Shown: positions 1 to 64,000 of the stretch, one piece after another
Position numbering within the stretch: the stretch's first letter is position 1
Layout of the letters: every line of letters begins with the position of its first letter
Origin: an uncultured delta proteobacterium
Lineage (GTDB): Bacteria; Desulfobacterota; Binatia; Bin18
Reading direction: 5' to 3'
Length of the DNA stretch: 64,000 nucleotides
Assembly: GCA_963733195.1 (NCBI GenBank)
Contig: CAVTCR010000065.1
Location: 1-64,000 of the forward strand
Notes under the pieces: generated by a model
The model's database searches: none
Seen by the model: only the letters and a program-made list of their open reading frames with translations
Told to the model about the DNA's origin: nothing
Translations under genes and position numbers: made by a program

Positions 1-36
1 CGGAGAGCCCCTGCAAATCCCCAATTTCAAGGCACA

Positions 37-228
37 TCAGTCACTGTGGCTGCGGCTGTCAATGCTCAAGAGGGCTTGCTGGAACTCGTCGGCGGACACC
101 TGAAAGTGCTTGATCAAGCGCTTGGTATCGACGAGATCCTGGGGATACTGCCGCAAATGGGCAGCAAGCCTGTTCACGACGTCAAGTCGCAAGTGTGGCT
201 CGTGAGGAACGGGACGTGAGGTGGTCAT
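37..228 (-). CDS. small hypothetical protein (63 aa)
   Basis: ORF with good RBS (AGGAG) upstream of ATG; no recognisable motif. Confidence 0.5.
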   Translation of the reverse strand: MTTSRPVPHEPHLRLDVVNRLAAHLRQYPQDLVDTKRLIKHFQVSADEFQQALLSIDSRSHSD

Positions 229-468
229 AGAGGACTCCTGTTGATTCTATGGGTATGGAGAAAACAAAAATACGGGATGTAATGTACCTGGGTGAGACGT
301 TGTGCAGAGAAAACCTTGCATCACATGAGAAGGTTTCCTGCAAGTCCCCCTCGTCGGTCGTGTTTTAGATGTGTTGATAACGGGCTGCAAGTTTTTGATT
401 TCTAATGTCTTTTAAGAAAGCCAACAACAATTCTGCGACACTACCAGGAATTGCGTTCCGAGGGTCTC

Positions 469-2091
469 TCAGCGTGGAAATTGGTGGCCTCCGGACGTAA
501 CTGGCTGTAGCTTCTGGCTAAAAACCGTTGCTCCGGTCATATCCTTCAAGCTGATTGTCATCACCGCCGTGCGGCCATCAATGTCCACCTGTCCGAAAAA
601 CTGTAGACCGGCGAGCGGGGAAACATTGGGGGCAGGTGGGGTCTTCTGGAATATCACCTGAGGACCAAAGGTATTGTCCAGCGCGATGGGGCCGAAGCTC
701 CCGGCATTGAGTGGGCCTGCGATAAATTCCCAGAACGGGTCGAAATCATGATACTGAGCCTTACGCGGGTCGTAATAATGCGCCGCGCAATAGTGGACAT
801 CAGCCGTGAGCCACACGACGTTTCGGATCCGTTCGCGTTTGCTGTAGCTGAGGATATCTGCGATTTCGAACTCCCGGCCTAATACAGGGCCATCTCCATT
901 CGCGGCATTTTCCCAGCGTGGGCGTCCCACGGTGTCCGTACCATCCCCGACCTGTAGCCCAAGGGGCATGTCGGAGGCGAGCACTTTCCACACCGCCTTG
1001 GATGCGCGCAGGTGCTTTTTCAGCCACGCGATCTGTTCCGTGCCCAAGAGGGCGGTGTCCGGTCCTGGCACGGTTTGTCGGTTATGGCTGTTGCCGGCAC
1101 GGTAACTGCGCATATCAAGGACAAAGACATCCAAGAGCTGACCATAGGGGATATAGCGATAGACCCTTTCGCGCTCTTCCACGCCGGTATAGCGCATGGG
1201 CGCATATTCAAGAAATGCGCGGGTACCATGGGCGATCAAGAGCGGCACATGTTTCCTGGTGTAGCGAGTATCAGCGGTTAAATCTTTCGACTTCGACCAG
1301 TTATTCACGACTTCGTGATCGTCCCACTGCCAAATCTGCGGGACTTCGGCGTTGAAGCGTCGCACGTTTTCGTCCAGCAGGTTGTATTTATACCGACCGC
1401 GAAACTCGGCCAACGTTTCGGCAACCTTGGAAACCTCGGGTGTGACGAGGTTATGCCACAATTGGCCATTCTCGGCTGTCACAGTATTGTGAATGGGGCT
1501 GTCGGCGTAAATAGTATCGCCACTGTGGATGAAAAAGTCGGGTCGAGTCCGTCGCATAGTTTCGTAAATCGTCATGCCGCCGCAGTCCGGGTTGATCCCC
1601 CAGCCCTGGCCAGCGGTATCCCCAGACCACAAAAAGCGGATAGCGCGATTTTTCACCGGTGCCGTACGGAAGGAGCCCTGAACTGGGTCACTCACAATGT
1701 GATCATTAGACAGATCTTGAAACATCACGCGCACAAAGATTTCGCTGTCGTTGCGTAGACCGGTCAGGTCCACACGCGCAGTGTAATCACTCGTTTCAAG
1801 AGCGGAGGGCCCACGAACGCGGATAGGGTTGGCAAAATGTTCGCTGACGTCGTACTCGACCAGCAACTGCGCAGCACGGTCCGAGCGGCTCCAGATAACC
1901 GCCCGATCAGCGCGAACGTCACCGATCTGTATTCCCTGCTCCAGGCGCGGCGTGCCGCCGGGGAGCGAGAGCACGTTGCGTGCGGCATGGACTGTAGACG
2001 TGGTGCCTCCCGGAACCGCCACCGAACCGACCAGTAAACCCGCAGACTTCAAGAACCTGCGGCGCGAGATAGGGTCATGGAATCCCATCAC
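469..2091 (-). CDS. phoD: PhoD-family alkaline phosphatase D, Tat-exported
   Basis: SRRRFLK Tat motif; HSGDTIYAD, WDDHE, DMRSYR and TADVH metallophosphoesterase motifs. Confidence 0.93.
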   Translation of the reverse strand: MMGFHDPISRRRFLKSAGLLVGSVAVPGGTTSTVHAARNVLSLPGGTPRLEQGIQIGDVRADRAVIWSRSDRAAQLLVEYDVSEHFANPIRVRGPSALETSDYTARVDLTGLRNDSEIFVRVMFQDLSNDHIVSDPVQGSFRTAPVKNRAIRFLWSGDTAGQGWGINPDCGGMTIYETMRRTRPDFFIHSGDTIYADSPIHNTVTAENGQLWHNLVTPEVSKVAETLAEFRGRYKYNLLDENVRRFNAEVPQIWQWDDHEVVNNWSKSKDLTADTRYTRKHVPLLIAHGTRAFLEYAPMRYTGVEERERVYRYIPYGQLLDVFVLDMRSYRAGNSHNRQTVPGPDTALLGTEQIAWLKKHLRASKAVWKVLASDMPLGLQVGDGTDTVGRPRWENAANGDGPVLGREFEIADILSYSKRERIRNVVWLTADVHYCAAHYYDPRKAQYHDFDPFWEFIAGPLNAGSFGPIALDNTFGPQVIFQKTPPAPNVSPLAGLQFFGQVDIDGRTAVMTISLKDMTGATVFSQKLQPVTSGGHQFPR

Positions 2092-2221
2092 GCACCGCCT
2101 CTATGTCCAATAGTATGAGATTGTGACGCATGGGAACCGCTTTTCTCACTGTTTGGGCAAACATGAATGCGGACCGCTGCCACGATACCAGGGAATCTTT
2201 TTCATTGCTGGAGTCTCACTG

Positions 2222-2743
2222 CTACTGATCGCGCTTGTTCTTTTTGATTGCTGCGATAAGGGGCTCGACCAATGATTCCGGCAGTCCATTTTGCTCACTC
2301 ACGTGCACATAGGAGCCTGCTGGTTCGGCGTAGAAGACGCCGCTCACTGCGCGTTTCTCGCCTGTCGGCGCGACCGGTTCGAGACGAAAAAACATGCCCT
2401 GTATCCCATGTATACTATACTCTTCCCCAGTGCTGATGACCTGCCATCCCTCGTGTGGGGCGATGTCAATCAGACCTTCTACCGCTTCGCGAGGCGTGAC
2501 CGGGAAATGTTGTCGCCCTGCGTAGGTGGGATCTGATGGCGGTTCCCCAGTCACGAGCGCTTCCACCGACGACTGAACCGAGCGACAACTCGTGTTTAGC
2601 AAGAGACCGCTCAGAAGCAACCCCAACAGCGATGGCCACAACAGAGAGGAGTAGGAATGCACCGACGACGAGAATCTCTCGCGTGTGCCGCTGCCTGCTG
2701 TTCGTGTGGCACGCAGCCGGGTACAATGTGGATTCATCAGCAA
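2222..2743 (-). CDS. hypothetical lipoprotein/exported protein
   Basis: hydrophobic stretch ending LLLNTSC (lipobox-like); start uncertain. Confidence 0.5.
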   Translation of the reverse strand: MLMNPHCTRLRATRTAGSGTRERFSSSVHSYSSLLWPSLLGLLLSGLLLNTSCRSVQSSVEALVTGEPPSDPTYAGRQHFPVTPREAVEGLIDIAPHEGWQVISTGEEYSIHGIQGMFFRLEPVAPTGEKRAVSGVFYAEPAGSYVHVSEQNGLPESLVEPLIAAIKKNKRDQ

Positions 2744-2797
2744 ACCCCCATGAGTAGTAAGCAGTGCATGAGACTACACAATTCTTCCGTTGCATGC

Positions 2798-3061
2798 ATG
2801 ATTCCGCCCGGTGACCTCCTTATCTTTTTGGACGACAAGTTAATCAAATGGCCTATCAGCGTAGACGAGGAACAAGGAGTTATTCTAGCGTGTACCTTGA
2901 ATGAGAAAGGTCAGCCATATTTGGATGAGCAGAAGGGCGAAGTTGTAAAGCACATGTTGCGAGGTCGCGTTGATATTGTCCTCAAGCCGAATGCGCCTGA
3001 GCATGTTAGAGAATTGTACGAGAAGATGAGACAGGAATACCGTGCTGCGGTGGAGACGTGA
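2798..3061 (+). CDS. hypothetical protein (~87 aa)
   Basis: protein-like composition from MIPPGDLL; start chosen by inspection. Confidence 0.45.
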   Translation: MIPPGDLLIFLDDKLIKWPISVDEEQGVILACTLNEKGQPYLDEQKGEVVKHMLRGRVDIVLKPNAPEHVRELYEKMRQEYRAAVET

Positions 3062-3069
3062 TCGTCGCG

Positions 3070-3330
3070 ATCCGGGAGGAAGAAACGCTCGCTACACCGG
3101 ATCATTAATAATCATTTGGAACAGGACCATAGAGATATCAAACAATGTACGTAGCCAATGGGCGGCGTTAAGAGTGTCGAAGCAGCCAAACGCTTTTGCC
3201 AAGTCTATGATGACGTGCGAATTTTCTGCGGTCGCGATCTTGCCGGAACGAGAGAGTCTCACTTGCACACCAGCGACTGCACTGCACAGTTAACACGCGT
3301 GTCCTCCTGAGCTCGTTAGCGGCAGCGTAA
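3070..3330 (+). pseudogene. IS6-family transposase C-terminal remnant
   Basis: manual translation INNHLEQDHRDIKQCT*PMGGVKSVEAAKRFCQVYD...FLRSRS..RVSLA resembles the IS6/IS240 DDE C-terminus (NNxxEQDHRxxK); internal stop and frameshift. Confidence 0.7.
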
Positions 3331-3433
3331 ACCCGCAGCCAATACGTTTCCTTGTGGGAGCGAAACAGATCTTGGCGGTAGCACGATGAGGGAACTCAGG
3401 TTGATCGCCCACTACCAAATGGAGGAATGGTGG

Positions 3434-3772
3434 CTAGGGAAGGGAAGAAAGGTATCTTTTGAGTGCCTCGACCACGGCTGTGCGATCCGATTCCGATAAT
3501 CGGCCACTACGCCGAACAAGCAATTGATTATCCAGGGTGAATAATTTGAGGCGGACGAGGCAGAATGTGTGCAGCCCCGCTGTTGCAAGGTCGGTGATCG
3601 TAGTGTCTCCAGGCCAGGGGGAGTGAGATTTCGTTGTAATCATGGCGAGGATGGTATGGCCATTTTCGTTGAACGCCGTCGTACTGAGTGCGAGCGCCGG
3701 GCGACGCTTTACTCGAGCTTTGTCGGTGAACGGGAAAGGCACAATTACCACGTCCCACGGATCACAGATCAC
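3434..3772 (-). CDS. type II TA toxin, PemK/MazF family
   Basis: DVVIVPFPFTD..KRRPAL motif; overlaps upstream antitoxin. Confidence 0.9.
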   Translation of the reverse strand: MICDPWDVVIVPFPFTDKARVKRRPALALSTTAFNENGHTILAMITTKSHSPWPGDTTITDLATAGLHTFCLVRLKLFTLDNQLLVRRSGRLSESDRTAVVEALKRYLSSLP

Positions 3773-3986
3773 GAAAGGCCTCGTCGTCCTCTGGTGAGTT
3801 CCACTCTTCTAGCGTGGCGGACAGCGCCTGGTGAAATGCAGCATCAAACGGCTCGACCCGTTTGAGAATTACTGCACCTTCCTGTACTTCATAAGCGATC
3901 AAATCCCCCGGTTTCAGGGAAAGGATATCTTGTATTTCTTTCGGGACGGTAATCTGTCCTTCGGTGGAAAGTTGGCTGAGATGCAT
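3762..3986 (-). CDS. AbrB/MazE/SpoVT-family antitoxin
   Basis: GQITVPKEIQDILSLKPGD AbrB motif; acidic tail EEWNSPEDDEAFRDL. Confidence 0.88.
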   Translation of the reverse strand: MHLSQLSTEGQITVPKEIQDILSLKPGDLIAYEVQEGAVILKRVEPFDAAFHQALSATLEEWNSPEDDEAFRDL

Positions 3987-4213
3987 GAACACTCTCCCTT
4001 TTGCTACAAGGGTAAAGGTACGAGATGAGGAAAGACCCGTCAACGTGTCTGGGTAACAGAGAGCATACGAAGGTAAGAAGAGAAAGTGGGCAGATATGAA
4101 GGAGTGCTCATTTCTGCTGAACGTCAACAAATAGGGTGAGAAGCGGGGGGAGGAAATTCATGAGTGATACTCATTGTTGAAACGTTTCTTGCAGCAGTCT
4201 AAGCGGTGACTCA

Positions 4214-4424
4214 GAGGCTGTTGGAAGGGTTTGGAAATCAGGTCATTGTGAGCCCTTCGACGGAGCCTGTTCTGAGCTTGACGAAGGGCTCAGGATAAAC
4301 TCCGCGAAGCAATCTTTGCCGACAAAAGAGATTGCTTCGTCGCCGGAGCCTGTCCTGAGCGTAGCGCAGCGAAGTCGAAGGGCTCCTCGCAATGACAAGT
4401 CTGGCACATTTTTCGGACAGTCTT
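4214..4424. repeat. nested palindromic repeat/MITE (RPE-like core)
   Basis: GTCATTG..CGAAGCAATCT / AGATTGCTTCG..CAATGAC inverted arms (4242-4396) with internal CCCTTCG..CGAAGGG hairpins; outer IS-like ends GAGGCTGTTGGAA / TTCGGACAGTCT. Confidence 0.7.
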
Positions 4425-5618
4425 TCAGCTACCCTGAGGCGGCCCGGCAACAGCAATGCGGTAGCCAGTCTCTTTCTCGTACCGATCGATTTCTTTGATT
4501 ACTGCATTCATCGCGCCACCGATAAGGCGGTCGTGATCTGTGCGACACCACTCTCGGGAATTTACGGTCAGATCCGCTGAGCCTTGGAAACGGGGGAAGA
4601 CTTCTTTGGCGAGCAGTTCATAGGATGCCAACGATGCCTGCCGTTCGACCCAGTCATTGGCCATAATCAGGAAACAGCCAAAACCGCCGGATTGCTTTTT
4701 CAATCTCTCAAGTTGTGCTATTGCATCATCCGGGTCGCCAATAACCGCGGTGCCAGAATCGACAAGCGCTTGGGGCCATTTGCGGGGATCAGATTCTTCG
4801 GGTGCAAGAGGTAGCGCGACGACGTTGCGAAAATAATCAATCCACTCGTGGATACCGTACTCAACTTCCTCAAAGGCTTGTTTACGCGTGCGGGCAATGT
4901 GCATTGGTCCCACCAACCGCCAAGTCGAGCGATCGACTTGATGGCCGTATTTCTGCGCTTGATCGTTCCAGATTTTCCAATGGTCGCCCAACACCGCAAA
5001 CCCTCCCATGCTGGTGGCACCGAGAGAGAGGACACCAGCACCGTACCGACCGGCAGTGCGCGGTCCGGCGGGAGAAACCGTTGCGGCCACAGCAATCTCA
5101 AAATGTGGATAGGTGTACGGTCGCAGTTGCAACCGCGCATCACGCAGTGTGAACCAATCAGTCTGTATCGAGACCGGCTCATTAGCAGTGAGCAATGCCA
5201 TGATCGCGCCTAACGACTCTTCCATGCGTTCACGCTGGGTTGCAGGATCGATACCCATCATGTGAGCATCGGACGGCAACGCGCCTGGCCCTACGCCGAA
5301 CATCACTCGTCCGCGAGTGATGTGATCGAGGAGTACCATACGATCGGTGAGTATGAGGGGATGATGATACGGAAGGGAGCTGACGCCGGTTCCCAGGCGA
5401 ATGTGGCGCGTGCGTTGGGCGGCGGCGGCAATCATGACTTCGGGCGATGCAATAATCTCCAAGCCAGCGGAGTGATGCTCGCCAATCCAGGCTTCGTCGT
5501 ACCCTAGTTCGTCAAGACGAACAATGAGTTCCAGATCGCGCTCCAACGCGAGGGTTGGATTCTGTCCTGCCGGATGAAAGGGCGCCATAAAAATACCAAA
5601 GCGTAACGGACGTTCCAT
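4425..5618 (-). CDS. LLM-class flavin-dependent monooxygenase (LimB-like)
   Basis: RFGIFMAPFH, WIGEHHS, LGTGVSSLPYH, GVGPGALPSDA. Confidence 0.9.
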   Translation of the reverse strand: MERPLRFGIFMAPFHPAGQNPTLALERDLELIVRLDELGYDEAWIGEHHSAGLEIIASPEVMIAAAAQRTRHIRLGTGVSSLPYHHPLILTDRMVLLDHITRGRVMFGVGPGALPSDAHMMGIDPATQRERMEESLGAIMALLTANEPVSIQTDWFTLRDARLQLRPYTYPHFEIAVAATVSPAGPRTAGRYGAGVLSLGATSMGGFAVLGDHWKIWNDQAQKYGHQVDRSTWRLVGPMHIARTRKQAFEEVEYGIHEWIDYFRNVVALPLAPEESDPRKWPQALVDSGTAVIGDPDDAIAQLERLKKQSGGFGCFLIMANDWVERQASLASYELLAKEVFPRFQGSADLTVNSREWCRTDHDRLIGGAMNAVIKEIDRYEKETGYRIAVAGPPQGS

Positions 5619-5769
5619 AAGATTTCCTCCTGAGCTGGACGCGAGCCTTTCCGCGCGCCCAATATATGGTGCCGCGATTATAAAGCCGGTCAAGCGCTAC
5701 GTGATCAGCTCTGTATGATCTGATCGCAATCATACTGGACCCTATGCTGTCGTCAACACAAAGGGGGTC

Positions 5770-6288
5770 CTACCACCACGCTTCATCCCAGAGCAGCAAA
5801 CCGACAACCGCCCGACGGTGATGTCGGCGCGTATAGGTTTCCGCTGCGGCGACCGCAACTGCTTCATCGAAATGATACGAGAGAATATCGCTTTGCCGCG
5901 TGTATGTAGGTTCGGGTTCGCGCAGGACAACGAGTGTTCTTCCCGTTCCACTCTGCCGACCAGGTTCTCGCGAAGAATTGCGTTGGTTCACGGGAACGCG
6001 GTTCTGCGTCCTTCTCGTGACATCGTTCCCTCCAGGCTTGTGGGTGCTGTAGCGCTTCTCCAGTAACCAGAACTGAGAGATGCCTCTGGGGATGTATTGC
6101 CGCGCCTCGTCATAGAGACACTCCATGTGCGTCTTGTTCAATAAGACACTCCATCGCTTCGACTTATTGGTGACGTAAATAAATAAATGATCCGCGTCAT
6201 TTCGGCCTGAACGGGTAAAGGGAGTTCTGACTGGAAGGACGGCCGAGGGCAAGTCGCGGTAAAAAGGGTCGTATTTCTCTTGCTCCAT
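5770..6288 (-). CDS. hypothetical protein
   Basis: long ORF in intergenic position; no motif recognised. Confidence 0.45.
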   Translation of the reverse strand: MEQEKYDPFYRDLPSAVLPVRTPFTRSGRNDADHLFIYVTNKSKRWSVLLNKTHMECLYDEARQYIPRGISQFWLLEKRYSTHKPGGNDVTRRTQNRVPVNQRNSSREPGRQSGTGRTLVVLREPEPTYTRQSDILSYHFDEAVAVAAAETYTRRHHRRAVVGLLLWDEAWW

Positions 6289-6564
6289 GATGTGCCGCTT
6301 ACCATAGCGAGAGAAGCTATGGCGGGGCAACAGTAGAGCCGAAGACAGAAAGACGACGGGGTTTCTCCAGAACTGCCAAACGAAACAGAAGTCTGAGGGC
6401 TGAGTCTGCTCCTTGTACGGCAGCGATAAACCGCCTACATAAGTGAGGAGACTTTCCCTTGGGCAGGGAACCCGTCACCGACAGAGACCGGGCTGTTGGT
6501 GGGAACCAGTGCGCCGGGGGAGGCGTACTGCGAGCGGAGATCATCCGCGGAGTGAGAACAGCGT

Positions 6565-9500
6565 ATGAAGTTTTCTGAAGTGGTGGCGCAAACGCTCAAC
6601 TGGCTGCAACGCGAGGGGCGGGTGTCGTATCGGGCACTCCGCTTAGAGTTTGACCTCACGGAGGACGTACTGGACGCCCTCAAAGAAGAACTCATCGAGG
6701 TTAAAGAACTGGCGGTCGACAAAGACGGCAAGATGTTGGTGTGGAAAGGGGCTGAGGGAACTCCCTTACCTTCGAGTAGTGCGCCTTCGTCATCCCAGCC
6801 CCCCGCTAGTTATACGCCACCCCACCTGGCCGAACGCATTCGCGCCGAGCAGGCGGCAATGGAAGCCCGTGGCACGTACAGACGGCGAACGCAAAACCAT
6901 CACCGCCCTCTTTGCCGACCTCAAAGGCTCGACGGCCCTGATCGAAGGACTTGATCCGGAAGAGGCGCGAGCCATCATTGACCCAGCGTTGCAACTGATG
7001 ATGGACGCCGTGCATCGCTATGAGGGGTATGTGGCGCAAGCGCTGGGCGATGGCATCTTTGCCTTGTTCGGTGCGCCCCTTGCCCATGAGGATCATCCCC
7101 AACGCGCCCTCTATGCCGCGCTGCGCATGCAAGAAGAGATGCGGCGGTATGGGGACTCACTGCGAGAAAAGGCGTCTCCGCCCCGCTGATGCGGGTGGGG
7201 GTGAACACCGGGGAAGTGGTGGTGCGCTCCATTCGCAAAGATGATCTCCATACCGACTATGTTCCAGTGGGGCACTCCACCAATCTGGCGGCGCGCATGG
7301 AACAGACTTGCTGCGCCCGGTTCCATTCTTGTCACCGCCCATACGCACACGACTGACCGATGGCTATTTTGCGTTCAAGGATTTGGGCCAGACACAGATC
7401 AAAGGGGTCGAGGCACCCCTCAAGGTCTACGAGGTGCTGGGGGCGGGACCGCTGCGCACCAAACTGCAGGTCGCGGCCCGCCGGGGGCTCACCCGGTTTG
7501 TCGGGCGGCAGAAGGAGATGGAGCAGCTGCAACACGCGTTAGCGCAAACCAAAGCTGGACATGGACAGCTGGTCGGCGTGATGGGTGAACCCGGGCTGGG
7601 GAAGTCACGGCTCTTCTACGAGTTCAAGCTGACCTGCGCAGAGTGGCTGTCTTGTGTTGGAAGCTTACTCGGTCTCGCATGGCAAAGCCTCGCCGTATTT
7701 ACCCGTGATTGAACTGCTCAAGAGCTACTTTCAGATTCAGCTCCAGGATGATGAGCGGACACGACGCGAGAAGATCGGTGGGAAGGTGTTGATGTTAGAT
7801 CGCAGCCTGGAAGACACCTTGCCCTATCTCTTCGCCCTGCTCGGCATCGATGACCCGCAATCCAACCTCCAGCAAATGGACCCACAGCTTCGGCGCCGCC
7901 GGACGTTCGACGCGATCAAGAAACTCTTGCTGCGCGAGAGTCTCAATCAGCCGCTGATCCTCATCTTTGAAGACCTGCACTGGATCGATAGTGAGACGCA
8001 GGGATTTCTCGACCTCCTGAGTGAGAGTGTGGCCTCTGCGCGCATCTTATTGTTGACCAACTATCGGCCGGAATATCGCCATGAGTGGGGAACATAAGAC
8101 GTATTACACCCAAGTGCGTTTAGCGCCCTTAGGGAAGGAAGAAGCAGGGGAATTTCTGGATGCCCTGTTGGGCACGACCGTAGGGGCGACCGGCTGGTCG
8201 TCCCTCCACGCCCTTAAACAACTCATCTTGGAGAAAACCGAAGGGACGCCGTTCTTCATGGAGGAGGTGGTACAGACCCTGGCCGAAGAAGGAGTCTTAA
8301 GTTGGCGAACGTGGTGAGCTATCGGCTCACGCTCCACGCACCGACGTTGCATATCCCGACCACGGTCCAAGGCGTGCTGGCAGCCCGTATCGATCGCCTC
8401 GCGCCAGACGAAAAAGTCCTGCTCCAGCACCTTGCCGTCATGGGGCGGGAGTTTCCCTTGAGCCTGGTGCGCCAGGTCATCCTCCAGTCCGAGGAGGAGC
8501 TGTATCGCATGCTGGCGTCGTTGCAGCACAGGGAGTTTCTCTACGAACAGCCTGCACTCCCCGAAGTGGAGTACCTCTTTAAGCATGCCCTGACCCAGGA
8601 AGTCGCCTACAACTCGGTATTGCTTGAGCGGCGCAAAGCCCTGCACGAACGGACGGCGCAGGCGATCGTGCAACTGTACCAGGAAAACCTGGACGAGCAC
8701 TACAGTGACTTGGCCCATCACTACAGCCGTAGTGGCAACACCCAGAAGGCGGTGGAGTATCTCGGCCTAGCTGGGCAACAGGCCGTACAGAGATCGGCGA
8801 ATGCAGAAGCAATGACGCACTTGACCACAGCCCTGGAGTTGCTCACGACTCTGCCGGACACGCCGGAGCGCACCCAGCAGGAGCTGGCCTCTGCGGATCA
8901 CCCTCGGTCCCGCTTTGATCGCCACCAAAGGCTGGGCTGCGCCGGAGGTGGAAACAAACCTACACCCGGGCACGCGAGCTGTGTCAGCAGGTGGGGGAGA
9001 CGCTCTCAGCTCTTCCCCGTGCTGTGGGGGTTGTGGGTGTTTCATGATCTGCGGGCGAAGTTCCAGAAGAGCCACGGAACTGGGGGAGCAGCTCCTCAGC
9101 CTGGCCCAGCGCATGTCAGACCCCGCTCTCCTTCTCGAGGCCCACGTAGCACTAGGGTACACGTTCTTTTACCTCGGACAATTTGCCGCAGCCAGAGAGC
9201 ACTCGGAGCAAGGCGTTGCCCTCTATGACCCTCAGCAACACCGCACTCTGGCTGTCCTCTATGGCGGAACGGACCCTGGGGTGTATTGCCTCTCCGCTGC
9301 GGCCCAGGCCCTCTGGATGTCTTGGCTATCCGGACCAAGCCCGGAAGAGGAGCCAAGAGGCGCTTACGCCTGGCCCAGGAGTTGGCTCACCCCCATAGCC
9401 TGGCTTTTGCGCTAAGCCTTGGCTGCTAGAGTTCACCAGTTCTGTCAGGAGGCGCAGGCCACCCAAGAGTGGGCCGAAGCCGCTATTACCCTCTCGACCG

Positions 9501-10097
9501 AGCAGGGGCTTCCATTCTGGTTAGCGTGGGGAACCATCATGCGAGGGCTGGACGCTGGCCGCTCAGGGGCAGGGGGAAGAAGGGATTGCGCAGATCCGCC
9601 AAGGCTTGGCCGCCTACCGGGCCACAGGGGCAGAGGCGCAGAGGTCATACTTTCTTGTGTCTATTGGCCGAGGCATATGGGAAAGTCGGGCAGCCAAAGG
9701 AAGGGCTCGCTGTGCTGACCGAAGCGCTGGCAATGGTAGACAACAGTGGGGAGCGTATGTGCGAGGCAGAGCTGTATCGGCTGAAAGGCGAGCTAACGCT
9801 GCAAAAGTTCCCAGTTGCCAGTAGTCAGTCGTCAGTGACCAACCCCCAATCCCCAACTCCTAACCCCCAAACCGAAGCCGAAGCGTGTTTTCTGAAGGCC
9901 ATCGAGATTGCTCGCCGACAACAGGCGAAGTCATTGGAGCTGCGCGCTTCAACAAGCCTTGCTCATCTATGGCAGCGGCAGGGCAAGCACCACAGAAGCC
10001 CACGCAGCTGCTGGCCGAGGTCTACGGCTGGTTCACTGAAGGATTTGATACCAAGGACTTGCAAGAGGCGAAAACGCTGTTGGAAGAGTTGAGCTGA
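6565..10097 (+). CDS. class III adenylate/guanylate cyclase with AAA ATPase and TPR-like domains (multiple frameshifts)
   Basis: ERKTITALFADLKGST, GDGIFALFGAP, Walker A GEPGLGKS, IFEDLHWID, FKHALTQEVAY, C-terminal YGWFTEGFDT across consecutive ORF fragments. Confidence 0.9.
8180..8206 (+). repeat. GTAG-family REP palindrome inserted in frame in the cyclase gene
   Basis: GTAGGGGCGACCGGCTGGTCGTCCCTC hairpin, translated VGATGWSSL. Confidence 0.6.
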
Positions 10098-10338
10098 AAC
10101 ACAGAGTGCAAACGTAACCGGAAGAGAAACAAACAACTATCATCCAAGAGCGGATTGCTGCCGAACTTTATTTCCACGCTATTTGGCACGACCTCGAGAA
10201 AAACTCACAGATATTAACACCAAAAGTATAAGCCAACTTCGAGGAAACAAATTCTTTATGCTACTCCTCCTTAGCGAATATATCGTTCGATGTTGTGTGG
10301 ATTTTGAGGGACTACCGTCGAACGTTGCTTTGTTGGCA

Positions 10339-12204
10339 CTACGACCTGCTGCCGTCGACCAGTCCCCATGCACGGTCAACCGCGGCAGTATCGGGTAATT
10401 TTTCTAGCTCGACCCGATAGAGGGAGCGGACACCGGCAGCTACACGACGTTCGATGACTGTGGCAATATAGCCCTTGCTGCGTGCTGCTTGTGCTGTTCT
10501 CTCTGCTTCGGTTTCCCTCACAAAGGTGCCGAGAATGAGCCGGTATTCCCCGTCTCCTTGTTTACGAAGGAGCGTTTCGCGGGAGAGTGACGGGAGAATC
10601 AAGCGTTGCCCGACCAAGATCCGATCAAGGTCGGCGATAGCAGGATTGAACTCTTTGATGAGATCAAGAGCAAGAGCACTGTAATTGCCATAGACCTTTA
10701 AGACAAGTTCAGAAACCGTATCTCCACGAGCAACAGTGATGGCTTGGCCTCCGCTATCGGTACTAGGTGGTTCCGCTGATTGGGTCGGGGGCGGTTTCGT
10801 CACAAGTGGAGTGGTAGTGGTGACGACGGTTGCTGAAGGTGAGTCAGAATCGGTTAGTGGTTCACTAGAAGGGACACTTTTTCCTTCCGAAGGAGACGAA
10901 GGGGTTGCTTCGACGTTCATTTGTGCACTGGGTTCTTGTGCAAGAGATGCGATGACGGTAGGTGCTTGTTCGGCTGTTCTCGGCGATGCTGCTACGTTCG
11001 GTTCTGGCGTTGGTGTAAATGCTGATGGCACGCCTGCAGCGGGCCGAGAAGGATCGTTAGGAGGCGCTGGGTGCGGGACTGACGAGACTGGCTGTAACTG
11101 TGAGGTTGACGACTGTGCGTTCACTAAACTCACTGGTTCAGAGGGAGTAGAGGGGGCCTGTAAGAAGAACATGGTATTGCCAAAATAAAGCATAAAAAGG
11201 GCGGCAACCGTACCAAGGCCAACCCAATATAATTGCTTTGTCCAATCCCACGGGCGCTGTCCTACCCATATCTCAGACACCCCATTGGTAGAGTTTGGTG
11301 ATGCTCCTCGTCCCCAAAGCTCGTCCTCAAGCCGGATCACATTTGCTTTTTTCGCTTTTTCCTGAGCCTGGGTGCTTTCCTGAGGCGACAAATGGCCATT
11401 CAAGCGAAGGGCAGCTGTGACTTTCTCAACGACCTGTGCGGATACCGTTTGTTGCGATGCCTGATAAGCGGCGGTGAGAGAGTTGTCACAAATGGTGTTA
11501 ATGACACGAGGAATGCCGTCCGAACGAGTGGCAATAAGTTGAATAGCTTGGGGTGTAAACACATCGTATCGATTACAACCTGCTATTTGCATTCGATAAT
11601 GGATGAATGGTTCGACCGCCTGTGGTTTCAGGCACCCTAAACGACAAGAGACCGCGATGCGTTGTTTTAATTGCCGCAACTCAGGCCGATCTAGTCTCTG
11701 TTCGAGTTCTGGTTGCCCAACTAAGACGATCTGCAACAGTTTGTAATTATCGAGTTCGATATTCGATAGGAGCCGTAAATTCTCTAACACCTCGTCGGCT
11801 AAGTGATGCGCTTCGTCAACGATGAGGACCCCCGTGCCTCCTTCAGCCAGACGCTCACGTAAAAACTTATCGATCGCTTGAATCTTTTCTAGCTTCCGTT
11901 TTTCTTTGACTTGAAGGCCAAAACTGGTGCAGATGAAGTCGAGAAATTCATCAAAGCCGAGGGTCGTGTTGTAATAGTAGAATGCAACCCGAATTGGCTT
12001 TTCGAGATCTTGAACAACCCGGCGCAACAACGTCGTTTTCCCGGTGCCTGCCTCACCGATCAACGAGATATAGCCTTTCCGCTCACGGATACCATAGAGA
12101 AGACCTGCATACGCTTCTTCATGGCCAGGGTTAGCATAAAAGAACCGTGGATCTGGGGTGACGTTGAAGGGTTCTTCGCGAAAACCAAAATAGGTGGTGT
12201 ACAT
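10339..12204 (-). CDS. ExeA/GspA-family AAA ATPase with TM, Pro/Ser linker, LysM-like and SPOR-like C-terminal domains
   Basis: MYTTYFGFREEPF, GEAGTGKTT, IVDEAH, LVGQPEL, GIPRVIN; C-terminal ITVARGDTVSEL..NPAIADLDRILVGQRLILP. Confidence 0.88.
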   Translation of the reverse strand: MYTTYFGFREEPFNVTPDPRFFYANPGHEEAYAGLLYGIRERKGYISLIGEAGTGKTTLLRRVVQDLEKPIRVAFYYYNTTLGFDEFLDFICTSFGLQVKEKRKLEKIQAIDKFLRERLAEGGTGVLIVDEAHHLADEVLENLRLLSNIELDNYKLLQIVLVGQPELEQRLDRPELRQLKQRIAVSCRLGCLKPQAVEPFIHYRMQIAGCNRYDVFTPQAIQLIATRSDGIPRVINTICDNSLTAAYQASQQTVSAQVVEKVTAALRLNGHLSPQESTQAQEKAKKANVIRLEDELWGRGASPNSTNGVSEIWVGQRPWDWTKQLYWVGLGTVAALFMLYFGNTMFFLQAPSTPSEPVSLVNAQSSTSQLQPVSSVPHPAPPNDPSRPAAGVPSAFTPTPEPNVAASPRTAEQAPTVIASLAQEPSAQMNVEATPSSPSEGKSVPSSEPLTDSDSPSATVVTTTTPLVTKPPPTQSAEPPSTDSGGQAITVARGDTVSELVLKVYGNYSALALDLIKEFNPAIADLDRILVGQRLILPSLSRETLLRKQGDGEYRLILGTFVRETEAERTAQAARSKGYIATVIERRVAAGVRSLYRVELEKLPDTAAVDRAWGLVDGSRS

Positions 12205-12530
12205 AGGTGCTCTCTTCTCTAGATCCAATTGTCTGCTCAGCGCATTGATTGTAGGAAGCCCGCCCCCTCAAGGTTCATTTTTTCACCCCACATGAGATGA
12301 GACCTCAATGTAGATCCTTTTCAGGGTTCTTCCCTATACAAAAGAGTGATACTTTGGGCAAGTTAGAGGATTCATTCTACAATGGAGCGTACCGACAGAG
12401 AAAACCTGGAGAAAGATGAGAGAAACAAAACTCCCAGAGAGAATACTGTTTACGCATATAGTTGCGTTGCCGCCGGTGGCTGCTCTTCTCAGTGCTGTTA
12501 CTAGAAGCAGGGAAAGAGTGTCGCTTGTCT

Positions 12531-12640
12531 ATATATACTGAGTATTTCGGCTTCCGTGGAGATCCCTTTGCCGATCCTGCGGACCTCGATTCTTTCTATA
12601 TTAATCCGATCTATCAGGCGCACGCAACCCTCGTTAAGGT
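12531..12640 (+). pseudogene. N-terminal remnant of a third ExeA-like ATPase
   Basis: IYTEYFGFRGDPFADPADLDSFYINPIYQ parallels MYTTYFGFREEPF of both neighbours; ATA in place of ATG. Confidence 0.6.
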
Positions 12641-12664
12641 ATTGAGATTAATGAAGCTCACAAA

Positions 12665-14230
12665 CTATCGGTTTATTTTTTGTACGGTTTCCCGAAATGT
12701 GAGAGCGCTCACGCCGCGTCCCTCACGTGGAGCGTTCTCCCACAGGGAATTCCCTTGGACGATCACCTTATCGAACACGGTATTCTTTTTTGCGGTTGAG
12801 ACATGACCGGCACCGAGAATCCAACAGTCTGCACATAACTCGGCCAATTTTTTGCGAAACGTTTTATAGACTGAGGTCGAGCGAAACTCTTCAATATACG
12901 GGTCTGGGTTCGTGCGTACCATGGGAATCATACTTTCTAAATAGAAAGTGAGATTGATTTGCTCTTCTTTTGAGAGTTGATGCCACTCGTTTTCCGGGAT
13001 GATCAACGCAATGGCGGGGGTCGCGGTTGCTAAGCCCCACGCAATGGGGCGAAGGTGCTGATAGCGAGCCATCAAAGCTGCCATAATGATTTGCCCCTGT
13101 TGGAGCTGTGGGCTGGTCACATCTCGTGATGAAGTCAAGGTTACGGCAGTTGTTTGCTGAGCTGTTACCGGAGATTGGGACGGTGGTGGTGTGCCAGGGG
13201 TTCCGAGTGCTTGAGGTCCCAGCGCAGAGGGGATTTGACGCATCATGGTAAAGAGCAGGAAGCCGAGCAAGACAAACACGAACCCGGCTCCACCCCACGC
13301 GAGCGACTGAAACATTCCCCCGGCTGGGCGATCTGTAGATGGTTGAGGGACTGGGGGAGAAACATTGACCTGCACTGACTGAGGTGCCTTAGCTTGTCCC
13401 TCGTCTGGCAGGGAGCTGGGTTGTCCTCGAAGACGAAAGGTTGTTATCACATCTTGGATATCTTTCGGGGAAACCGTTTTCCGCGACACCTGGTGAATCG
13501 TTCGTAAGGCATTGTCACAAATCAGGTTCACAAGTCGAGGAATGCCTGCGGAATAAGTTGTGATCAACTGCACAACTTCGGGGCTGAACAGATCCTCCCG
13601 CTCATACCCGACCAAGCGTAAGCGATGATAAATGAATTGCTGGACCTCTTCAGGTCTAAGGTACTCAAGCTGACAGCGGAAGTGGACCTTATCTCTGAGA
13701 GAGTCAAACCGTGGGTCACTCAATTTCTTATCTAGCTCAGGATGCTGGCCGACCAGAATAACCTGGAGCAGTTTTCTGCTGACGTGGGGAGAATCAGACA
13801 ACCGAAAGAGGTGTTCGAGAACGTTTTCTTCGATGTCTTGTGCTTCATCAATGACTAGGACAGCTGTGCCACCTGATTTTGAGCGTACAGTGAGAAACTC
13901 ACTGAAGGCTTGTAACTCGCCGACATTCCTTCGCGTGACCCCCATGTCACGACAAGCAAATCTAATCAACTCCTCAAACGTGAGAGTGCTGTAGTAGGAA
14001 AAAGAGAGACGAACGGACGGATCCGTTTGGAGATTATCGATCAGCCGACGGATCAAGGTGGTCTTGCCGGTGCCTACCTCACCAGTCAATACGAGAAAGC
14101 CTTTGCGCTCACGTATGCCTTGCATGAGTTTCGCACATGCCCCTTCGTACACTGGGTTCGAATAGAAAAGGCGTGAAGTGGGCGTCAGGCTAAACGGCTC
14201 TTCTTTAAAGCCAAAATACGTTGTGTACAT
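12665..14230 (-). CDS. ExeA/GspA-family AAA ATPase with TM and unknown C-terminal domain
   Basis: MYTTYFGFKEEPF, GEVGTGKTT, VIDEAQ, GIPRLVNLICDNAL. Confidence 0.88.
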   Translation of the reverse strand: MYTTYFGFKEEPFSLTPTSRLFYSNPVYEGACAKLMQGIRERKGFLVLTGEVGTGKTTLIRRLIDNLQTDPSVRLSFSYYSTLTFEELIRFACRDMGVTRRNVGELQAFSEFLTVRSKSGGTAVLVIDEAQDIEENVLEHLFRLSDSPHVSRKLLQVILVGQHPELDKKLSDPRFDSLRDKVHFRCQLEYLRPEEVQQFIYHRLRLVGYEREDLFSPEVVQLITTYSAGIPRLVNLICDNALRTIHQVSRKTVSPKDIQDVITTFRLRGQPSSLPDEGQAKAPQSVQVNVSPPVPQPSTDRPAGGMFQSLAWGGAGFVFVLLGFLLFTMMRQIPSALGPQALGTPGTPPPSQSPVTAQQTTAVTLTSSRDVTSPQLQQGQIIMAALMARYQHLRPIAWGLATATPAIALIIPENEWHQLSKEEQINLTFYLESMIPMVRTNPDPYIEEFRSTSVYKTFRKKLAELCADCWILGAGHVSTAKKNTVFDKVIVQGNSLWENAPREGRGVSALTFRETVQKINR

Positions 14231-14596
14231 CGCAAGCACCCTAAGCGCATTCTCGGGAAAGCAGCAGTAATTAATTCAGAGGGTGTAGTAAAGACCCAAT
14301 CTTTTTATAGAAGTAGGGCTCTTCTATTATGCCCCGCAAATTTTACGAAAACGAGATCTCTTCCCTCTTGATGGTAAGACAGTTGCCGCTGGACGAAAAG
14401 GGCTTTCCCTAGGGAAGCCACGTGTTCCGAGAAAATTTTCTTCGACAAACGACGCCTCCCCAAGGAGAACCACTCAGGCAGGGCTGTTCTCTTAGAAACA
14501 AAGTGGAGTGTAAGGGGAAGAAAAGAAAGGGGCAAGCCGAAGCTCGTATATTGTTTGAGGGGAAGGGTGATTTCTTCCTTTGGGATGTCTCTGTTC

Positions 14597-14773
14597 CTAC
14601 AGCATGTTGCTTCTCGGTTGTATCAACCAACGGAGTAGCAGAATAAACAACACGACCACCGTCCACAGTATGAACTGATTCCCTATGATCACGCTTATCA
14701 CCGGTTGGAACTGAATGAGATACTCAGTCAGCGATCCAGAAGGGAAGAGATTTGTCAGCAGCCACTCGACCAT
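14597..14773 (-). CDS. small membrane protein (58 aa)
   Basis: strong RBS AAGGAGG; hydrophobic ILWTVVVLFILLL. Confidence 0.55.
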   Translation of the reverse strand: MVEWLLTNLFPSGSLTEYLIQFQPVISVIIGNQFILWTVVVLFILLLRWLIQPRSNML

Positions 14774-15067
14774 GAGAAGATCCTCCTTTCTCAAGGTTTA
14801 CGGCCCTTCTGAATCAAAGCGCTGTTAACGAGGGAAATCAAGCATAAAACTTCATCCTCTCCTCCTACATTGATGAGAAAATGAGATTGGGAGAGATTAT
14901 ATGGATATAATTACGTACGAAATTTTATTCCAAAAGGTAGATATTAAATCTTTTTTGAGGAACCGACTGTCAGAATGTTGCTTGAGGTTAACAAGATGTT
15001 CTAGGCGGTTGCTGGTGGGAAGAACACAAGATGTGATGAAGAATAAGAGGTCTTCATCTCACAAGAG

Positions 15068-15662
15068 GTGGCTTTCTCGTTAGAGAAGCGTTATGAAGAG
15101 AAGCAAGGTGAATGCAGCGCAAGTCCTCTTCCTCTTTCTTTCCCTCTCCTATTGGGAATGTTAAGTGCTGGATGCGCAGCGCGACCGCAAGAGGTACACA
15201 CTCCAGCGGTCGGACCACAGCAACAGTGGAAGGAGCGGAGTTTCTGGTCGCTGGATGAGATGGTAATATACCAACCGAGTCTGAAAAGTCTCAAGATAGG
15301 TATTGAGGCTGGTCCGTTTTTCGGTAATACACAGCTGAATGGACGGATCGTTGCTGCTGATACGCTTACTCAAGCATTTGGGGCCTTACCAGCTCTGTCC
15401 CAGGATCGTATCGCGATCAACTTGCGGCTGATTGATGCCACGAATGGCAAGAGCATAAATTGGACGACAATCGAAGGTTCACTTTCCGGAAGCGGAAGTG
15501 AAAAAACACGAGATGAAAGAGAAGTCGGTTGCGGAAAAAGTAATCGCAGAGAAATCGATTGCGGAAAAACCGATGAGAGATAAACCAGTCATCGAGAAGC
15601 CAACTGCTGGAAAATTCCTTCCGAGGAAAGAAGCGCCACACGGGGAGGAATGGGGCCAGTAG
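15068..15662 (+). CDS. putative lipoprotein, CsgG/HfaB-like (frameshift near 15505)
   Basis: LSAGC lipobox; IAINLRLIDATNGK resembles the CsgG C-terminal strand; the alternative frame gives EKSVA/EKVIA/EKSIA repeats ending at TAG 15660-15662. Confidence 0.4.
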
Positions 15663-15704
15663 CGAGAACTTTTGGGTTATGGTTTGAGAAACGGAGAGGT
15701 ACCT

Positions 15705-16853
15705 ATGGCTGATGAACGGACTCTGAGGATTCCCCTCCGTACCTGTACACGGTGTGGAAAGCCGATAGTAGCGGGTATGAAGGAGTGCTTTTCTTGTGGT
15801 GCTCCTGTCGACGAGGAAAGAAAACCTGATGAACATCTGATGCGCTGCCCGACTTGCGGTAAGGATCTCGTGCACGGAGCCATTGTGTGTAGCTTGTGTG
15901 GGACGCGTCTACCAGAGCGACCTATGGCTACAGCTTCACCACCAGATTCACCTTCGCGTCAGACCCCAATCCCTCTTACTACGCTAGAATCTTCCTCTCC
16001 GTTTCCGTCGTTAGATAAAGGTCCCCTCTTCGGTATTCCCAAACGCATGAGGCTGAGATTCGGTGCGCTCGCGTTTCTCCTTTTTGGCTTCCTTGGGGGG
16101 AAGGTGTTGTTCCGTAATTTGTCGGTGGAGTTACCTACCGGAGAGCATCCCGTGCTTCCTTCCTCTACTGAGCAGGTGGTTGCATCTCCCCCCGTATCGC
16201 CAGTGCCAGAGACGCGGTCAACGCCGGTACTGCCCAAAGGGAGGGTCGTTACTGCTGATGGCCTAACAAATATTCGCATCTTTGGTCCTGGAGCGAAGGA
16301 TCCCAAACGAACAGCAACGGTTTTACGTGAGCGAGTAGAAGAATTTCTTCCGAGCATCCAGAGTGTGTATAGTGAGAGGCTTACGACTACACAGCAACTG
16401 CTAGGAACAGTCGTCTTGGAGCTAGCAGTAACGCCAGAGGGCAGAGTCGCGCAAGTTGAAGCCCACACTACTGGGCTGGAAAACCCAGAATTCTTGCAAA
16501 TAGTCCGGAGCCTCGTGCAAGAATGGCAATTCGAGGCGACAGCGGCAGGCACTACCATTGTTTTTTATCCGCTGTTGTTTACGCCAACGGAACTTGATCC
16601 ATTTTCTCTGATCGGATTAACCAAAGAACTCATGCCTGGTCGCTATCGCATGGTGAGGGGAGAACCGACCCCAGTGCATCTTAGTCCAACTGGTGAAATG
16701 CAAGAAATTGGCAGAGTTTCGCCGGGCCTGCGTGTCGACGTCGTAGGATCACAAAAAGGTTGGCTTGCGATTCTTTCGCCTAAAGGGAAAGTGGGCTACG
16801 TGCGTCGCGATGCTATTCTTCCACGAGAAGGGGACGATCAACCGATCTCGTAA
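15705..16853 (+). CDS. double zinc-ribbon + TM + TonB-C/AgmX-like + SH3-like domain protein
   Basis: four CxxC pairs; TM; GTVVLELAVTPEGRV..VQEWQF; GWLAILSPKGKVGYV. Confidence 0.75.
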   Translation: MADERTLRIPLRTCTRCGKPIVAGMKECFSCGAPVDEERKPDEHLMRCPTCGKDLVHGAIVCSLCGTRLPERPMATASPPDSPSRQTPIPLTTLESSSPFPSLDKGPLFGIPKRMRLRFGALAFLLFGFLGGKVLFRNLSVELPTGEHPVLPSSTEQVVASPPVSPVPETRSTPVLPKGRVVTADGLTNIRIFGPGAKDPKRTATVLRERVEEFLPSIQSVYSERLTTTQQLLGTVVLELAVTPEGRVAQVEAHTTGLENPEFLQIVRSLVQEWQFEATAAGTTIVFYPLLFTPTELDPFSLIGLTKELMPGRYRMVRGEPTPVHLSPTGEMQEIGRVSPGLRVDVVGSQKGWLAILSPKGKVGYVRRDAILPREGDDQPIS

Positions 16854-16955
16854 ATGGTGCCTCTTCATTGTCTTACCAAGAAGTGTATGAACGCGATATC
16901 AATTATTTCATTGGACTCATGAACGCGCAGGCGTAAAGTCTAGAGGAGACCAATT

Positions 16956-18023
16956 ATGGAATTTGCTATTTCCTATCCTGCACGGCCAGACGCATGGAAA
17001 GATCTGGTCGTTGCTGAGGACAATGGATTTACACACTGTTGGTTCTATGATTCGCAAATGATCTATAGCGATGTATATGTCTGTATGGCACTCGCAGCCG
17101 AACGTACGAAGAAGATCAAACTTGCCACTGGAGTCGCCATTCCCAGTAATCGTATTCCTCCGGTGACAGCGCATTCCATCGCAACGATCAACCAACTTGC
17201 TCCTGGCCGAGCGATCCTTGGGATTGGGACCGGGTTTACGGGTCGTAACACCATGGGTTTGCCACCAGTACCGCTCGATACGGTACGTTCCTATATTCAA
17301 CAATGCCGTACGTTGCTGCGAGGCGAAGAGCTTCTCTATCGTGAGGGAACGCGAGAGCGTTGGATTCGTTTTCTTCACCAACAGCACGGCTACATCAATC
17401 TGAAAGATCCGATTCCTATTTACTTTGCTGCGAACGGACCGAAGGCTCTTGAACTGGTTGGCGAGTTAACAGACGGGTGGCTTACGACCTTGTCTGACCC
17501 GTCAAGCTTCAAGAAGAATCTTGCCGTAGTAGAAAAAGGTGCGACGAAGGCAGGGCGAACCTTGAAGAATTTTCCCAATGTCGTTTTGAGCACCGGGTGC
17601 GTGCTCCGGCCAGGAGAATCTGCAACCTCGCAACGTGTGGTCGACCGAATCGGACCGTTCGCCGTTGTCGCACTGCATGCGCTGTGGGAGCAGTCTGCCG
17701 TTGCCACCGACCTGCCGCCACTTTTGAAAGATCTCTATGCCAAGTACGATACAGAGTACGTAGCCAAACTGAAGACGCCAGCCGATCGCCGGTATCTCGA
17801 GATCCACGAAGGTCACCTGATTTACCTCAAACCCGGTGAAGAACGATACGTGACCGAAGAGCTGGTACGCGGTTTTAGCTTAACCGGCACAGGTGAGGAA
17901 ATTATCACCCGCTTGAAAGCCCTTGAGGCAGTGGGGCTCAAACAGATCGCCATTCAAGTGGTCGGGGAAACTGGACGTGAAATGATTGAGGAATTCAGTC
18001 GTGAGGTGATTGCGAAGTATTGA
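16956..18023 (+). CDS. LLM-class flavin/F420-dependent oxidoreductase
   Basis: WFYDSQM, IKLATGV, GRAILGIGTG, IPIYFAANGPKAL. Confidence 0.9.
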   Translation: MEFAISYPARPDAWKDLVVAEDNGFTHCWFYDSQMIYSDVYVCMALAAERTKKIKLATGVAIPSNRIPPVTAHSIATINQLAPGRAILGIGTGFTGRNTMGLPPVPLDTVRSYIQQCRTLLRGEELLYREGTRERWIRFLHQQHGYINLKDPIPIYFAANGPKALELVGELTDGWLTTLSDPSSFKKNLAVVEKGATKAGRTLKNFPNVVLSTGCVLRPGESATSQRVVDRIGPFAVVALHALWEQSAVATDLPPLLKDLYAKYDTEYVAKLKTPADRRYLEIHEGHLIYLKPGEERYVTEELVRGFSLTGTGEEIITRLKALEAVGLKQIAIQVVGETGREMIEEFSREVIAKY

Positions 18024-18132
18024 AGGTGGTGAAACGTAGAGGGTAAAACGTAATACGTAAGACGTAAAGAAAAGGAAAAACACCCCCGCTTTTTCTCACG
18101 GATTACGCTTTACGTCTTACGAAGGATCTTCT

Positions 18133-19272
18133 ATGCCTAAACAATCTGTCACTCTCGGTATCGCTGTCTCCCTCAGTGGTCGTTACGCGCTCCTTGGTCG
18201 CCAGGTGCTCGAAGGACTCGAATGTTACGTACGTGATGTCAACGCGGCTGGTGGTATCTTCCTGAAGAGTGAAGAACGGCGACTGCCGGCGTCACTGGTA
18301 GTGGAGGATGATGAAAGCGATGAGAGCAAAATTCGCGGACTGGTAGAGAAACTTATTCGCCAAAAGCAAATCGATCTACTTATTGGTCCCTACGGTAGTG
18401 GCTTAACCTTGGCTGCGGCTGAAATGGCTGACGCCTTTCAGTATGTTCTCTGGAATCATAGCGGCTCGTCGGATGAGATTTTTGAATGCAACCTCTCTTC
18501 TGTGGTTGGCATCCTGACTCCGGCATCGCTGTACCTCTGTGCGATTCTTGACCTCATCAAATCGCTCGATCCAACCGCGAGGCGTGTTGCCCTGTTTAGT
18601 GCGAAGACTGGGTTTGCTACTGATATGGCTGCCGGAGCAATGAATTGGATCAAACGCGAGGGTTTCATGCTGACTAGGCAGCAAACCTATCGCTCTGGTC
18701 TGGAAGACTTTCGCTCGCTGCTTGCGCCGATTACAGATGATCCCCCAGATGTTTTTCTTAGTGTCGGGCGGGTTGAGGATGACATTCTACTCGGGCGCCA
18801 GTTGCGCGAACTCAAGCCCAAAATAAAAGCAGTGGGACTCGTAGTTGCAGCGATCAGTCGGTTCAAAGCTGCCTTACATGAACAAGCCGATGGCTTCTTC
18901 GCACCAAGTCAGTGGGAGCCGCAAGTGCGTTACCACGTTGACTGCGGACCGACAGAGGAAGAATTCCTTACCCATTATTTGAAGAGCGCAACGGTACCGA
19001 TCGACTACCCGGCTGCACAGGGGTATGTCGCGGGAGTCGTCGCTCAACGCTGTGTTGAAACTGTTGGCGCACTTGACCAGCAAGCGCTCCGTGCAGCAGC
19101 AAGTCGATTGCGCTGTACAACGTTGTATGGTCCATACGCGATCGAAGAGAAAACCGGTCGCCAAATTGCGCACCCCATGTTGGTGACACAATGGCAGAAG
19201 GGACGGAAAGAAATCGTCTGGCCGCGCGAGGTTGCCGAGGCGCAGCCGTGGTATCCGGGACCGCTTTATTAG
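18133..19272 (+). CDS. LivJ-like (type I periplasmic-binding fold) ligand-binding protein, no signal peptide
   Basis: SLSGRYA..G, DDESD, LLIGPYGSGLT, TLYGPY, QWQKG. Confidence 0.8.
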   Translation: MPKQSVTLGIAVSLSGRYALLGRQVLEGLECYVRDVNAAGGIFLKSEERRLPASLVVEDDESDESKIRGLVEKLIRQKQIDLLIGPYGSGLTLAAAEMADAFQYVLWNHSGSSDEIFECNLSSVVGILTPASLYLCAILDLIKSLDPTARRVALFSAKTGFATDMAAGAMNWIKREGFMLTRQQTYRSGLEDFRSLLAPITDDPPDVFLSVGRVEDDILLGRQLRELKPKIKAVGLVVAAISRFKAALHEQADGFFAPSQWEPQVRYHVDCGPTEEEFLTHYLKSATVPIDYPAAQGYVAGVVAQRCVETVGALDQQALRAAASRLRCTTLYGPYAIEEKTGRQIAHPMLVTQWQKGRKEIVWPREVAEAQPWYPGPLY

Positions 19273-19424
19273 TTCCGAGTTCTGAGGACTGAGTGCTGAG
19301 TCGATTTACTCATTAGATCATTTGTTCATTGCCTCATTATTTTTTCTTGCAGTAGTCGAAGCATTCAATGATTCAACCCTACTGTGCTTAGTGTTGCTCA
19401 GCGGAAAGCGAAAGGAGTCGAGGT

Positions 19425-20255
19425 ATGGGACGGCTGGATGGGAAGGTGGCCATTGTTACTGGAGGTGCTTCCGGAATCGGGCGAGCGATTTGTCTCAGTT
19501 TTGCGCATGAAGGGGCGACCATCATCTGTAACGACTTGGTCGTTGAAGCTGCACAGAAAGTTATTGACGAATGCGGACAGCAAAAACATGGACTCGCGGT
19601 CAAAGCCGATGTGTCAAAGAGTCGCCAGGTTGCTGCTATGTTTGAGAAGATCCACAAGAAGTGTGGTCGTCTCGATATTCTGGTCAACAATGCAGGGATT
19701 GGTCTAGAGAATGCAAAGCTACGTGCTCGGTTTAACAAAGTCTTAGAGAAACAGCAGACCGAGCTGGCAACTGAAGGAAAAATTAAAACTGCCCTCGAAG
19801 CGACGCAGAATCTCACCGACGAAGACTGGGATCGCATGCTTGGGGTACACCTCACTGGTACCTTCTATTGTACCCGTGAAGCCCTCAAGCTGATGGAGAA
19901 GCAACGCTCAGGGAAGATCATCAATATTGCCTCGATTTGTGGCATGACCGGTTGTGCTGGTGCTCCGCATTATAGTGCAGCGAAGGCCGGGATTATGGGA
20001 TTTACACGTTCGGTTGCCCGTGAGGCGATCGTCAGCAGGGTGAACGTCAACGCGATCGCCCCCGGCTACATCGATACCCCAATGACCGATGCCATTGATG
20101 ACGCGGTTCGGAGAATGATTAGCATGGCCACGCCCGCTGGCCGATTCGGTTCCCCACAAGATGTTGCCAATCTTGCAGTATATTTGGCATCAGTAGAGTC
20201 CGATTTCGTTGTCGGCCAGGTTATGAGCCCGAATGGTGGCTACGTCATCGCATAG
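19425..20255 (+). CDS. SDR-family oxidoreductase (FabG-like)
   Basis: TGGASGIG, NNAG, YSAAK, NAIAPG. Confidence 0.92.
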   Translation: MGRLDGKVAIVTGGASGIGRAICLSFAHEGATIICNDLVVEAAQKVIDECGQQKHGLAVKADVSKSRQVAAMFEKIHKKCGRLDILVNNAGIGLENAKLRARFNKVLEKQQTELATEGKIKTALEATQNLTDEDWDRMLGVHLTGTFYCTREALKLMEKQRSGKIINIASICGMTGCAGAPHYSAAKAGIMGFTRSVAREAIVSRVNVNAIAPGYIDTPMTDAIDDAVRRMISMATPAGRFGSPQDVANLAVYLASVESDFVVGQVMSPNGGYVIA

Positions 20256-20285
20256 CGCAGTCAGAGAATTCAAACCGTCGTTTCT

Positions 20286-20323
20286 AAAAATAGGGGGCCA
20301 ATTTCTGGCACCCCTATTTTTTT
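20286..20323 (+). terminator. intrinsic terminator
   Basis: AAAAATAGGGG-GCCA..TGGC-A-CCCCTATTTTTTT stem plus T tract after the SDR gene. Confidence 0.75.
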
Positions 20324-20333
20324 CTGTGACGGG

Positions 20334-20363
20334 TGTCAACCAAAACTAGAGCTTATTCGTTAA
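20334..20363 (+). promoter_or_regulatory. candidate autoregulated ECF promoter
   Basis: TGTCAAC-N17-CGTT directly upstream of the ECF sigma gene (AAC/CGT pattern). Confidence 0.45.
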
Positions 20364-20383
20364 TACACTGAGGACGAGAAACG

Positions 20384-20923
20384 GTGGGAAATAGCGCGCT
20401 CGTGGCAGACGATGCATCGCAAACGAGTTTTGAGGAGTTGTATCGTGCACATTATGCACGGATTACGCGTTTGTGCCGTCTCCTACTGCGTGACTCTCAG
20501 GAGGCAGAGGAAGCTGCCCAGGAAGTTTTCCTGAAACTCTTGCAGGCGAGCAAAGGGCTCTCTCGTACAATAGTATGGGAGCCTTGGCTCACACGGATTG
20601 CGCTGAATACCTGTCGTGACCGACAGCGAAGTCGGTGGTGGCGATGGAGACGGGCGGACACGATGGAAAGGCAAATGCTGCAGCTGCCGAGTATCGAGCC
20701 GACTCCAGAGGAAAGCACGGTCAGTCGCGAACAGCGCGAACGTATTTGGCAGTTTCTTCGTGGGCTGTCCGCGCGCCAACAAGAGGTTTTCGTCTTGCGT
20801 TACGTTGAAGGATGGTCTGGAAAAGAAGTTGCTGAGTTCTTAGGGCTCACGCCTGGGAGCGTGAAACGTCATCTTTTCCGGGCTGTTCATCACATGCGCC
20901 AAGCTTTCGGAGGTCACTCATGA
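20384..20923 (+). CDS. ECF-family RNA polymerase sigma factor
   Basis: AEEAAQEVFL, WLTRIALN, region 4 HTH GSVKRHLFRA. Confidence 0.92.
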   Translation: MGNSALVADDASQTSFEELYRAHYARITRLCRLLLRDSQEAEEAAQEVFLKLLQASKGLSRTIVWEPWLTRIALNTCRDRQRSRWWRWRRADTMERQMLQLPSIEPTPEESTVSREQRERIWQFLRGLSARQQEVFVLRYVEGWSGKEVAEFLGLTPGSVKRHLFRAVHHMRQAFGGHS

Positions 20924-21468
20924 GTCGCTGTTTATCAGAAGAAACCCTCCTCCTATTATACGAAGGAGAGGGAACACGAGAAGACCGTGCCCACCTCACG
21001 AGGTGCCAGGTGTGTACGATCCGTTATGAACGGCTTGGCAAAGACCTCAAACTGCTCGGACAGGTATTACGTGATCCACCACCGCCGCGGTCCGTGGTCG
21101 TCCGAGAGCAACGGTTTCCTGTGTGGCGTTGGGTGCCGATTGCTGTCGCCGGAGCTACGGCTGTGTTGCTGCTGTGGAGTCAAGGGCAATACCTTGAGTT
21201 GCCTCAAGCCCCACTACCGACAACTTCTCCACCATCTGTGATTGCGACGAGTGAAGTTAGCGATGAAGATCTCACGCGCTTTCTGACGAAGACAGTTGGA
21301 CCGGCGATATTCTCGACCGCGGATTTTGGCATAAAGGACCTGCCAAAGCGCGCAACCAATCTCTCCTATCTGCAAGCTGCGCTTGATGGTGAATGGCCAA
21401 ACGAACGCTGCGGAGGGGAGCGTACAAAAGAATGTGATAGCGACCCATTTGCCCTGCTTTTTGACTAG
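20920..21468 (+). CDS. zinc-binding (ZAS) transmembrane anti-sigma factor
   Basis: HLTRCQVC (HxxxCxxC) plus one TM; coupled to the sigma gene. Confidence 0.8.
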   Translation: MSRCLSEETLLLLYEGEGTREDRAHLTRCQVCTIRYERLGKDLKLLGQVLRDPPPPRSVVVREQRFPVWRWVPIAVAGATAVLLLWSQGQYLELPQAPLPTTSPPSVIATSEVSDEDLTRFLTKTVGPAIFSTADFGIKDLPKRATNLSYLQAALDGEWPNERCGGERTKECDSDPFALLFD

Positions 21469-21492
21469 GAAGAGGGCTGAGGAGGCAACTGC

Positions 21493-21999
21493 GTGAAGCA
21501 CTACCTACATTTAGTGATGATTGGACTCCTCGTTGTGAGCCTAGGGGCCACTCCTGTCAATGGACAAGACCTAGGCGGACTCGAATCGCTTGTGACTGGA
21601 AGTGCTCGTGGAGACGGACCAGGAACCTTGGTGCTACTCCTCTTGAAAGGGATTGGGCTCACGCCGGAACAAAAACAACAAGTGAGAGAGATCTTTGTTG
21701 CTCATCGGGGCAGTCTTGAAGATCTTTTTCGCGAGCTGCAAGTCGCGAATGCGACGTTGACGAAAACACTATTCGCTGCTGAAGAGATTGGTCCGACAGA
21801 CATCGCTCCGTATGCTGGACGAGTGGCACAGTTGCGGCAACAATTGCTCCAGGAAGGACTAACGGTTGTACTTAAGGTCCGTCAGGTATTGACTCCAGAG
21901 CAACGAGCGAAAGCGGCACGCCTGCGAGACCAACTGCAAACACTTCAAGGGGCATTAGGAGAATCGCCCCAAGAACAGAGTGGAAAAGCGGCGCGATAA
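21493..21999 (+). CDS. Spy/CpxP-family periplasmic protein
   Basis: signal peptide; two LTPEQ motifs. Confidence 0.85.
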   Translation: MKHYLHLVMIGLLVVSLGATPVNGQDLGGLESLVTGSARGDGPGTLVLLLLKGIGLTPEQKQQVREIFVAHRGSLEDLFRELQVANATLTKTLFAAEEIGPTDIAPYAGRVAQLRQQLLQEGLTVVLKVRQVLTPEQRAKAARLRDQLQTLQGALGESPQEQSGKAAR

Positions 22000-22047
22000 C
22001 GATTTGCAAAGACGAAAGAAGTTCTGAAGACGAAAGGAGTAAAAAAT

Positions 22048-22368
22048 ATGTACCCACTGATTGTTATCCTGAGTATAAGTGTCCTCCTTGGCGTCGGCAT
22101 TTGGGGCTATGCGTATCGTCTTGGATTGCGACACGGTCGCGCGACGAGCGTGCCGTTTCGCCTCATTGACGAACTATTGGATCATAAAATTTACTGTTGT
22201 GGGCAAGACCCTTCGACGGCACGATTTGAACTGGAAAAGTCTTTAGGGCTTGAGGCATGGGAATCGCAATCACTGATACAACATGTGTTGCATCCCTCTC
22301 GCCATACGCATAACCACGGCGATGGCACTGACCTTCCGTCGATGAACAGAACAAAAAAGGTTGCGTAA
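22048..22368 (+). CDS. hypothetical membrane-anchored protein
   Basis: RBS AAGGAG; N-terminal TM. Confidence 0.6.
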   Translation: MYPLIVILSISVLLGVGIWGYAYRLGLRHGRATSVPFRLIDELLDHKIYCCGQDPSTARFELEKSLGLEAWESQSLIQHVLHPSRHTHNHGDGTDLPSMNRTKKVA

Positions 22369-22554
22369 CATCCTGGGCCTATCCCCACAGCTCTTTTCGC
22401 CGCTCATTCACAAGAGCGCACCGTTGGGTCACCGCGCGCAGTGCCCAACCGGAACTAGCGCGGGTTGCCCCCCGCGTCGGTTCCGGAGTAGGCGTGCTAG
22501 AAAAGTGCTCCCCTCCCGTAGTCAGTGAGAAGAGGATACAGTTGAAATAACACT

Positions 22555-22962
22555 ATGCTCTCTCGTCCTCTCTCTCCTGGGTATGCCAAACGTTGCACGA
22601 TTGCGTTGCAGAAATTTGCTCAACCCGGAGATGCAGTTGTCGCGCTCTGCCCCACCTATGATCCATCAGCCACCTGTGGCCTTTGTCAGCGCCCCGCTAT
22701 TTATCGCTGCTTTCCCGTCCAGAATGTGCGCACCGAGGCGGTGCTCATGCTTGGCGTCGAGTGTGTGCAAGCCTATCGGTTATTGGTTAAGAGACTGCGT
22801 CGAGCGAATGAGCAGTACCGTGATCCAGGGGCGATAGCGGCAATCGTCAAACGCTATCAACACCGTGGTCAACTTACAGAAGAACAAGCACGCGATTTTC
22901 TGACTGCGGCTCACGTTGGGAGCGATAAAGAGAAACGTCGCGAACAACGGCAGCGTAGGTGA
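22555..22962 (+). CDS. hypothetical putative Zn-binding protein
   Basis: CGLC...N..T...LGVECV pattern. Confidence 0.55.
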   Translation: MLSRPLSPGYAKRCTIALQKFAQPGDAVVALCPTYDPSATCGLCQRPAIYRCFPVQNVRTEAVLMLGVECVQAYRLLVKRLRRANEQYRDPGAIAAIVKRYQHRGQLTEEQARDFLTAAHVGSDKEKRREQRQRR

Positions 22963-23008
22963 AAAGCGAAACCTACCATCCTATACCAACGCTCTTTTCT
23001 CACGCGAT

Positions 23009-23806
23009 TTATTTCTTGGCAATGTAGACTAACACTCCGTGATTTGCTGTTGCTGCAGTGTCAGTGTAGTCTCCGTGTACGACGACATCACGAAAGCCTG
23101 CCTGCGCTAACAGCATCAGCACCTCATTCTTGAAGTACGAGCGTGCTTGTAGAGAGTTTTCTTCTTCGGCAACCAATTGTCCCGCGCGCCACTGGGCGAC
23201 GCGAATCTGGAGGGTCATTAACTGTTCCAGTGGATCGATGTCCATGATCCGCATGCGCATTTCATATTCAGTGCCGTCTGCTGCCTGTTTTCGTTTTCCT
23301 GATGGCGACCAAGATTCGGGTAACTGCCGACGCTTTTCTGTACTCCAATATTGCCATACCTGGGCATTGGTGTACGGCACATGATGATCGAAGACCAGCA
23401 CTCCACCAGGTTCTAAATGCTGATGGAATCGGCGTAGCGCTTCTACATCCTGTCGGCGATTGCCTCCGAGACCGAAGGCGCCGCAAACAACGATCGTTTT
23501 GTAGGTGCGAGGCAAGGCGAGTTCATGCATCGCCTGAGCATGCAGTCGTGGTGATAATCCCTCACGTTCTGCTTTTTCGCGGCAACGGGCGAGCATGTCT
23601 GATGAGATGTCACAGCCATCGACGTCCAGACCTGCCCGCAAATAGGGCAGTAACAGACGCCCTGTGCCGCAACCGACATCAAGCGCAGGTTGACCGTAAC
23701 GTTCGATGAGCTTTTGGAAGTAGGTGATTTCAGGCCCGCTCTCGTTGAACTCGGCCCACCATTGAGCTACTAAGCCGTAGTGCCAGACCTGAGGTTTTGT
23801 ATCCAT
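23009..23806 (-). CDS. class I SAM-dependent methyltransferase
   Basis: ALDVGCGTGR, HLEPGGVLVFD. Confidence 0.9.
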   Translation of the reverse strand: MDTKPQVWHYGLVAQWWAEFNESGPEITYFQKLIERYGQPALDVGCGTGRLLLPYLRAGLDVDGCDISSDMLARCREKAEREGLSPRLHAQAMHELALPRTYKTIVVCGAFGLGGNRRQDVEALRRFHQHLEPGGVLVFDHHVPYTNAQVWQYWSTEKRRQLPESWSPSGKRKQAADGTEYEMRMRIMDIDPLEQLMTLQIRVAQWRAGQLVAEEENSLQARSYFKNEVLMLLAQAGFRDVVVHGDYTDTAATANHGVLVYIAKK

Positions 23807-23822
23807 CTGACACCCGAAAAAT

Positions 23823-23864
23823 TAAACCGGACGCGAGACTGAGCAGACTCAAACGTCCGGTTTA
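23823..23864. terminator. stem-loop, possible terminator after the Tim44 gene
   Basis: TAAACCGGACG / CGTCCGGTTTA inverted repeat. Confidence 0.45.
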
Positions 23865-23888
23865 GAGATAGTGAGGAAACGCTTTTGC

Positions 23889-24858
23889 TTATGCCTGTTG
23901 TACGGCACTTAACTTCCAAGCATTTGGCCCTACTGGGCGGCTGAACGTCCAGTATTCCTCGAACTGGATGGGGTCAGAGTTGTTGCCACTCACGACTGCG
24001 CCGCTCTTAGCATCGACAGTGTAATCCAACAGATTCGCCAACAGCCTTACACTAATGTAGTCTTTGCCGGTCTCCGTCCACACTTCGGTGATCTTGCTTT
24101 CACGCAGGGCGATGTTTTCCATTTTGTTCTGTTGGCCACGCGCGCGGAGGTCGTTCAGTTCTTGGTCCCAAATCTGCATGAGCTCGCTGTCACACAGCGA
24201 ACGTAAGGTCCCCGTATCCTGCTTGTTCCATGCGCCCTGCACTTTGAAGAACATGTCTTGAGCAGTTTTGAGAAATTGTTCCGGAGTGAAACTCTGGTCC
24301 ATCGCCGTAAGCGTTCGGTAGTCGATCTGATCGATTGGCGGTGCTTCTTGGACTGGGGTGCTGGCGGGAGCTCGATAGTCAAAGTTATTGGGTGTTTGGG
24401 AACTGGTCCTCTGATACTGCACTGAACCGGGGCCGCTTGCTACTGCTGGGCTAAGAAATCTGCGATAGAGAAAATAACCGATGCCAGCCAAGAGTAATAA
24501 CTCAATCATGCCAAATCCGCTGCCGCCGACGCCGCCGCCGACCACCTGCGTGAGCGAAGCTAGAAAAAAGCATGGACCCCAAGAAACCACCGAGCATGGC
24601 CGTACCGAACGTACGCATGAAGCCACCAGGTGCCATCGGGGAGCGTTGTTGTGGTGCTCCTGAGTCCCAACGCTGCTGAGCCGGATTGTCAGGTGCCTGT
24701 CGCGCGGGGGACTGAGAACTTCTCGAACCACGAAAACCGCCAGAACGACCGCCGCCAGCGCGGGCCTCAGCGTAACTTTCCAGGACGATTTGTGATGCTA
24801 AGAAAAAAGCAAAAGCCCCTACCACTGAAAAAAACAAGCGACGTAGCGAAATAGACAT
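23889..24858 (-). CDS. Tim44-domain protein (one frameshift near 24570)
   Basis: EARAGGGRSGGFRGSRS N-terminus; FEEYWTFSR..WKLSAVQQ C-terminus. Confidence 0.88.
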
Positions 24859-25182
24859 AAACTCTCTCCTTTTGACGTAAGGTTAGATATAGACCGTGAG
24901 AAAAATCAAGCGAGTGTTTTGCGATCCTTTTGAATCTCGCTTCTTCTTTTCTCGCCTACCCATACCGACTGACTAGCGAGCATATCATCGCAGCCTCACG
25001 TCTGAAATACACCGTCTCTATGGAAAAGGGCAGCGGAGAAGCCATACGATGCGACTCTCTGAAGGGAGGACTGTTCTCATTGCCATAATGGCCAGATGTT
25101 TGGCTCTGCTGTGTACCGTATCGCTGCCACGTTGCGATATGGGTCCAGGGGCCATGCCCACTGACGTCTCCTGAGTACTGAA

Positions 25183-25247
25183 GTATAACGTCGAACACTG
25201 AGGGGCGCGAACGGAGTGAGCGTCCCTTCTCCAGTGTTGTGTTAGGC
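25183..25247 (-). other. integron attC site (65 bp)
   Basis: minus strand GCCTAAC-ACAAC-ACTGGAG..CTCAGT-..-GTTATAC with internal palindrome, just downstream of the O-methyltransferase stop. Confidence 0.8.
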
Positions 25248-25465
25248 ATCATAGCTCTGCTTAGCAGGCAACCTTTGCTTTTGTCCACTCTACTATGCCC
25301 GTGCACCCTCGATCACACTCATGGCGGATTGGGTCGGGGTAACCTTCGTCAGCCTGAAGCCCGACGCTTCGAAGAGGACGCGGTACTCAACCTCCGTGCG
25401 CTCACGCCCCCCGTTCATTACCATCATGTTCAGATCGGACAGGACCAAGGCTTGCGCTGCGCTAG

Positions 25466-27154
25466 CCCGGATTATTCATGAAGGATGCGGGACGAAACGG
25501 CTCGCCTCTGCTAAGGTCTGAAGCTGTCAAGACTTTCGGACCAGTCGCAAAGGAGCGAGCCGATGGCAGAGTGTATTGCACAACTCGCGCTGAACTTCCA
25601 TCCGACCCACCTGATCACAGTAGCCTTTGATGCGCCCCATATCTCCAGTGATGGCGGTGCGCTGTTGCTGCGCCAAATGGATGATCGCTTGGGATTGAGC
25701 GAGCGCTTGGCGGCGTTGCTCCCGGATGCGCGCGATCCGCGCAAAGTCAAACATGATCGCCGCGAGCAAATGCGGCAGCGGCTCTACCAGATTGCCTTGG
25801 GGTATCCGGACTGCAACGATGCCGACCGGTTGCGGCAGGACCCGGTCCTCAAGAGTGTGTGTGATCGCTCCCCTCAAGCCGCAGGGCTCTCCTCGCAACC
25901 GACGCTCTCGCGGTTGGAGAACGCGGTGGACATAGGGAGGCTGCGGGCGCTCGTCTGTGAGATTGAGGAACAGTATGTGAGGTCTTTCATCGGAGGCGCC
26001 GGACGTGATCGTCTTGGATATTGACTCCACGGACGATCCCACCCATGGCCAACAGCAACTCTCCTTCTTCCACGGGTATTACGATCAGCACATGTATCAT
26101 CCCTTGGTGATCTTTGATGGAGAGCGGGGCCAGCTGGTGAGTGCGGTGCTGCGTCCGGGCAATGCCCATGCGGCGCGCGGCGCGATGGGCGTCCTCCGCC
26201 GGATTATTCGTCGCCTCAAGCAGCGCTTTCCGCAGTCGCAGATTGTGGTGCGGGGCGATTCGGCGTTTGCGGTCCCGCGCGTGTTGCGGATGCTGGAGGA
26301 ACTGAATCGGGAGCTGGGCGGCATCGCCTACGTCGTGGGGCTCGCCCAGAATGCCGTCCTGCTCCGCTCCGGCGCGGCAGCCTTGAGCGAAGCCCGCCGC
26401 CGCTTTCAGGCCACGAAGCAGACCGTGCAACACTTTGACGCCTTTGCCTATGCGGCGGAGAGCTGGCCGCAGGCCCGGCACGTCGTCATGAAAGCGGAAG
26501 TCAGTGAGCACGGCGCCAATCCCCGTTTTGTGGTGACCTCGCTCCCGGAGTTCGCTCCCGCGCTGCTCTATCACGCGTATTGTGAGCGGGGCCAGTGTGA
26601 GAATTTTATTAAAGACTTCAAAAATGCGCTGCAGGCCGATCGCCTCTCCTGTTCCACGTTTGCGGCCAACTTCTTTCGCTTGCTCGAACACGCGGCGGCC
26701 TATGTGCTCTTCCATGCCCTGCGCACTCAGGTGGCCCCGCTGGCGCCGCAGCTGGGCCGGGCGCAATTCGATACGCTCCGGCTGCAGCTCTTAAAAGTGG
26801 CGGCGATTGTCTCGCAGTCGACGCGCCGGCTGCTCGTCCGGCTCCCGTTCGCTTTTCCTTTGGCACGCGTGTTCCGCGCAACTGGCCACGACACTCGCGG
26901 GGCTGCCCGTCCTGTCCTCCGCGTAATCATTCCCTCCTCACAGAAAGTTTTCCTCTCGTTTCGCTGTCGCCCTTACGTCAGCAGGGAGGAGTCCGTCTCC
27001 TCTTGCCCTCAGGCACCTCAGTTGGCCTGCTCGGCCGCTTGCGTTTCTTGCTCTTTTTTCTCTGTTCTTCACTATTTGTCAGATTGCACGATTCGCATCG
27101 GACTGTTCTGATACAGCTTCCCACCTTCCTCTCTTCGTTCATGAATAATCCGGG
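25466..27154 (+). mobile_element. IS1380-family insertion sequence (1689 bp)
   Basis: 17-bp perfect terminal IR CCCGGATTATTCATGAA; CTAG target duplication at 25462-25465 and 27155-27158. Confidence 0.93.
25563..26935 (+). CDS. IS1380-family transposase (frameshifts; 3' end approximate)
   Basis: SSDGGALLL, SQPTLSRLEN, LDIDST, VRGDSAF, RGQCENFIKDFK. Confidence 0.9.
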
Positions 27155-28067
27155 CTAGAGGATTCCACTCGAACTGGGAGCACCCGTTCGATGAGGAGGA
27201 GCTTCCCCTGCTCGGTCATAGCGCGGTGGCAGTTCTTGAGGATCGTGACCGCGTGGTTGTCATCCCAATCATGAATAACTCGGGAGAGAATATAGGCGTC
27301 TCCTCCACCTGGCACCGAGGTGAGGGCATCGCCTGCCATAACTTCGCAGCGTCCTGTCAAGCCAGCATCGGCGATCCGCTGCTTCGCTCTTTCAGCGACA
27401 TGGGGGAGATCGAAGAGGATTCCCTTCATCTTCGGATTTGCTTGGAGGAGGATAACAAGCAGACTGCCATCTCCGCCCCCTACATCGACCACCTGCTCGA
27501 TCGTTGAGAACGGGTAGCTGGCCAGTACGGCGGCATTGTATACGCCGATAAGGTTCGCCATCGCCTCGTCGAAGCGCTTAGCCTTCTCGGGATGCTGGGC
27601 GCGATGCTGCCATACGCCCATCCCAAAGACATGGTCGAAGGCTATCTCCCCCGTTCGCACGCTGTGCATCAGCTCGCCCCACGCCTGGTAATGGTCTTCC
27701 CCCAATTGCACAGTTGCCAGGCGCGCAGCGAGCCGGGACCATCGCTCCGCAGCGTGGCTGCGAGGGGAGTCAGTGTAAAGCGGCCCCGGTCATCTTCAGC
27801 GAAGACCCCCACACTGGCTAGCGCCCGCAGCACGCGGTAGAGGGAGGGCGCGTGTGTGCCGGTGGCTACGGCCAGCTCAGTAGCAGTCCTGGCTTGGTCC
27901 TGGACGAGGTCGGCGATGCCAAGCTTGGCGGCGATGTACAGGGCCCGTGACACCCAGAAGCCTGCAATCATCTGAAGCATCGCCACGGGCGGCGGAATAT
28001 CATCACTAGTAGTGCGATCGTGTTCACTCATGATCTACCCCTCCTGCAAATGTTGAGCGTGAAGAAC

Positions 28068-28165
28068 GTCTAACGTCCGCCTCGCCGCCGCGGCCCAACC
28101 GTATCCTTTCGCATTCACTCAGAACCGCTCGCGGGCCGCGGTCAGGCTGGAGGCGGGGGTTAGGC
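28068..28165 (-). other. integron attC site (98 bp)
   Basis: minus strand GCCTAAC (contains the gene TAA)-CCCCG-CCTCCAGC..CCGCGGCCC/GGGCCGCGG..GTTAGAC. Confidence 0.85.
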
Positions 28166-28750
28166 GATTGGAGGCAAGACCTCTTGAAAGAGGATGCTGA
28201 GCAACTGGCTCCCTTCGGGGCGGCTCCAATCCTGGGCGAGTTCTGCCATGAGCGTGTTAGTCGCGGTCAATACAACCCCTTCTCGCTCCATGCGCCGTCG
28301 TGACATTTCTTCGGATATTTCATAAGGCGACCCCGAAGCATCCATGACCGCTTGGACTTGATAGCCTTCGCGGCAGGCACTAATGGTCGGGAACACCAAG
28401 CACACATCCGTTGTTACGCCGGCCATGATGAGATTTCTACGGCCAGTCGATTCGACCGCCTGCTTGAAGTGTGGGTCGTTCCAGGCATTGACGATCCCAG
28501 CGCGCTTGACTCTCGCCGCAAACGCCTCAGGAAGAATCTGTTCGAGCTCCGGCATTAAGGGCCCCTGCTGGTTCTGCTCTTGAGAACTGGTGAGAATGAC
28601 AGGAATACCCAGGAGCTTGGCCGTTTTCGCGAGCGCCAGGGTGTTACGTTTGACTACATCCAGCGGGATGTTCTTGATGAGCTTCATCGTACCCAGTTGA
28701 TGATCGATAAGTAAAAGAGCGCTATCAGTTGGGGAAAACGTCCCAATCAT
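28160..28750 (-). CDS. isochorismatase-family hydrolase (YcaC-like)
   Basis: LLLIDHQ, NAW, AGVTTDVC, DASGS. Confidence 0.9.
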   Translation of the reverse strand: MIGTFSPTDSALLLIDHQLGTMKLIKNIPLDVVKRNTLALAKTAKLLGIPVILTSSQEQNQQGPLMPELEQILPEAFAARVKRAGIVNAWNDPHFKQAVESTGRRNLIMAGVTTDVCLVFPTISACREGYQVQAVMDASGSPYEISEEMSRRRMEREGVVLTATNTLMAELAQDWSRPEGSQLLSILFQEVLPPIA

Positions 28751-28868
28751 TTCACTATCCTCCGTTGAATTTGCCGCCTGCTATAAAGTAGGCGGCTAAG
28801 TCCTTGAATTCATTGAATAGCACCTTCCTTCTACTTTCATAGGTGGTGGCGACGTCCCACGTCATGAA

Positions 28869-28959
28869 GGCTAACGCCAAGGATTTAATCCGACCTGCCG
28901 TACCACAGTGAGACCACTCCCCGGTCTACTCGTCCCAGGGCGGATAAATCCTGTTGGAC
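28869..28959 (-). other. atypical attC site (91 bp)
   Basis: minus strand GTCCAAC-AGGATTTATCCG..CGGATTAAATCCT-TGGC-GTTAGCC. Confidence 0.65.
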
Positions 28960-29459
28960 GGAACCGCGGCCCCACAGGCCGTCGACGCTATGGGGATTCT
29001 ATCGAGTCTAGGGAGTCCTGCCAATGGTTGCACGAGCGGTGAAACGGGCAGCGACCAAGCGGAGGAGCAGACGGACTGGCGCAAGAGGCGTGGCAAGAGC
29101 AGGAGTATCGGCTCTGATTGCTCGCGAGAAGAGGGAAGAGCCAGGATGTGAACGCACGGGACCAGACCGCTCGGTGAGGGGAGGCACGAGTAGTGAGGAG
29201 TGCCACAAGGGCAGAGTAGGAACGGCGTGGAGACGGGTCATGGCGGGAGACCTCGCTGGGGAGCCAGGAGGGCGATGATCCGCCAGGAACTCCCGGCACA
29301 GTGGAGGCACCGTGCGGAAACGGCGGACGGAGCGCTCGGGTCCGGCTGAGAGCCGGGCGGCACGCCCCACGGCCGCTCGACTTCTGGCCCACCAGAACCG
29401 GCACCAGAGTCGCCCTCCGCGGCCTTTTTTTCATCGGAGAGGGTGAGGCCTGGCCTCTT

Positions 29460-29481
29460 CACCGGCTGATAGGGGTTAGCG
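29460..29481 (-). other. half attC (R'' end) closing the DUF4258 cassette
   Basis: minus strand TTGCCCGCTAAC matches the cassette start GTTAGTGTGCAA at 10 of 12 positions; no partner arm found. Confidence 0.5.
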
Positions 29482-29493
29482 GGCAACCCATCC

Positions 29494-29709
29494 TTAGACA
29501 TGCACCGGCGTAAGCTGAAACACCCGCGCTAGTTGGCTTGCTTGTGTGAGGTCCCCTCGATGCAACGCTTTCCGTACCGCATCTAGCTTCTGCGCATCGG
29601 CGAGAGACAGAGACGGGGACCACCCTTCTTCCGTTTCGATCAAGGTCACCTCAACTTCGGCGGCATACTGTCCTTCGTGAATCAGTTTGGTGTGGCGTCG
29701 TTTGCTCAT
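29494..29709 (-). CDS. small hypothetical partner of DUF4258 protein (putative antitoxin)
   Basis: ATGA overlap with the DUF4258 gene; 71 aa. Confidence 0.75.
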
Positions 29710-30029
29710 TGTTTTTTCCTCAGCAGATTTTCACTCCAACGGTTCGGATCTGGTCGGTACGCCGTCACCACGACAGCGGGGGTGGTGGTGTTTTTGGCAA
29801 TTCCCCATACCACATGTATCGGCTGGCCTTGCCCATCGTGCTGCAACACCAGCACGCACGGCCCTTTGTGGTAGGTTGGGTAATCTTCAACCACGACGGC
29901 CTTGTCGATACCCGCTACAATGTCATCAATGAAAATATTATCCTCGGCCAACTCGTCATAGCCATGGTCCGAGACGTGCACTTCACGGCGAGCCACCAAC
30001 TCACGAATCTGTTGCAACGTTTGACTCAT
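29706..30029 (-). CDS. DUF4258-domain protein (RelE-like putative toxin)
   Basis: [30 protein letters not shown]. Confidence 0.85.
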
Positions 30030-30107
30030 TGACCCTCGGATCAAGAAGGACAACTCCTCTCAGGAACTCATCGTATCCAGAACCACCGATCAGTTCCAGA
30101 GCTTGCA

Positions 30108-30206
30108 CACTAACGGTCCCAGTCACCGTTTGCCGCCCCATCGTGTCCTTTCAGGTTCAGCAGTCTCCGCACGCGGGCGGCAAAACGGTGCAGGCGCTTG
30201 CTATAT
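30108..30206 (-). other. integron attC site (99 bp; R'' AAC changed to AGC)
   Basis: minus strand ATATAGC-AAGCG-CCTGCACC-GTTTTGCCGCCC..GGGCGGCAAAC-GGTGACT-GGGACC-GTTAGTG. Confidence 0.8.
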
Positions 30207-30292
30207 TTCGTTTGACGTAGTGCCATTGGCAAACGACAATCGAGCGTGCGCATCCTACGCCATTTCCAGCACCCTGAATACGCGCGGCACAC

Positions 30293-31086
30293 TTATTTCG
30301 CTGTCAGAATCCACGTAACGATTAGGTCAAGGTCAGTATTCGGTATGTCGGAGTGCGCAGGCATGGGAATCATGCCCCACACTCCCGCGCTGCCATTTTT
30401 CACCTGCATGACAAGGTACGTGGCTGCGTCCGTCTGGGTGCGATATTTTGCTGCAACCTCTTTGAACGCCGGCCCAATGCCTTTCGTTTCCGCGGTGTGA
30501 CACGCCACGCAGCCATACTTCGCCAACATCCCTTCCACACCCGCCGCAGGCAATGCCGGCTGCAGCGAAACCGGAGGGGCGGAGCGTTGGGAGTCGGCGT
30601 CGCGTTGGTCGCAAGATCTTCATACGAAGTGGTCGGCACCACATTCGGCACGGGCTGTGACTTGAGATAGGTCACGATCATCCATATGCCTTCACTCCCC
30701 AACACCCCGCCGTACGCGGGCATGCCCTTCGCTCGGCCATAGAAGATCGAGTGGAAGATTTCTGCGTCCGCGCCGCCATAGTGCCAACGCCCATCGACTA
30801 GACTCGGCCCGATCGACCCTAGCGCACCACCGCCATGGCACCCGTCGCAGTTCATAGCGGAGAACAGTCTCGCCCCTGTTTGCGCGCTCTGCAAATCGTC
30901 CTTGTAGGGATTCTCGAGCGTGACGCCGGCCGCATTCACCCCACCAGCGGAAACGTTGGCTTCGGAGCGGATCGCCACAGGTCCATCGCTCGAATCCCCA
31001 GCCTCCGCGTCGCACTTGATACAGGGAAACGTGGCAACGCATGCTGCCAGGACGTAGGCTACGGCCCAGGCATTTCGCAGTCTCAT
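30293..31086 (-). CDS. periplasmic cytochrome c, probably two haem domains (XoxG/cL-like + c551-like), frameshift near 30570
   Basis: signal peptide; CDGCH..GPSL..W.YGG..IF.SI..G...GMP, then CVACH..GPAFKEVA..G.WG.IPMP. Confidence 0.8.
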
Positions 31087-31100
31087 ATGTCGTCTCCCCT

Positions 31101-32888
31101 CTACAACGCAAAGATCCACACCATCCCGCCCTGGCTCGTATGGCGACCGAGGTCTTTCATGAAATCCGCCGGTGGCCGCACATCCGTCGGATCATCGGCA
31201 CGCACATCGCCCGCAACCAGGAACCAGTCGCCGCCGATGCCCGCGTACACCGCCACATACTGTTTGCCATCTGGGCCGGTGTAGGTAATCGGATTGCCTA
31301 CGACTCCAGAGCCGACTTTGAATTTTGCCAGGAGGGCGCCAGTCTTCGCATTGACTGACTTAAACCAACCGTCGAGCGTGCCATAAAATGCCACATCCCC
31401 GGCGGTAACGAGAGCGCCGCTCCAGGCGGGATACGGCTCCTTCACCTCCCACATCTTTTTCCCGTTGGTTGCATCCCAAGCCATAAAAGCACCGAGATGG
31501 CCGCCGGGACCCGCGTGGTACGGTGAATTCACGCCTATGAATGGAGTCCCGCGGATATAGGTGGCGCGCGTAGCCGCGAAGTCCATGCAGAAGTTGTTCG
31601 TTGAGGTGTAGAAGAGTCCGGTGCGTGGCGAATAGGCGCCTGGCGAGGCTGGACTTACCCCACCCTCAAGACTGGGGCAAATACCCTTGATATTGCCCTT
31701 CGAGGCGCCGGTTTGTTTGCTGGGGTTCAGTACTGGTCGCCCAGTCGTGAGGTCAATCGAGGTCGCCCACGTTACCGTCACAAAAGGTGGCGCAGAGAGG
31801 ACCTCGCCTGTCGCACGGTCCAGGGTGTATTGGAAGCCATTCTTGTTGAACGACACCAGCGTTTTGCGTGGGCGTCCGCCGATCTTGAGATCAGCCAGAA
31901 TCATGGGGGCGTTTGCATCGTAGTCCCAATTGTCGTGCGGTGTAAATTGATACGCCCACACCAGCGCGCCATCTGATGGCCGTCGTGCGAGTACACTTGA
32001 GGCCCATTTGTTATCACCCGGACGTTGCTCAGGATTGTAAGGCGCAGGATTTCCGGTGCCGTAGTACAGCAGGTCGAGTTCCGGATCGTAGGATATTCCT
32101 CCCCACACCGGAGCACCGCCGGTCTTCCAGGCCTCGGCTGGCCAGCTCGACTTCCCAAGCTCAACTCCCTTATCGTAGAACGGCTTAAAGGTGTTGGCAT
32201 TGATGCGCATGTCAGCGTCGGGACCGAGATTGTGCGCGGTCCAGAGAACCTTGCCGGTCTTCACGTCGAGTCCTTTGACCCAGCCGTAGATGCCAAACTC
32301 GCCGCCCGAGGCGCCGACAATCACGCGGTCCTTGACCACCACGGGCGCCATCGGCGTCGTTTCACCCTGGCCGACATCGGCAATCGTGGTGCTCCACACT
32401 TCGCGTCCTGTGAACGCATCGACTGCCACGGTGTGTCCGTCCAGAAGATTGTAAATAATTTTGCCATCGGCGAAGAACGCCCCGCGATTGATCACATCAC
32501 AGCACGCGATACCAATGGCGTTGGGGCTCACGGCCGGACGGTACTTCCACTTCAGCGGGTAGCCTTCCTTTGTGAGGTCGAAGGCGTAAAGCACGTTCGG
32601 ATACGGCGTGACCACGTACATGGTGTTATGGACCACCAGTGGCTGCCCTTCGTGTCCAGCCAGCACTCCCGTGGAAAACGTCCACACCGGGCGAAGCCCT
32701 CTGGCATTCGCGGCAGTGATCTGTGCCAACCCGCTATAGCGCGTAGAAGCGTAGTCTTTGGCGGGCATCGTCCACTGGCCGTCTTCTGCTCCCTGCGTCG
32801 CCCCACACGCGAAGACAAGCATCATGTGCATCGCAGCCGTCCGGGCGAAAACCCAGGTCAGTCTGTGGGCCAATTGAACGTATTTCAT
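31101..32888 (-). CDS. PQQ-dependent methanol/ethanol-family dehydrogenase, XoxF-like (lanthanide-type D-Y-D)
   Basis: WTFSTGV..GHEG.PL, vicinal CCD..NRG, GGEFG, GTGNPAP, RPGDNKW, PHDNWDYD. Confidence 0.88.
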   Translation of the reverse strand: MKYVQLAHRLTWVFARTAAMHMMLVFACGATQGAEDGQWTMPAKDYASTRYSGLAQITAANARGLRPVWTFSTGVLAGHEGQPLVVHNTMYVVTPYPNVLYAFDLTKEGYPLKWKYRPAVSPNAIGIACCDVINRGAFFADGKIIYNLLDGHTVAVDAFTGREVWSTTIADVGQGETTPMAPVVVKDRVIVGASGGEFGIYGWVKGLDVKTGKVLWTAHNLGPDADMRINANTFKPFYDKGVELGKSSWPAEAWKTGGAPVWGGISYDPELDLLYYGTGNPAPYNPEQRPGDNKWASSVLARRPSDGALVWAYQFTPHDNWDYDANAPMILADLKIGGRPRKTLVSFNKNGFQYTLDRATGEVLSAPPFVTVTWATSIDLTTGRPVLNPSKQTGASKGNIKGICPSLEGGVSPASPGAYSPRTGLFYTSTNNFCMDFAATRATYIRGTPFIGVNSPYHAGPGGHLGAFMAWDATNGKKMWEVKEPYPAWSGALVTAGDVAFYGTLDGWFKSVNAKTGALLAKFKVGSGVVGNPITYTGPDGKQYVAVYAGIGGDWFLVAGDVRADDPTDVRPPADFMKDLGRHTSQGGMVWIFAL

Positions 32889-33119
32889 GTTTTCCTCATG
32901 TGCGTTCGGGTAGATGATCGGCGCCTTCTCATGCAACGTGTTGACATATATTTCCTCTGCAACGCACAACGTCACTACTGCACTTCGTGTGATATGTTTG
33001 AGCCCTCACTGTCCCTGAGTCGTGCCTTTCCCTGCCTTGTGGGACTCGATGAACCGAGTAACCTCGACCAGGTTGTTGCGAAACATAGTGAACAACGTGG
33101 AGGAGGGCATGTTTATGAA

Positions 33120-33215
33120 ATATAACGCTAAAGCTCAGCAGCCGGGCCGCCCGACTGGCGCAATACCTCGGAAGGGCGTAATGGCGGCCCGGTCTGCTGT
33201 AGCGGCTTGTTCGGC
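33120..33215 (-). other. integron attC site (96 bp)
   Basis: minus strand GCCGAAC-AAGCC-GCTACAGC-AGACCGGGCCGCC..GGCGGCCCGGCT-GCTGAGC-TTTAGC-GTTATAT. Confidence 0.88.
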
Positions 33216-33282
33216 TTGAATATTTACGATTTCTTCCCTTTTCCGTCCCTTTTCCGCTCTGTCCCCTGTTCCGCTCTCGCAG

Positions 33283-34263
33283 CTACTTGAGCCGCGGGTC
33301 GTCATCCCATAGGACCTGGTAGCCTCCGCCATCATCGACAAATAGAATTGCCCCGCGACCGCCTACCCTTGCATGGGTCACGCCTTCGACCTTCATCCTT
33401 TTGTGGAACCGCACATTCTCGAAGTGACGGACAACCCCTTGAGCATTGCCGTCCCACGAATAGAGTGCGAACGGGGCTTTCGATGCACTGGTCGAATTGC
33501 CGGCGACGATCAGCCATACACCGCGCGAAGGGTCGAACCCGATCGTTCGAATGCCCTGCTCTCCCCGGTCGTCCTTGATTGCAAGGGAAACTGGCGGCAG
33601 CATCTCGAAGTTGCTCAGATGCCACGGACCGTCCACCCGTTTGAGCCGGACCCGCAGGATGAGCGGTTTCCCCTCGATGACGGGTGTGCGCACTCCCAAC
33701 AGCAGCACCTCCTCGGTCGGGCTCCACCCCAGTCCTTCGACGTTCAGCCCACCGTCATCGGGCAGGTACCTCGGAGACTTCCCCAGTTCCGGAGCGTTTT
33801 CAACAATCCATTCTCGAAATGCCGAAAGGACCTCCGCTTCGAGCCGGTCATCCTCTCCGAATGAAATCCTCAAGAGGCAGTTTCTGGCCGTGGATTCTTT
33901 GCCTCGCTTGCTCTTCTTTTTGTGACGTCTTTTTCTCTGCTTCAAGCTGAGCGAGGGGATCACGACAATGAGGCTGCCGCCTTCCGTACGCACATGCGTC
34001 ATTCCTTCAAGATCGTCCACGGTTCCCGGTTCAATCCCTCTGATCGGACGCCTGATGAGCGGGCAGGCCATTTTTCCATCAGCCGCGAGCCGAAGCTCAA
34101 AGAGTGCATCGCCGATGTTGTTATCGCAAAAGAGAAACTTGGAATCGTCAATAGCGACGATTTCGGAAGCGTTGTAGGGCTCAGGGCCGGGTCGCTCGCC
34201 AAAGGCGATCGGCTTGATGCTTGGGTTCTTCTCAGGCTTTTCATCCCTTTGTTTTCGCAACAC
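33283..34263 (-). CDS. DUF3616-like (beta-propeller) protein
   Basis: DLEG, GGLNVEGL, LLGVRTP, GIR, KVEGV motifs. Confidence 0.7.
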   Translation of the reverse strand: MLRKQRDEKPEKNPSIKPIAFGERPGPEPYNASEIVAIDDSKFLFCDNNIGDALFELRLAADGKMACPLIRRPIRGIEPGTVDDLEGMTHVRTEGGSLIVVIPSLSLKQRKRRHKKKSKRGKESTARNCLLRISFGEDDRLEAEVLSAFREWIVENAPELGKSPRYLPDDGGLNVEGLGWSPTEEVLLLGVRTPVIEGKPLILRVRLKRVDGPWHLSNFEMLPPVSLAIKDDRGEQGIRTIGFDPSRGVWLIVAGNSTSASKAPFALYSWDGNAQGVVRHFENVRFHKRMKVEGVTHARVGGRGAILFVDDGGGYQVLWDDDPRLK

Positions 34264-34340
34264 GAGTATACTCCTCTTGTTCCACCCTGCGATTTGCCTG
34301 CTTGCCTCTTGATCGCCTCAAATTCACGAGACTCTCCGGC

Positions 34341-34380
34341 GCCGAACGCATGTTAATTGGCCCAAAGAAAATTGGCAAAC
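34341..34380 (-). other. candidate attI site (start of cassette array)
   Basis: minus strand GCCAATTAACATGC-GTTCGGC; GTTCGGC is the exact complement of R'' GCCGAAC at 33209-33215; no attC palindrome; AT-rich context. Confidence 0.55.
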
Positions 34381-34487
34381 CTTGTTGTTTCTGCAAAATA
34401 AGCTACCCACGAAATTTTCTGAATCATCTGCCATTCCTTCGTCATTTACAAGAGTTACTGGGCGTATTCTCGAAATACTCTCTAGGT

Positions 34488-34514
34488 GTTATTTTGCACA
34501 ACCTGCAAAATAAC
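34488..34514. promoter_or_regulatory. perfect 11-bp inverted repeat, candidate operator
   Basis: GTTATTTTGCA-CAACC-TGCAAAATAAC; extra TGCAAAATAA half-site at 34392-34401. Confidence 0.4.
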
Positions 34515-34599
34515 CCGGACATGGCCGATGCTGTTATCGTGCTCAACAGACTCACTCAGCCTTTCACAACGATCCGCTGGACTGTGCATCCCTTGTCCT

Positions 34600-34668
34600 C
34601 TTCGGTCATCCTTCGACTTCGTTTGCGCGTAGCTTGTCCTAAGCTTAGTCGAAGGGCTTAGGACGAGC
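34600..34668. repeat. palindromic repeat, same family as the 4242-4396 internal hairpins
   Basis: CCTTCGACT..GTCCTAAGC..AGTCGAAGGGCTTAGGAC. Confidence 0.55.
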
Positions 34669-34773
34669 AGAGAAAAATTCGCGTCCCCCGAGCTTTTGGT
34701 AATGCACCTCGCCGTTGTCTTGCCTGGGCGTGCATGTTAGGGTTCTCGCACTTTTTTCGGGGAGTACTCCACT

Positions 34774-35974
34774 GTGGCTGATGTGAAGAAAGTCGTGCTC
34801 GCCTACAGCGGCGGCTTAGATACCTCGGTCATCCTGCGTTGGTTGATCGATACCTATAAGTGTGAAGTCATTGCCTTCTGTGCTGATCTCGGACAAGGCG
34901 AAGAGCTGGCGCCAGTTGAAGAGAAAGCCAAGAAGGTCGGTGCGAGTAAGATTTACATTGAAGACCTGCGCGAAGAGTTCGTCCGCGATTTCGTCTTCCC
35001 GATGTTGCGGGCCAACACCTTTTACGAAGGTGGTTATCTGCTCGGGACGTCGATCGCGCGACCGCTGATTGCCAAACGGCAAATTGAGATCGCCCGCAAA
35101 GAAGGAGCGAATTCTGTTTCCCATGGTGCGACCGGGAAGGGCAATGATCAGGTGCGCTTCGAGTTGACCTATTATGCACTCGAACCCAACATTCAGATCA
35201 TCGCGCCGTGGCGGACCTGGGACATGCGTTCACGTTCTGACCTCATCGCCTATGCCGAAGCTCGTAACATTCCGATCCCTGTCACCAAAGAGAAACCGTA
35301 CAGTACGGATCGTAACCTCCTGCACATCAGTTACGAAGGTGGCATTCTCGAAGACCCCTGGCGTGAACCGTATGATGACATGTTCGTACTTTCTGTCTCT
35401 CCTGAAAAAGCGCCAGACACGCCTGAGTATGTCGAGATCGATTTCACGGCGGGGAATCCAACTGCCGTAAACGGAGAACCTCTGTCGCCAGCGACCTTAC
35501 TTGCGAAGCTCAATACACTCGGGGGCAAGCACGGGGTTGGTCGCCTTGATCTTGTCGAGAACCGCTATGTCGGGATGAAGTCACGCGGTGTGTACGAAAC
35601 CCCCGGTGGAACAATTCTGCACGCTGCGCATCGTGCGATCGAGTCGATTACCCTTGACCGTGAAGTGATGCATCTGCGTGATTCGCTTATCTCTCAGTAT
35701 GCCGAGATGGTGTACTACGGCTACTGGTTCGCGCCTGAGCGTGAGATGTTGCAGGTCGCAATTGACGAGTCGCAGAAGAATGTCACTGGCACAGTGCGGC
35801 TCAAGCTTTATAAAGGCAACGTAATGGTTGCTGGCCGCAAATCGCAGAAGACACTGTACAATCCCGATGTCGCGACGTTCGAGGCTGGCGGCGATTATCG
35901 TCAAGCCGATGCTGAAGGATTTATTCGTCTCGAATGCGCTGCGTTTGCGATTACGGGCGTTGGCACAGAAATAG
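34774..35974 (+). CDS. argG: argininosuccinate synthase (+1 indel near 35932)
   Basis: [33 protein letters not shown]; corrected end [15 protein letters not shown]. Confidence 0.97.
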
Positions 35975-36074
35975 CTTTCAGCTGAAAAGGGGTAAAAGGG
36001 CAAAAGGGGAAATGGGTAAGAGGAAAAAAGGGACGGGAGATGGTCGTCAGTTTTTCCAATCAAGCCACGTAGAT

Positions 36075-36173
36075 AGATCTCCAAGGCTGTCCCTGAGTGC
36101 AACGAAGGGTCTTCTAGAGCCTGTCCTGCCATCGAGTGCGAGCCTGAGCGTAGTCGAAGGGCTCAGAATGACA
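36075..36173. repeat. palindromic repeat (CCTGAG..CGAAGGG family)
   Basis: CCCTGAGTGCAACGAAGGG and CCTGAGCGTAGTCGAAGGGCTCAGAATGAC, resembling 4242-4396. Confidence 0.55.
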
Positions 36174-36307
36174 AACGCGAGTAGTCACGTTACCGGTGTA
36201 TATCTGTCATGCGGTTCAATTCAGAGTTAAAAGATCCATTCCGTCATTTTCTCCTTTCACCATTTCCCCTCCGCATTTTCTGAGACGGAAGACTGGTCTT
36301 CCCCCGT

Positions 36308-37687
36308 ATGAAACCGGAACGAACGAAAAAAGCCTGGGCTGGGCGATTCGCCGAGGGAGCGCATCCGCTGATGGAAGCGTTCACTTCCTCGCTGCACTTC
36401 GACAAAAAGCTTGCACCCTACGATATTCGCGGCAGCATCGCCCATTGCCGGATGTTGGTGAAGCAAAAGATTCTAACGCGAGCTGAAGGTGACAAGATCG
36501 TGAAAGGACTCGAAGGGGTTGAACGCGAACTGAACCAAGGGAAATTCGTTTTTCTTTCTTCTGACGAAGATATCCACATGGCGATTGAGCGACGACTGAC
36601 GGAGAAAATTGGTCCAGTTGGCGGAAAGTTGCACACCGCCCGTAGCCGCAATGATCAGGTGTTGCTCGATGTCCGGCTTTATCTGCGCGATGAGATTGCC
36701 AACATTCTCGATCTGTTGAGTGCGTTGCAGCGGCAGCTCGCACGGATGGCAAAGCGGTATAGTAATCTGGTCATACCGGGCTACACCCATCTGCAGCGTG
36801 CACAGCCGGTTACGTTAGCTCACCATCTGTTAGCATATTATGAGATGTTTGGCCGTGATCGTGAACGGTTGCAACAATGCCGTGAGCGTGTGAATGTCCT
36901 TCCCCTCGGAGCAGGAGCGTTGGCAGGGACAACCCTGCCGATCGACCGGCATCACGTGGCACGGTTACTCAACTTCCCGCGCGTGAGTGAGAACAGTCTT
37001 GATACTGTGGCGGACCGTGACTTTCTCATCGAGTTTCTCTCAGTCGGTGCGGTGCTTGGCATGCACCTGAGCCGTATGGCTGAAGAACTGGTGTTATGGT
37101 CAAGCAGCGAGTTTGGCTTCATTGAGTTGCCGGATGCGTTTGCTACCGGCAGTTCGATGATGCCGCAAAAGAAAAATCCCGATGTGGCGGAATTGATTCG
37201 TGGGAAAACCGGGCGGGTCTATGGCAATCTGGTGGCGTTGCTGACGATCCTTAAAGGGCTCCCGCTTTCCTACAACCGCGACTTACAAGAAGACAAAGAG
37301 CCGATGTTTGATACGGTTGACACGATCAAAGGGACGTTAGCGATTCTTGAAGCGATGTTGCCACAACTTGTGTTTCGTGAGGACCGTCTGCGCGACGCCG
37401 CATTGGGTGGGTTTACTCTTGCCACTGATGTCGCTGATTATTTGGTAGAGAAAGGGATGCCGTTTCGTAAAGCGCACGAAGTAGTCGGCGCAGTGGTCCG
37501 TTGGTGCTTAGTGGAAAAGAAGGGACTTGAAGAATTATCTCTGGAACAGTGGAAAGTCTTTTCTCCTGTCATTGAGCAAGATCTTCTTCCTCGTCTTACG
37601 TTGGAATCAGCGGTTGATCGGCGGCGGTCCTATGGCGGCACAGCGCGAACGAATATACAAAAACGATTACGGACAATCGGAATATAA
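36308..37687 (+). CDS. argH: argininosuccinate lyase
   Basis: LHTARSRNDQV, PGYTHLQRAQP, GSSMMPQKKNPD. Confidence 0.98.
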   Translation: MKPERTKKAWAGRFAEGAHPLMEAFTSSLHFDKKLAPYDIRGSIAHCRMLVKQKILTRAEGDKIVKGLEGVERELNQGKFVFLSSDEDIHMAIERRLTEKIGPVGGKLHTARSRNDQVLLDVRLYLRDEIANILDLLSALQRQLARMAKRYSNLVIPGYTHLQRAQPVTLAHHLLAYYEMFGRDRERLQQCRERVNVLPLGAGALAGTTLPIDRHHVARLLNFPRVSENSLDTVADRDFLIEFLSVGAVLGMHLSRMAEELVLWSSSEFGFIELPDAFATGSSMMPQKKNPDVAELIRGKTGRVYGNLVALLTILKGLPLSYNRDLQEDKEPMFDTVDTIKGTLAILEAMLPQLVFREDRLRDAALGGFTLATDVADYLVEKGMPFRKAHEVVGAVVRWCLVEKKGLEELSLEQWKVFSPVIEQDLLPRLTLESAVDRRRSYGGTARTNIQKRLRTIGI

Positions 37688-38280
37688 TGCTCAAAGTTCA
37701 AAGTCTTACGTGTTACGTGTTACGTGTTACGTGTTACGTGTTGCGTGTTGCGTTCCAAGCCTCACGCACTCCGTTTCCCCGTTTTCCCATTTCCCCGTTT
37801 TCCCTTCTCGTTTCTGTCTCTCTTCTCTGTCTCTGTCTGGTTTCCTGCGGTCATAAAACCCCGGTCCGTCCGCCGGAATGGGTGGCGCCGGAAGCGATTG
37901 GCGATCTTGCTCTGGACATCGACAGCAAAAAGAATGTTGTCGTACTGAAATGGGGACGACCGCAAGAATACGTTGATGGGAGTGAAATGGATGACCTCGG
38001 CGGATTTGTCGTCCTGCGAGCGACTGAAGAAGGACAGGGCAAGGAAAGTGCATTCACGCAGGTGGCAACAATCACGGTCGCGGACCGAGACCGGTTCCGT
38101 AAAGCCAAGAAATTTAGCTATACGGACACGCAACTCACCGCCGGGGTACTCTACCGATACCGCGTGCAAGCCGTTACCCTCGATGGTTACTCCAGCGGCC
38201 TATCGAACACCGTCGAATTGGTTTGGAAGGATGGACCTGCCGAGGCGCCGGCACCTGCCCAAACTCCGACGAAGCGCTAG
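37687..38280 (+). CDS. lipoprotein with fibronectin type III-like domain; repeat-derived signal region
   Basis: LVSC-GHKTPVRPP lipobox; YTDT.L..G..YRYRVQAV; TAATG coupling to argH. Confidence 0.8.
   Translation: MLKVQSLTCYVLRVTCYVLRVAFQASRTPFPRFPISPFSLLVSVSLLCLCLVSCGHKTPVRPPEWVAPEAIGDLALDIDSKKNVVVLKWGRPQEYVDGSEMDDLGGFVVLRATEEGQGKESAFTQVATITVADRDRFRKAKKFSYTDTQLTAGVLYRYRVQAVTLDGYSSGLSNTVELVWKDGPAEAPAPAQTPTKR
37706..37806 (+). repeat. heptamer tandem repeat (TTACGTG)n plus CCCCGTTT-type octamers
   Basis: five perfect TTACGTG units plus degenerate TTGCGTG units. Confidence 0.85.
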
Positions 38281-38440
38281 TTGACGAAGCTAACGCATGA
38301 GTAAAGAATGCAGAATGAAAAACAGAAGTAATGAAGAATTAAAAATGCAAAATGAAGAATGGCGAAAAGAAAAACTGGAAATAATTTTCGTCTTCCTCTG
38401 AAATTTTCATTTTTAACTCTTAATTCTTAATTGGTGTTAT

Positions 38441-39271
38441 ATGAGACTTCCTTTCACCAAAATGCACGGTATTAGTAATGACTATGTGTACGTCAACGCC
38501 TTTACAACGAAGGTCACCGATGCACCTACCGTCGCACAGAAAGTGAGTGACCGCCGCACAGGTATTGGTGGAGACGGACTCATTCTGATTTGTCCGTCCG
38601 ATACTGCTCACGCACGTATGGAAATGTACAACGCAGACGGCAGTCGCGGGAAAATGTGTGGCAATGGCATTCGTTGTGTTGGGAAGTACGTGTATGAACA
38701 TGGCTTAGTGCGAGTGAACCCCTTAAAGATTGATACTGACACCGGCGTGAAGACGCTCTTCCTTGAACTCAACGAAGGGAAGGTTTCTCGCGTGACTGTC
38801 GATATGGGCGAGCCGATCCTTGATGGTCCGAGCATTCCGGTGGCTGCGAATGGACAAGTCATCAACCAACCTCTAGAGGTAGGAGGGAAATCCTATCAAG
38901 TGACGTGCGTATCGACAGGGAATCCGCATTGTGTCACTTTTGTCGACGCAGTTGAGCCGTTGGCATTAGAAAAGATTGGACCGAAATTTGAGCACCATCC
39001 GTTCTTTCCTGATCGCGTGAACACTGAGTTTATTCAGGTCGTGAGTCCGACTGAGCTGAATATGCGCGTGTGGGAGCGTGGCTCAGGAGAGACCTGGGCA
39101 TGCGGGACTGGCGCATGTGCTGCTGCGGTTGCCGCTGTGCTCAACAACAAAGCCGAACGACGTGTGACGATCCATCTCCGTGGTGGCGATCTGGAGATTG
39201 AATGGCGAGCCGAGGACAATCACATGTATATGACCGGACCTGCTGAAGAAGTATTTGAGGGAGACGATTGA
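38441..39271 (+). CDS. dapF: diaminopimelate epimerase
   Basis: FTKMHG..ND, NADGS..MCGNG, GNPH, ERGSGET.ACGTGA. Confidence 0.97.
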   Translation: MRLPFTKMHGISNDYVYVNAFTTKVTDAPTVAQKVSDRRTGIGGDGLILICPSDTAHARMEMYNADGSRGKMCGNGIRCVGKYVYEHGLVRVNPLKIDTDTGVKTLFLELNEGKVSRVTVDMGEPILDGPSIPVAANGQVINQPLEVGGKSYQVTCVSTGNPHCVTFVDAVEPLALEKIGPKFEHHPFFPDRVNTEFIQVVSPTELNMRVWERGSGETWACGTGACAAAVAAVLNNKAERRVTIHLRGGDLEIEWRAEDNHMYMTGPAEEVFEGDD

Positions 39272-39415
39272 GATTTAAGTAACGAGTAATGAGCATTGCT
39301 ACGTCACATCGAAGCAGGAAAAAGTCGGGAGACGGGCCTCAGAGCAGCAGTCGCACTTTCACCTCACCCTCGATCCCTCATCACGCAGTGACAGTGCCTT
39401 CGACTGGAGGAAACT

Positions 39416-40309
39416 ATGGGAACCGCACCGACGAATTTTGCTGGGTCTTTTGTTGCACTCGTGACACCGTTTAAGAACGGCAAAGTGGACGAGAAACGTC
39501 TCGGTGAACTCGTCGAATGGCACATCAAGAGTGGAACCCATGGGATTGTTCCCTGCGGCACAACTGGTGAGTCTGCGACGCTTTCCCACGATGAACATAC
39601 ACAAGTGGTCAAGTTCGTTGTAGAGACGGTCAAGAAACGGGTGCCAGTGGTTGCTGGTACAGGTTCGAACTCGACGGCAGAAGCGATCCGGCTGACGCGT
39701 GAAGCCCAAGAAGTCGGTGCCGACGGTGCGCTGATGATCTCGCCGTATTACAACCGTCCGACGCAAGAAGGGATCTATCAGCATTATAAAGCCGTTGCTC
39801 AGGCGGTGCCGGGGTTTCCGATTATTTTCTACAACATTCCGGGTCGTACCGGTTCGAATATCGAGCCATCAACGATGGCGCGGATGGCTGAGATCAGTAA
39901 CATCGTCGGCGTTAAAGAGGCGACAGGTTCCATCGACCAGGTGATCAACATTCGCCTGGCATGTGGTGAGAAACTCGCGATCCTTTCTGGTGAAGATACG
40001 CTTACCTTTTCGATGATGTCACTAGGTGGCAAAGGTGTGATTAGCACCGTGGCCAATATCGCCCCGCGGGAAATGGCCGAGGTTGCCAACGCGGCGTTAG
40101 CGAAACAGTGGGACAAAGCGGCTCAGCTACAGTTGCAATTGACGCCATTGATCCGTGCCCTGTTTGTCGAAACCAATCCAGGTCCAGTGAAAACAGCGAT
40201 GGCGCTGATGGGCAAATGCGAGCCAGATCTGCGCTTGCCATTAGTGTCGATGTCGGAAGGCAATGCGGCAAAGCTCAAGGAGACGCTCAAGGAGTACCGG
40301 CTGATCTAG
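39416..40309 (+). CDS. dapA: 4-hydroxy-tetrahydrodipicolinate synthase
   Basis: ALVTPF, GTTGES, YNIPGRT, GVKEATG, ETNPGPVK. Confidence 0.97.
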   Translation: MGTAPTNFAGSFVALVTPFKNGKVDEKRLGELVEWHIKSGTHGIVPCGTTGESATLSHDEHTQVVKFVVETVKKRVPVVAGTGSNSTAEAIRLTREAQEVGADGALMISPYYNRPTQEGIYQHYKAVAQAVPGFPIIFYNIPGRTGSNIEPSTMARMAEISNIVGVKEATGSIDQVINIRLACGEKLAILSGEDTLTFSMMSLGGKGVISTVANIAPREMAEVANAALAKQWDKAAQLQLQLTPLIRALFVETNPGPVKTAMALMGKCEPDLRLPLVSMSEGNAAKLKETLKEYRLI

Positions 40310-40455
40310 GAGCCAGGGTACAGGGGTCGGAGTTCAAGGTTTTAAGTTCAAGGTTTGGACACGAATCACGCAACACGAATCGCTTGATTCAATGCTCGTT
40401 AGTCGGCGTTGTCCGGTCCTTCTGGTATCCTCTGCAATCTAAAAGGAAGACTCCC

Positions 40456-41259
40456 ATGCCTATTAACGTCATCGTCTGTGGCGCGGCTGGCCGTATGGGG
40501 AAACTCCTGGTGAGTCTCGTGCATGAGAATACCGAGATGCGGCTTGCCGGCGCAGTCGAGGCTTCTGGCCATTGGGCAATCAACAAAGATGCCGGAGAAG
40601 TCGCAGGTGTTGGACCAATTGGCCTCAAAGTATCGGACGACTACGGTGCAGTCGCAACGCCGGACACGGTGACACTTGACTTCACCATCCCCGAAGCCGC
40701 GCTCGATCATCTGCGAACCGCGGCAGAAAAAGGTGCGGCGATTGTTATTGGCACAACTGGATTCTCGGCAGCCCAACGGATCGAAACTGACGCACTTGCT
40801 GCGAAGACGCGAACGATTATCGCTCCGAATATGAGTATTGGTGTGAATGTTCTGCAAAAAGTCGTTGCCGATGTCGCGCGTATTCTCAAAGACGGATTTG
40901 ACCCTGAGATCGTTGAGATTCACCACCGCTTCAAGGCTGATGCGCCGAGTGGTACCGCCCTTGGGCTCGGTCGAGCCATCGCTGCTGCCCAAGGCAAGAA
41001 TTTTGATCAAGTTGCAACGCTTGCGCGTCAAGGGATCACAGGCCAACGCAAAGATGATGAGATTGGGATTGTGGCGTTACGCGGTGGTGACGTGATTGGC
41101 GATCACACTGTTGTGTTTGCCGGTTTTGCTGAGCGGATTGAACTAACGCATCGCGCCCAAAGCCGTGAGTGTCTCGCGCGCGGCGCGCTCCGTGCCGCCT
41201 CGTGGCTACCTTCGCAAAAGCCTGGGTTATATACGATGAAGGACGTGCTCGGATTATAG
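40456..41259 (+). CDS. dapB: 4-hydroxy-tetrahydrodipicolinate reductase
   Basis: GAAGRMG, IGTTG, EIHHRFKADAPSGTA, RGGDVIGDH. Confidence 0.97.
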   Translation: MPINVIVCGAAGRMGKLLVSLVHENTEMRLAGAVEASGHWAINKDAGEVAGVGPIGLKVSDDYGAVATPDTVTLDFTIPEAALDHLRTAAEKGAAIVIGTTGFSAAQRIETDALAAKTRTIIAPNMSIGVNVLQKVVADVARILKDGFDPEIVEIHHRFKADAPSGTALGLGRAIAAAQGKNFDQVATLARQGITGQRKDDEIGIVALRGGDVIGDHTVVFAGFAERIELTHRAQSRECLARGALRAASWLPSQKPGLYTMKDVLGL

Positions 41260-41278
41260 AGCGAAATGAGGCACGCTC

Positions 41279-41304
41279 TGGGAGCGCGGGCGTCTCGCCC
41301 GCAG
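41279..41304. repeat. REP-like palindrome
   Basis: TGGGAGCGCGGGCGTCTCGCCCGC. Confidence 0.5.
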
Positions 41305-41646
41305 TCCCAAGAAAGTAATGTCTTATGCAGGCACTTCGGCCTACAGAACCGACAGCACGTTCTTTCGCTTCGCGTGAGCTGCTCGCTGTTGTCTTTCCTG
41401 GCGATCCTTTTGCTGGGAGGCAGCAGCAATAGCCTCCCGCACCCCAAAGCGGCCAGTAGCGCAGAGACCAAGAATAGTTTCAGTGACAGACCGTGGTGAA
41501 AATTTCGCTTTCGTTGCTGTTGTTGTACGCATTTGTTGTTCCTCCACTTCCGCAACCGCTTCCGCTACCCCTCGCCCTACAAGAAAGATCGGCAGTTTCT
41601 TGAATTTCTGATTTCTTGCGAGCGAGCATGCGCTAAATTTTGTTTC

Positions 41647-41760
41647 TTACTATTTCCCCTGAAACTTGGCTGGTTGTTTCTCCAGGAATGCGGTCACCAC
41701 TTCTTTATGATCCTGTGTCTGAAAGAAATAGTCAAGTTCGAAAGTCTCAGTTTGCACCGC
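41647..41760 (-). repeat. displaced copy of the enoyl-CoA hydratase 3' end (att-like direct repeat)
   Basis: 114 bp matching 48950-49063 with 11 mismatches by manual alignment, including the stop codons. Confidence 0.9.
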
Positions 41761-41804
41761 TCTCATCGATTCTACGGCTTCTTGGGCAAGATCAGTTGCA
41801 AGAG

Positions 41805-41892
41805 CTCAGGACAGCAATATCCCCTATGCTGCGCACACATCAATAGTGTTCGGCCAGCGTGTTTCACATACTCAGGACAGCAATATCCCCTA
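41805..41892. repeat. 22-bp direct repeat x2
   Basis: CTCAGGACAGCAATATCCCCTA at 41805-41826 and 41871-41892. Confidence 0.85.
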
Positions 41893-42039
41893 GCGGCGAC
41901 AGCCTGAGGAGCATGACGCCACGATTTACGTGTGCACGGAAATAGTCAGGTACCCTCGATCAACGCCGTCTCGCCGGCAGCGCTCTTTCAGTAAGGCAAC
42001 AAAGAGATCGTCTATTTCCGTGTCGTTCCGGTGCGCGTG

Positions 42040-43134
42040 CGTGACAGCGGATGAGCTTGCTCTTCGGCCGTGTTGTTGCTGGTCAACGCATCCGACATCA
42101 CCAGCGGTTTGCTCCCGCTGCGGCTCCCGTTGGGCTAAGAGCGCGTCCAGATTCTCCCCCGCATGCTGCCGCCCGGTATAATAGAAACAGATCCGCCGCT
42201 CTCCGACTTGCACGATCAACGCCGTCGTATACATCCCCGTCCGGGCCGGCTCGGCGCCCCGAGGCTGTCGCTTGCGCGCCGGCCTGCTGGTTCTCCTCGA
42301 TCAAGCGTCAAGACCCGCCCGGGCGTGTCATCTTGAAAGATCACCTCGCCTTGCGCGGCCAATCGCTCCAAGTACTTGAAGATCGGATCGCCACAATCTC
42401 CCACGAGCTCCGCTTGATCCCATTGCGTGGCATCGGGCACGGGCACACCCACCAACGCTTGAAACCCTTCGAGCCGATACCACGGCAGCCCCAGATAATA
42501 GCGCGCCAGGGCGAACACCGCCCGCGCCCGGGCACTGTACTTCTCTGCACCCGGTGCGGCGGGCACGGACGCGGTGAAGATTTGCCCACAGGCGGAGCAC
42601 CGCAACTTCTCCAGCTCATAGCGAAGGGCTGAGAGGAACGCATTGCCGTCGAGCCGCATCTCCACGCCCGGCGATAACTGATATAACCGCCCCCGCCCAC
42701 ACGCTGGACACCGCTCGCCCACCGCTAATTCCTCATGTCGACACGCGACCGTTTGCGCCCCCCGATAGACCTCCGCGCCGTGCCGCCCATGCCCTGCTGG
42801 ACGTTGCTTCCCCACGGTCGACTCCGGCGTAGCACGTCTCCTCCCCTCCCTGTGTGAGGCTTCCGTCTGCCCCCCGTGCCGCCCGTGCTCCCCCACTCGG
42901 GGTCCCGCCCGCCGGCGGGGGCTCGCGCTTCTTGGGCTTCTCACCAAACACCAGGGCCTTTAAACGCTTGAGACTCAGCTTTGCTTCCCGCAGGGCAAAC
43001 AGCAGCCAGAAGTAAAACGTGAGCACCTTCACCAGGACCCGGCGATCCTCCGCGCTCAACGCATTGCGCTCAATCCGCTCAATGAGCGCTTCGCCTTCTT
43101 CGCGACTGAGTGTGACTTCTTCCGGCCGCTTCAT
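42040..43134 (-). pseudogene. IS66-family transposase (TnpC-like), frameshifted and C-terminally truncated
   Basis: LKALVFGEK, CPACG..RCSACG zinc motif, LPWYRLE, FQDDTP, TGRQHAGENL, DAL. Confidence 0.8.
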
Positions 43135-43768
43135 CGCACCATTCCTCCGATGCCATTTACCAACCCTGCAGCAGGGGCGTGGCCTTCGACCGCGGCAGTT
43201 ATAGCAGGAAGCGCGGGCGCTCGTGAAGGACGGGACTCCTGCTGTCGGTGTCAAGCGCTCAGCTTGCGTAGTCAAACTGCCGCTCATGCACGATGGAAAA
43301 TGTCAAGCAGCGCCACCGGAAAGACACCCCCAACGGGCTTTCCCCAACGGACCGTCCCGAGGCCCTGGCGCCCGGAAACCCCTGACGCTCTTCCCTCACC
43401 CATCCTGCGCCGCCTGTCCAGGCCGCGCCACGCCTTGCTGCGAGGCGATGCGGCAAACAGCTGCTGCTGGCGGGCGATGTTGGCATGCCCCCAGGGTGTT
43501 TTCGGGGGCTGTGCTCCGGAAGGGGCGGCGCTCAAATAGCGTTTGAACCTCCTATCCTCACAGAAGGCCTACGATGGCGAGCGTTTTCCCAGTTTGACGC
43601 GTATCACCATGTACTCTGGACGACCGCGACGTCTGTGGGCCAGGCCGGCGCCTCTCCATCACAATGTGCTCGTGGCCTGGTGACTCGGCACACACCCCCG
43701 TCAACAGCAAAGCGCGGGCGAACCGCAGAGGGTAGCCCGCGCTTGCTGCAACGGTATTGGTAACGAAC

Positions 43769-46014
<2,246 letters not shown>

Positions 46015-46206
46015 GTCGATCCTTCTCCTTTCTGGCTGATTCGCTGCAACTAATGGCAGATAGCGAGGCCTATCTTGCCGCTGATTTGCGCCGCCCGGGG
46101 CCGCATCGAGGTCCAGCGGCACGGCACTCGCGCATATGCTATACTAGACGCTAACGTTCTATGAACATGAACTGACGCATACAACCGACAGTAAAGAAAG
46201 TCAATT

Positions 46207-46524
46207 CTAGCGGCTCTGGTGCCGAGGTCGGGTGCACTCCTGGTGCTGCGGCCGTCCTGGCTCCGTTGCCGCCCGCCCCCCACCGGCCGCAGTCCCGCCT
46301 GACGTCGGCGGCTCGCGTTTCTTGGGCTTCTCGCCAAACACCAACGTCCTCAGTCGTTTCAGACTTAGCTTCGCCTCGCGTAACGCAAAGAGCAACCAGA
46401 AATAAAACGTCAGCACCTTCACGAGCACCCGCCGATCCTCGGCGGTCAAGGCATCCTTTTCGAGACGCTCGATCAACGCTTCGCCGTCCTCGCGGCTGAG
46501 GGTCACTTCTTCAGGACGTTTCAT
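46207..46524 (-). pseudogene. second IS66-family transposase N-terminal remnant
   Basis: MKRPEEVTLSRE...VFGEKPKKREPP nearly identical to the copy starting at 43134. Confidence 0.85.
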
Positions 46525-47168
46525 CGCACCCTCTCCTCCTCCGATTCCGTTCGCCATATCCCAGCAAACGGCTTCCGGCCTGAGACTGCGAAGCTTATAG
46601 CAGGAGGGACGCACACTAGTGAAGGAGGGGGCAAGTGCCCTCAGCCTCAAGTATTCGGCATAAGCCGTCGAGTTGGGACTGCGCCTCAATCGGGAATGTC
46701 AAGCAGGCGTCACCGGAAGGACACTATTCTCCAAGCATGGTATACCGATCTGAACTGCCCGTTCCTCTCTCAGGGTACTCGTCAAGAGTTAGCAATGACG
46801 GCTCGGCCAGAGACAGACAAACCCGGGATGCGACACAAAAGGTTTGGGAATTACGTTGAACTTGACACCTGCCTCCCAACCGGCGGCTTTGTGGGGGCAA
46901 TACGCTATTGCTGAGGCAGGGAACAGGGCCACAAACCCCGCAAGAGGAGTGGCATACCAGAGAGCTTGTGGGTTCTACAAGGCGGCCCGAAAACGCGGAG
47001 TAAGGCATACAAAAAAGCGTTAGGTCTTGTCAGACATGTCCCCAACTTGCGTCCACGAAGGGGGGTGTCCAGACGCATTCAGCGAGTAGAAGGGCGGCAC
47101 GGAGAAGCAGCGGAGGGCAGAAGAGAGGAGGGAGTGATTAGAGGAATACGCTATCCGCTAGGACGTGT

Positions 47169-47880
47169 CTAAATCTCATGGGTCTGAGTCAGCCGCTGGA
47201 CAAACTCTTCATGTTCACGGCTTGCTATACCTTCCCCGAGGTTTTCAGAACTCCGGCTAAGTCTCCCTGTAACATCGCCGCAGCATCGAGCCAGAGACCA
47301 GGAAATGTCTCGCTTTTGTATATCTCTGTCTCATTCGGAGGTAAGCGATCGTAGCGACCATCACGCAAGACAAACCAATCAATCGCGTTGTCCACTGTCC
47401 GCCAGACGATATACTCACGGACACCGTGGCGACGATAGACATCTAACTTTTGGTGTAAATCATAGGCAACACTACTGGAAGCAACCTCTGCCACCAACTC
47501 AGGGGGGCCTTCGATAAAGCCATCAGCAGCACATGAGACTGGCCGCCGTTAGTGATACGAAGGAGAACGTCTGGTTGCGGGTTCGTTGTCCAAGTCCAAC
47601 CGGACTGTGGTGTTATCGCTAACCGCGACTCCAGGGGTCGATGCCGAGTAGACGACCAACCAGCATTCAACGCGAAATGTTCGCGGCCATGTCCTTCATA
47701 ACGAACAGGGGAAGGCATGTAGACTACTCCTGCGATGAGCTCTGCTTTCTTGAGATGCCGCATGGCTTCATAGCGACGCTCAAACTCCGGGCGTGTCAGT
47801 TGGTCGCCATTTTCAAGCAGAGGAACTTCCCGAACAACTGCTGAGGCTTGAGTTGATGTGGATTGAGATGAAATAGACAT
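47169..47880 (-). CDS. Uma2-family (DUF820) endonuclease (frameshifts)
   Basis: [39 protein letters not shown]...Y...GV.EY, FPGLWLD. Confidence 0.9.
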
Positions 47881-48029
47881 GAGAAAAACTTCTCTCCTCT
47901 ATGAGATATTCTCTTTATTCAATGTTCCCCTCTCAACCTTGGTGAGAGCCTTATAGATTTCTGTTTTCAAGCGCTCGTCAGCTTTGGATGAGCTGCTCAA
48001 TACGAACCAATTAGAGTACGAACGCAGGA

Positions 48030-48413
48030 TTGAACGGCAACTATGGTCTGTTCGATTTCTTTCGGGCTGTTACTGACATCATGATTCGACAGGAGGTGTT
48101 GAGCGCTGAAATCGGTCAGATGATTTACGATGCACGTACGAAAGCTGGCCTTACACAGCAGCAACTTGCCAATCGCCTCGGAACGACCCAATCGGTCATA
48201 TCGCGTCTAGAGAGCGCTAATTATGAGGGTCATTCACTGAGCATGTTACAGCGCATTGCAGAAGTCTTGGGGCAAAAACTGGAATTGAGACTTTCAGCGG
48301 CAGCGGAGGAGGCATCCCCGCTTATTCGGATAGCGAGTCGCGTCGATTGCGATTGCGAGAAAGACCAAGGAGACAACGACCAACAGAACGGCGACAAGCG
48401 TTTCCATGACTAA
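48030..48413 (+). CDS. XRE-family HTH regulator/antitoxin (start and C-terminus uncertain)
   Basis: RTKAGLTQQQLA..LGTTQSVISRLE..YEGHSLSMLQRIA. Confidence 0.75.
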   Translation: MNGNYGLFDFFRAVTDIMIRQEVLSAEIGQMIYDARTKAGLTQQQLANRLGTTQSVISRLESANYEGHSLSMLQRIAEVLGQKLELRLSAAAEEASPLIRIASRVDCDCEKDQGDNDQQNGDKRFHD

Positions 48414-48444
48414 AGCTTCTGTGATCTTTGGATTGGTCTCTCAA

Positions 48445-48783
48445 ATGGCGACCAAGAAAAAAATGAAATCAGCTGCATTGCAGTTTGTGTACGACCAATA
48501 CATCAAGGGCGATCCGGAACGGGAAGTGTCTTTCGAGAATGAAGTGCTGAACGCCAAGATTGCTCGGGAAATCTATGACCTGCGTACAAAAGCTGGATTG
48601 TCACAACGTCAGCTTGCTAAAGTCGTCGAGACCACGGCTTCCGTGATCTGCCGCCTTGAAGACGCAGACTACGAGGGACATTCTCTTTCAATGCTCCAGC
48701 GGATTGCCGCAGCGCTGGATAGTCGAGTAGAAATTCGTATTGTTCCTCTACGAAAGAAGCCACGGATTAAGAAGGCTGCGTAG
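48445..48783 (+). CDS. XRE-family HTH regulator/antitoxin (HigA-like)
   Basis: RTKAGLSQRQLA..TTASVICRLEDADYEGHSLSMLQRIA. Confidence 0.85.
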   Translation: MATKKKMKSAALQFVYDQYIKGDPEREVSFENEVLNAKIAREIYDLRTKAGLSQRQLAKVVETTASVICRLEDADYEGHSLSMLQRIAAALDSRVEIRIVPLRKKPRIKKAA

Positions 48784-48952
48784 ACTGGCTTCAAGACTAC
48801 GGTTGAAGGCTGAGGAAAATGATGCTCATCACACGTGATCTGGCGCTGAGTGCGCTTGAACACGTCTTCCCCTTTAAAGCATTCTGATCGGGTCTTGCTT
48901 AGACCGTGTGCCAAGCTTCTCCTTCGCTTGCCTTCCCGGTGCTGTTCTATTA

Positions 48953-49763
48953 CTATTTCCCCTGAAACTTGGCTGGTCGTTTCTCCAGGAATGCGGCTAC
49001 CGCTTCTTTATGGTCTTGGGTCTGAAAGAGATAGTCAAGTCCGAAAGTCTCAGTTTGTACTGCGGCATCAAAGTCACTCTCTGCACCTTGGAGCAGTGCA
49101 CGTTTCGAGACGGCAAGTGCCAACGGTGGCAATGACGCGATCTGTGTGGCCATTTCGCGTACCGCAGTCATGAGCCCTTCACCTGGGACGACTTGGTTGA
49201 CGAGCCCGATATCGAGCGCTTCTTTCGCCTTCAACACTTTGGCGGTGTAGGTAAGCTCCAACGCTTTGGCTAGGCCAATGAGCCTCGGCAACATGAAGGT
49301 TGAGCCCTAACTCTGGCATCAGGCCCATACGCGCGAAAATCGCGCCGATCGACGCCTCTTCTGCCATAATACGAATGTCTTGCAGTAAGGTCAGTGTCAG
49401 ACCGATGCCTACTGCCGGACCGTTGATAGCCGCAATTGTCGGCTTGGCGCAATTGTAGAGCGCGTAATGCAAGCCTGAACGTGGATGCACAACTTGTGAG
49501 GTCATGCGAGAAGAAGAGGAGGACTTTCCCTCATCTTTGATCTGCTTCTGGAACACGCCGCCGACATCTGCTCCCGAGCAAAAGCCGCGACCCGCGCCAG
49601 TCATGATGATAACGCGAACGTCGTTATCTTTGCTTAAGGTCGTGTAGGCATGAGTCAACTCATCGCCCATTAATGTAGTGTACGCATTCAATTTCTGCGG
49701 ACGATTGAGTGTTACTGTAGCGATGTAATCTTTGATCTCGACGAGGATTTCTTGGTATTCCAT
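48953..49763 (-). CDS. enoyl-CoA hydratase/isomerase (frameshift near 49300)
   Basis: TLNRPQKLNA, GRGFCSGAD, IAAINGPAVGIG, EAVAAFLEKR. Confidence 0.92.
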
Positions 49764-49847
49764 GCGGCCTCCATATCCAGGCTGGTGGCCGAAAGATAAC
49801 GAATCTTGTGCAGATGGGAAAGCCGGTGCATTACAGCAGCCTGACTC

Positions 49848-51405
49848 TTGGTATTTGTAACCGATGTGGTAGACCTGTCGGCGATGTTAACGCAGAGCGA
49901 GACGAATGTAGGACGGTTGACGACTTTGATCGAGGCGACACAGCGTCTTGTGGCGATGGCTGAGCCGGAAGACTTGCTACAAACGATTCTGGAATCGACG
50001 CTCCGTTTATTCGCTGCACAAGCATGCAGCATTGCGTTGGTCGATGAGAGCGCTCAACAGCTGTCCTTTGCCTTTACACTAGGTGGAGCAAAGCTCGAAG
50101 AGATCCATCTGCCTATTGGGCAAGGTATTATCGGGTGGGTCGCAGCAAACGGCGAAGGAGTGATCTGCAACGATGTCTCTGCGGAACCGCGATTCTTCGG
50201 GCAGATCGATCGTCAAACCGGATTCAGAACAAGAACGGTGCTGTGTGCGCCACTCCGCCATGAGGGTCAGCTTGTTGGGGCGATCGAAGTGTTGAATACT
50301 GCTACTGTCAGTGGGTTCCAGCCAGCGGACTTGGAACTGTTGTTGGCATTTGGCGGGTTAGCCACGCCCGCGCTGTATCGGACGAAAGCTACGGCTGCGA
50401 TTCGCAAAGCCAAAGTTGCTTTTGAAGAGGTTGTTCAAGCGCGCTACCGACTGGTTGGGGGTTCAAGTCCCGCGATGCAGGAGGCGTTGCATATCGCCCG
50501 CAGTGCCGCGGCGGCAACTTCCACTGTGCTCCTGCTCGGTGAGAGTGGTACCGGAAAGGAAGTGATCGCACGCACGATTCACCAGTGGAGTCCACGTGCA
50601 GAACAGCCCTTTGTAGCGGTGAATTGCGTTGCTCTGACCCCAGAATTGTTGGAGAGTGAACTCTTCGGCCACGAGAAAGGCGCGTTTACTGGCGCCATCG
50701 CCCAGAAGCGGGGTAAGTTTGAGTTAGCAGACGGAGGGACAATTTTCCTTGACGAAATCGGTGACCTTGCGCCTAATCTGCAAGCGAAACTCCTCCGTGT
50801 TTTGCAAGAGAAAGAGTTCCAGCGGGTTGGCGGGATTAAGGATTTTCGGGTGGACGTTCGCGTGATTGCGGCCACCAATCGAAACCTACGGCAAGCCATG
50901 CAACAGGGTGGATTCCGTGAAGACCTTTACTATCGACTCAATGTTGTGCCGATTGTTCTACCGCCGCTACGAGAGCGTACGGAAGACTTACCTGCGCTGA
51001 TCGAGTATTTCACAGCACGTTACTGCGATGAGATGAAACGCCCGCGGCTGAGGATTGATGCTGCTGCAATGACGGTACCTCCAAGGATATCACTGGCCAG
51101 GAAACGTCCGTGAGTTGCAAAATATCATCGAGCGAGCGGCGGTTTTATCGCCGGGGCCCTTACTAACCGTAGCCGACCTCCCGGCTGAGATGCGGCAACT
51201 GGGCACTCTCGGCGCAGATACCTCTGGGCCTTCCCAACCAACGGGTCAATTCATATCACTTGCAGAAGCTATCGAAGCGTTTAAACGCGAGCAGATTCAA
51301 CGGGCACTGGCAGAGAGCGGCGGCAATCAAACAAAAGCCGCGCTGCGTCTTGGTCTCCCACGCCCGAATCTCTCTCGCTTGATGAAGCAGCTCGGGTTGC
51401 GGTGA
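49848..51405 (+). CDS. GAF-domain sigma54-dependent activator (NifA-like; frameshift near 51080)
   Basis: GAF domain; [36 protein letters not shown]; C-terminal Fis HTH. Confidence 0.92.
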
Positions 51406-51449
51406 TTAGTCACTTGTCTGTTTGTATGCAAAACGAGGCTGCCGTCATC

Positions 51450-52046
51450 CTATCGCGGAATCCCATACGCCTCGCCACGCGCTAAGAACGTCGCAACATC
51501 GTTAGCCATGAGCAGGATGTCGTGGGTCTTGCCCGACCGGTCTTTCACTTCATTGCGTAGTAGCGCTTCAGGACGAAAGCCGAGTTCCTCGAACACCGTC
51601 CGTGCTCCGGTTTGATCGGGGGTCATCCGTGCCACGATCTTCTCAATGCCCAGGGTCAGTGCGACGTTAAACGCTTCGCGGGTGAGGAGGCGGCCAAGCC
51701 CAAGATTCCGGGCCTGTGGAGCAACCAAGACCCGCAGCTCCGCTACATGCCGTGACCAATCGAAGTCATTGCGATACAGACTACCGTACCCCAGGATCTG
51801 TGCTTGATCCTCGGCAAGGACAGTATACATGGTTCCGTCGGCGACATTGCGCACCCAGGTATCGATCGTCGACTGCTTCGTGATGTCCCGTCGCAGAAAC
51901 AGGAGATCGTGGTCCGAGAGTTGTTGCGCGAACGTACGCAGACGGGGGCCGTCTGTCGTCGTCATCATCCGTACAGTAATCGTCTGCCCTTTGATTGTCA
52001 CGGTTTTGGGAAAGCCTTCCACAGTATCCTCCTGTCCGTCAGTCAT
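51450..52046 (-). CDS. GNAT-family N-acetyltransferase
   Basis: VAPQARNLGLGR, FEELGF. Confidence 0.88.
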   Translation of the reverse strand: MTDGQEDTVEGFPKTVTIKGQTITVRMMTTTDGPRLRTFAQQLSDHDLLFLRRDITKQSTIDTWVRNVADGTMYTVLAEDQAQILGYGSLYRNDFDWSRHVAELRVLVAPQARNLGLGRLLTREAFNVALTLGIEKIVARMTPDQTGARTVFEELGFRPEALLRNEVKDRSGKTHDILLMANDVATFLARGEAYGIPR

Positions 52047-52055
52047 AATCTGTGC

Positions 52056-53138
52056 TTACACGGAGCGTTCAGCGAGCCATCTGTCAAGCTGCGGCCACAG
52101 TCGATGGACGGCATTGGCTCCAGCTACCAGGCTTACGTGTCCACCTTTGAGTATGATCTCGGTCTTGTCCTTGCTACCGATTAAGCCGATCAGATCACGT
52201 GAGGCTTCCGCCGGTACGATATGATCATGCTCAGCGGCAACGTGCAGAAACGGGACACGGATCTGACCGAGGTTGACCTTTCGCCCTGCCAGCGTGAATT
52301 CGTTCCGCACGAGCTTGTTCTCGCGTATAAACTCAGTAATAAACTGCCGAGCCGTCTCTCCTGCAAAGGGAATCTGGTCGGCGGCCCAGCGCTCAAAACG
52401 CAAATGCGCTTTCACGAAGGCGTCATCATGGACGTTATCGAGGAGCTTTAATCGCCCAGCCGTCTTCTGGAATGGGCGCAGCATGTCGAACGACACTTCG
52501 ATCAACTCCGGCGGTATATTCCCCAAGGTTGCGATTAACTGGTCAAGATCGAAGTGTGCGGGGTCGGTCCAGGTGCGATACAGGGACATGCCCTCGGCGT
52601 TAATCGGAGTGGTGAAGCAGACTAAGTTTTTGACCGGACCGTCAGCATGGAGCGCGGCATACATCGACGCTAATTGTCCGCCCATGCAGTAGCCGACCAT
52701 CGACACATCCGGCTCCCCAGAGTCTTCATTTATCACTCGCACGCAGGCGGGGATAAAGTCCAACACGTAGTCTTCGAGGCGGAGAGTTGAATGCTCAGCG
52801 CGCGGGACGCCCCAGTCAATCAGATACACATCAAAACCCTGGCGCAGCAAAAACTCGACTAAACTCTGTCCTTTGGTCAAGTCCAAAATATAGGATCGGC
52901 TCACCAGTGACATGACAAGGACAATTGGGACGCGGTAGATCTCGTCACAGAGGGGGCGATAGCGGTAGAGCTTGAGGGTCCCTTGGCTGTAGATAACATC
53001 TTTGGGTGTCGCTCCAAGCTCACCAGTCAACTCATCAAGCGAACCGAGTCCGGGAATGTGGCGTTGAAGCGCACGATCGACCGCGGCACGCGCCTGGGCT
53101 GCAATCTCTTCGGTTGAAGGACGTTGCTCTTGTTGCAT
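52056..53138 (-). CDS. phaC: class III/IV PHA synthase catalytic subunit
   Basis: TPKDVIY, YILDL, DWG, lipase box GYCMGG, DHIVP, GGH. Confidence 0.9.
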   Translation of the reverse strand: MQQEQRPSTEEIAAQARAAVDRALQRHIPGLGSLDELTGELGATPKDVIYSQGTLKLYRYRPLCDEIYRVPIVLVMSLVSRSYILDLTKGQSLVEFLLRQGFDVYLIDWGVPRAEHSTLRLEDYVLDFIPACVRVINEDSGEPDVSMVGYCMGGQLASMYAALHADGPVKNLVCFTTPINAEGMSLYRTWTDPAHFDLDQLIATLGNIPPELIEVSFDMLRPFQKTAGRLKLLDNVHDDAFVKAHLRFERWAADQIPFAGETARQFITEFIRENKLVRNEFTLAGRKVNLGQIRVPFLHVAAEHDHIVPAEASRDLIGLIGSKDKTEIILKGGHVSLVAGANAVHRLWPQLDRWLAERSV

Positions 53139-53141
53139 CGA

Positions 53142-53537
53142 TTACTCCTGCTTAGGTGGCGTTTTTGTCCGCTTGGGACGGGGCGCGTGTAAATCCGTGC
53201 CAGTTGCTAAGTTCTGCTTGGTCAACGCCTGGCGTAGTTGGCGAATCTCAACTTGCAGCCCGGCAATCGTATCTTCGAGTTTGCCCACCCGGTCACTAAG
53301 CGCCAGGACATCTGAGCGTGAAGGGAAGTTGAGGTTGGCTAACCATTTGGCCATCGCTTCAGTGAACATGCGTTGGGCATGCACGGCTTCTTGCAAATAC
53401 TTGCCTGTACTCTTGGCGACACGGTCGTCACCCATGAGCTGCGTGATGCCTTCGTTCCACGACTTCTCTGATTTCTGATACCACTCACGCCACAGTCGGA
53501 CTGGATCGAGATTCACACTCTTGTCACTTTTGGTCAT
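53142..53537 (-). CDS. PHA synthase accessory subunit (PhaE/PhaR-like)
   Basis: LNFPSRSDV..L..RV..LE coiled coil; directly upstream of phaC. Confidence 0.75.
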   Translation of the reverse strand: MTKSDKSVNLDPVRLWREWYQKSEKSWNEGITQLMGDDRVAKSTGKYLQEAVHAQRMFTEAMAKWLANLNFPSRSDVLALSDRVGKLEDTIAGLQVEIRQLRQALTKQNLATGTDLHAPRPKRTKTPPKQE

Positions 53538-53624
53538 AGTTCATTACTTCCTTTGCCTGACTATTACGCGGCGATTTCCCTTACCGCTGGGGCAGGGCTG
53601 ACGCGACTCCCCACTCTCCATGCC

Positions 53625-54142
53625 TTATCTTTTTACCTTCTTGATCACTGGCTTGCCGTTCTGGAAGGCTGGTTCGTCAACTCCCATACTCCACTTCACT
53701 ACTGGTGTGATGCGCAGGTATTCGCCTTCTCCGAGCAACCCGTACGTTTAACAACCTCCGCTGTGCCATGAATCTTGATGGAGCGAGGCTTCCACGGCGT
53801 GAGCGATTCCCAGTCGTCGAAAACTAGAGCGACTCTGCCGTTGCCTCGCATGACGTTGCGGTACTTCATCGTCGCCGGGTTGTTACGTCCGCCAATATAG
53901 AAGTATGAGCCGTCGAACTCGAAGGATACTGGGGCAACGTCGGGTTGTTGTTTTTTGGAGACGGTCGCAATGCGGGCGAGACGTTGCGCCTTGATATAGG
54001 CAATCTCTTTTTCGGAAAACATCGCTTTGCTTTCTTGTGATGGGGTTGCTTCTGCAGCAGTTGCCCTCTGAGGCACGATTACCACGAGAGTCGCGAGTAG
54101 AAAGCAGCCTCGTATCATTGGCCAGCGACAGTTCCATTGCAT
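53625..54142 (-). CDS. PPOX-class (F420/FMN) oxidoreductase with N-terminal signal-like extension (frameshift near 53740)
   Basis: QRLARIATV..QPDVAPV.F, KYRNV, VALVFDD, PWKPR; RBS GGAGGAG before ATG 54142. Confidence 0.8.
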
Positions 54143-54314
54143 CCTACTCCTCCTTTGACATAAGGTCATTATCGCAACGACCTCTACAACACCGCCCGGA
54201 CAGACTACTAGCAAATCCACCTGCTATCGCTAGCTTCGCTTGAATGTACGCTTTGCGCTTGCAATGTCCTCTAATGTCCAATAAAAGAGACAAAAAGATA
54301 ATACGAGGGAGAAA

Positions 54315-55019
54315 ATGCAGCTCGTCGTCCGAGATGTCTCTAAGCTTTTCAATGTGTCGGAAAAGACCATCTATCGATGGATCTCGCAGGGAGTGCTGCC
54401 TGCCTATCGTGTGAATGACCAGTATCGATTCAATCGGGCGGAACTCCTGGAGTGGGCGACCTCGCGGCGCATGAACGTCTCGCCAGACATTTTTGCCGAG
54501 CCAGAGAGTAGTGCGACACCCCTCCCTGGCTTGGTCGATGCCCTCCAAGCCGGTGGCATCTTTTACCGGATCGGCGGTACGGAGAAGGAGTCGGTCCTGC
54601 GTGCGGTGGTCGAGACTTTACGGCTGCCTGAAGAAGTCGATCGCGAGTTCTTGCTGCGAGTGCTGTTAGCCCGTGAAGCGTTAGAATCGACTGGCATCGG
54701 TGATGGGATTGCGATCCCCCACGTGCGCAATCCTGTCGTTCTGCATATAGCCCGGCCTATGATCACCTTATGTTTTCTCGATCATGCGGTCGATTTCGGT
54801 GCACTCGATGGGAAACCGGTCAGTATCGTCTTTTCCTTGATTAGTCCGACCGTCCGCGCCCATCTTCGCCTCTTGTCTCGGTTGTCATTTGCGCTGCAGG
54901 ATCCAGGTTTCAAGGCCGTGATCCATCGCCAGGGAGCCCGTGATGAGATCTTTGCGGAAGCGCACAGGGTCGAGGCGGGACTGAAATACGACCCGACAGC
55001 AACGGAGCGGAGAGGATAG
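54315..55019 (+). CDS. excisionase-type HTH + PTS EIIA(Ntr-like) fusion regulator
   Basis: VSEKTIYRW..LPAYRV..QYRF; RE...STGIGDGIAIPH; DGKPV. Confidence 0.9.
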   Translation: MQLVVRDVSKLFNVSEKTIYRWISQGVLPAYRVNDQYRFNRAELLEWATSRRMNVSPDIFAEPESSATPLPGLVDALQAGGIFYRIGGTEKESVLRAVVETLRLPEEVDREFLLRVLLAREALESTGIGDGIAIPHVRNPVVLHIARPMITLCFLDHAVDFGALDGKPVSIVFSLISPTVRAHLRLLSRLSFALQDPGFKAVIHRQGARDEIFAEAHRVEAGLKYDPTATERRG

Positions 55020-56993
55020 ATGACACTGGTGATCGTCGCCCTGATGGTCTTCGGCTTCGCTGGTGTTGGTTCCTTGTGTTGCGGAGCCTCGGCACGGTGG
55101 GCAACGATGGTGGGGGCCGGTGGTGCGATCGTCGGCAGTATACTGGGGCTCATCCCTGTCGTGCCCGTTCTGCTTGGCGCGTCTCCTCTTTTTTTGCACC
55201 TGCCGTGGGAGGTGCCGTATGGCTCCTTCATGATTGCGCTTGATGCGCTGTCTGCGTTTTTCTTGCTGCCGATTTTCATCCTGTCCGGTGTCGCCGCGCT
55301 CTATGGCAGTGAGTATCTCCAAATCTACTGGGAGCGGAAATCCCTCGGCTCCTCGTGGTTCTTCTTCAACCTTCTGGTCGCCAGTATGACGTTGGTGGTC
55401 ATTGCGCGGAATGGCGTCTTGTTTCTGGTGGCCTGGGAAGTGATGGCGCTCGCCTCTTTCTTCTTGGTGACATTTGAAGATGAACACGAACAGGTGCGCG
55501 AAGCTGGTTGGGTCTATCTCGTGGCGACCCATCTCGGCACGGCTTTTCTGCTCGTCCTCTTCGTTCTGCTCGGCCATGAGCATGGTTCGCTTGATTTCGA
55601 CCAGTTCACCGCATCCGCTGGCGCGGATGCGGTGTTTCTCCTTGCGGTGATTGGTTTTGGCGCTAAGGCGGGCTTTATGCCGCTCCATGTGTGGCTGCCA
55701 GAGGCGCATCCCGCGGCGCCGACCCACGTCTCTGCGTTGATGTCCGGTGTCATGATCAAGACGGGCATTTATGGGCTTGTCCGTATACTCACCTTCCTCG
55801 GACCACCGCCGTTGTGGTGGGGATGGGTGCTCTGCGGCATTGGTCTCTCATCGGGCGTCCTTGGTGTGCTGTACGCGCTAGCCCAACATGACCTCAAGCG
55901 TTTGCTGGCGTACCATAGCGTGGAAAACATCGGCATTATCGCGCTAGGTCTTGGGGTAGGGCTTATTGGTCTTAGCAGTGGATCTTCTACCCTGGCGGTG
56001 CTTGGGTTCGCCGGTGGATTGCTCCACGTGCTGAATCACGCCTTGTTTAAGGGACTCCTCTTCCTGGGCGCCGGCGCAGTTATGCATGGTGCAGGTACGC
56101 GGGAGATTGACCATCTCGGTGGTCTCCTCAAACGGATGCCCTGGACAGGGTTGTCCTTCCTTATCGGTGCGGTTGCCATCTCAGGATTGCCGCCGCTCAA
56201 CGGGTTCGTGAGCGAGTTGCTCATCTATGTCAGCGCCTTTCAGGGGGCAACCACACTTGAGAACACAGCGGCTGTTCCTGCGCTTGCAGTGATCGCGGGA
56301 CTCGCTCTTATTGGAGGTCTCGCTGCCGCCTGTTTTGCCAAAGCCTTTGGCATCGTCTTTCTTGGCGAGCCTCGCAGTGACCACGCCGCGCACGCCCACG
56401 AGGCTGGCATGGCTGTACGACTGTCGTTGTTGGTGCTCGCGGCGAGTTGTGTGCTGATTGGGCTCTGTGCGCCGTGGGTCGTAGAGGCGCTGGCTCCCGC
56501 GCTCACGAACGCAACCGGTCTGCCGGCAGACAGTGTGAATACCTTACTGATGTCTGTGCGCAGCACTTTCTCCGCGACTGTCTTAGCCAGCCTAGTGCTG
56601 CTGGTGTTGCTGGCGCTGCTGGCCAGCCTCCGTCACCGCTTGCTCGTGCGACGATCGGTAGAGGAGCACGTCACCTGGGATTGCGGGTATGCTCGTCCCA
56701 CCTCGCGTATGCAGTACACGGCGTCGTCTTTTGCCCAACCGTTGACGAGCCTGTTCCGTTTTTTGCTCCGCACGCGTTTCCATCACGTCATGATGCCAGG
56801 TCTGTTTCCGCGCGCGGCGTCCCTGACGACGGAGACGGAGGATCTCTCGCGCGTACGTCTGTACCAGCCGCTGTTCATCAGTATTGGGCGCGGTCTGTCC
56901 TCGTTGCGGTGGGTACAACATGGACAAGTACATCTGTACGTGTTGTACATCGCGCTCACCCTTCTCGTGCTGTTGGTGTGGAAATTAGGCTGA
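55020..56993 (+). CDS. hyfB: Ehr/hydrogenase-4 antiporter-like membrane subunit (HyfB-like)
   Basis: WLPEAHPAAP, KRLLAYHSVEN, NHALFK, LPPLNGF, WDCGY. Confidence 0.88.
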   Translation: MTLVIVALMVFGFAGVGSLCCGASARWATMVGAGGAIVGSILGLIPVVPVLLGASPLFLHLPWEVPYGSFMIALDALSAFFLLPIFILSGVAALYGSEYLQIYWERKSLGSSWFFFNLLVASMTLVVIARNGVLFLVAWEVMALASFFLVTFEDEHEQVREAGWVYLVATHLGTAFLLVLFVLLGHEHGSLDFDQFTASAGADAVFLLAVIGFGAKAGFMPLHVWLPEAHPAAPTHVSALMSGVMIKTGIYGLVRILTFLGPPPLWWGWVLCGIGLSSGVLGVLYALAQHDLKRLLAYHSVENIGIIALGLGVGLIGLSSGSSTLAVLGFAGGLLHVLNHALFKGLLFLGAGAVMHGAGTREIDHLGGLLKRMPWTGLSFLIGAVAISGLPPLNGFVSELLIYVSAFQGATTLENTAAVPALAVIAGLALIGGLAAACFAKAFGIVFLGEPRSDHAAHAHEAGMAVRLSLLVLAASCVLIGLCAPWVVEALAPALTNATGLPADSVNTLLMSVRSTFSATVLASLVLLVLLALLASLRHRLLVRRSVEEHVTWDCGYARPTSRMQYTASSFAQPLTSLFRFLLRTRFHHVMMPGLFPRAASLTTETEDLSRVRLYQPLFISIGRGLSSLRWVQHGQVHLYVLYIALTLLVLLVWKLG

Positions 56994-56997
56994 CGCC

Positions 56998-57909
56998 ATG
57001 TTAATTGCACGACTTCTCCTTCCACTGCTCGCCCTTGTCTTTGCTCCACTGTTGCTGGGAATTATCAGTCGCACGAAGGCGGTCGTTGCTGGCCGTGTAG
57101 GACAACCGCTCCTGCAACCGTATTACGATATATGGAAGCTCTTACAGAAAGGCGCGGTGTACAGCAGTACGACCACCTGGGTGTTCCGTGCGGGACCGAT
57201 GGTCGGCTTGAGCACCATTCTAGTGGCGCTGGCGCTTCTCCCATTCGGTGGGATCCCAGCGCTCCTTGCATTTCCTGGAGATCTCGTCTTGTTTGCCTAC
57301 CTGCTTGGGCTCATGCGCTTTTTCACTGTTCTGGCGGCGCTGGATACCGGCTCCAGTTTCGAGGGTATGGGGGCAAGCCGAGAAGTGACCTTCTCGGCAC
57401 TAGCTGAGCCTGCTCTCTTCTTAGGACTCGCGGCACTCGCACGACAGACCGGAACCTTTTCCCTGTCATCGATGTTTGAGAACGTCACGATCGAAAGCTG
57501 GGCGCAGGCTGGTCCGGCGTTCGTCTTGCTCGCGGCGGCATTCTTGATGGTGTTCTTGACCGAGAATGCGCGCATTCCGGTTGATGATCCAACCACACAT
57601 CTGGAACTCACTATGATCCACGAAGTGATGGTATTAGATCATAGCGGCCCGGACTTTGCCTTCATTCTGTACAGTAGCGCGTTGAAACTGTGGCTACTGG
57701 GAACACTCGTAGTGAGCATTCTTGTGCCTGTGCACCAGAGTGCGGTGTGGCTAAACATTGCCGCGGCGCTGGCAGGAATGGTCGGACTTGCCGTGCTCAC
57801 TGGTCTCATTGAGTCGGCAATGGCGCGGCTGCGACTGCTCCATGTCCCACAACTGCTGGTTGGCGCGAGTGTGCTTGCGATCTTAGCGCTCGTGCTGGTC
57901 TTGAGGTGA
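56998..57909 (+). CDS. hyfC: Ehr/hydrogenase-4 NuoH-like membrane subunit (HyfC-like)
   Basis: LLQPYYD, ENARIPVDDPTTHLELTMIHE. Confidence 0.88.
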   Translation: MLIARLLLPLLALVFAPLLLGIISRTKAVVAGRVGQPLLQPYYDIWKLLQKGAVYSSTTTWVFRAGPMVGLSTILVALALLPFGGIPALLAFPGDLVLFAYLLGLMRFFTVLAALDTGSSFEGMGASREVTFSALAEPALFLGLAALARQTGTFSLSSMFENVTIESWAQAGPAFVLLAAAFLMVFLTENARIPVDDPTTHLELTMIHEVMVLDHSGPDFAFILYSSALKLWLLGTLVVSILVPVHQSAVWLNIAAALAGMVGLAVLTGLIESAMARLRLLHVPQLLVGASVLAILALVLVLR

Positions 57910-57913
57910 TCGG

Positions 57914-58558
57914 GTGCTACTCGGGATTGATGCAATTCTGGTCGTTGTTGTCTTGACAAACTTACTGGTGCTGGGCTCCAGTCGCTTAGCAACCTGCATC
58001 CGCAGCGTGGCCCTCCAGGGTGTCCTGCTCGGGGTGATGACGTTCGTGGCGCACGACAGCGCCTCTCCGCTGCGGACCACCATCTTGGCGATCGCGAGTA
58101 TCAGCATAAAGGGCATTGCCTTCCCGGCGTTGTTATTTCGTGCACTTCGCGAGGCGGAAATCCGGCGAGAGATTGAACCGTACGTGGGTTACAATCTCTC
58201 CATTCTCATTGGCTTGGCGATGTTGCTGTTCTCGCTGTGGCTGAGTGAGCGGCTGCCGTTGCCGCAGGTGCCTATCTCGTCCCTGATTGTTCCAGTTGCC
58301 CTGTGTACGAGTTTGATCGGCCTCTTCGTCATTATCAGCCGGAAAAAAGCGATCACCCAGGTCCTGGGCTATCTCGTGCTTGAGAATGGCATCTATGCCT
58401 TTGGCGTCGGTGTGGTGCCGCACTCTCCGCTGTTGGTCGAACTCGGTGTGCTCCTTGATGTTTTTGTCGCCGTTTTCGTTATGGGGATCACGATTTTCCA
58501 CATCAGCCGACAGTTCGACCACATCGATACCGACCGGATGGTACTCCTCAAGGATTGA
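57914..58558 (+). CDS. hyfE: Ehr/hydrogenase-4 membrane subunit (HyfE-like)
   Basis: QVLGYLVLENGI, VELGVLLD. Confidence 0.88.
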   Translation: MLLGIDAILVVVVLTNLLVLGSSRLATCIRSVALQGVLLGVMTFVAHDSASPLRTTILAIASISIKGIAFPALLFRALREAEIRREIEPYVGYNLSILIGLAMLLFSLWLSERLPLPQVPISSLIVPVALCTSLIGLFVIISRKKAITQVLGYLVLENGIYAFGVGVVPHSPLLVELGVLLDVFVAVFVMGITIFHISRQFDHIDTDRMVLLKD

Positions 58559-60036
58559 CTGCTATGTTGCTTGGGCTTTTACTTACTCCTACTGTCGCTG
58601 GCCTCCTCGCCTTCGCCATTCGCCCCGATGGGCTGCGCCGTGGGCTGCTCTTCATCACGGCGTTGTTGCACACCGGCCTTCTTATCGCGGCCTGGATGAC
58701 ACCGCCAGCACCACTGTTGGGTGGGTGGTTGTGGCTCGATGCCGTCGGTCGAGTGTTCCTTGGTATTACGAGTGTCTTGTTCTTCACGGTCGCAGTGTAC
58801 GGACTGTCCTATCTGCAACGCGAGCATCAAACGACCCATGCGGACTTTGAAGAAGGGTTTCTTTTTGTTGACGCACCAGAGGCGCGCTTCACTGGGTGTT
58901 TGCTGCTCTTCCTGGCAGCTATGACCTTAGTCACAGTGAGTCAACACTTCGGCATTCTCTGGGTTGCCATTGAAGCGACGACGCTGGCGAGCGCGCCGCT
59001 GATTTTCTTTCATCGCCATCATCGGTCGCTGGAGGCGACGTGGAAATATCTGCTGATCTGTTCTGTGGGGATCGCGCTGGCGCTGCTCGGCACCTTTTTT
59101 CTCGCCATCGCCGCGACGCAAGCTGACGGATCGATGTTACCTCTTGCCGTTCCTACGCTGGTACAGGAAGCTGCGCGGCTCCACGATACCTGGTTGGCAG
59201 CCGCGTTTTTGCTCTTGCTGGTCGGCTATGGCACCAAGATGGGTCTTGCGCCGCTACACACCTGGTTGCCAGACGCCCATAGTGAAGCACCCTCGCATGG
59301 TCTCGGCACTGCTCTCTGGCACGCTCTTGAACTGTGCCTTTCTGGGTCTCTTCCGGGTACAGCAGGTGTGCGCTGCTGCTGGCGCTGCTGCATTTGGTCA
59401 AGAACTCTTCATCGGATTTGGTCTACTGTCGATGGCTCGTCGCCGCCGTATTTCTCCAAGGACAAACGGACTATAAACGGTTACTGGCCTACTCAAGTGT
59501 GGAACATATGGGGATCTTGGCATTGGGTGTTGGTCTCGGCGGTAGTGGGACGTTTGGGGCGTTGCTGCACGCCGTTAATCACTCATTAACCAAAGCGATG
59601 CTCTTTCTGGTGGCAGGGAATATTTTGACAGCCTATAAGTCAAAGTCGACGGCTGACGTCCGTGGGGTACTGCGGGTATTACCCATCTCCGGCGTGTTGT
59701 GGGTCGCTGGGTTTCTCGCCATTACTGGCTCGCCTCCCTTCGGTCCATTCCTCAGCGAGTTCACCATCCTGAAAGCCGCATTGGATCAAGGACGAAATGG
59801 GGTCGCGTTCGTCTATCTGCTTCTCTTAGCTGCAATTTTCGTCGGTATGGCCTCGGCAGTGCTCGGGATGGCCCAGGGAACTCCTGGGACAACTGCGGTC
59901 ACGATCAGGTTACTCTGAGTCAGCGCTGACCATCGTGTCACCCGCTGTTTTGGGAACTCTCGTTCTTATTCTTGGACTCTATCTCCCACCACCGTTACGA
60001 GAGACCCTTGAAGAGGCGGCCCGAATGTTGAGGTAA
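58555..60036 (+). CDS. hyfF: Ehr/hydrogenase-4 antiporter-like subunit (HyfF-like; frameshifts)
   Basis: EATTLASAPL, GYGTKMGLAPLHTWLPDAHSEAP, KRLLAYSSVEHMG. Confidence 0.85.
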
Positions 60037-61558
60037 TGAGTATGGTATCCACACGTGAGATGCGGCCAAATGAACTCATTCCTCTGCGAGAGGTTCCACT
60101 CCTCACCATGAGTGAATTCCGTACAACAGTGCTTACTGGTGTGGCGGCTGGTGCCCGGCTGGCTGCGCTCTTCGGGCGACCGCTCGAACGTGACACGGTG
60201 CAACTCATGGCGGTGCTTGCGGACGGGCATACTGGCAGTTTGGCTGTGTTCGCAACGGTCGTAGGTGATGCCTATCCTGCGCTGACGCCAGAGTGTCCGC
60301 AGGCGCACTGGTTTGAACGGGAAATCGCCGAACAGTGGGGGGTGCGACCAGAAGGACATCCGTGGCTCAAACCGATCCGTTTTCATAGATCATATCGGCC
60401 TGGCATGAGGTCTGGCCTGAAAGGAGATGGAACGCAGTTACCAAGTGTCACCGATTTTTTCCAGGTGCAAGGTGAAGAGGTGCATGAAGTTGCGTCGGCC
60501 CGGTGCATGCTGGCATTATCGAACCCGGTCATTTTCGCTTTCAGTGTCACGGCGAGCAAGTGTTCCACCTGGAAATCTCCCTTGGCTATCAACATCGTGG
60601 GGTAGAACGGGTGCTGGTCGGTGGACCAGGAAAACGCACGATCCACCACATGGAAACCCTGGCGGGTGATACCTCGGTCGGTCATGCTACTGCATACTGC
60701 CAAGTTACTTGAGACATTTGCGCGATGCTCGTGTGCCCGCCCGCGCCCAAGCATTGCGAGGGATCGCGCTAGAACTGGAACGGCTCGCCAATCACACCGG
60801 TGATCTGGGCGCACTGGCGGGCGATGTTGGGTATCTGCCAACGGCTTCCTACTGTGGCCGCATTCGTGGCGACTTTCTCAATATGACGGCACTCATCTGT
60901 GGGAGTCGTTTTGGACGAGGCCTCATCCGACCAGGTGGGGTCGGGTTCGATGTCGACGGGCACGTGTCGACCAGTTACTGAGTCCGTCTGGAAAGCGCAT
61001 TCGATGATGTCACGAACGCCGTCAACTTGCTGTGGGACACGTCCTCTGTGCAGGCGCGGTTTGCGGAGACCGGGGTCATCACTCGTGACAACTGCGAGGC
61101 GTTTGGACTCGTGGGACCCGCAGCCCGAGCCTGTGGCGTGGAACGAGATGCGCGTCATGAATTCCCCGCGGGTATCTTTCAGTTTGCCCACATCCCGGTC
61201 TCCACGTGGCATAGTGGCGATGTCTTCGCCCGCGCCTATGTGCGGTGGTTGGAAATCCAGCGTTCCATTGCTTTTGTCGGTGAACAACTGTCGGCGCTAC
61301 CTGACGGACCGTGTCGGACTACGCCTGAGGGACTCGCTCCGGACCATCTTGTTGTCTCCTTGGTCGAAGGCTGGCGCGGGGAAATCTGCCATGTCGCAGG
61401 AACGGATAGCTGAGGGGCGTTTTGCCTTCTATAAAGTCATCGATCCCTCGTTTCACAATTGGATGGGGCTGGCGATGGCGCTGCGCAATCAGCAGATTTC
61501 GGATTTTCCGTTGTGTAACAAGAGTTTCAATCTATCCTATTGCGGACACGATTTATAA
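60036..61558 (+). CDS. Ehr large subunit (NuoC+NuoD/HyfG-like) lacking NiFe-binding CxxC motifs (frameshifts)
   Basis: HAGIIEPGHFRF, GYQHRG, ETLAGD in place of RxCGxC; C-terminal DFPLCNKSFNLSYCGHDL. Confidence 0.88.
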
Positions 61559-61570
61559 GGCACCGTTTTT

Positions 61571-62378
61571 ATGTTGAACCTCCTCCGTGCGCGCTCCAGC
61601 AAGGACATCGACACTATCGATATCCACGAGCACTCACGGGTACTGCCGGACCGGTTTCGTGGCCGGCCAGAGATCGATGCGACGCTGCGTGCTCAGGAGT
61701 GCCGCGTGTGTGTGGACGCCTGTCCGACTGACGCGATCGACACGAGACACACATGGATGGCGGCTGGATCTGGGGCGCTGTCTATTCTGCACGGACATGT
61801 GAAGAGGCGTGCCCGACCGACGCCATTCATTTCACCCAGGATCATCGACTGGGCACGAGAACACGGGATGATCCTGATTATGCGCACTTCTGCGCTCCCG
61901 CTGGCGCAAGCGCTTGAGGAGACAGACGCGTCGCCTGTTTGGTCGCTCGCTCAAGCTGCGCCAAGTCAGCGCTGGCGGCTGCAACGCCTGCGAGGCGGAT
62001 GTCAATGTGCTCAATACGGTGGTGTTCGATCTGGGGCGCTTCGGCATCCAGTTTGTGGCTTCTCCTCGGCACGCTGATGGATTGCTGATCACGGGACCCG
62101 TGACCGAAAATATGCGCCTCGCCCTGCAGAAGACGTACGATGCGGTTCCTGCGCCGAAGATCGTCATTGCGGTGGGTGCTTGCGCTATTTCCGGTGGTCC
62201 GTTTCGTGATCATCCGGAAGTCCACAACGGAGCTGACGCGGTGGTCCCGGTCGATCTGTACGTGCCCGGCTGTCCACCGCATCCAGTCACGATTCTCGAT
62301 GCGCTCTTACGACTACTGGGAAGAATACCCAACGAGCGTCTGCCCTTCGGCGCCGTAACGGGGAGAATCCATGAGTGA
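61571..62378 (+). CDS. Ehr small subunit, 4Fe-4S ferredoxin + NuoB/HyfI-like fusion (frameshifts)
   Basis: CRVCVDACP, DLGRCLFC, SAGGCNACE, ASPRHAD, GACAISGG, PGCPPHP. Confidence 0.85.
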
Positions 62379-63431
62379 TGACGAAATGCGCGGTGCACAG
62401 AAACCTCGGCATAGTGACGTTCGATCAGTGAGCCGTTCCCGACCGGCGTACTCGCCTTCGGTGGGGCGGTCATTCGCTCGACCCTCATGCGTGAAGTGCT
62501 CGACCTTGTAGTGCGCATCGCGCCGTCAGACGCGAGCGTCTTGCTGACCGGGGAAAGCGGCGTAGGGAAAGAGGTGGTCGCGCGGGCGATTCATCAACTG
62601 AGTCCACGGGCGTCCCACGAGTTTGTCGCCATCAACTGCGCCTCGCTCTCGGGGGAAACCTTGGAGAACGAACTTTTCGGCCATGAAAAAGGAGCGTTTA
62701 CCAGCGCCGATGAGCGGAAGGTCGGCGTGTTTGAACTGGCCGACAGCGGCACGCTCTTTCTTGATGAAGTCAATGAGATGGGGGCTGCCTGTCAGGCAAA
62801 AGTGCTGCGAGCCCTAGAGCGGCGAGAATTTCGCCGCCTAGGCGGCACCCGGAAAATCAAAGTCGACGTGCGCCTCGTGACCGCCGCCAATGTGGACTTA
62901 CACGAGGCGGTGCGGACGCGCCGGTTTCGCGAAGATCTCTTCTATCGGCTGAACGTAGTGCATATCCACATTCCCCCGTTGCGCGAACGGCGGGAGGCAA
63001 TCGCGCTCATGACGCAGCAGTTTCTGCAGGAATTCTGCGAGAAATATCACAAGCGGGGACGTCACTTCACGGACGACGTCGTAGAACGCTTCGTCCAATA
63101 CCCCTGGCCAGGCAACGTGCGCGAGTTGCGCAATGTGATCGAGAGTCTGGTGCTCACCACGCGCGGGGAGCAGATTGGGCCCAAAGATCTGCCTGCGAAT
63201 ATTCGCGCGGTGGCGCCGTCGCGCGAAATCCACCTGCCGATTGGGGTGACGCTCCAAGATGCTGAGAAGGAAATTTTGCGCTGTTATCTTGAGATCTATC
63301 CCACGCGGAAGGAAGTGGCGCGGGTGCTCAATATTGGCCTGCGCACTTTGCACGCCAAGATCAAAGCCTATGGCCTTCCTCTCCGCCGCGCTGGTAACGA
63401 AGCATCCTCACGTGCCAAATCGGCACGTTGA
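62371..63431 (+). CDS. sigma54-dependent activator without N-terminal sensory domain (start uncertain: 62371 with frameshift, or 62487)
   Basis: [35 protein letters not shown]-terminal HTH. Confidence 0.88.
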
Positions 63432-63511
63432 ACGGCTCCTATTTCTACAAAACGTGCCAAATCGGCATGTTTTTACAAGTACTGAAAGGCAAACCTGCCA
63501 TTTTGGCACAT
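63410..63511. promoter_or_regulatory. three phased palindromic enhancer (UAS) sites TGCC-N5-GGCA
   Basis: cores start at 63413, 63455 and 63496 (42 and 41 bp spacing); the first two are ACGTGCCAAATCGGCAYGT. Confidence 0.75.
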
Positions 63512-63594
63512 TGTTGGCCTCAGCTCAGCGGCAGCGCCGATAGCGAGCGGCTAACCGAATAAACTTTTCGCAGCATTGTCATATCCTGACCGCA

Positions 63595-63610
63595 CGGCAT
63601 TTCTTTTGCT
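63595..63610 (+). promoter_or_regulatory. sigma54 (-24/-12) promoter
   Basis: CGGCAT-TTCTT-TTGCT with GG-N10-GC spacing, about 85-180 bp downstream of the UAS sites. Confidence 0.7.
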
Positions 63611-63620
63611 CTACCCATTA

Positions 63621-63831
63621 CCCATGAGTGAGGACGGCGACGAATCGCATCGGTATCGTGGCAAGGAGGGGGCTCAGCGTCGGTTCCTGTTCTCCTGTAA
63701 TGAGTGACGAACGCCGAAAACACGCTGAGAGGCATCCCTGGACTGCATCGCCATACTGATAGTAGAGGCAGAAGGGATGAGGGTACGATGCCGATCGGAT
63801 TCTACTGTGGGTGCTGTCCTCACAAGATGGG
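63621..63831 (+). ncRNA. candidate structured RNA or leader (three-way junction)
   Basis: manual pairing of nested helices from CCCAT (63621) to ATGGG (63831); 5' end coincides with the predicted sigma54 +1. Confidence 0.55.
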
Positions 63832-64000
63832 AGCAGGTGGGTACAGCTAGTTCGCTCGGTCTCCCTCGCGGTACCTGCCACCCCCTACCCACTCGTGCAG
63901 GAGAGACAACGCCCCGTCTTCTCTGGGACAGGGTGCCAGGAGGAGAGGGTCCGACGGCAGGTGAAGATGCGCATTGCAGAAACGAGTGACCATGCCACGA

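Follow-up and report, generated by a model that had tools for sequence, protein, structure and literature searches.

Integrons grow by attC x attI insertion, so that the newest cassette lies closest to attI. Arrays of attC sites without a neighbouring integrase gene (CALINs) can arise by routes that include loss of intI (Cury et al., 2016, PMC4889954). In the available text of that survey, only 15 of 279 CALINs had an intI pseudogene nearby; attI sites, which are not known for most integrons, could not be searched. Our literature search, which covered the main text of open papers, found no description of the attI family reported here or of cassette turnover at attI sites that lack intI. Among the papers listed, none mentioned Binatia, although the 3,446 matches could hide one that pairs Binatia with integrons.

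The DNA analysed here (the window) is a 64,000-nucleotide stretch of a 142-kb contig (C65) of an uncultured member of the Binatia. Beside argG, it contains what is very probably a decayed chromosomal integron with co-oriented intI (the "inverted integrase" type), of which an intI stump, a putative attI, a predicted promoter and a partly damaged cassette array remain. By definition the locus is a CALIN, yet it did not originate without an integrase.

attC Sites of the Array

A sequence-only reading of this DNA had proposed five attC palindromes, all of which were present (33120-33215, 30108-30206, 28869-28959, 28068-28165, and 25183-25247). Their plus (bottom) strands folded better than shuffled sequences (z -2.6 to -3.6), with 1-2 of 200 shuffles performing equally well. 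A covariance model trained on 16 attC sites from outside the window (15 from the same genome, one from genome G010) placed four of them, all on the minus strand, at the top ranks across the 64-kb window: 28068-28165 (E 8.5e-17), 30108-30206 (E 3.1e-11), 33120-33215 (E 0.005), and 25183-25247 (E 0.08; 91% identity to an attC on contig C10). The scores of the first two were boosted by close relatives within the training set. The fifth palindrome, 28869-28959, scored at background level (E 1.7) and did not follow the attC geometry (R''-5 nt-L'' with an extra base, then L'-6 nt-R'), as its L arms were approximately 3 nt out of register. Its hairpin, whose GTT end is in register with the following cassette in seven copies, was attributed to the end of an IS91-like element. 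Four of the five proposed sites were thus retained, and the outcome that the reading had named as fatal (no covariance-model hits, no folding of bottom strands) was not observed.

The boxes of 33120-33215 are canonical, with R'' GCCGAAC, a 5-nt spacer and L'' GCTACAGC with one extra base in one half, and L' GCTGAGC, a 6-nt spacer and R' GTTATAT in the other. R'' of 30108-30206 has AGC instead of the AAC that is retained in a 97%-identical copy on contig C79. Hand-written attC scans were not taken as proof of sites: a loose scan yielded 398 matches in the genome, most of them noise, without detecting two of the window sites, and a strict scan (2 matches per Mb in a Markov control) kept only 33120-33215 of the five. 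An Rfam search of the 64-kb window matched nothing. By our covariance model and folding, two or more attC sites share a strand over a few kb, as in CALINs. Dispersed attC sites accounted for 74 covariance-model matches in the genome at E<=0.5. Because two attC sites of the array have dozens of family members within this genome, the varied donors invoked by the earlier reading are not required.

Cassettes and Their Genes

All cassette genes are located on the minus strand, as had been claimed, and fit the gene families previously assigned to them. Cassette 1 (33126..34346, minus strand) combines a DUF3616 gene (33283-34263; PF12275, E 6e-5) with attC 33120-33215 and starts with GTTCGGC, the reverse complement of its own R''. 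Cassette 2 (30114..33125, minus strand; 3.0 kb) ends in attC 30108-30206 and encodes a PQQ alcohol dehydrogenase (31101-32975; TIGR03075 above cut-off) and c-type cytochrome domains, which were detected with Pfam at 30293-31119, spread over two frames. Its final 461 bp are 97% identical to the copy on C79, where the next cassette is a different one. Cassette 3 (29475..30113, minus strand) carries a DUF4258 gene (29706-30053; PF14076, E 1e-18) and a 71-aa partner (29494-29709), a putative toxin-antitoxin pair. Its attC is reduced to the R'' box (29481-29475): the "half site" noted earlier at 29475 is a real R'' box, and belongs to an attC cut short by an IS110 left end. Cassette 5 (28074..28874, minus strand) consists of a gene for a YcaC-like isochorismatase-family hydrolase (28160-28750; PF00857 match, NF041461 below cut-off) and attC 28068-28165. 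In cassette 6 (25189..28073, minus strand), which ends in attC 25183-25247, an O-methyltransferase gene lies in three pieces (28031-27157, then 25484-25299), as mapped by tblastn with an intact paralogous cassette gene from contig C19. The methyltransferase had been recognised before; the IS1380 element that splits it had been overlooked.

At the variable bases, cassette starts agreed with their own R'' at 4/4, 4/4, 3/4, 3/4, and 3/4 positions, and the own R'' was the best or tied-best match in all five testable cassettes. The earlier claim that starts match their own R'' therefore held overall; the match extended further in cassettes 2 and 3 (8/9 and 7/9) and was weak in the last two. From these box matches we infer the insertion history of the array given below. 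Since the host genes Tim44 and argG are also frameshifted in the assembly, single-base breaks in the cassette genes may represent sequencing errors instead of decay, and frameshifts were dropped as evidence of decay.

Mobile Elements in the Array

The non-coding 5' end of an IS110-family element (29335..29474, minus strand) is inserted just after the AAC of the cassette 3 R'' box. Seven of its 12 relatives begin immediately after an RYYYAAC-type box and four of the 12 continue into a transposase ORF (DEDD_Tnp_IS110; PF01548 and PF02371); the family assignment derives from these relatives, as the transposase of this end is absent from the window. Alignment of the junction showed that the IS110 end is fused, at a short common sequence, to an IS91-like 3' remnant (28869..29344, minus strand) comprising the last ~30 transposase codons, a 370-bp tail and the attC-like terminal hairpin 28869-28959. 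This remnant is 94% identical to C15:4879-5353, which is preceded by a tyrosine recombinase and a Y2 transposase (PF04986, with zinc-binding PF14319); it is through this C15 copy that the remnant, which retains just ~30 codons in the window, was assigned to the IS91 family. What had been described as an ORF-less unit between cassettes 3 and 5 is this IS110/IS91 chimera, that is, two fused mobile-element stumps.

An IS1380-family element (25466..27154, plus strand) with terminal inverted repeats and CTAG on either side lies within cassette 6. Its transposase (DDE_Tnp_1_4) scored 270 bits with NF033539 (cut-off 180), and copies with 84-90% identity were present on contigs C45, C48, C81, and C35. 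At the other end of the locus, a dispersed palindromic (REP-like) repeat that folds into a hairpin (34602..34675, no strand assigned), of which 14 further copies show 77-91% identity, borders the intI stump where the remainder of intI is missing.

intI Stump, Leader and Putative attI

At and past the right edge of the array, the sequence-only reading had overlooked three features. The outermost is a 3' stump of intI (34564..34607, minus strand), which reads in cassette direction and consists of ~14 terminal codons (..GQGMHSPADR), one base short ahead of the stop. With a hidden Markov model of six other intI tails the stump was found genome-wide at E 2.4e-5; by tblastn alone this 44-bp sequence gave weak matches (E 1.6 and E 0.025). 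The stump shares the strand of the cassettes and precedes the crossover by 216 bp, which corresponds to an inverted-type layout; the same distance is 218-220 bp in eight related loci and 167 bp in one. With just ~14 terminal codons at the locus, there is no full-length intI beside attI such as a complete integron has.

The stump is followed by a conserved non-coding leader (34348..34563, minus strand) with a palindrome at 34489-34513 and a further half-copy at 34391-34401. Based on a consensus of 21 loci, a -35/-10 pair is predicted at 34451-34446 and 34428-34423 (minus strand; 17-bp spacer). A promoter consensus scan was near chance (2 found versus 0.8 expected), and its sole candidate in the leader was not this pair but a second one, TTGCCA-17-TAACAT at 34378-34350.

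The leader ends in a putative attI core, termed type A (34341..34370, minus strand; GGGCCA-ATTAAC-ATGC-G|TTCGGC), with the crossover at G 34347 and 4 bases between AAC and GTT. The core pattern matched once in the window and in none of 100 shuffles; in genomes of the family it gave 12 matches (6 of 55 genomes), and the reversed pattern none. Conservation of the leader stops at GTT in 12 of 12 aligned loci. Position and conservation point to a role as attI, as would be expected of a conserved non-coding site that adjoins intI and ends in G|TT before the first cassette.

Integrases and Related Loci

Contig C65 gave no intI-like match at E<=0.001 with either the TIGR02249 profile or tblastn; the locus therefore falls under the IntegronFinder definition of a CALIN (two or more attC sites with no intI nearby). 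The search of the genome for intI that the reading had suggested detected a single intact gene, on contig C33 (477 bits, cut-off 265), which belongs to a different clade from type A and has a different attI. Absence of an integrase, as previously claimed, is correct for functional genes near the array, but not for the stump beside attI or for the genome as a whole. A type-A integrase was not found in the assembly, and a type-A attI was not found beside IntIs at 28 loci across the phylum (best E 0.29).

Altogether, 24 loci with the leader and attI (the platform) were found, four of them in this genome beside four different host genes. An intact intI was present at one (L127), ten including the window retained some intI, and 14 had no trace of it. 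Among genomes of the class, the attI/leader family occurred in 5 of 351, all of one bacterial family. In L127 and in L119, whose full-length intI has one stop, both of them metagenome integrons, the same leader and attI follow a co-oriented intI. The shared leader, attI, intI tail and spacing indicated that the window locus is a decayed inverted-type integron.

The 12 argG-upstream regions retrieved from relatives contained no leader, Tim44, intI, or attC. At the four Tim44 loci for which genes were listed, the neighbours were other genes and no empty site occurred. With the platform absent from all of these argG regions, neither an empty site nor an ancestral version of the locus was seen. 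An ancestral argG integron common with G010 was rejected, as the remnant there is different: its intI piece shows 80-81% identity to another clade, against 64% for type A. Carriage by phage was likewise discarded; four pattern matches in viral contigs covered 20-25 core bases, had no leader or intI, and were treated as chance. Among sequencing runs, no RNA run containing the region was listed, and the best share among DNA runs was 0.14; four runs compared with the region yielded only scattered pieces from relatives, with no cassette-boundary joint listed.

Discussion

In the reading that we prefer, the array would have grown through successive attC x attI events, each catalysed by an IntI at G 34347, with the newest cassette nearest attI. 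Integrase loss would have spared the last ~14 codons of intI and an array, now partly damaged, in which five cassettes are recognisable. Later, an IS110 element would have inserted into the third attC, a deletion would have fused this element with an IS91-like tail, and IS1380 would have entered the last cassette. If the predicted promoter is active, cassette 1, and perhaps also cassette 2, is likely still transcribed from the leader. The IntI encoded on C33 would likely be able to release segments flanked by intact attC sites; a fresh insertion at the window attI would require an integrase that accepts type A.

An origin as a CALIN that never had a platform of its own, by insertion at secondary sites or by a rearrangement that severed cassettes from a distant integron, is very improbable. 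Both routes are listed in the available text of PMC4889954, and the lack of intI on the contig, the intact intI elsewhere in the genome and the dozens of dispersed attC sites would fit them. However, the 260-bp block of intI tail, leader and attI directly before cassette 1, homologous to complete integrons, largely refutes this origin. It is also unlikely that a promoter-attI module of ~200 bp, never accompanied by intI at any time, is itself mobile and seeds arrays at new loci. A 198-bp module shared at 91% by L077 and L121/L122 next to unrelated genes, the four host-gene contexts in this genome and the 14 loci without intI trace are consistent with such mobility; yet the left ends lie anywhere between about -90 and -360 bp, and ten loci, among them the window, keep some intI, which fits erosion by deletion, and neither target duplications nor terminal repeats were seen.

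A further proposal has, in our estimate, somewhat under an even chance: orphan platforms may be live, with promoter and attI under selection and cassettes exchanged through an IntI acting in trans, either a non-cognate one of the same cell or a passing type-A enzyme. Two orthologous pairs of loci without intI, L071 (L084) versus L128/L123 and L075 (L086) versus L125, share the junction from host gene to attI and diverge straight after GTTAG. Conservation of the last 150 bp versus the host gene was 0.86 versus 0.82 and 0.85 versus 0.66, and dropped to 0.48-0.49 past the crossover; the right flank, too, is common to L084 and L128. Since these pairs differ exactly from the crossover, use in trans is suggested, at loci other than the window, and recombination of this type of attI with attC gains indirect support. 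Similarly, L118, which lacks the 5' half of intI, is 99.9% identical to L119 over 705 bp, and their first cassettes are different and both genuine. The tail of cassette 2, with its copy beside another neighbour, points in the same direction. Against this, none of the support for exchange comes from the window locus itself, a cassette-type R'' follows the first gene in just one member of each orphan pair, and the same-locus pairs L121/L122 and L123/L128 have identical first cassettes. Moreover, the genomes in the orphan-pair comparison are 84-93% complete, so that a cognate intI could be unassembled. The stronger version, in which platforms outlived their own integrase clade as dispersed docking stations that same-cell IntIs of other clades load and unload, appears doubtful.

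As a single locus, the decayed integron is an ordinary, well-documented kind of fossil with useful metabolic cargo, a single 3-kb cassette encoding both a PQQ alcohol dehydrogenase and a cytochrome. Its value lies in the attI that it revealed: one attI family can be defined from 24 loci, and its cognate integrase (L127) is known alongside a non-cognate one from the same genome. Two questions can now be addressed directly by experiment: whether CALINs merely store cassettes or go on acquiring them in trans, and how closely IntIs are tied to their own attI in integrons other than clinical ones. Different first genes at related docking sites suggest that integrase-less leftovers may be usable by an integrase made elsewhere. 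Non-cognate loading, if true, would contradict the rule that restricts each IntI to its own attI and would turn many "dead" CALINs into live expression sites.

Comparisons with known systems refer to the available parts of the cited publications. ISKpn4 and ISPst6 (PMC11187229) likewise place an element of the IS110/IS1111 superfamily inside attC. Here, in contrast, the non-coding region precedes the transposase, as is typical of the IS110 layout, and runs in the direction of the cassettes; the left end alone survives. ISShvi3 of a Shewanella integron (PMC9229058) is also IS91-like, in register with the array and bounded by an attC-like hairpin, whereas only the last 476 bp remain here and the hairpin lacks the canonical 5/6-nt spacer geometry. 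In Xanthomonas (10.1101/2025.06.18.660453), deletions or stops have similarly inactivated intI while attI and the array stayed in place; strains with the same lesion usually share arrays there, unlike the two intI-less pairs that differ past the crossover, and one genome here carries many platforms and three attI types. As in the CALINs of Cury et al. (2016, PMC4889954), the window has at least two co-oriented attC sites, fewer than six in all, no neighbouring intI, cassettes unlike resistance cassettes, and an IntI encoded elsewhere in the genome; it differs in retaining attI, leader and an intI stump, which at 44 bp would likely escape the domain search of that study. The layout, with intI and cassettes in the same direction and attI past the 3' end of intI, is that of inverted-integrase integrons (PMC3575428; PMC4889954), and attI also lies downstream of intI in archaeal integrons (PMC9668308). 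Unlike in those systems, the attI/leader family of the window is mostly orphaned and was found only in one bacterial family.

Head of the Array

The approximately 170 bp leader ahead of cassette 1 (DUF3616) recurred as 68–76% identical copies on three other contigs of the genome (C59, C56, and C73; on C73 only the last 59 bp), each of which ended at GTT and was followed by co-oriented genes. The attI core pattern of this family (type A) matched 12 sites, spread over 6 of the 55 family genomes, plus 12 further sites in metagenome contigs; the reversed pattern gave no site in the same 55 genomes. In two type-A loci, L127 with an intact intI and L119 with a full-length intI containing one stop, the gene ended approximately 219 bp before the site, on the same strand. 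Since full-length intI thus precedes the site in both, the site is, by position, the attI of an inverted-type integron, and the window site at 34347 is identified by position as such an attI. An HMM from six other intI tails matched window 34607–34564 with a genome-wide E of 2.4e-5; the match lies 216 bp ahead of the crossover. The leader contains a palindrome (putative binding site) with extra half-copies, and a conserved −35/−10-like pair with 17 bp between (predicted promoter), and it likely expresses the first cassette or two.

A dispersed palindromic repeat adjoins the intI stump; members at 34602–34675 and 36143–36166 flank argG on both sides, and the family comprised 37 BLAST rows at E ≤ 1. 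In G010, a relative from another genus, a broken integron with an intI piece of a different clade, followed by attC, lay just upstream of argG (L112, 1500–2210). The sequence upstream of argG that G010 had in common with the window was also approximately 37 bp longer than in other relatives. This region is possibly a preferred landing place.

Cassettes and Inserted Elements

The sequence-only reading had proposed five attC palindromes. Their positions were reproduced, and in bottom-strand folding all five beat dinucleotide shuffles (z −2.6 to −3.6). A covariance model (CM) built on 16 sites outside the window (15 from the same genome, one from G010) placed four of them at the head of its ranking for the whole window: 28068–28165 (E 8.5e-17), 30108–30206 (E 3.1e-11), 33120–33215 (E 0.005), and 25183–25247 (E 0.08). 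The scores of 28068–28165 and 30108–30206 are not fully independent, because close relatives were among the training sites. The fifth palindrome, 28869–28959, scored at background level for the window (E 1.7) and proved to be the terminal hairpin of an IS91-like element. This hairpin lacked canonical L-box spacing, yet in seven copies its final GTT was in register with the cassette that followed.

The gene families were as originally read, with every cassette gene on the minus strand. Each of the five cassettes open to this test showed a best or tied-best match between its start and its own R″, as proposed; the match was strong for cassettes 1–3 and weak for the last two. The supposed ORF-less unit instead consisted of two stumps, an IS110-family 5′ end and an IS91-like 3′ end. 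The non-coding IS110 end begins immediately past the AAC of the cassette 3 R″ box, and cassette 3 is likely without its own exit site; among 12 related copies, seven begin directly behind an RYYYAAC-type box and four continue into a transposase ORF (DEDD_Tnp_IS110 in Pfam). At approximately 29340 it is joined, via a short common sequence, to the final 476 bp of the IS91-like element; these have a 94%-identical counterpart on C15, where a tyrosine recombinase and a Y2 transposase precede it. The family of the O-methyltransferase cassette was confirmed; an IS1380 within it (25466–27154, CTAG on both sides) had been overlooked.

A short motif at the very start of the IS110 left end (29335–29474) is repeated approximately 130 bp on; a bridge-RNA donor guide is conceivable. 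The PQQ dehydrogenase (31101–32975) carries D-Y-D at residues 351–353, which would mark it as a putative lanthanide-dependent enzyme. Outside the array, at 42000–47000 and 53000–60000, the composition profile showed a G+C-rich block (0.63–0.66) and a stretch in which AT skew was strongly negative, reaching −0.38.

Integrases and Platforms

Among 24 type-A loci, a set collected by attI search so that attI presence is built into the count, intI was intact in one, full-length with a stop in one, and reduced to a piece or tail in eight, the window included; the other 14 showed no intI trace in 757–2523 bp of upstream sequence. Two same-locus duplicate pairs and one near-identical pair reduce the independent loci to approximately 21. 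No type-A attI lay in the available flanking sequence of any of 26 full-length IntIs (15 of 55 family genomes; three flanks <220 bp) or at any of 28 IntI loci across the phylum. Of 351 class genomes, five carried the leader, and these all belonged to the same family. A 198-bp leader and attI module was 91% identical between L077 and L121/L122 despite unrelated upstream genes.

A genome-wide search for intI, as the sequence-only reading had suggested, returned one intact copy, on C33 (477 bits; cut-off 265), with cassettes beyond its 3′ end and an attI differing in sequence from type A. Its product was 67% identical to that of L127 and fell outside the type-A clade (L127, L119, and L118; support 100/99); all remaining intI pieces were truncated or split. 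A third type of attI-like site, the second multi-copy family (..GTTGAATTAAA followed by GTT), occurred at about nine places, counted from 12 pattern matches of which nine had common upstream sequence as judged by eye (C1:40215, C19:108680, C24:50452, C28:39293, C39:27435, C41:10302, C47:68314, C66:45706, and C68:11653). The genome thus holds approximately 14 platforms (four type-A, the C33 site, and about nine of the third type) versus one intact intI, and the CM gave at least 74 matches at E ≤ 0.5 (150 candidates scored). The intI pieces, the third attI-like family, and the many CM matches indicate a genome full of decayed integrons, the window locus included.

A conserved ORF of approximately 100 aa stood right behind intI in 15 of 26 full-length family loci (L089–L106; by eye), with decayed copies at C33:5033–5323, C32:16104–16265, and C1:40400–40630. 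Regularly spaced, CRISPR-like short direct repeats at C14:42946–43121 and C51:19742–20710 gave false attC matches.

Turnover at Orphan Platforms

Type-A platforms without intI may still gain or lose cassettes. Two orthologous sets of intI-less loci, L071 (longer version, L084) with L128/L123 and L075 (L086) with L125, each had a common host-gene-to-attI junction and diverged just past GTTAG. Identity over the last 150 bp was 0.86 in the first set, where the host gene reached 0.82, and 0.85 in the second, where it reached 0.66; beyond the crossover it dropped to 0.48–0.49; L084 and L128 also had a 49-bp right flank in common. Similarly, L118 and L119 were 99.9% identical over 705 bp, yet carried different cassettes with matching R″ in each. 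However, each orphan pair had just a single member with a cassette-type R″ after its first gene, both same-locus duplicates carried identical first cassettes, and the genomes compared are incomplete. PMC2095811 describes IntIs as strictly specific to their own attI, and 10.1101/2025.06.18.660453 reports usually identical arrays in Xanthomonas strains with a common intI lesion. Servicing of orphan docks by non-cognate integrases is considered rather unlikely. As the window locus had no counterpart in any relative examined, the evidence for turnover comes entirely from other loci.

Proposed History

For the window locus, read as a decayed integron, the parts, their order, and their homologies were established in this analysis. 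Going by established integron biology, cassettes would have been inserted stepwise at attI, newest first, intI would have been lost starting from its 5′ side, and three insertion sequences would later have damaged the array. The C33 IntI could likely excise units flanked by intact attC sites, as integrases recognize attC broadly (PMC2095811; PMC9668308). Single-base breaks in cassette genes are not readable as decay, given the frameshifts in Tim44 and argG as well: the Tim44-like gene (23889–24876) is split across two frames and argG (34774–35985), compared with that of relatives, shifts frame near codon 389, so that the assembly likely carries indel errors.

Comparison With Known Systems

No description of the type-A attI family was found in the open-access literature searched. 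The inverted layout (PMC3575428; PMC4889954), attC-targeting IS1111 elements (PMC11187229), and an IS91-like element next to attC (PMC9229058) are already known. PMC4889954 reports intI pseudogenes near 15 of 279 CALINs (attC clusters without a neighboring integrase). The locus is such a CALIN, as the sequence-only reading held, but one that retains attI, leader, and an intI tail before cassette 1, and it exemplifies the “loss of intI” route set out in PMC4889954.

Follow-up and report, generated by a model that had tools for sequence, protein, structure and literature searches.

The window, a 64,000-nucleotide stretch of contig C65 from an uncultured delta proteobacterium, carries an xoxF-type dehydrogenase gene and a cytochrome c gene on its minus strand, preceded by a conserved leader and flanked by attC recombination sites (Table 1). 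The initial annotation had described this interval as a single integron cassette with a lanthanide-type alcohol dehydrogenase, its cytochrome and a 5' region of about 230 bp, and all of the features that it claimed were present at 30114..33125, where it had placed them; the 5' region measured 237 nt and was non-coding.

Table 1. Features of the cassette and its surroundings in the window.
Feature	Position (nt)	Strand	Details
IS element	25455..27159	plus	DDE_Tnp_1_4 transposase in two frames (Pfam); bounds the higher-GC island on its low-coordinate side
Third attC of the cluster	28068..28167	minus	R1 70.7 bits, E 4.5e-17; just downstream of the isochorismatase-family gene
Isochorismatase-family gene	28750..28160	minus	Pfam Isochorismatase
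Following cassette	29494..30053	minus	DUF4258 (Pfam 1.2e-18) and a small overlapping ORF; toxin-antitoxin-like layout
Cassette's own attC	30108..30208	minus	R'' ATATAGC (30206->30200); current R' GTTAGTG (30114->30108)
Gene cassette	30114..33125	minus	3,012 nt; first letters are TT in R' of the upstream attC (GTTATAT), last letter is G in R' of the cassette's attC (GTTAGTG)
Dihaem cytochrome c, second part	30293..30580	minus	other frame; c551/c552-like haem domain (CVACH)
Dihaem cytochrome c, first part	30577..31086	minus	lipobox-like signal (LAAC), cL/XoxG-like haem domain (CDGCH), linker
xoxF-type PQQ-dependent alcohol/methanol dehydrogenase	31101..32888	minus	595 aa; N-terminal signal-like segment; Pfam PQQ 2.4e-59
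Conserved 5' leader	32889..33125	minus	237 nt, non-coding; aligns across C65, L160, L159 and L079
Upstream attC, of the preceding DUF3616 cassette	33120..33217	minus	divergent type; R' GTTATAT (33126->33120)
Preceding cassette gene	33283..34263	minus	326 aa, DUF3616-like; Pfam PF12275 5.9e-05

Genomic setting of the attC cluster

The attC cluster is chromosomal and adjoins argG, in a region (25455-34707) with a GC content of 58.3% compared with 52-53% in its flanks; copies of the IS element at its edge lie on contigs C45, C81, C48 and C35. Its three minus-strand attCs start at 28167, 30208 and 33217, with spacings of 2,041 and 3,009 nt, an arrangement that fits the CALIN definition of Cury et al. 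(2016, PMC4889954), by which two or more attCs share a strand at distances below 4 kb and no integron integrase is close by. The cassettes of sedentary chromosomal integrons and CALINs treated there share with the present one the attC bounds, the single orientation, an integrase elsewhere in the genome, and neighbours such as a toxin-antitoxin-like pair and genes without a known function; compared with the cassettes that this source describes, the present one differs in having two genes that form a functional pair and a conserved 237-nt leader.

No match to the integron integrase model (TIGR02249) was found on contig C65, and any mobilisation must therefore act in trans. An intact integrase without internal stops lies at C33:20009-20953 (477 bits, cut-off 265), with two attC-like sites 1.2-1.8 kb downstream, and integrase fragments occur on other contigs. 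The exact-seed repeat search missed the attC array beside the intact integrase, where the attCs are too divergent. Wherever an integrase was seen in the genome, it pointed the same way as the cassettes, an arrangement known as an 'inverted' integron. A 475-nt repeat at 28871-29344, with copies near integrase fragments, was considered as an attI remnant and rejected, as its best copy continues an ORF that presumably represents the C-terminus of an IS91-type transposase. No clean empty insertion site was found in the relatives: homology to genomes G002, G024 and G016 begins at 34708, just before argG, their DNA upstream of it is unrelated to the window, and none has an attC recognised by the covariance model near argG.

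The attC sites and their model

Sites were modelled from copies outside the window's contig. A scan for AAC...GTT hairpins was too permissive (it proposed 205 sites in the window and also took up a CRISPR-like array on C51) and served for the choice of seeds only; eight seed hairpins from contigs other than C65 were then searched genome-wide with nhmmer, which gave 68 matches after the first round and 71 after the third, or about 70 copies. With profiles that excluded C65, a search of the whole 6.9-Mb genome recovered 30107-30210 (E 2.4e-15) and 28066-28168 (E 1.9e-15). RNAalifold on a MAFFT alignment returned 10 pairs only, and a hand-drawn structure was used instead and then checked: among the 40 non-C65 members it paired 79.7% of cells, against 32-41% with the partners slid, and it held 74 compensatory cells against 38.9 ± 4.6 in shuffled data, a value that none of 500 shuffles reached.

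The covariance model R1, built from these 40 attCs, was run over both strands of the whole window with filters off and gave three full-length matches, all on the minus strand, with all others at E values of at least 0.04. The initial annotation had allowed that the flanking sites might fail attC models; neither failed R1, a model trained on the genome's main attC family, the cassette's own attC scoring 64.8 bits (E 2e-15) and the upstream attC a weak 19.9 bits over its full length (E 0.0077). The upstream attC formed a DNA hairpin of -27.5 kcal/mol (z -3.5) that none of 200 shuffles matched in stability, and attC-like sites of similar score (24.2 and 22.6 bits) follow the intact integrase immediately downstream. 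The hairpin of the cassette's own attC had a z of -2.75, and its extra base is on the same arm as in the rest of the family. The core of attC sites follows the consensus RYYYAAC for R'' and GTTRRRY for R'; R' begins with GTT at both cassette junctions, while R'' of the window copy, ATATAGC, deviates from this consensus.

Boundaries of the cassette

The limits of the cassette are backed by the attC matches on both flanks, by a 5' junction that is shared with other loci, and by the point at which homology to a second contig of the same genome, C79, ends. The junction, between G and TTATATTTCAT, stays the same although the upstream attC differs in each of three contexts, namely the window, L091/L160 and L159; in all three the sequence across it reads GTT|ATATTTCAT, and a cassette is expected to begin just behind the G of the preceding attC's R'. 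In addition, GTTATATTTC at the cassette start (minus strand, 33126->33117) is complementary to GAAATATAGC (minus strand, 30209->30200) at 9 of 10 positions, for which I calculate a chance probability of about 3e-5 at fixed positions, and in three sister copies the second word ends in AAC, which raises the match to 10/10. Complementarity between the first bases of a cassette and its own R'' is what a one-time circularisation would be expected to leave.

These junctions bear on the possibility that the interval is not a cassette at all, the repeats being a REP- or MITE-like family unrelated to integrons and xoxF being part of an ordinary genomic island that IS elements had brought in. The spread of the repeats over 29 contigs, often distant from integrase matches, would suit this, as would the IS elements flanking the island and the missing integrase on C65. 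However, the repeats measure about 100 nt, all point the same way within an array and combine core boxes of the AAC/GTT type with a bulged base confined to one arm, and on seven contigs (C33, C32, C1, C41, C66, C62 and C77) they lie 1-7 kb downstream of integrase-like sequence on the same strand; moreover, the cassette boundaries fall between the G and TT of R' in every context compared, and the first bases pair with the cassette's own R''. Such an origin is considered extremely improbable. By the preferred reading, to which I assign a probability of roughly 0.85, the minus-strand interval 33125->30114 is a genuine integron cassette in a three-attC CALIN beside argG, with a two-gene cargo for periplasmic electron transfer.

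Integron cassettes are mostly short, single genes of unknown function, and the present one, at 3.0 kb, exceeds the ~2 kb quoted for the largest known cassettes. Its size is not unique in this genome, since 6 of the 34 spacings between consecutive family attCs are comparable, at about 3 kb or more (2,972-5,000 nt). It might still have arisen by fusion of two or more cassettes, with erosion of the attC between them, such as an ORF-less leader joined to an xoxF-cytochrome cassette, and the 237-nt leader does lack an assigned role. Against this, R1 with filters off found no internal attC within 30209-33119, where the best match (8.9 bits, E 9.4) was on the wrong strand; xoxF and the cytochrome gene are only 14 nt apart, which leaves no intergenic room for an attC; and the leader is conserved along with the coding region, behind the same 5' junction in three contexts. 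Fusion is thus very unlikely, and with attCs on both sides, none inside and the leader kept as a unit in four copies, the description as a single cassette was borne out.

A scan of the leader and the 3' spacer for sigma-70-like promoters and for terminators was negative, and no Rfam family matched anywhere in the window. A plus-strand ORF across the leader (33022-33219) was rejected as not real, the equivalent frame in L160 having a stop by eye.

Copies in other arrays and genomes

The same cassette unit was seen in C65, C79 (3' end), L091/L160, L159 and L079. On C79, positions 25905-26363 match the 3' end of the cassette (C65 30112-30572) at 97%, with homology ending at the GTT of R' and a near-identical attC at 25899-25998. 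L160 holds the whole cassette at 87% nucleotide identity with an attC on each side. In L079, where identity is likewise 87%, the cassette has a short attC of its own and a HigB/HTH pair behind it. Comparison of the copies shows that the cassette has moved between arrays and genomes, its other carriers being soil and groundwater bacteria. The proposal that it had been mobilised by integron recombination is supported by the junction shared behind three attCs, the second array on C79 and the full-length integrase of the genome.

The initial annotation had asked whether close homologues are attC-flanked, and not all of them are: the copies in L160 and L079 are attC-associated, but two others are not. 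In G016 the gene pair (90% amino-acid identity) has a MOSC-domain gene on one side and an amidohydrolase gene on the other, and R1 detected no attC; in the Acidimicrobiia metagenome-assembled genome L117 the pair is present at 87% amino-acid identity without attCs. The module is therefore not always cassette-borne. Homology to G016 spans start codon to stop codon only, while that to the Acidimicrobiia genome adds 24 nt upstream and ~52 nt downstream.

Public sequencing runs, compared as contigs, contained at most 0.24 of the window's sampled words. Pieces from runs X2 and X3, derived from relatives at 90-95%, cover some of the attC together with the 3' spacer, and some of the leader. An additional base is present at 30571 or 30579 in a single contig of X3 and a single contig of X4.

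The XoxF-type dehydrogenase and the core paralogue

The frame of the cassette xoxF is intact, with all of the active-site positions that were checked. The protein scored 597 bits against TIGR03075 (cut-off 480), and its best match among solved structures was PDB 4MAE (E 1e-182, 612 bits, residues 35-595); XoxF entries gave 612, 541, 510 and 502 bits, against 395-484 for MxaF-type enzymes and at most 346 for ethanol dehydrogenases. Alignment with 4MAE paired ACCDVINRG with ACCDVVNRG, GGEFG with GGEFG and GTGNP with GTSNP, and the D-x-D motif PHDNWDYD aligned with WDSWDYD of this Ce-dependent XoxF. In XoxF enzymes the Cys-Cys, Glu and Asn are ligand positions, and the extra Asp lies two residues beyond the catalytic Asp. 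At the level of sequence, the D-Y-D motif, the closeness to XoxF in the PDB scores and the TIGR03075 score point to a lanthanide-type enzyme, as had been predicted from the motif.

With SolV XoxF (Methylacidiphilum fumariolicum, 4MAE/6FKW), a lanthanide-dependent methanol dehydrogenase, the cassette enzyme shares the Cys-Cys, GGEFG, the Asn of GTGNP and D-Y-D, but it belongs to a different clade, with relatives in Gemmatimonadales, Steroidobacteraceae and Acidobacteria. In the tree it falls in a five-row clade (support 99) far from the family's core XoxF and nested in a group dominated by Gemmatimonadales and Steroidobacteraceae. From the taxa of its relatives and the taxon range in PMC10875860, the enzyme is probably a XoxF3, a clade for which that paper reports no biochemical data.

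Close XoxF copies were found in 3 of 40 relatives, G016 (90%), G024 (94%, cut by a contig end) and G018 (68%), and G002, of the same genus and 100% complete, has a 53% paralogue only. A distant core xoxF-xoxJ-xoxG paralogue, 53-56% identical to the cassette gene, is present in 21 of 24 family genomes. Since the XoxF on contig C43 of the present genome is only 53% identical and has orthologues in these 21 genomes, it was taken as vertically inherited. The initial annotation had named homologues that are syntenic core genes as a reason to discard its reading, and the syntenic gene proved to be this other paralogue. Like the cassette, the canonical xoxF-xoxJ-xoxG cluster, including the genome's own on C43, has a PQQ dehydrogenase gene and, behind it, a gene for a dedicated class I c-type cytochrome; unlike it, the cassette has no xoxJ and encodes a cytochrome in which a cL-like and a c551-like domain are fused.

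The search for pqq genes that had been recommended was positive, pqqC and pqqE scoring above their cut-offs and pqqB lying in two pieces at C62:266.9-270.1 kb. A further comparison is offered by the island of Alteromonas australica H17 described in PMC4119200, which likewise holds a strain-specific, horizontally acquired PQQ methanol/ethanol dehydrogenase; as outlined in that source, it is integrated at a tRNA-Leu and brings its own pqqABCDEF operon, whereas the cassette is bounded by attCs and needs the pqq genes of its host.

The dihaem cytochrome and the state of the window copy

The second gene was expected to encode a cytochrome c, which it does, though as a two-domain dihaem protein split between two frames in the assembly rather than a single intact one. 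The first part matched Pfam Cytochrome_CBB3 (1.2e-14) and is 83% identical to residues 1-181 of the intact L079 protein, which in turn matched c-552/c-551 structures in the PDB at E 1e-24. The first domain reached 49 bits against TIGR03872 (MoxG), below the cut-off of 147.8, and ~E 1e-7 against cytochrome cL in the PDB. The protein holds the gene position of XoxG and probably works like it; it was not filed as a member of that family. Of the 73 related loci with enough downstream sequence, 72 have a gene for a cL-like cytochrome after xoxF; both cytochrome domains are found there in 18, plus L104 as two pieces.

The split stems from a single-nucleotide deletion near 30580, next to a CCCC run; the ORF is unbroken in three relatives (257 aa in L074, 275 aa in L079 and 270 aa in L117). 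R'' reads ATATAGC in the window copy and ATATAAC for the same cassette on C79, L079 and L160, and the change from AAC to AGC that had been proposed is thus real relative to these three sister copies. With both changes, the window copy may be impaired.

Taken further, the two changes could mark a fossil, a once mobile cassette that is now fixed and decaying, in which AGC blocks recognition by the integrase and the frameshift is real, so that it neither moves nor works. The absence of an integrase from the cluster, the IS remnants on its flanks and the unpaired R boxes in the minimum-energy fold of 30108-30208 would agree with such a fate. Nevertheless, xoxF has remained intact with every checked active-site position, and AAC is also absent from several further attCs of the family, with 4 and 6 of 40 members having no standard pair at the two A positions. 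As for the deletion, it adjoins the CCCC run, and pqqB, an O-methyltransferase and transposases are split likewise in this genome; contig C79 ends at the position matching the site of the frameshift, and this hints at an assembly problem at that point. The deletion may accordingly be an assembly error. On balance, a fossil is rather unlikely.

Proposed mechanism

A working model can be outlined for the cassette. The integrase would recombine the folded bottom strands of the flanking attCs and release a 3.0-kb circle, whose rebuilt R' (GTTATAT) would pair with R'' (ATATAAC in the sister copies) before reinsertion at an attI or attC. Expression might start from the conserved leader or arise by read-through from the upstream cassette. 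Once exported, the XoxF-type protein would bind PQQ made by the host, coordinate a lanthanide ion with the extra Asp of D-Y-D, and oxidise methanol or another small alcohol, with electrons passing from XoxF to the cL/XoxG-like haem, the fused c551-like haem and a terminal oxidase of the host. The dihaem cytochrome is probably lipid-anchored, and the domain fusion may be the cassette's own adaptor to a generic respiratory chain, with xoxJ dispensable.

Implications

Full-text literature searches found no paper on a XoxF, methanol dehydrogenase or PQQ enzyme in an integron cassette, which agrees with the earlier impression that such a cassette had not been described. The cargo is clear and testable, a predicted pair of enzyme and electron acceptor for lanthanide-type alcohol oxidation, and it joins integron biology to rare-earth-dependent methylotrophy. 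Integrons can, by this example, move a whole small respiratory module.

A broader reading is tentative and on present evidence somewhat doubtful: a self-sufficient module of a XoxF3-like enzyme and a membrane-anchored dihaem cytochrome, able to link to any respiratory chain, would be exchanged as a working cassette among soil and groundwater genera, and the alleles in G016 and the Acidimicrobiia genome may represent the birth or death of the cassette. If true, lanthanide-dependent C1 and alcohol metabolism would be spread by integrons, and the acquisition of an attC could be examined concretely in the pair of cassette and non-cassette forms. These two versions of the gene pair, at 85-90% nucleotide identity, provide material on cassette formation, and the cassette itself offers a compact natural construct with which the biochemistry of XoxF3, a clade still uncharacterised, could be studied. 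The findings suggest that cassettes are one route by which XoxF3-type genes came to be scattered across soil phyla.

attC sites and integrase of the source genome

The source genome (6.95 Mb in 87 contigs) encodes a full-length integron integrase (IntI) at C33:20009-20953 (no internal stops; 477 bits with TIGR02249, whose cut-off is 265), and many integrase fragments lie on further contigs, while the same search found no integron integrase on C65, the contig of the window. Eight clear attC-like hairpins on C19, C24, C32, C9 and C1, picked from a rough scan for AAC...GTT hairpins, were used as seeds of a DNA profile. This profile returned 68 sites genome-wide, among them C65 28065-28167 (E 2.6e-15) and 30110-30191 (E 4.4e-6); two rounds later, with C65 kept out of the model throughout, it returned 71 sites and placed both C65 sites at 1.9e-15 and 2.4e-15. 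The main attC family has the frame GnCTAAC...GTTAGnC, a length of ~100 nt and one additional base in the 5' arm, as read on the gene-sense strand.

The hairpin structure was drawn by hand on an alignment of forty family attCs from contigs other than C65. It paired 79.7% of cells compared with 32-41% when partners were slid by 1-3 columns, and it contained 74 double-sided compensatory cells compared with 38.9 +/- 4.6 in shuffles (0/500 reached 74). Seven contigs (C33, C32, C1, C41, C66, C62, C77) have IntI-like sequence with family members 1-7 kb further downstream, in the same orientation. Because of the profile matches, the covariation in the hairpin and these positions, the family repeats are attC sites and not a generic palindromic repeat. 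Integron arrays are unusually numerous in this genome, and most of them are apart from an intact integrase. The attC cluster of the window is a CALIN (attC cluster lacking an integrase), a term defined in PMC4889954.

Several further observations concern the repeats of this genome. At E < 1e-5, 68 family attCs were spread over 29 contigs. At C51:19742-20710, a palindromic repeat (ACCCAACC...GGTTGGGT) recurs regularly every ~72-76 nt in what looks like a CRISPR array; its copies were rejected as attC hairpins, being false positives of the AAC...GTT scan. The core xoxF-xoxJ-xoxG cluster (C43:14097-17294, minus strand) is not enclosed by attCs; 4-6 kb away, at C43:21232-23247, the plus strand has two strong ones (82 and 86 bits).

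A two-gene cassette of 3,012 nt

A covariance model of the forty family attCs (R1; 101 positions, 29 pairs) was then run over both strands of the whole window with filters off, and three attCs were recovered, all on the minus strand.

Features of the cassette and its neighbours (window positions; R1 E-values are rough, and R1 is tuned to the main attC family of the genome)
Feature	Position	Strand	Evidence or remark
DUF3616-like gene	34263..33283	minus	
attC, upstream of cassette	33120-33217	minus	R1 19.9 bits, E 0.0077
Non-coding leader, 237 nt	upstream of dehydrogenase	minus	
PQQ beta-propeller dehydrogenase, 595 aa	32888..31101	minus	Pfam PF01011, 2.4e-59
c-type cytochrome gene	start 31086, 14 bases downstream of dehydrogenase	minus	Cytochrome_CBB3, 1.2e-14
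Second haem domain, different reading frame	end at 30293	minus	Cytochrom_C, 1.7e-07
attC, cassette's own	30108-30208	minus	R1 64.8 bits, E 2e-15
DUF4258 protein and small overlapping partner	30053..29494	minus	
Isochorismatase-family gene	28750..28160	minus	
attC	28068-28167	minus	R1 70.7 bits, E 4.5e-17
O-methyltransferase gene, split	28031..27139	same as cassette genes	
IS transposase, split	25563-27111		

All other matches in the window had E >= 0.04, two of them plus-strand echoes of the two stronger sites. The attC upstream of the cassette is of a different sequence type with no blastn relative elsewhere in the genome; its predicted fold is a long hairpin with bulges (-27.5 kcal/mol, z -3.5, 0/200 shuffles as stable), and its R1 score is comparable to those of the two sites directly 3' of the intact C33 integrase (24.2 and 22.6 bits).

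In their R' boxes, the upstream attC ends with GTTATAT (33126->33120) and the cassette's own attC with GTTAGTG (30114->30108). Crossover between G and TT therefore delimits a cassette of 3,012 nt at 33125->30114, the same coordinates as in the initial annotation, which had also described a single cassette: between 30209 and 33119, R1 with filters off found no internal attC, the best match there being on the opposite strand, with 8.9 bits (E 9.4). The word following the crossover, TTATATTTC, is complementary to the R'' region of the cassette, which is what a once-circularised unit would show. The largest known cassettes are quoted as ~2 kb in PMC4889954, compared with 3,012 nt here.

The same-strand neighbours of the cassette are content typical for cassette arrays. 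The block 25455-34707 has 58.3% G+C, compared with 52-53% in its flanks and 53.9% in the genome. Ordinary chromosomal genes (argG, argH, dapF, dapA, dapB, nuo-like genes) fill the remaining window, and C65 is thus chromosomal. Some repeats were observed around the array. A 475-nt repeat at 28871-29344 recurs on C15 (94%), C47, C48, C18, C77, C66 and C68, in several cases close to integrase fragments. Its C15 copy extends an ORF that resembles the C-terminus of an IS91-type transposase, and the repeat is probably an IS end that took the place of the attC of the toxin-antitoxin-like DUF4258 cassette. The stretch from the DUF3616 gene to argG contains two repeats of ~65 nt: one at 34341-34407, which recurs on C59 and C56 at 1-3 kb from attC sites, and one at 34602-34668, with copies on C81, C6, C78, C26, C9 and C52. 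A second high-GC island at 42000-46700 (63-65% G+C) holds an IS66-type transposase fragment, a gene for a 581-aa peroxidase-domain protein (43769-45514, minus) and a weak attC-like match at 45662-45722 (15.2 bits, E 0.16).

Evidence of movement

Copies of the cassette in other genomes and metagenomes enabled a comparison of its surroundings. In G024, from the same family but a different genus (contig L076/L091), a 94% identical xoxF is present for residues 1-370 up to the contig end, with the same leader and the same junction (...GTT followed by ATATTTCATAAACATGCC), and a different attC (51 bits) precedes it in a three-attC array. The longer metagenome contig L160 contains this array and the whole cassette, with 87% nucleotide identity to C65 30175-33137 and a loop insertion of ~90 nt in the cassette's own attC, while a 1.6-kb metagenome contig (L159) has the same 5' junction with a third attC sequence in front. 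In L079, a groundwater MAG contig titled 'Acidobacteria bacterium', the cassette is found at 87% nucleotide identity (xoxF 92% at the amino acid level); the attC belonging to it is short, at 63 nt (23.9 bits), and followed by a HigB-like/HTH pair, and the initial ~30 nt of the cassette are replaced, beside transposase fragments of the IS110 and Mutator types and a gene for a reverse transcriptase. Within the source genome itself, C79:25905-26363 matches C65 30112-30572 at 97%, the sequences diverge past the GTT of R', and the match stops <=8 nt short of the end of C79 (26,371 nt).

Taken together, the cassette has come to lie after at least three different attCs and ahead of at least three different downstream sequences, in line with the mobilisation by integron recombination proposed in the initial annotation. 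The unit is a real integron cassette, unusually large and with two genes, and the comparisons show that it has moved. As a separate observation, a reverse-transcriptase (RVT_1) gene fragment at L079:2063-2656 (minus) adjoins the attC at 1363-1464 in the cassette-bearing array; group II introns that target attC sites exist.

The module also occurs as ordinary chromosomal DNA. In the relative G016, the two genes are flanked by a MOSC-domain gene, 5-17 nt upstream, and by a convergent amidohydrolase gene. Their homology to C65 is limited to a span that opens 3 nt ahead of the start codon and closes with the stop codon, and R1 matched no attC within 20 kb of the pair. In L117, homology extends 24 nt upstream and ~52 nt downstream, and the flanks are DinB-family and PBP1-type genes.

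Dehydrogenase, cytochrome and PQQ supply

The dehydrogenase reaches TIGR03075 with 597 bits (cut-off 480). Among solved structures it is closest to lanthanide XoxF enzymes (PDB 4MAE, 612 bits; 6OC5, 541; 7O6Z, 510; 6DAM, 502), followed by several MxaF-type entries (395-484 bits) and several ethanol dehydrogenases (<= 346 bits). Aligned with 4MAE, it retains the Cys-Cys pair, GGEFG, the Asn of GTGNP and the D-Y-D motif. Both the scores and the aligned D-Y-D are consistent with the XoxF-like protein with D-x-D named in the initial annotation. According to PMC10875860, XoxF3 ranges over Acidobacteria, Gemmatimonadetes, Rokubacteria, Proteobacteria and Verrucomicrobia and is without biochemical data; since the taxa of its relatives fit this range, the cassette enzyme is probably a XoxF3.

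The cytochrome c noticed at first is present; it is a single dihaem ORF in intact relatives (257 aa in G016, 275 aa in L079, 270 aa in L117) and split by frame here. Its N-terminal domain shows weak likeness to cL/MoxG (TIGR03872 49 bits against a cut-off of 147.8; PDB cL ~1e-7), its C-terminal domain is clearly c551/c552-like (E 1e-24), and a lipobox-like LAAC can be read at the N-terminus. The C65 copy has one base fewer at ~30580, beside CCCC, than three intact homologues. The IS transposase, the O-methyltransferase and pqqB (C62:269206-270121) are each split into two frames as well; such splits fit indel errors in the assembly, with real decay as another possibility. C79 ends at the position equivalent to the frameshift site, and 90-95% relatives' contigs from two other samples have an extra base at 30571/30579. 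The homopolymer, the other split genes, the C79 end and the extra-base contigs agree in part with a consensus error at ~30580. R'' reads ATATAGC in C65, a form that may impede recombination, and ATATAAC in C79, L079 and L160. Host pqq genes, for which a search of the genome had been proposed, were found at C62:266.9-270.1 kb, with pqqC (328 bits) and pqqE (518 bits) above their cut-offs and pqqB in two pieces.

Distribution and phylogeny

A protein search of 40 relatives found a XoxF of 52-56% identity in 21 of 24 same-family genomes. This is the orthologue of the host's own C43 gene in the canonical xoxF-xoxJ-xoxG cluster (TIGR03871 312 bits at C43:14534-15253; cytochrome at 14097-14351). Among these 40, close relatives of the cassette enzyme occurred only in G016 (90%), G024 (94%, partial) and G018 (68%); of two same-genus genomes, G002 (100% complete) has the 53% paralogue only, and G001 (84% complete) gave no XoxF match at E <= 1e-100.

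A one-genome-per-species scan returned 80 loci with 68-94% identity, titled mostly Gemmatimonadales, Steroidobacteraceae, Gammaproteobacteria and Acidobacteria, with single Acidimicrobiia, Tepidisphaeraceae and Chthoniobacterales; record titles are unreliable as taxonomy, two of the closest loci being titled 'uncultured Enterobacteriaceae' and belonging to genomes placed in the host's own family. Significant attCs (R1, E < 0.01) were present in 2 of the 80 loci, L079 and L091; R1 may miss attCs of other phyla. In a tree of 89 rows (quick method, no rows dropped, family-core XoxF as outgroup), the cassette XoxF falls into a five-row clade with L091, L079, L083 (the G016 locus) and L117 (Acidimicrobiia) with SH-aLRT 99, sister to L092/L093 inside a Gemmatimonadales/Steroidobacteraceae group. 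G016 groups weakly (88) with L079 inside this clade, so the tree gives no direction of change between the cassette and non-cassette versions.

Of the 73 related loci that extend far enough downstream (seven others stop too early for this comparison), 72 have a gene for a cL-like cytochrome after xoxF, and the fused two-domain form occurs in 18 loci, plus L104 in two pieces. The cassette therefore took up an operon core that already existed.

Known cassettes and meaning

The initial annotation was not aware of a description of such a cassette, and a full-text literature search, with subscription journals and cassette databases outside its reach, likewise gave no report of a XoxF or PQQ dehydrogenase integron cassette. 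Related accounts are PMC8527097, on integrons in Methylococcus genomes, in which no mention of a XoxF cassette was found, and PMC4119200, on an island with a PQQ dehydrogenase located at a tRNA gene. Overall, both what the initial annotation described and how it was interpreted are upheld: the cassette is real and encodes a XoxF-type dehydrogenase and its dihaem cytochrome. This pair is a new cargo within an already known class of mobile element.

Follow-up and report, generated by a model that had tools for sequence, protein, structure and literature searches.

A probable structured untranslated leader between a sigma54-type promoter and a CorA-like gene in an uncultured Binatia bacterium

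The window analysed here is a 64,000-nt stretch from the start of a contig of an uncultured bacterium of the Binatia (Bin18). Near its end, a gene for a sigma54 enhancer-binding activator is followed by three palindromes, a -24/-12 promoter motif, a folded region and the beginning of a gene for a protein resembling the cytoplasmic domain of CorA (Table 1). The activator matched Sigma54_activat (PF00158, E 7e-65), AAA_lid_14 and HTH_8 in Pfam, its Walker A motif is GESGVGKE, and its loop 1 reads GAFTSA where the enhancer-binding protein consensus is GAFTGA. It has the AAA+ sigma54-interaction domain and C-terminal HTH of the PspF type; its relatives are 345-400 aa long, with just 27-81 aa of tail, lacking any Pfam match, before the AAA+ domain. 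In the assembly, its own short N-terminal tail (upstream of 62487) lies in another frame and is frameshifted relative to the metagenomic relative L021. The genome contains rpoN. The original prediction had presented an RNA from this region as the output of an Ehr-linked activator, and the part of that claim which stands is that a sigma54 promoter drives the region and is served by the activator next to it; the Ehr-like operon link is not general, its place upstream of the activator being taken by a FemAB-like gene in the locus L028. Operon products among relatives include a receiver-like protein, CorA-domain-like proteins, an HATPase_c-like protein and a pentapeptide-repeat protein, and no PspA-like partner was identified among them. 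The arrangement resembles circuits of the pspF-pspA type in that a sensor-less activator (AAA+ and HTH with a short tail) adjoins a target sigma54 promoter with multiple upstream sites, but the genes here are co-directional, whereas pspF and pspA are divergent.

Table 1 Features at the 3′ end of the window (positions in the window; putative and predicted features are named as such in the text)
Feature	Position	Strand	Remarks
sigma54 enhancer-binding activator	62487-63431	+	PspF-like architecture, without sensor domain; Pfam matches
Three putative activator-binding palindromes	63410-63429, 63452-63471, 63493-63512	.	GTGCC-N5-GGCAC type, 20 nt each
sigma54 promoter -24/-12, CGGCATTTCTTTTGCT	63595-63610	+	GG at 63596-97, GC at 63608-09
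5′ domain closed by interrupted long-range helix	63621-63831	+	MFE fold and RNAalifold
27-codon ORF, possible remnant (MSEDGD...)	63624-63707	+	AUG within 5′ strand of helix
Junction strand GGCAAGGAGGGGG	63660-63672	+	Shine-Dalgarno-like; unpaired in MFE fold
Inner arm CUCAGCG/CGCUGAG with variable tip	63673-63729	+	97% of cells paired
Hairpin 2, loop with CUCCCUC	63835-63879	+	Best-conserved block of the leader
Small hairpin, dispensable	63898-63926	+	Removed by a clean 29-nt deletion in L020 and L021
Shine-Dalgarno and ATG 63992 of CorA-cytoplasmic-domain-like protein	63981-64000	+	AAGGAG-N5-ATG conserved in relatives

The three TGCC-N5-GGCA palindromes were found where they had been predicted, at spacings of 42 and 41 nt. 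The 6.95-Mb genome has 176 occurrences of this motif against 141 expected, and only at this locus do two or more copies lie within 120 nt. Three equivalent sites precede the promoter in seven homologous places of the family genomes, and in distant relatives the palindromes are of the type GTGC-N7-GCAC. The predicted -24/-12 promoter was likewise recovered; L021, L022 and L023 share its GG-N10-GC core but differ in the spacer (the sequence of L020 is cut inside the motif). All eight family-genome places have the core as well, as do 22 of the 34 metagenome loci, and 10 of the 12 loci without it have less than 470 nt of upstream sequence. The order of activator 3′ end, three sites, sigma54 motif and CorA-like gene recurs in six of the eight family-genome places. 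Transcription from sigma54 promoters usually starts 11-12 nt after the -12 GC, which would place the +1 near 63620-63621.

The original prediction had seen no credible ORF for about 340 nt and had placed the downstream gene beyond the window edge. The region 63621-63991 is indeed ORF-free in that sense, with no reading frame conserved across the five members of the clade described below, but it ends at a real start codon, ATG 63992, which lies inside the window. The members differ by indels of 1, 2, 8 and 29 nt, and because of these the region is regarded as non-coding in the clade. The ORF of 27 codons begins with ATG in the window sequence, L020 and L021, with ATT in L023 and with GTT in L022. 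The Shine-Dalgarno sequence of the downstream gene is AACGAG here, against AAGGAG in 4/4 relatives. ATG 63992 precedes a conserved W-x-D-L core in frame by 102 nt in L020-L023 and by 100 nt in the window sequence, the difference being due to two 1-nt gaps; in a near-identical contig derived from an RNA library, one more T stands at each gap, and the apparent frameshifts of this gene are probably assembly errors or strain differences. The gene continues past the window to contig position 64721, and its product, whose relation to the CorA family is indirect, is conserved in 42 places elsewhere (7 in family genomes; 34 metagenome loci). Between 63000 and 64000 there are no sigma70-like promoters and no terminator-like sites on the + strand, all four such sites being on the - strand, and the folded region thus lies between a promoter and the first conserved start codon with neither a promoter nor a terminator between them. 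In 18 public runs the share of the words present is small (at most 0.15), and contigs of four public runs cover only positions 979-1796 of L002, in the coding sequence, and give neither transcript ends nor strand; that none of them lies on the leader carries no weight either way.

Folding of 63615-63840 gave a minimum free energy of -92.5 kcal/mol (z = -3.41; 1/200 shuffles folds as well), and this MFE structure contains every segment that had been listed for a long closing stem, together with both of its proposed arms. The long-range helix is formed by pairing of 63621-25 with 63827-31, 63628-39 with 63812-23, 63642-46 with 63798-802 and 63649-60 with 63784-95; it amounts to about 35 bp, interrupted, with about 150 nt enclosed, and the outermost five MFE pairs (63615-63619) are upstream of the predicted +1. 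Since the segment ranks 14th of 2510 contig windows after GC adjustment, its stability alone is unremarkable and is not beyond chance for a 64-kb scan. The claim of a three-way junction with an unpaired strand and two arms agrees with the MFE fold, but this arrangement is conserved only in part; the second arm (CATCCCT/AGGGATG) is broken by a 2-nt deletion in L022 and L023. The inner arm CUCAGCG/CGCUGAG gives no covariation evidence because its stem never varies, and its tip helices are 72-74% paired. The junction strand is conserved in 4/5 sequences, is replaced by GATAATGAGGGGT in L022, and in an RNAalifold alternative pairs through AGGGG with UCCCU at 63735-39.

Conservation was assessed in a clade of the window sequence and four metagenomic relatives (L020, L021, L022 and L023), the leaders of which are 72-84% identical to that of the window and lead on to AAGGAG-N5-ATG with no terminator or sigma70-like promoter on the way; these five sequences amount to about two independent comparisons. 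One further locus, L024, was left out of the clade alignment, its gene breaking off at residue 22, where unrelated sequence follows. Among 39 outer pairs of the helix, 37, 39, 32 and 33 are kept in L020, L021, L022 and L023, respectively, against 25.4, 26.7, 22.6 and 21.4 expected at the rates of 4-fold sites (P <= 0.0014). With the rate of unpaired columns as reference, retention again exceeds expectation in each of the four (P <= 0.0012), and it does so too when the substitution rate of the stems themselves is used (P = 0.055, 0.003, 0.019 and 0.061, in the same order). RNAalifold showed both-sided pair changes at columns 38/184 and 41/181 of alignment A2. Outer pairs are retained above neutral expectation and show both-sided changes, as is expected of a helix maintained by pair-preserving substitutions, but the shuffle control for covariation is weak within the clade (5 pairs against 3.2, with 75/500 shuffles reaching 5). 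Taken from these comparisons, selection on the outer helix in the clade is supported. The inner helices keep 24/38 pairs in L022 and L023, which is no better than neutral. A covariance model of hairpin 2 (R1) found only the five clade copies: of 55 family genomes just one, its own, has a match, and the other 37 loci searched have none.

Loci further removed, at least 15 of them, have a 129-aa receiver-like ORF in this slot. The distance from the promoter to the W-x-D-L core is 469-496 nt in the clade and 515-541 nt in 16 loci, of which 15 have an ORF of 129-130 aa and one, L011, has a degenerate ORF of 123 aa. When compared with Pfam, the L008 ORF taken by itself matched Response_reg, at E = 0.046 only, and the L011 ORF had no match. 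In these coding relatives, a long-range helix covers the AUG of the receiver-like ORF. Across 14 loci, this helix of 21 pairs is 93.2% paired; both members have changed in five of the pairs, where shuffles give 1.7 +/- 1.1 (2/500 shuffles reach 5), and slid controls are paired to at most 52%. Alignment A3 took 14 of the 22 metagenome loci that have a promoter, namely those spaced at -515 to -530, without five short-leader loci and three clade members; L011 and L032, the starts of which are not clear, were omitted from alignment A4. An analogous helix in the coding relatives is thus well supported by comparison of sequences. In the folds of L008 and L011, too, a closing helix covers the AUG, but its sequence is a different one. 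A crude duplex test of the 5′ 75 nt against the region at 140-300 nt was significant for the window sequence, L008 and L011 and not for L022, L040, L036, L033 and L026, and was not used in support of the coding group because background is too high with such long segments. About ten loci (5 family-genome places and 5 metagenome loci) have short leaders without a helix, the same promoter standing 30-130 nt before the GTG of the CorA-like gene, and the helix is for this reason dispensable for the operon as such.

These observations are best accounted for if 63621-63991 is a cis-acting structured untranslated 5′ leader of about 370 nt on a sigma54-dependent mRNA, the helix of which governs translation, stability or processing, and we regard this as the probable reading. 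From known sigma54 biology, the sensor-less activator would bind the three palindromes and open the promoter, and the transcript would start at the foot of the long-range helix and pass through hairpin 2 to the Shine-Dalgarno sequence and ATG 63992, where a soluble CorA-cytoplasmic-domain-like protein would begin, with more genes downstream. The conserved working part would be the helix, which appears to have been retained in the clade while the reading frame was lost. Acting in cis, the helix may stabilise the mRNA by leaving no single-stranded 5′ end, may provide a double-stranded processing site of the RNase III type, or may block the old AUG in such a way that ribosomes load only at the downstream gene. 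Pairing of a 5′-proximal strand that holds the start codon with sequence about 170-210 nt downstream recalls the long-distance interaction of the MS2 maturation gene and the fold-back inhibition of hok, and initiation at such a codon would be possible only before the RNA folds or after processing; the operon here differs in being chromosomal and sigma54-driven, and in having lost the hidden frame in the clade with the helix kept. Similarly, the helix begins a few nt from the predicted +1 and would leave little or no single-stranded 5′ end, as in 5′-terminal stabilisers of the ompA 5′ UTR type, but those are small terminal hairpins and not a long-range structure.

The same slot could instead hold a decaying relic of the receiver-like gene that has no RNA function, its helix persisting through short time or local mutation bias. 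Slot and length do match the receiver-like ORF, other lineages have likewise lost that gene or part of its interior (L010 has just a 28-codon fusion of its two ends), and the 27-codon ORF of the window is possibly the remainder of its start, although the likeness to the receiver-like start is by eye only and is not significant. Moreover, the inner helices are not conserved, the L020 domain is no more stable than its shuffles (z = 0.0), and in the two close pairs the identity of the leader is lower than that of synonymous sites (0.91 against 0.97, and 0.88 against 0.95). Residual similarity was not detected, however: a profile of the receiver-like protein searched against six-frame translations of the leader gave a best hmmsearch E of 0.37, colinear but not significant, and nhmmer searches with DNA profiles of leader and gene in both directions gave nothing significant, so that homology of the two is unproven. 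A relic without function also sits poorly with outer stems kept far above the unpaired-column and 4-fold-site rates, and with the block 63852-63871 in hairpin 2, where 18/20 columns are invariant while 4-fold sites are 63-68% identical between sub-clades. This explanation is considered unlikely, though still worth weighing.

A more elaborate proposal, which we hold to be speculative and unlikely, is that a protein gene has turned riboregulator. The receiver-like mRNA segment would have been kept as a cis-RNA of about 370 nt with the AUG-hiding helix as its scaffold, and either the Shine-Dalgarno-like decoy GGCAAGGAGGGGG and the nearly invariant CUCCCUC loop would trade partners to gate translation of the CorA-like gene, or the domain would be cut out as a stable 5′-UTR-derived RNA. 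GAGGGGG of the junction is complementary to the CUCCCUC loop of hairpin 2, and this pairing has no covariation and its terminal pair fails in 3/5 sequences.

A discrete, highly structured RNA of about 210 nt was the central claim of the original prediction, and a stand-alone sigma54-dependent sRNA or protein decoy of about 210-260 nt, terminated or cut from the 5′ UTR and acting in trans, is the corresponding alternative. The promoter with its activator sites, a compact stable domain beginning at the predicted +1, the absence of an ORF, the MFE-unpaired and largely conserved Shine-Dalgarno-like strand and the conserved hairpin directly after the domain would all suit such an RNA. Qrr and GlmY/GlmZ are sigma54-dependent sRNAs, structured and non-coding, that are likewise transcribed from a -24/-12 promoter preceded by activator sites, but they are trans-acting and each has a 3′ end of its own, whereas the leader here runs into a conserved gene and has no Rfam match. 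Both the likeness and the difference extend to NrsZ, which is described as a sigma54-dependent sRNA (PMC4253122). The claim of a discrete RNA found no support: there is no U-tract after either domain, hairpin 2 being followed by ACCCCCUACCC, no + strand terminator and no sigma70-like promoter are present, and conservation goes on to the Shine-Dalgarno sequence and ATG 63992. In distant relatives, furthermore, the slot is a protein gene or the promoter directly precedes the CorA-like gene, and the genome holds no other copy or target-like match. A trans-acting RNA is thus quite improbable.

As for the suggestion of a riboswitch-like leader, a ligand or ion sensor gating the CorA-like gene would fit a long structured leader 5′ of a gene related to the sensing domain of a Mg2+ channel, with its conserved junction strand and complementary hairpin loop. 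Against this, the multi-helix core is not conserved in L022 and L023, there is no terminator or demonstrated platform for sequestering a Shine-Dalgarno sequence, the loop-junction pairing lacks covariation, and Rfam gave no riboswitch match even at E <= 10; we consider a sensor very improbable. The RNA family had not been recognised in the original prediction, and the Infernal search proposed for it bore this out: nothing in the whole window reached the gathering score of an Rfam 15 family, and at E <= 10 on 62000-64000 the sole match was mir-5366 (16.2 bits against a threshold of 73), on the - strand over the palindromes. Searching the genome contigs gave nothing with the single protein and, with alignment A1, the same five loci as already found in the genome search. 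A full-text literature search on sigma54-dependent structured leaders and sRNAs returned nothing on this operon or leader. On present evidence, the leader is not a new riboswitch or sRNA class.

Least probable of all is a DNA-level element that would have been inserted behind the promoter, either a mobile element of the miniature inverted-repeat kind or an inverted repeat bound by a protein. Long imperfect inverted repeats do flank about 150 nt, but megablast-type and word size 7 blastn searches of the genome found a single copy (next best match 20 nt, E = 0.77), on which ground the repeat or mobile-element reading was rejected. A DNA search with a 701-nt region against 40 relatives gave only three spurious matches (26-53 nt, E 0.004-0.007), the + strand RNA gains from its G-U pairs and is 2.6-21 kcal/mol more stable than that of the - strand in 5/5 sequences, and helices of different sequence occupy the same place in different lineages.

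The annotation of the region is corrected in that the downstream gene begins inside the window at 63992. Should the conversion of a protein gene into a riboregulator prove true, it would define a new class of sigma54-linked RNA, known to date from uncultured bacteria alone. The activator, promoter and leader placed on a reporter would offer a simple testable system in which to study how sigma54 operon expression is set by long-range 5′ helices. Provided that the helix is functional, the locus would clearly exemplify an RNA structure that has survived the coding frame it once regulated, and this family of sensor-less sigma54 activators would control an operon the first cistron of which is throttled at the RNA level.

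The 63621-63991 region of the window is best read as a putative cis-acting, structured 5′ leader of a sigma54-dependent mRNA. The assembly comprises 6.95 Mb in 87 contigs; one of these, 142 kb long, begins with the 64-kb window, and the reading was extended past the window edge (stretch L002). The sequence observations of the original prediction, a structured RNA of about 210 nt behind palindromes and a sigma54 promoter, were confirmed (Table). Genome-wide there are 176 copies of the inner palindrome TGCC-N5-GGCA (141 expected), and this is the only locus in the whole genome with at least two copies within 120 nt. Sigma54 itself is encoded in the genome, and the activator consists of an AAA+ sigma54 domain with the loop motif GAFTSA, a lid and an HTH, with the sensor domain absent. 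Among the family genomes, a sigma54-like motif lies upstream of a CorA-domain-like gene in 8/8 places, 6 of which also have the activator gene 3′ end and three GTGC-N7-GCAC sites, indicating that activator, sites, promoter and CorA-domain-like gene form a conserved cassette. Contig C11 of genome G011 (12410-15162) carries two paralogous units (L008 and L014) on one strand, separated by about 2 kb; activator-type sites, a sigma54 motif and a CorA-domain-like gene are present in each. The proposed link to the complex-I-type (Ehr-like) operon upstream in the window proved not to be general; locus L028 has a FemAB-like gene before the activator. A MerR/HTH_17 and PTS EIIA-2 protein (54315-55019) is encoded directly before the complex-I/Mrp-like (Ehr-like) operon and may be that operon's own regulator.

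Table. Positions of the promoter, leader and coding features (contig numbering)
Feature	Position	Remark
Activator ORF	end at 63431	
Three 20-nt palindromic copies	63410-29, 63452-71, 63493-512	spacing 42 and 41 nt
Sigma54-type motif	63595-63610	CGGCATTTCTTTTGCT
27-codon ORF remnant	63624-63707	
Hairpin 2	63835-63879	holds the leader's most conserved block
Core ORF	64092-64721	209 aa

The core ORF, which had no Pfam match, has homologues in 6/54 other family genomes and at 34 metagenome loci. The family profile aligned with residues 58-266 of the 381-aa neighbour protein of L028 at 99.9% probability, and this protein matches Pfam CorA (E 8.5e-8) and contains pentapeptide repeats; on this indirect evidence the product was named CorA-cytoplasmic-domain-like. 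Direct PDB matches to CorA were not significant (E 0.7-0.9). In 4/4 close metagenome relatives (L020-L023), AAGGAG-N5-ATG is found 102 nt before, and in frame with, the conserved W-x-D-L core; in the window's contig the corresponding ATG (63992) has AACGAG in front of it. This contig is one base short at each of two T-runs (64022 and 64075) among the gene's first 33 codons, and at both of them a 151-nt contig from an RNA library (public run), nearly identical in sequence, carries an additional T, so the apparent frameshifts are probably assembly errors or strain differences. Apparently split frames were also seen in an antiporter-like gene (two overlapping ORFs), in overlapping Fer4/NuoB-like ORFs, in the activator's N-terminal tail and in a malic-enzyme-like gene downstream; with the CorA-domain-like gene included, the places are 58555-59918, 61571-62378, 62360-62487, 64022 and 64075, and L002 3651-4845. 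In L024 (1-340), the CorA-domain-like gene begins at residue 22, fused to unrelated upstream sequence: a rearrangement or a chimeric contig.

The leader stretch is single-copy in the genome and is common to L020-L023, whose proteins are 70-84% identical to that encoded here; mean column identity of the five-sequence alignment is 84% (72-84% pairwise to the window's leader). Because the clade carries leader indels of 1, 2, 8 and 29 nt, with no common reading frame on either strand, and the promoter-to-ATG interval holds no + strand terminator-like site or sigma70-like promoter, these ~370 nt are non-coding in this clade, as a putative leader. A stand-alone sRNA, as the original prediction had considered, is possible. 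Rfam gave no family for the whole window at gathering score or for 62000-64000 at E ≤ 10.

The minimum free energy (MFE) fold of 63615-63840 (-92.5 kcal/mol, z = -3.41; 1/200 shuffles equally stable) contains every stem originally listed, but the second arm and the other inner helices keep 24/38 pairs in L022 and L023, no better than neutral. Its stability is not exceptional: adjusted for G+C, it ranks 14th of 2510 same-length windows of the contig (both strands), and several windows this stable are expected in a 64-kb scan. Three + strand windows of this contig, at 4182, 134358-134471 and 74016-74468, exceed the leader in G+C-adjusted stability (residuals down to -32 kcal/mol); that at 4182 matched no Rfam family at gathering score. 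In hairpin 2, 18/20 columns of 63852-63871 are invariant, and its covariance model found no copy outside the clade. A 7-bp pairing could form between its loop, CUCCCUC, and the GAGGGGG stretch in the SD-like junction strand (63666-63672), the terminal pair failing in 3/5 sequences; as these sites lack informative variation, the putative contact is a lead only.

The predicted +1 marks the start of the clade's long-range helix, which includes the remnant AUG. Its 39 outer pairs were defined from the window's sequence alone, and 37, 39, 32 and 33 are kept in L020, L021, L022 and L023, respectively, relative to 25.4, 26.7, 22.6 and 21.4 expected from how far the 4-fold sites of the adjacent gene have diverged, taken as the neutral rate (P ≤ 0.0014). 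More pairs were also kept than the substitution rate of the stems themselves would predict (P = 0.055, 0.003, 0.019 and 0.061), both sides changed at alignment columns 38/184 and 41/181, and the + strand fold was more stable than the - strand fold in 5/5 clade sequences. Counted against a maintained helix are the weak clade shuffle control (5 pairs vs 3.2; 75/500 shuffles reach 5), the small number of independent comparisons (about two, as the four relatives are two close pairs), the fold of the L020 domain (z = 0.0), the inner arms, the short-leader relatives without the helix, and a leader diverging more than adjacent-gene 4-fold sites in both close pairs (0.91 vs 0.97 and 0.88 vs 0.95). A functionless relic is likewise possible. 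For L020/L021 and L022/L023 leader divergence is at least 3-fold that of 4-fold degenerate sites, the order being reversed between sub-clades; possible causes of the discrepancy are recombination, co-assembly or constraint on synonymous sites.

The promoter-to-core distance is 515-530 nt in 14 metagenome loci, and the interval contains a conserved 129-aa ORF (MSTQATKKQVLLMNDQPE...). A 130-aa version is found in L008 and a degenerate one in L011. Pfam alone was marginal for this ORF; its profile matched 42 PDB sequences at E ≤ 1 (best E 0.0056), nearly all response-regulator receiver domains aligned colinearly, and it is called receiver-like. Leaders are short in about 10 loci, and L010 has a 28-codon in-frame fusion of the ORF's first and last codons about 225 nt before the core, which together indicate that the receiver-like gene was lost more than once. 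Leaders of only 30-130 nt were seen in L009, L012, L013, L014, L034, L039, L041, L042 and L048. That the window's leader is itself a receiver-gene remnant is an idea, not demonstrated, drawn from position, length and the 27-codon ORF remnant: the protein profile gave a weak but colinear match to its six-frame translations (best E 0.37), and DNA profiles of leader and ORF found nothing significant in either direction.

For the 14 loci that encode the ORF, RNAalifold predicts pairing between the segment bearing its AUG and a segment ~170 nt downstream. Counted alone, this 21-pair helix is 93.2% paired (≤52% of cells with a slid partner), and both sides changed at 5 pairs, relative to 1.7 ± 1.1 in shuffles (2/500 reach 5). 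The L008 and L011 folds likewise have a closing helix over the AUG, enclosing ~190-210 nt, in leaders with no detectable similarity to the window's leader or each other. The conserved element of the cis-acting leader is best modelled as a long-range 5′ helix that, in relatives, would hide the start of the receiver-like gene, and which may act by end protection, processing or blocked initiation.
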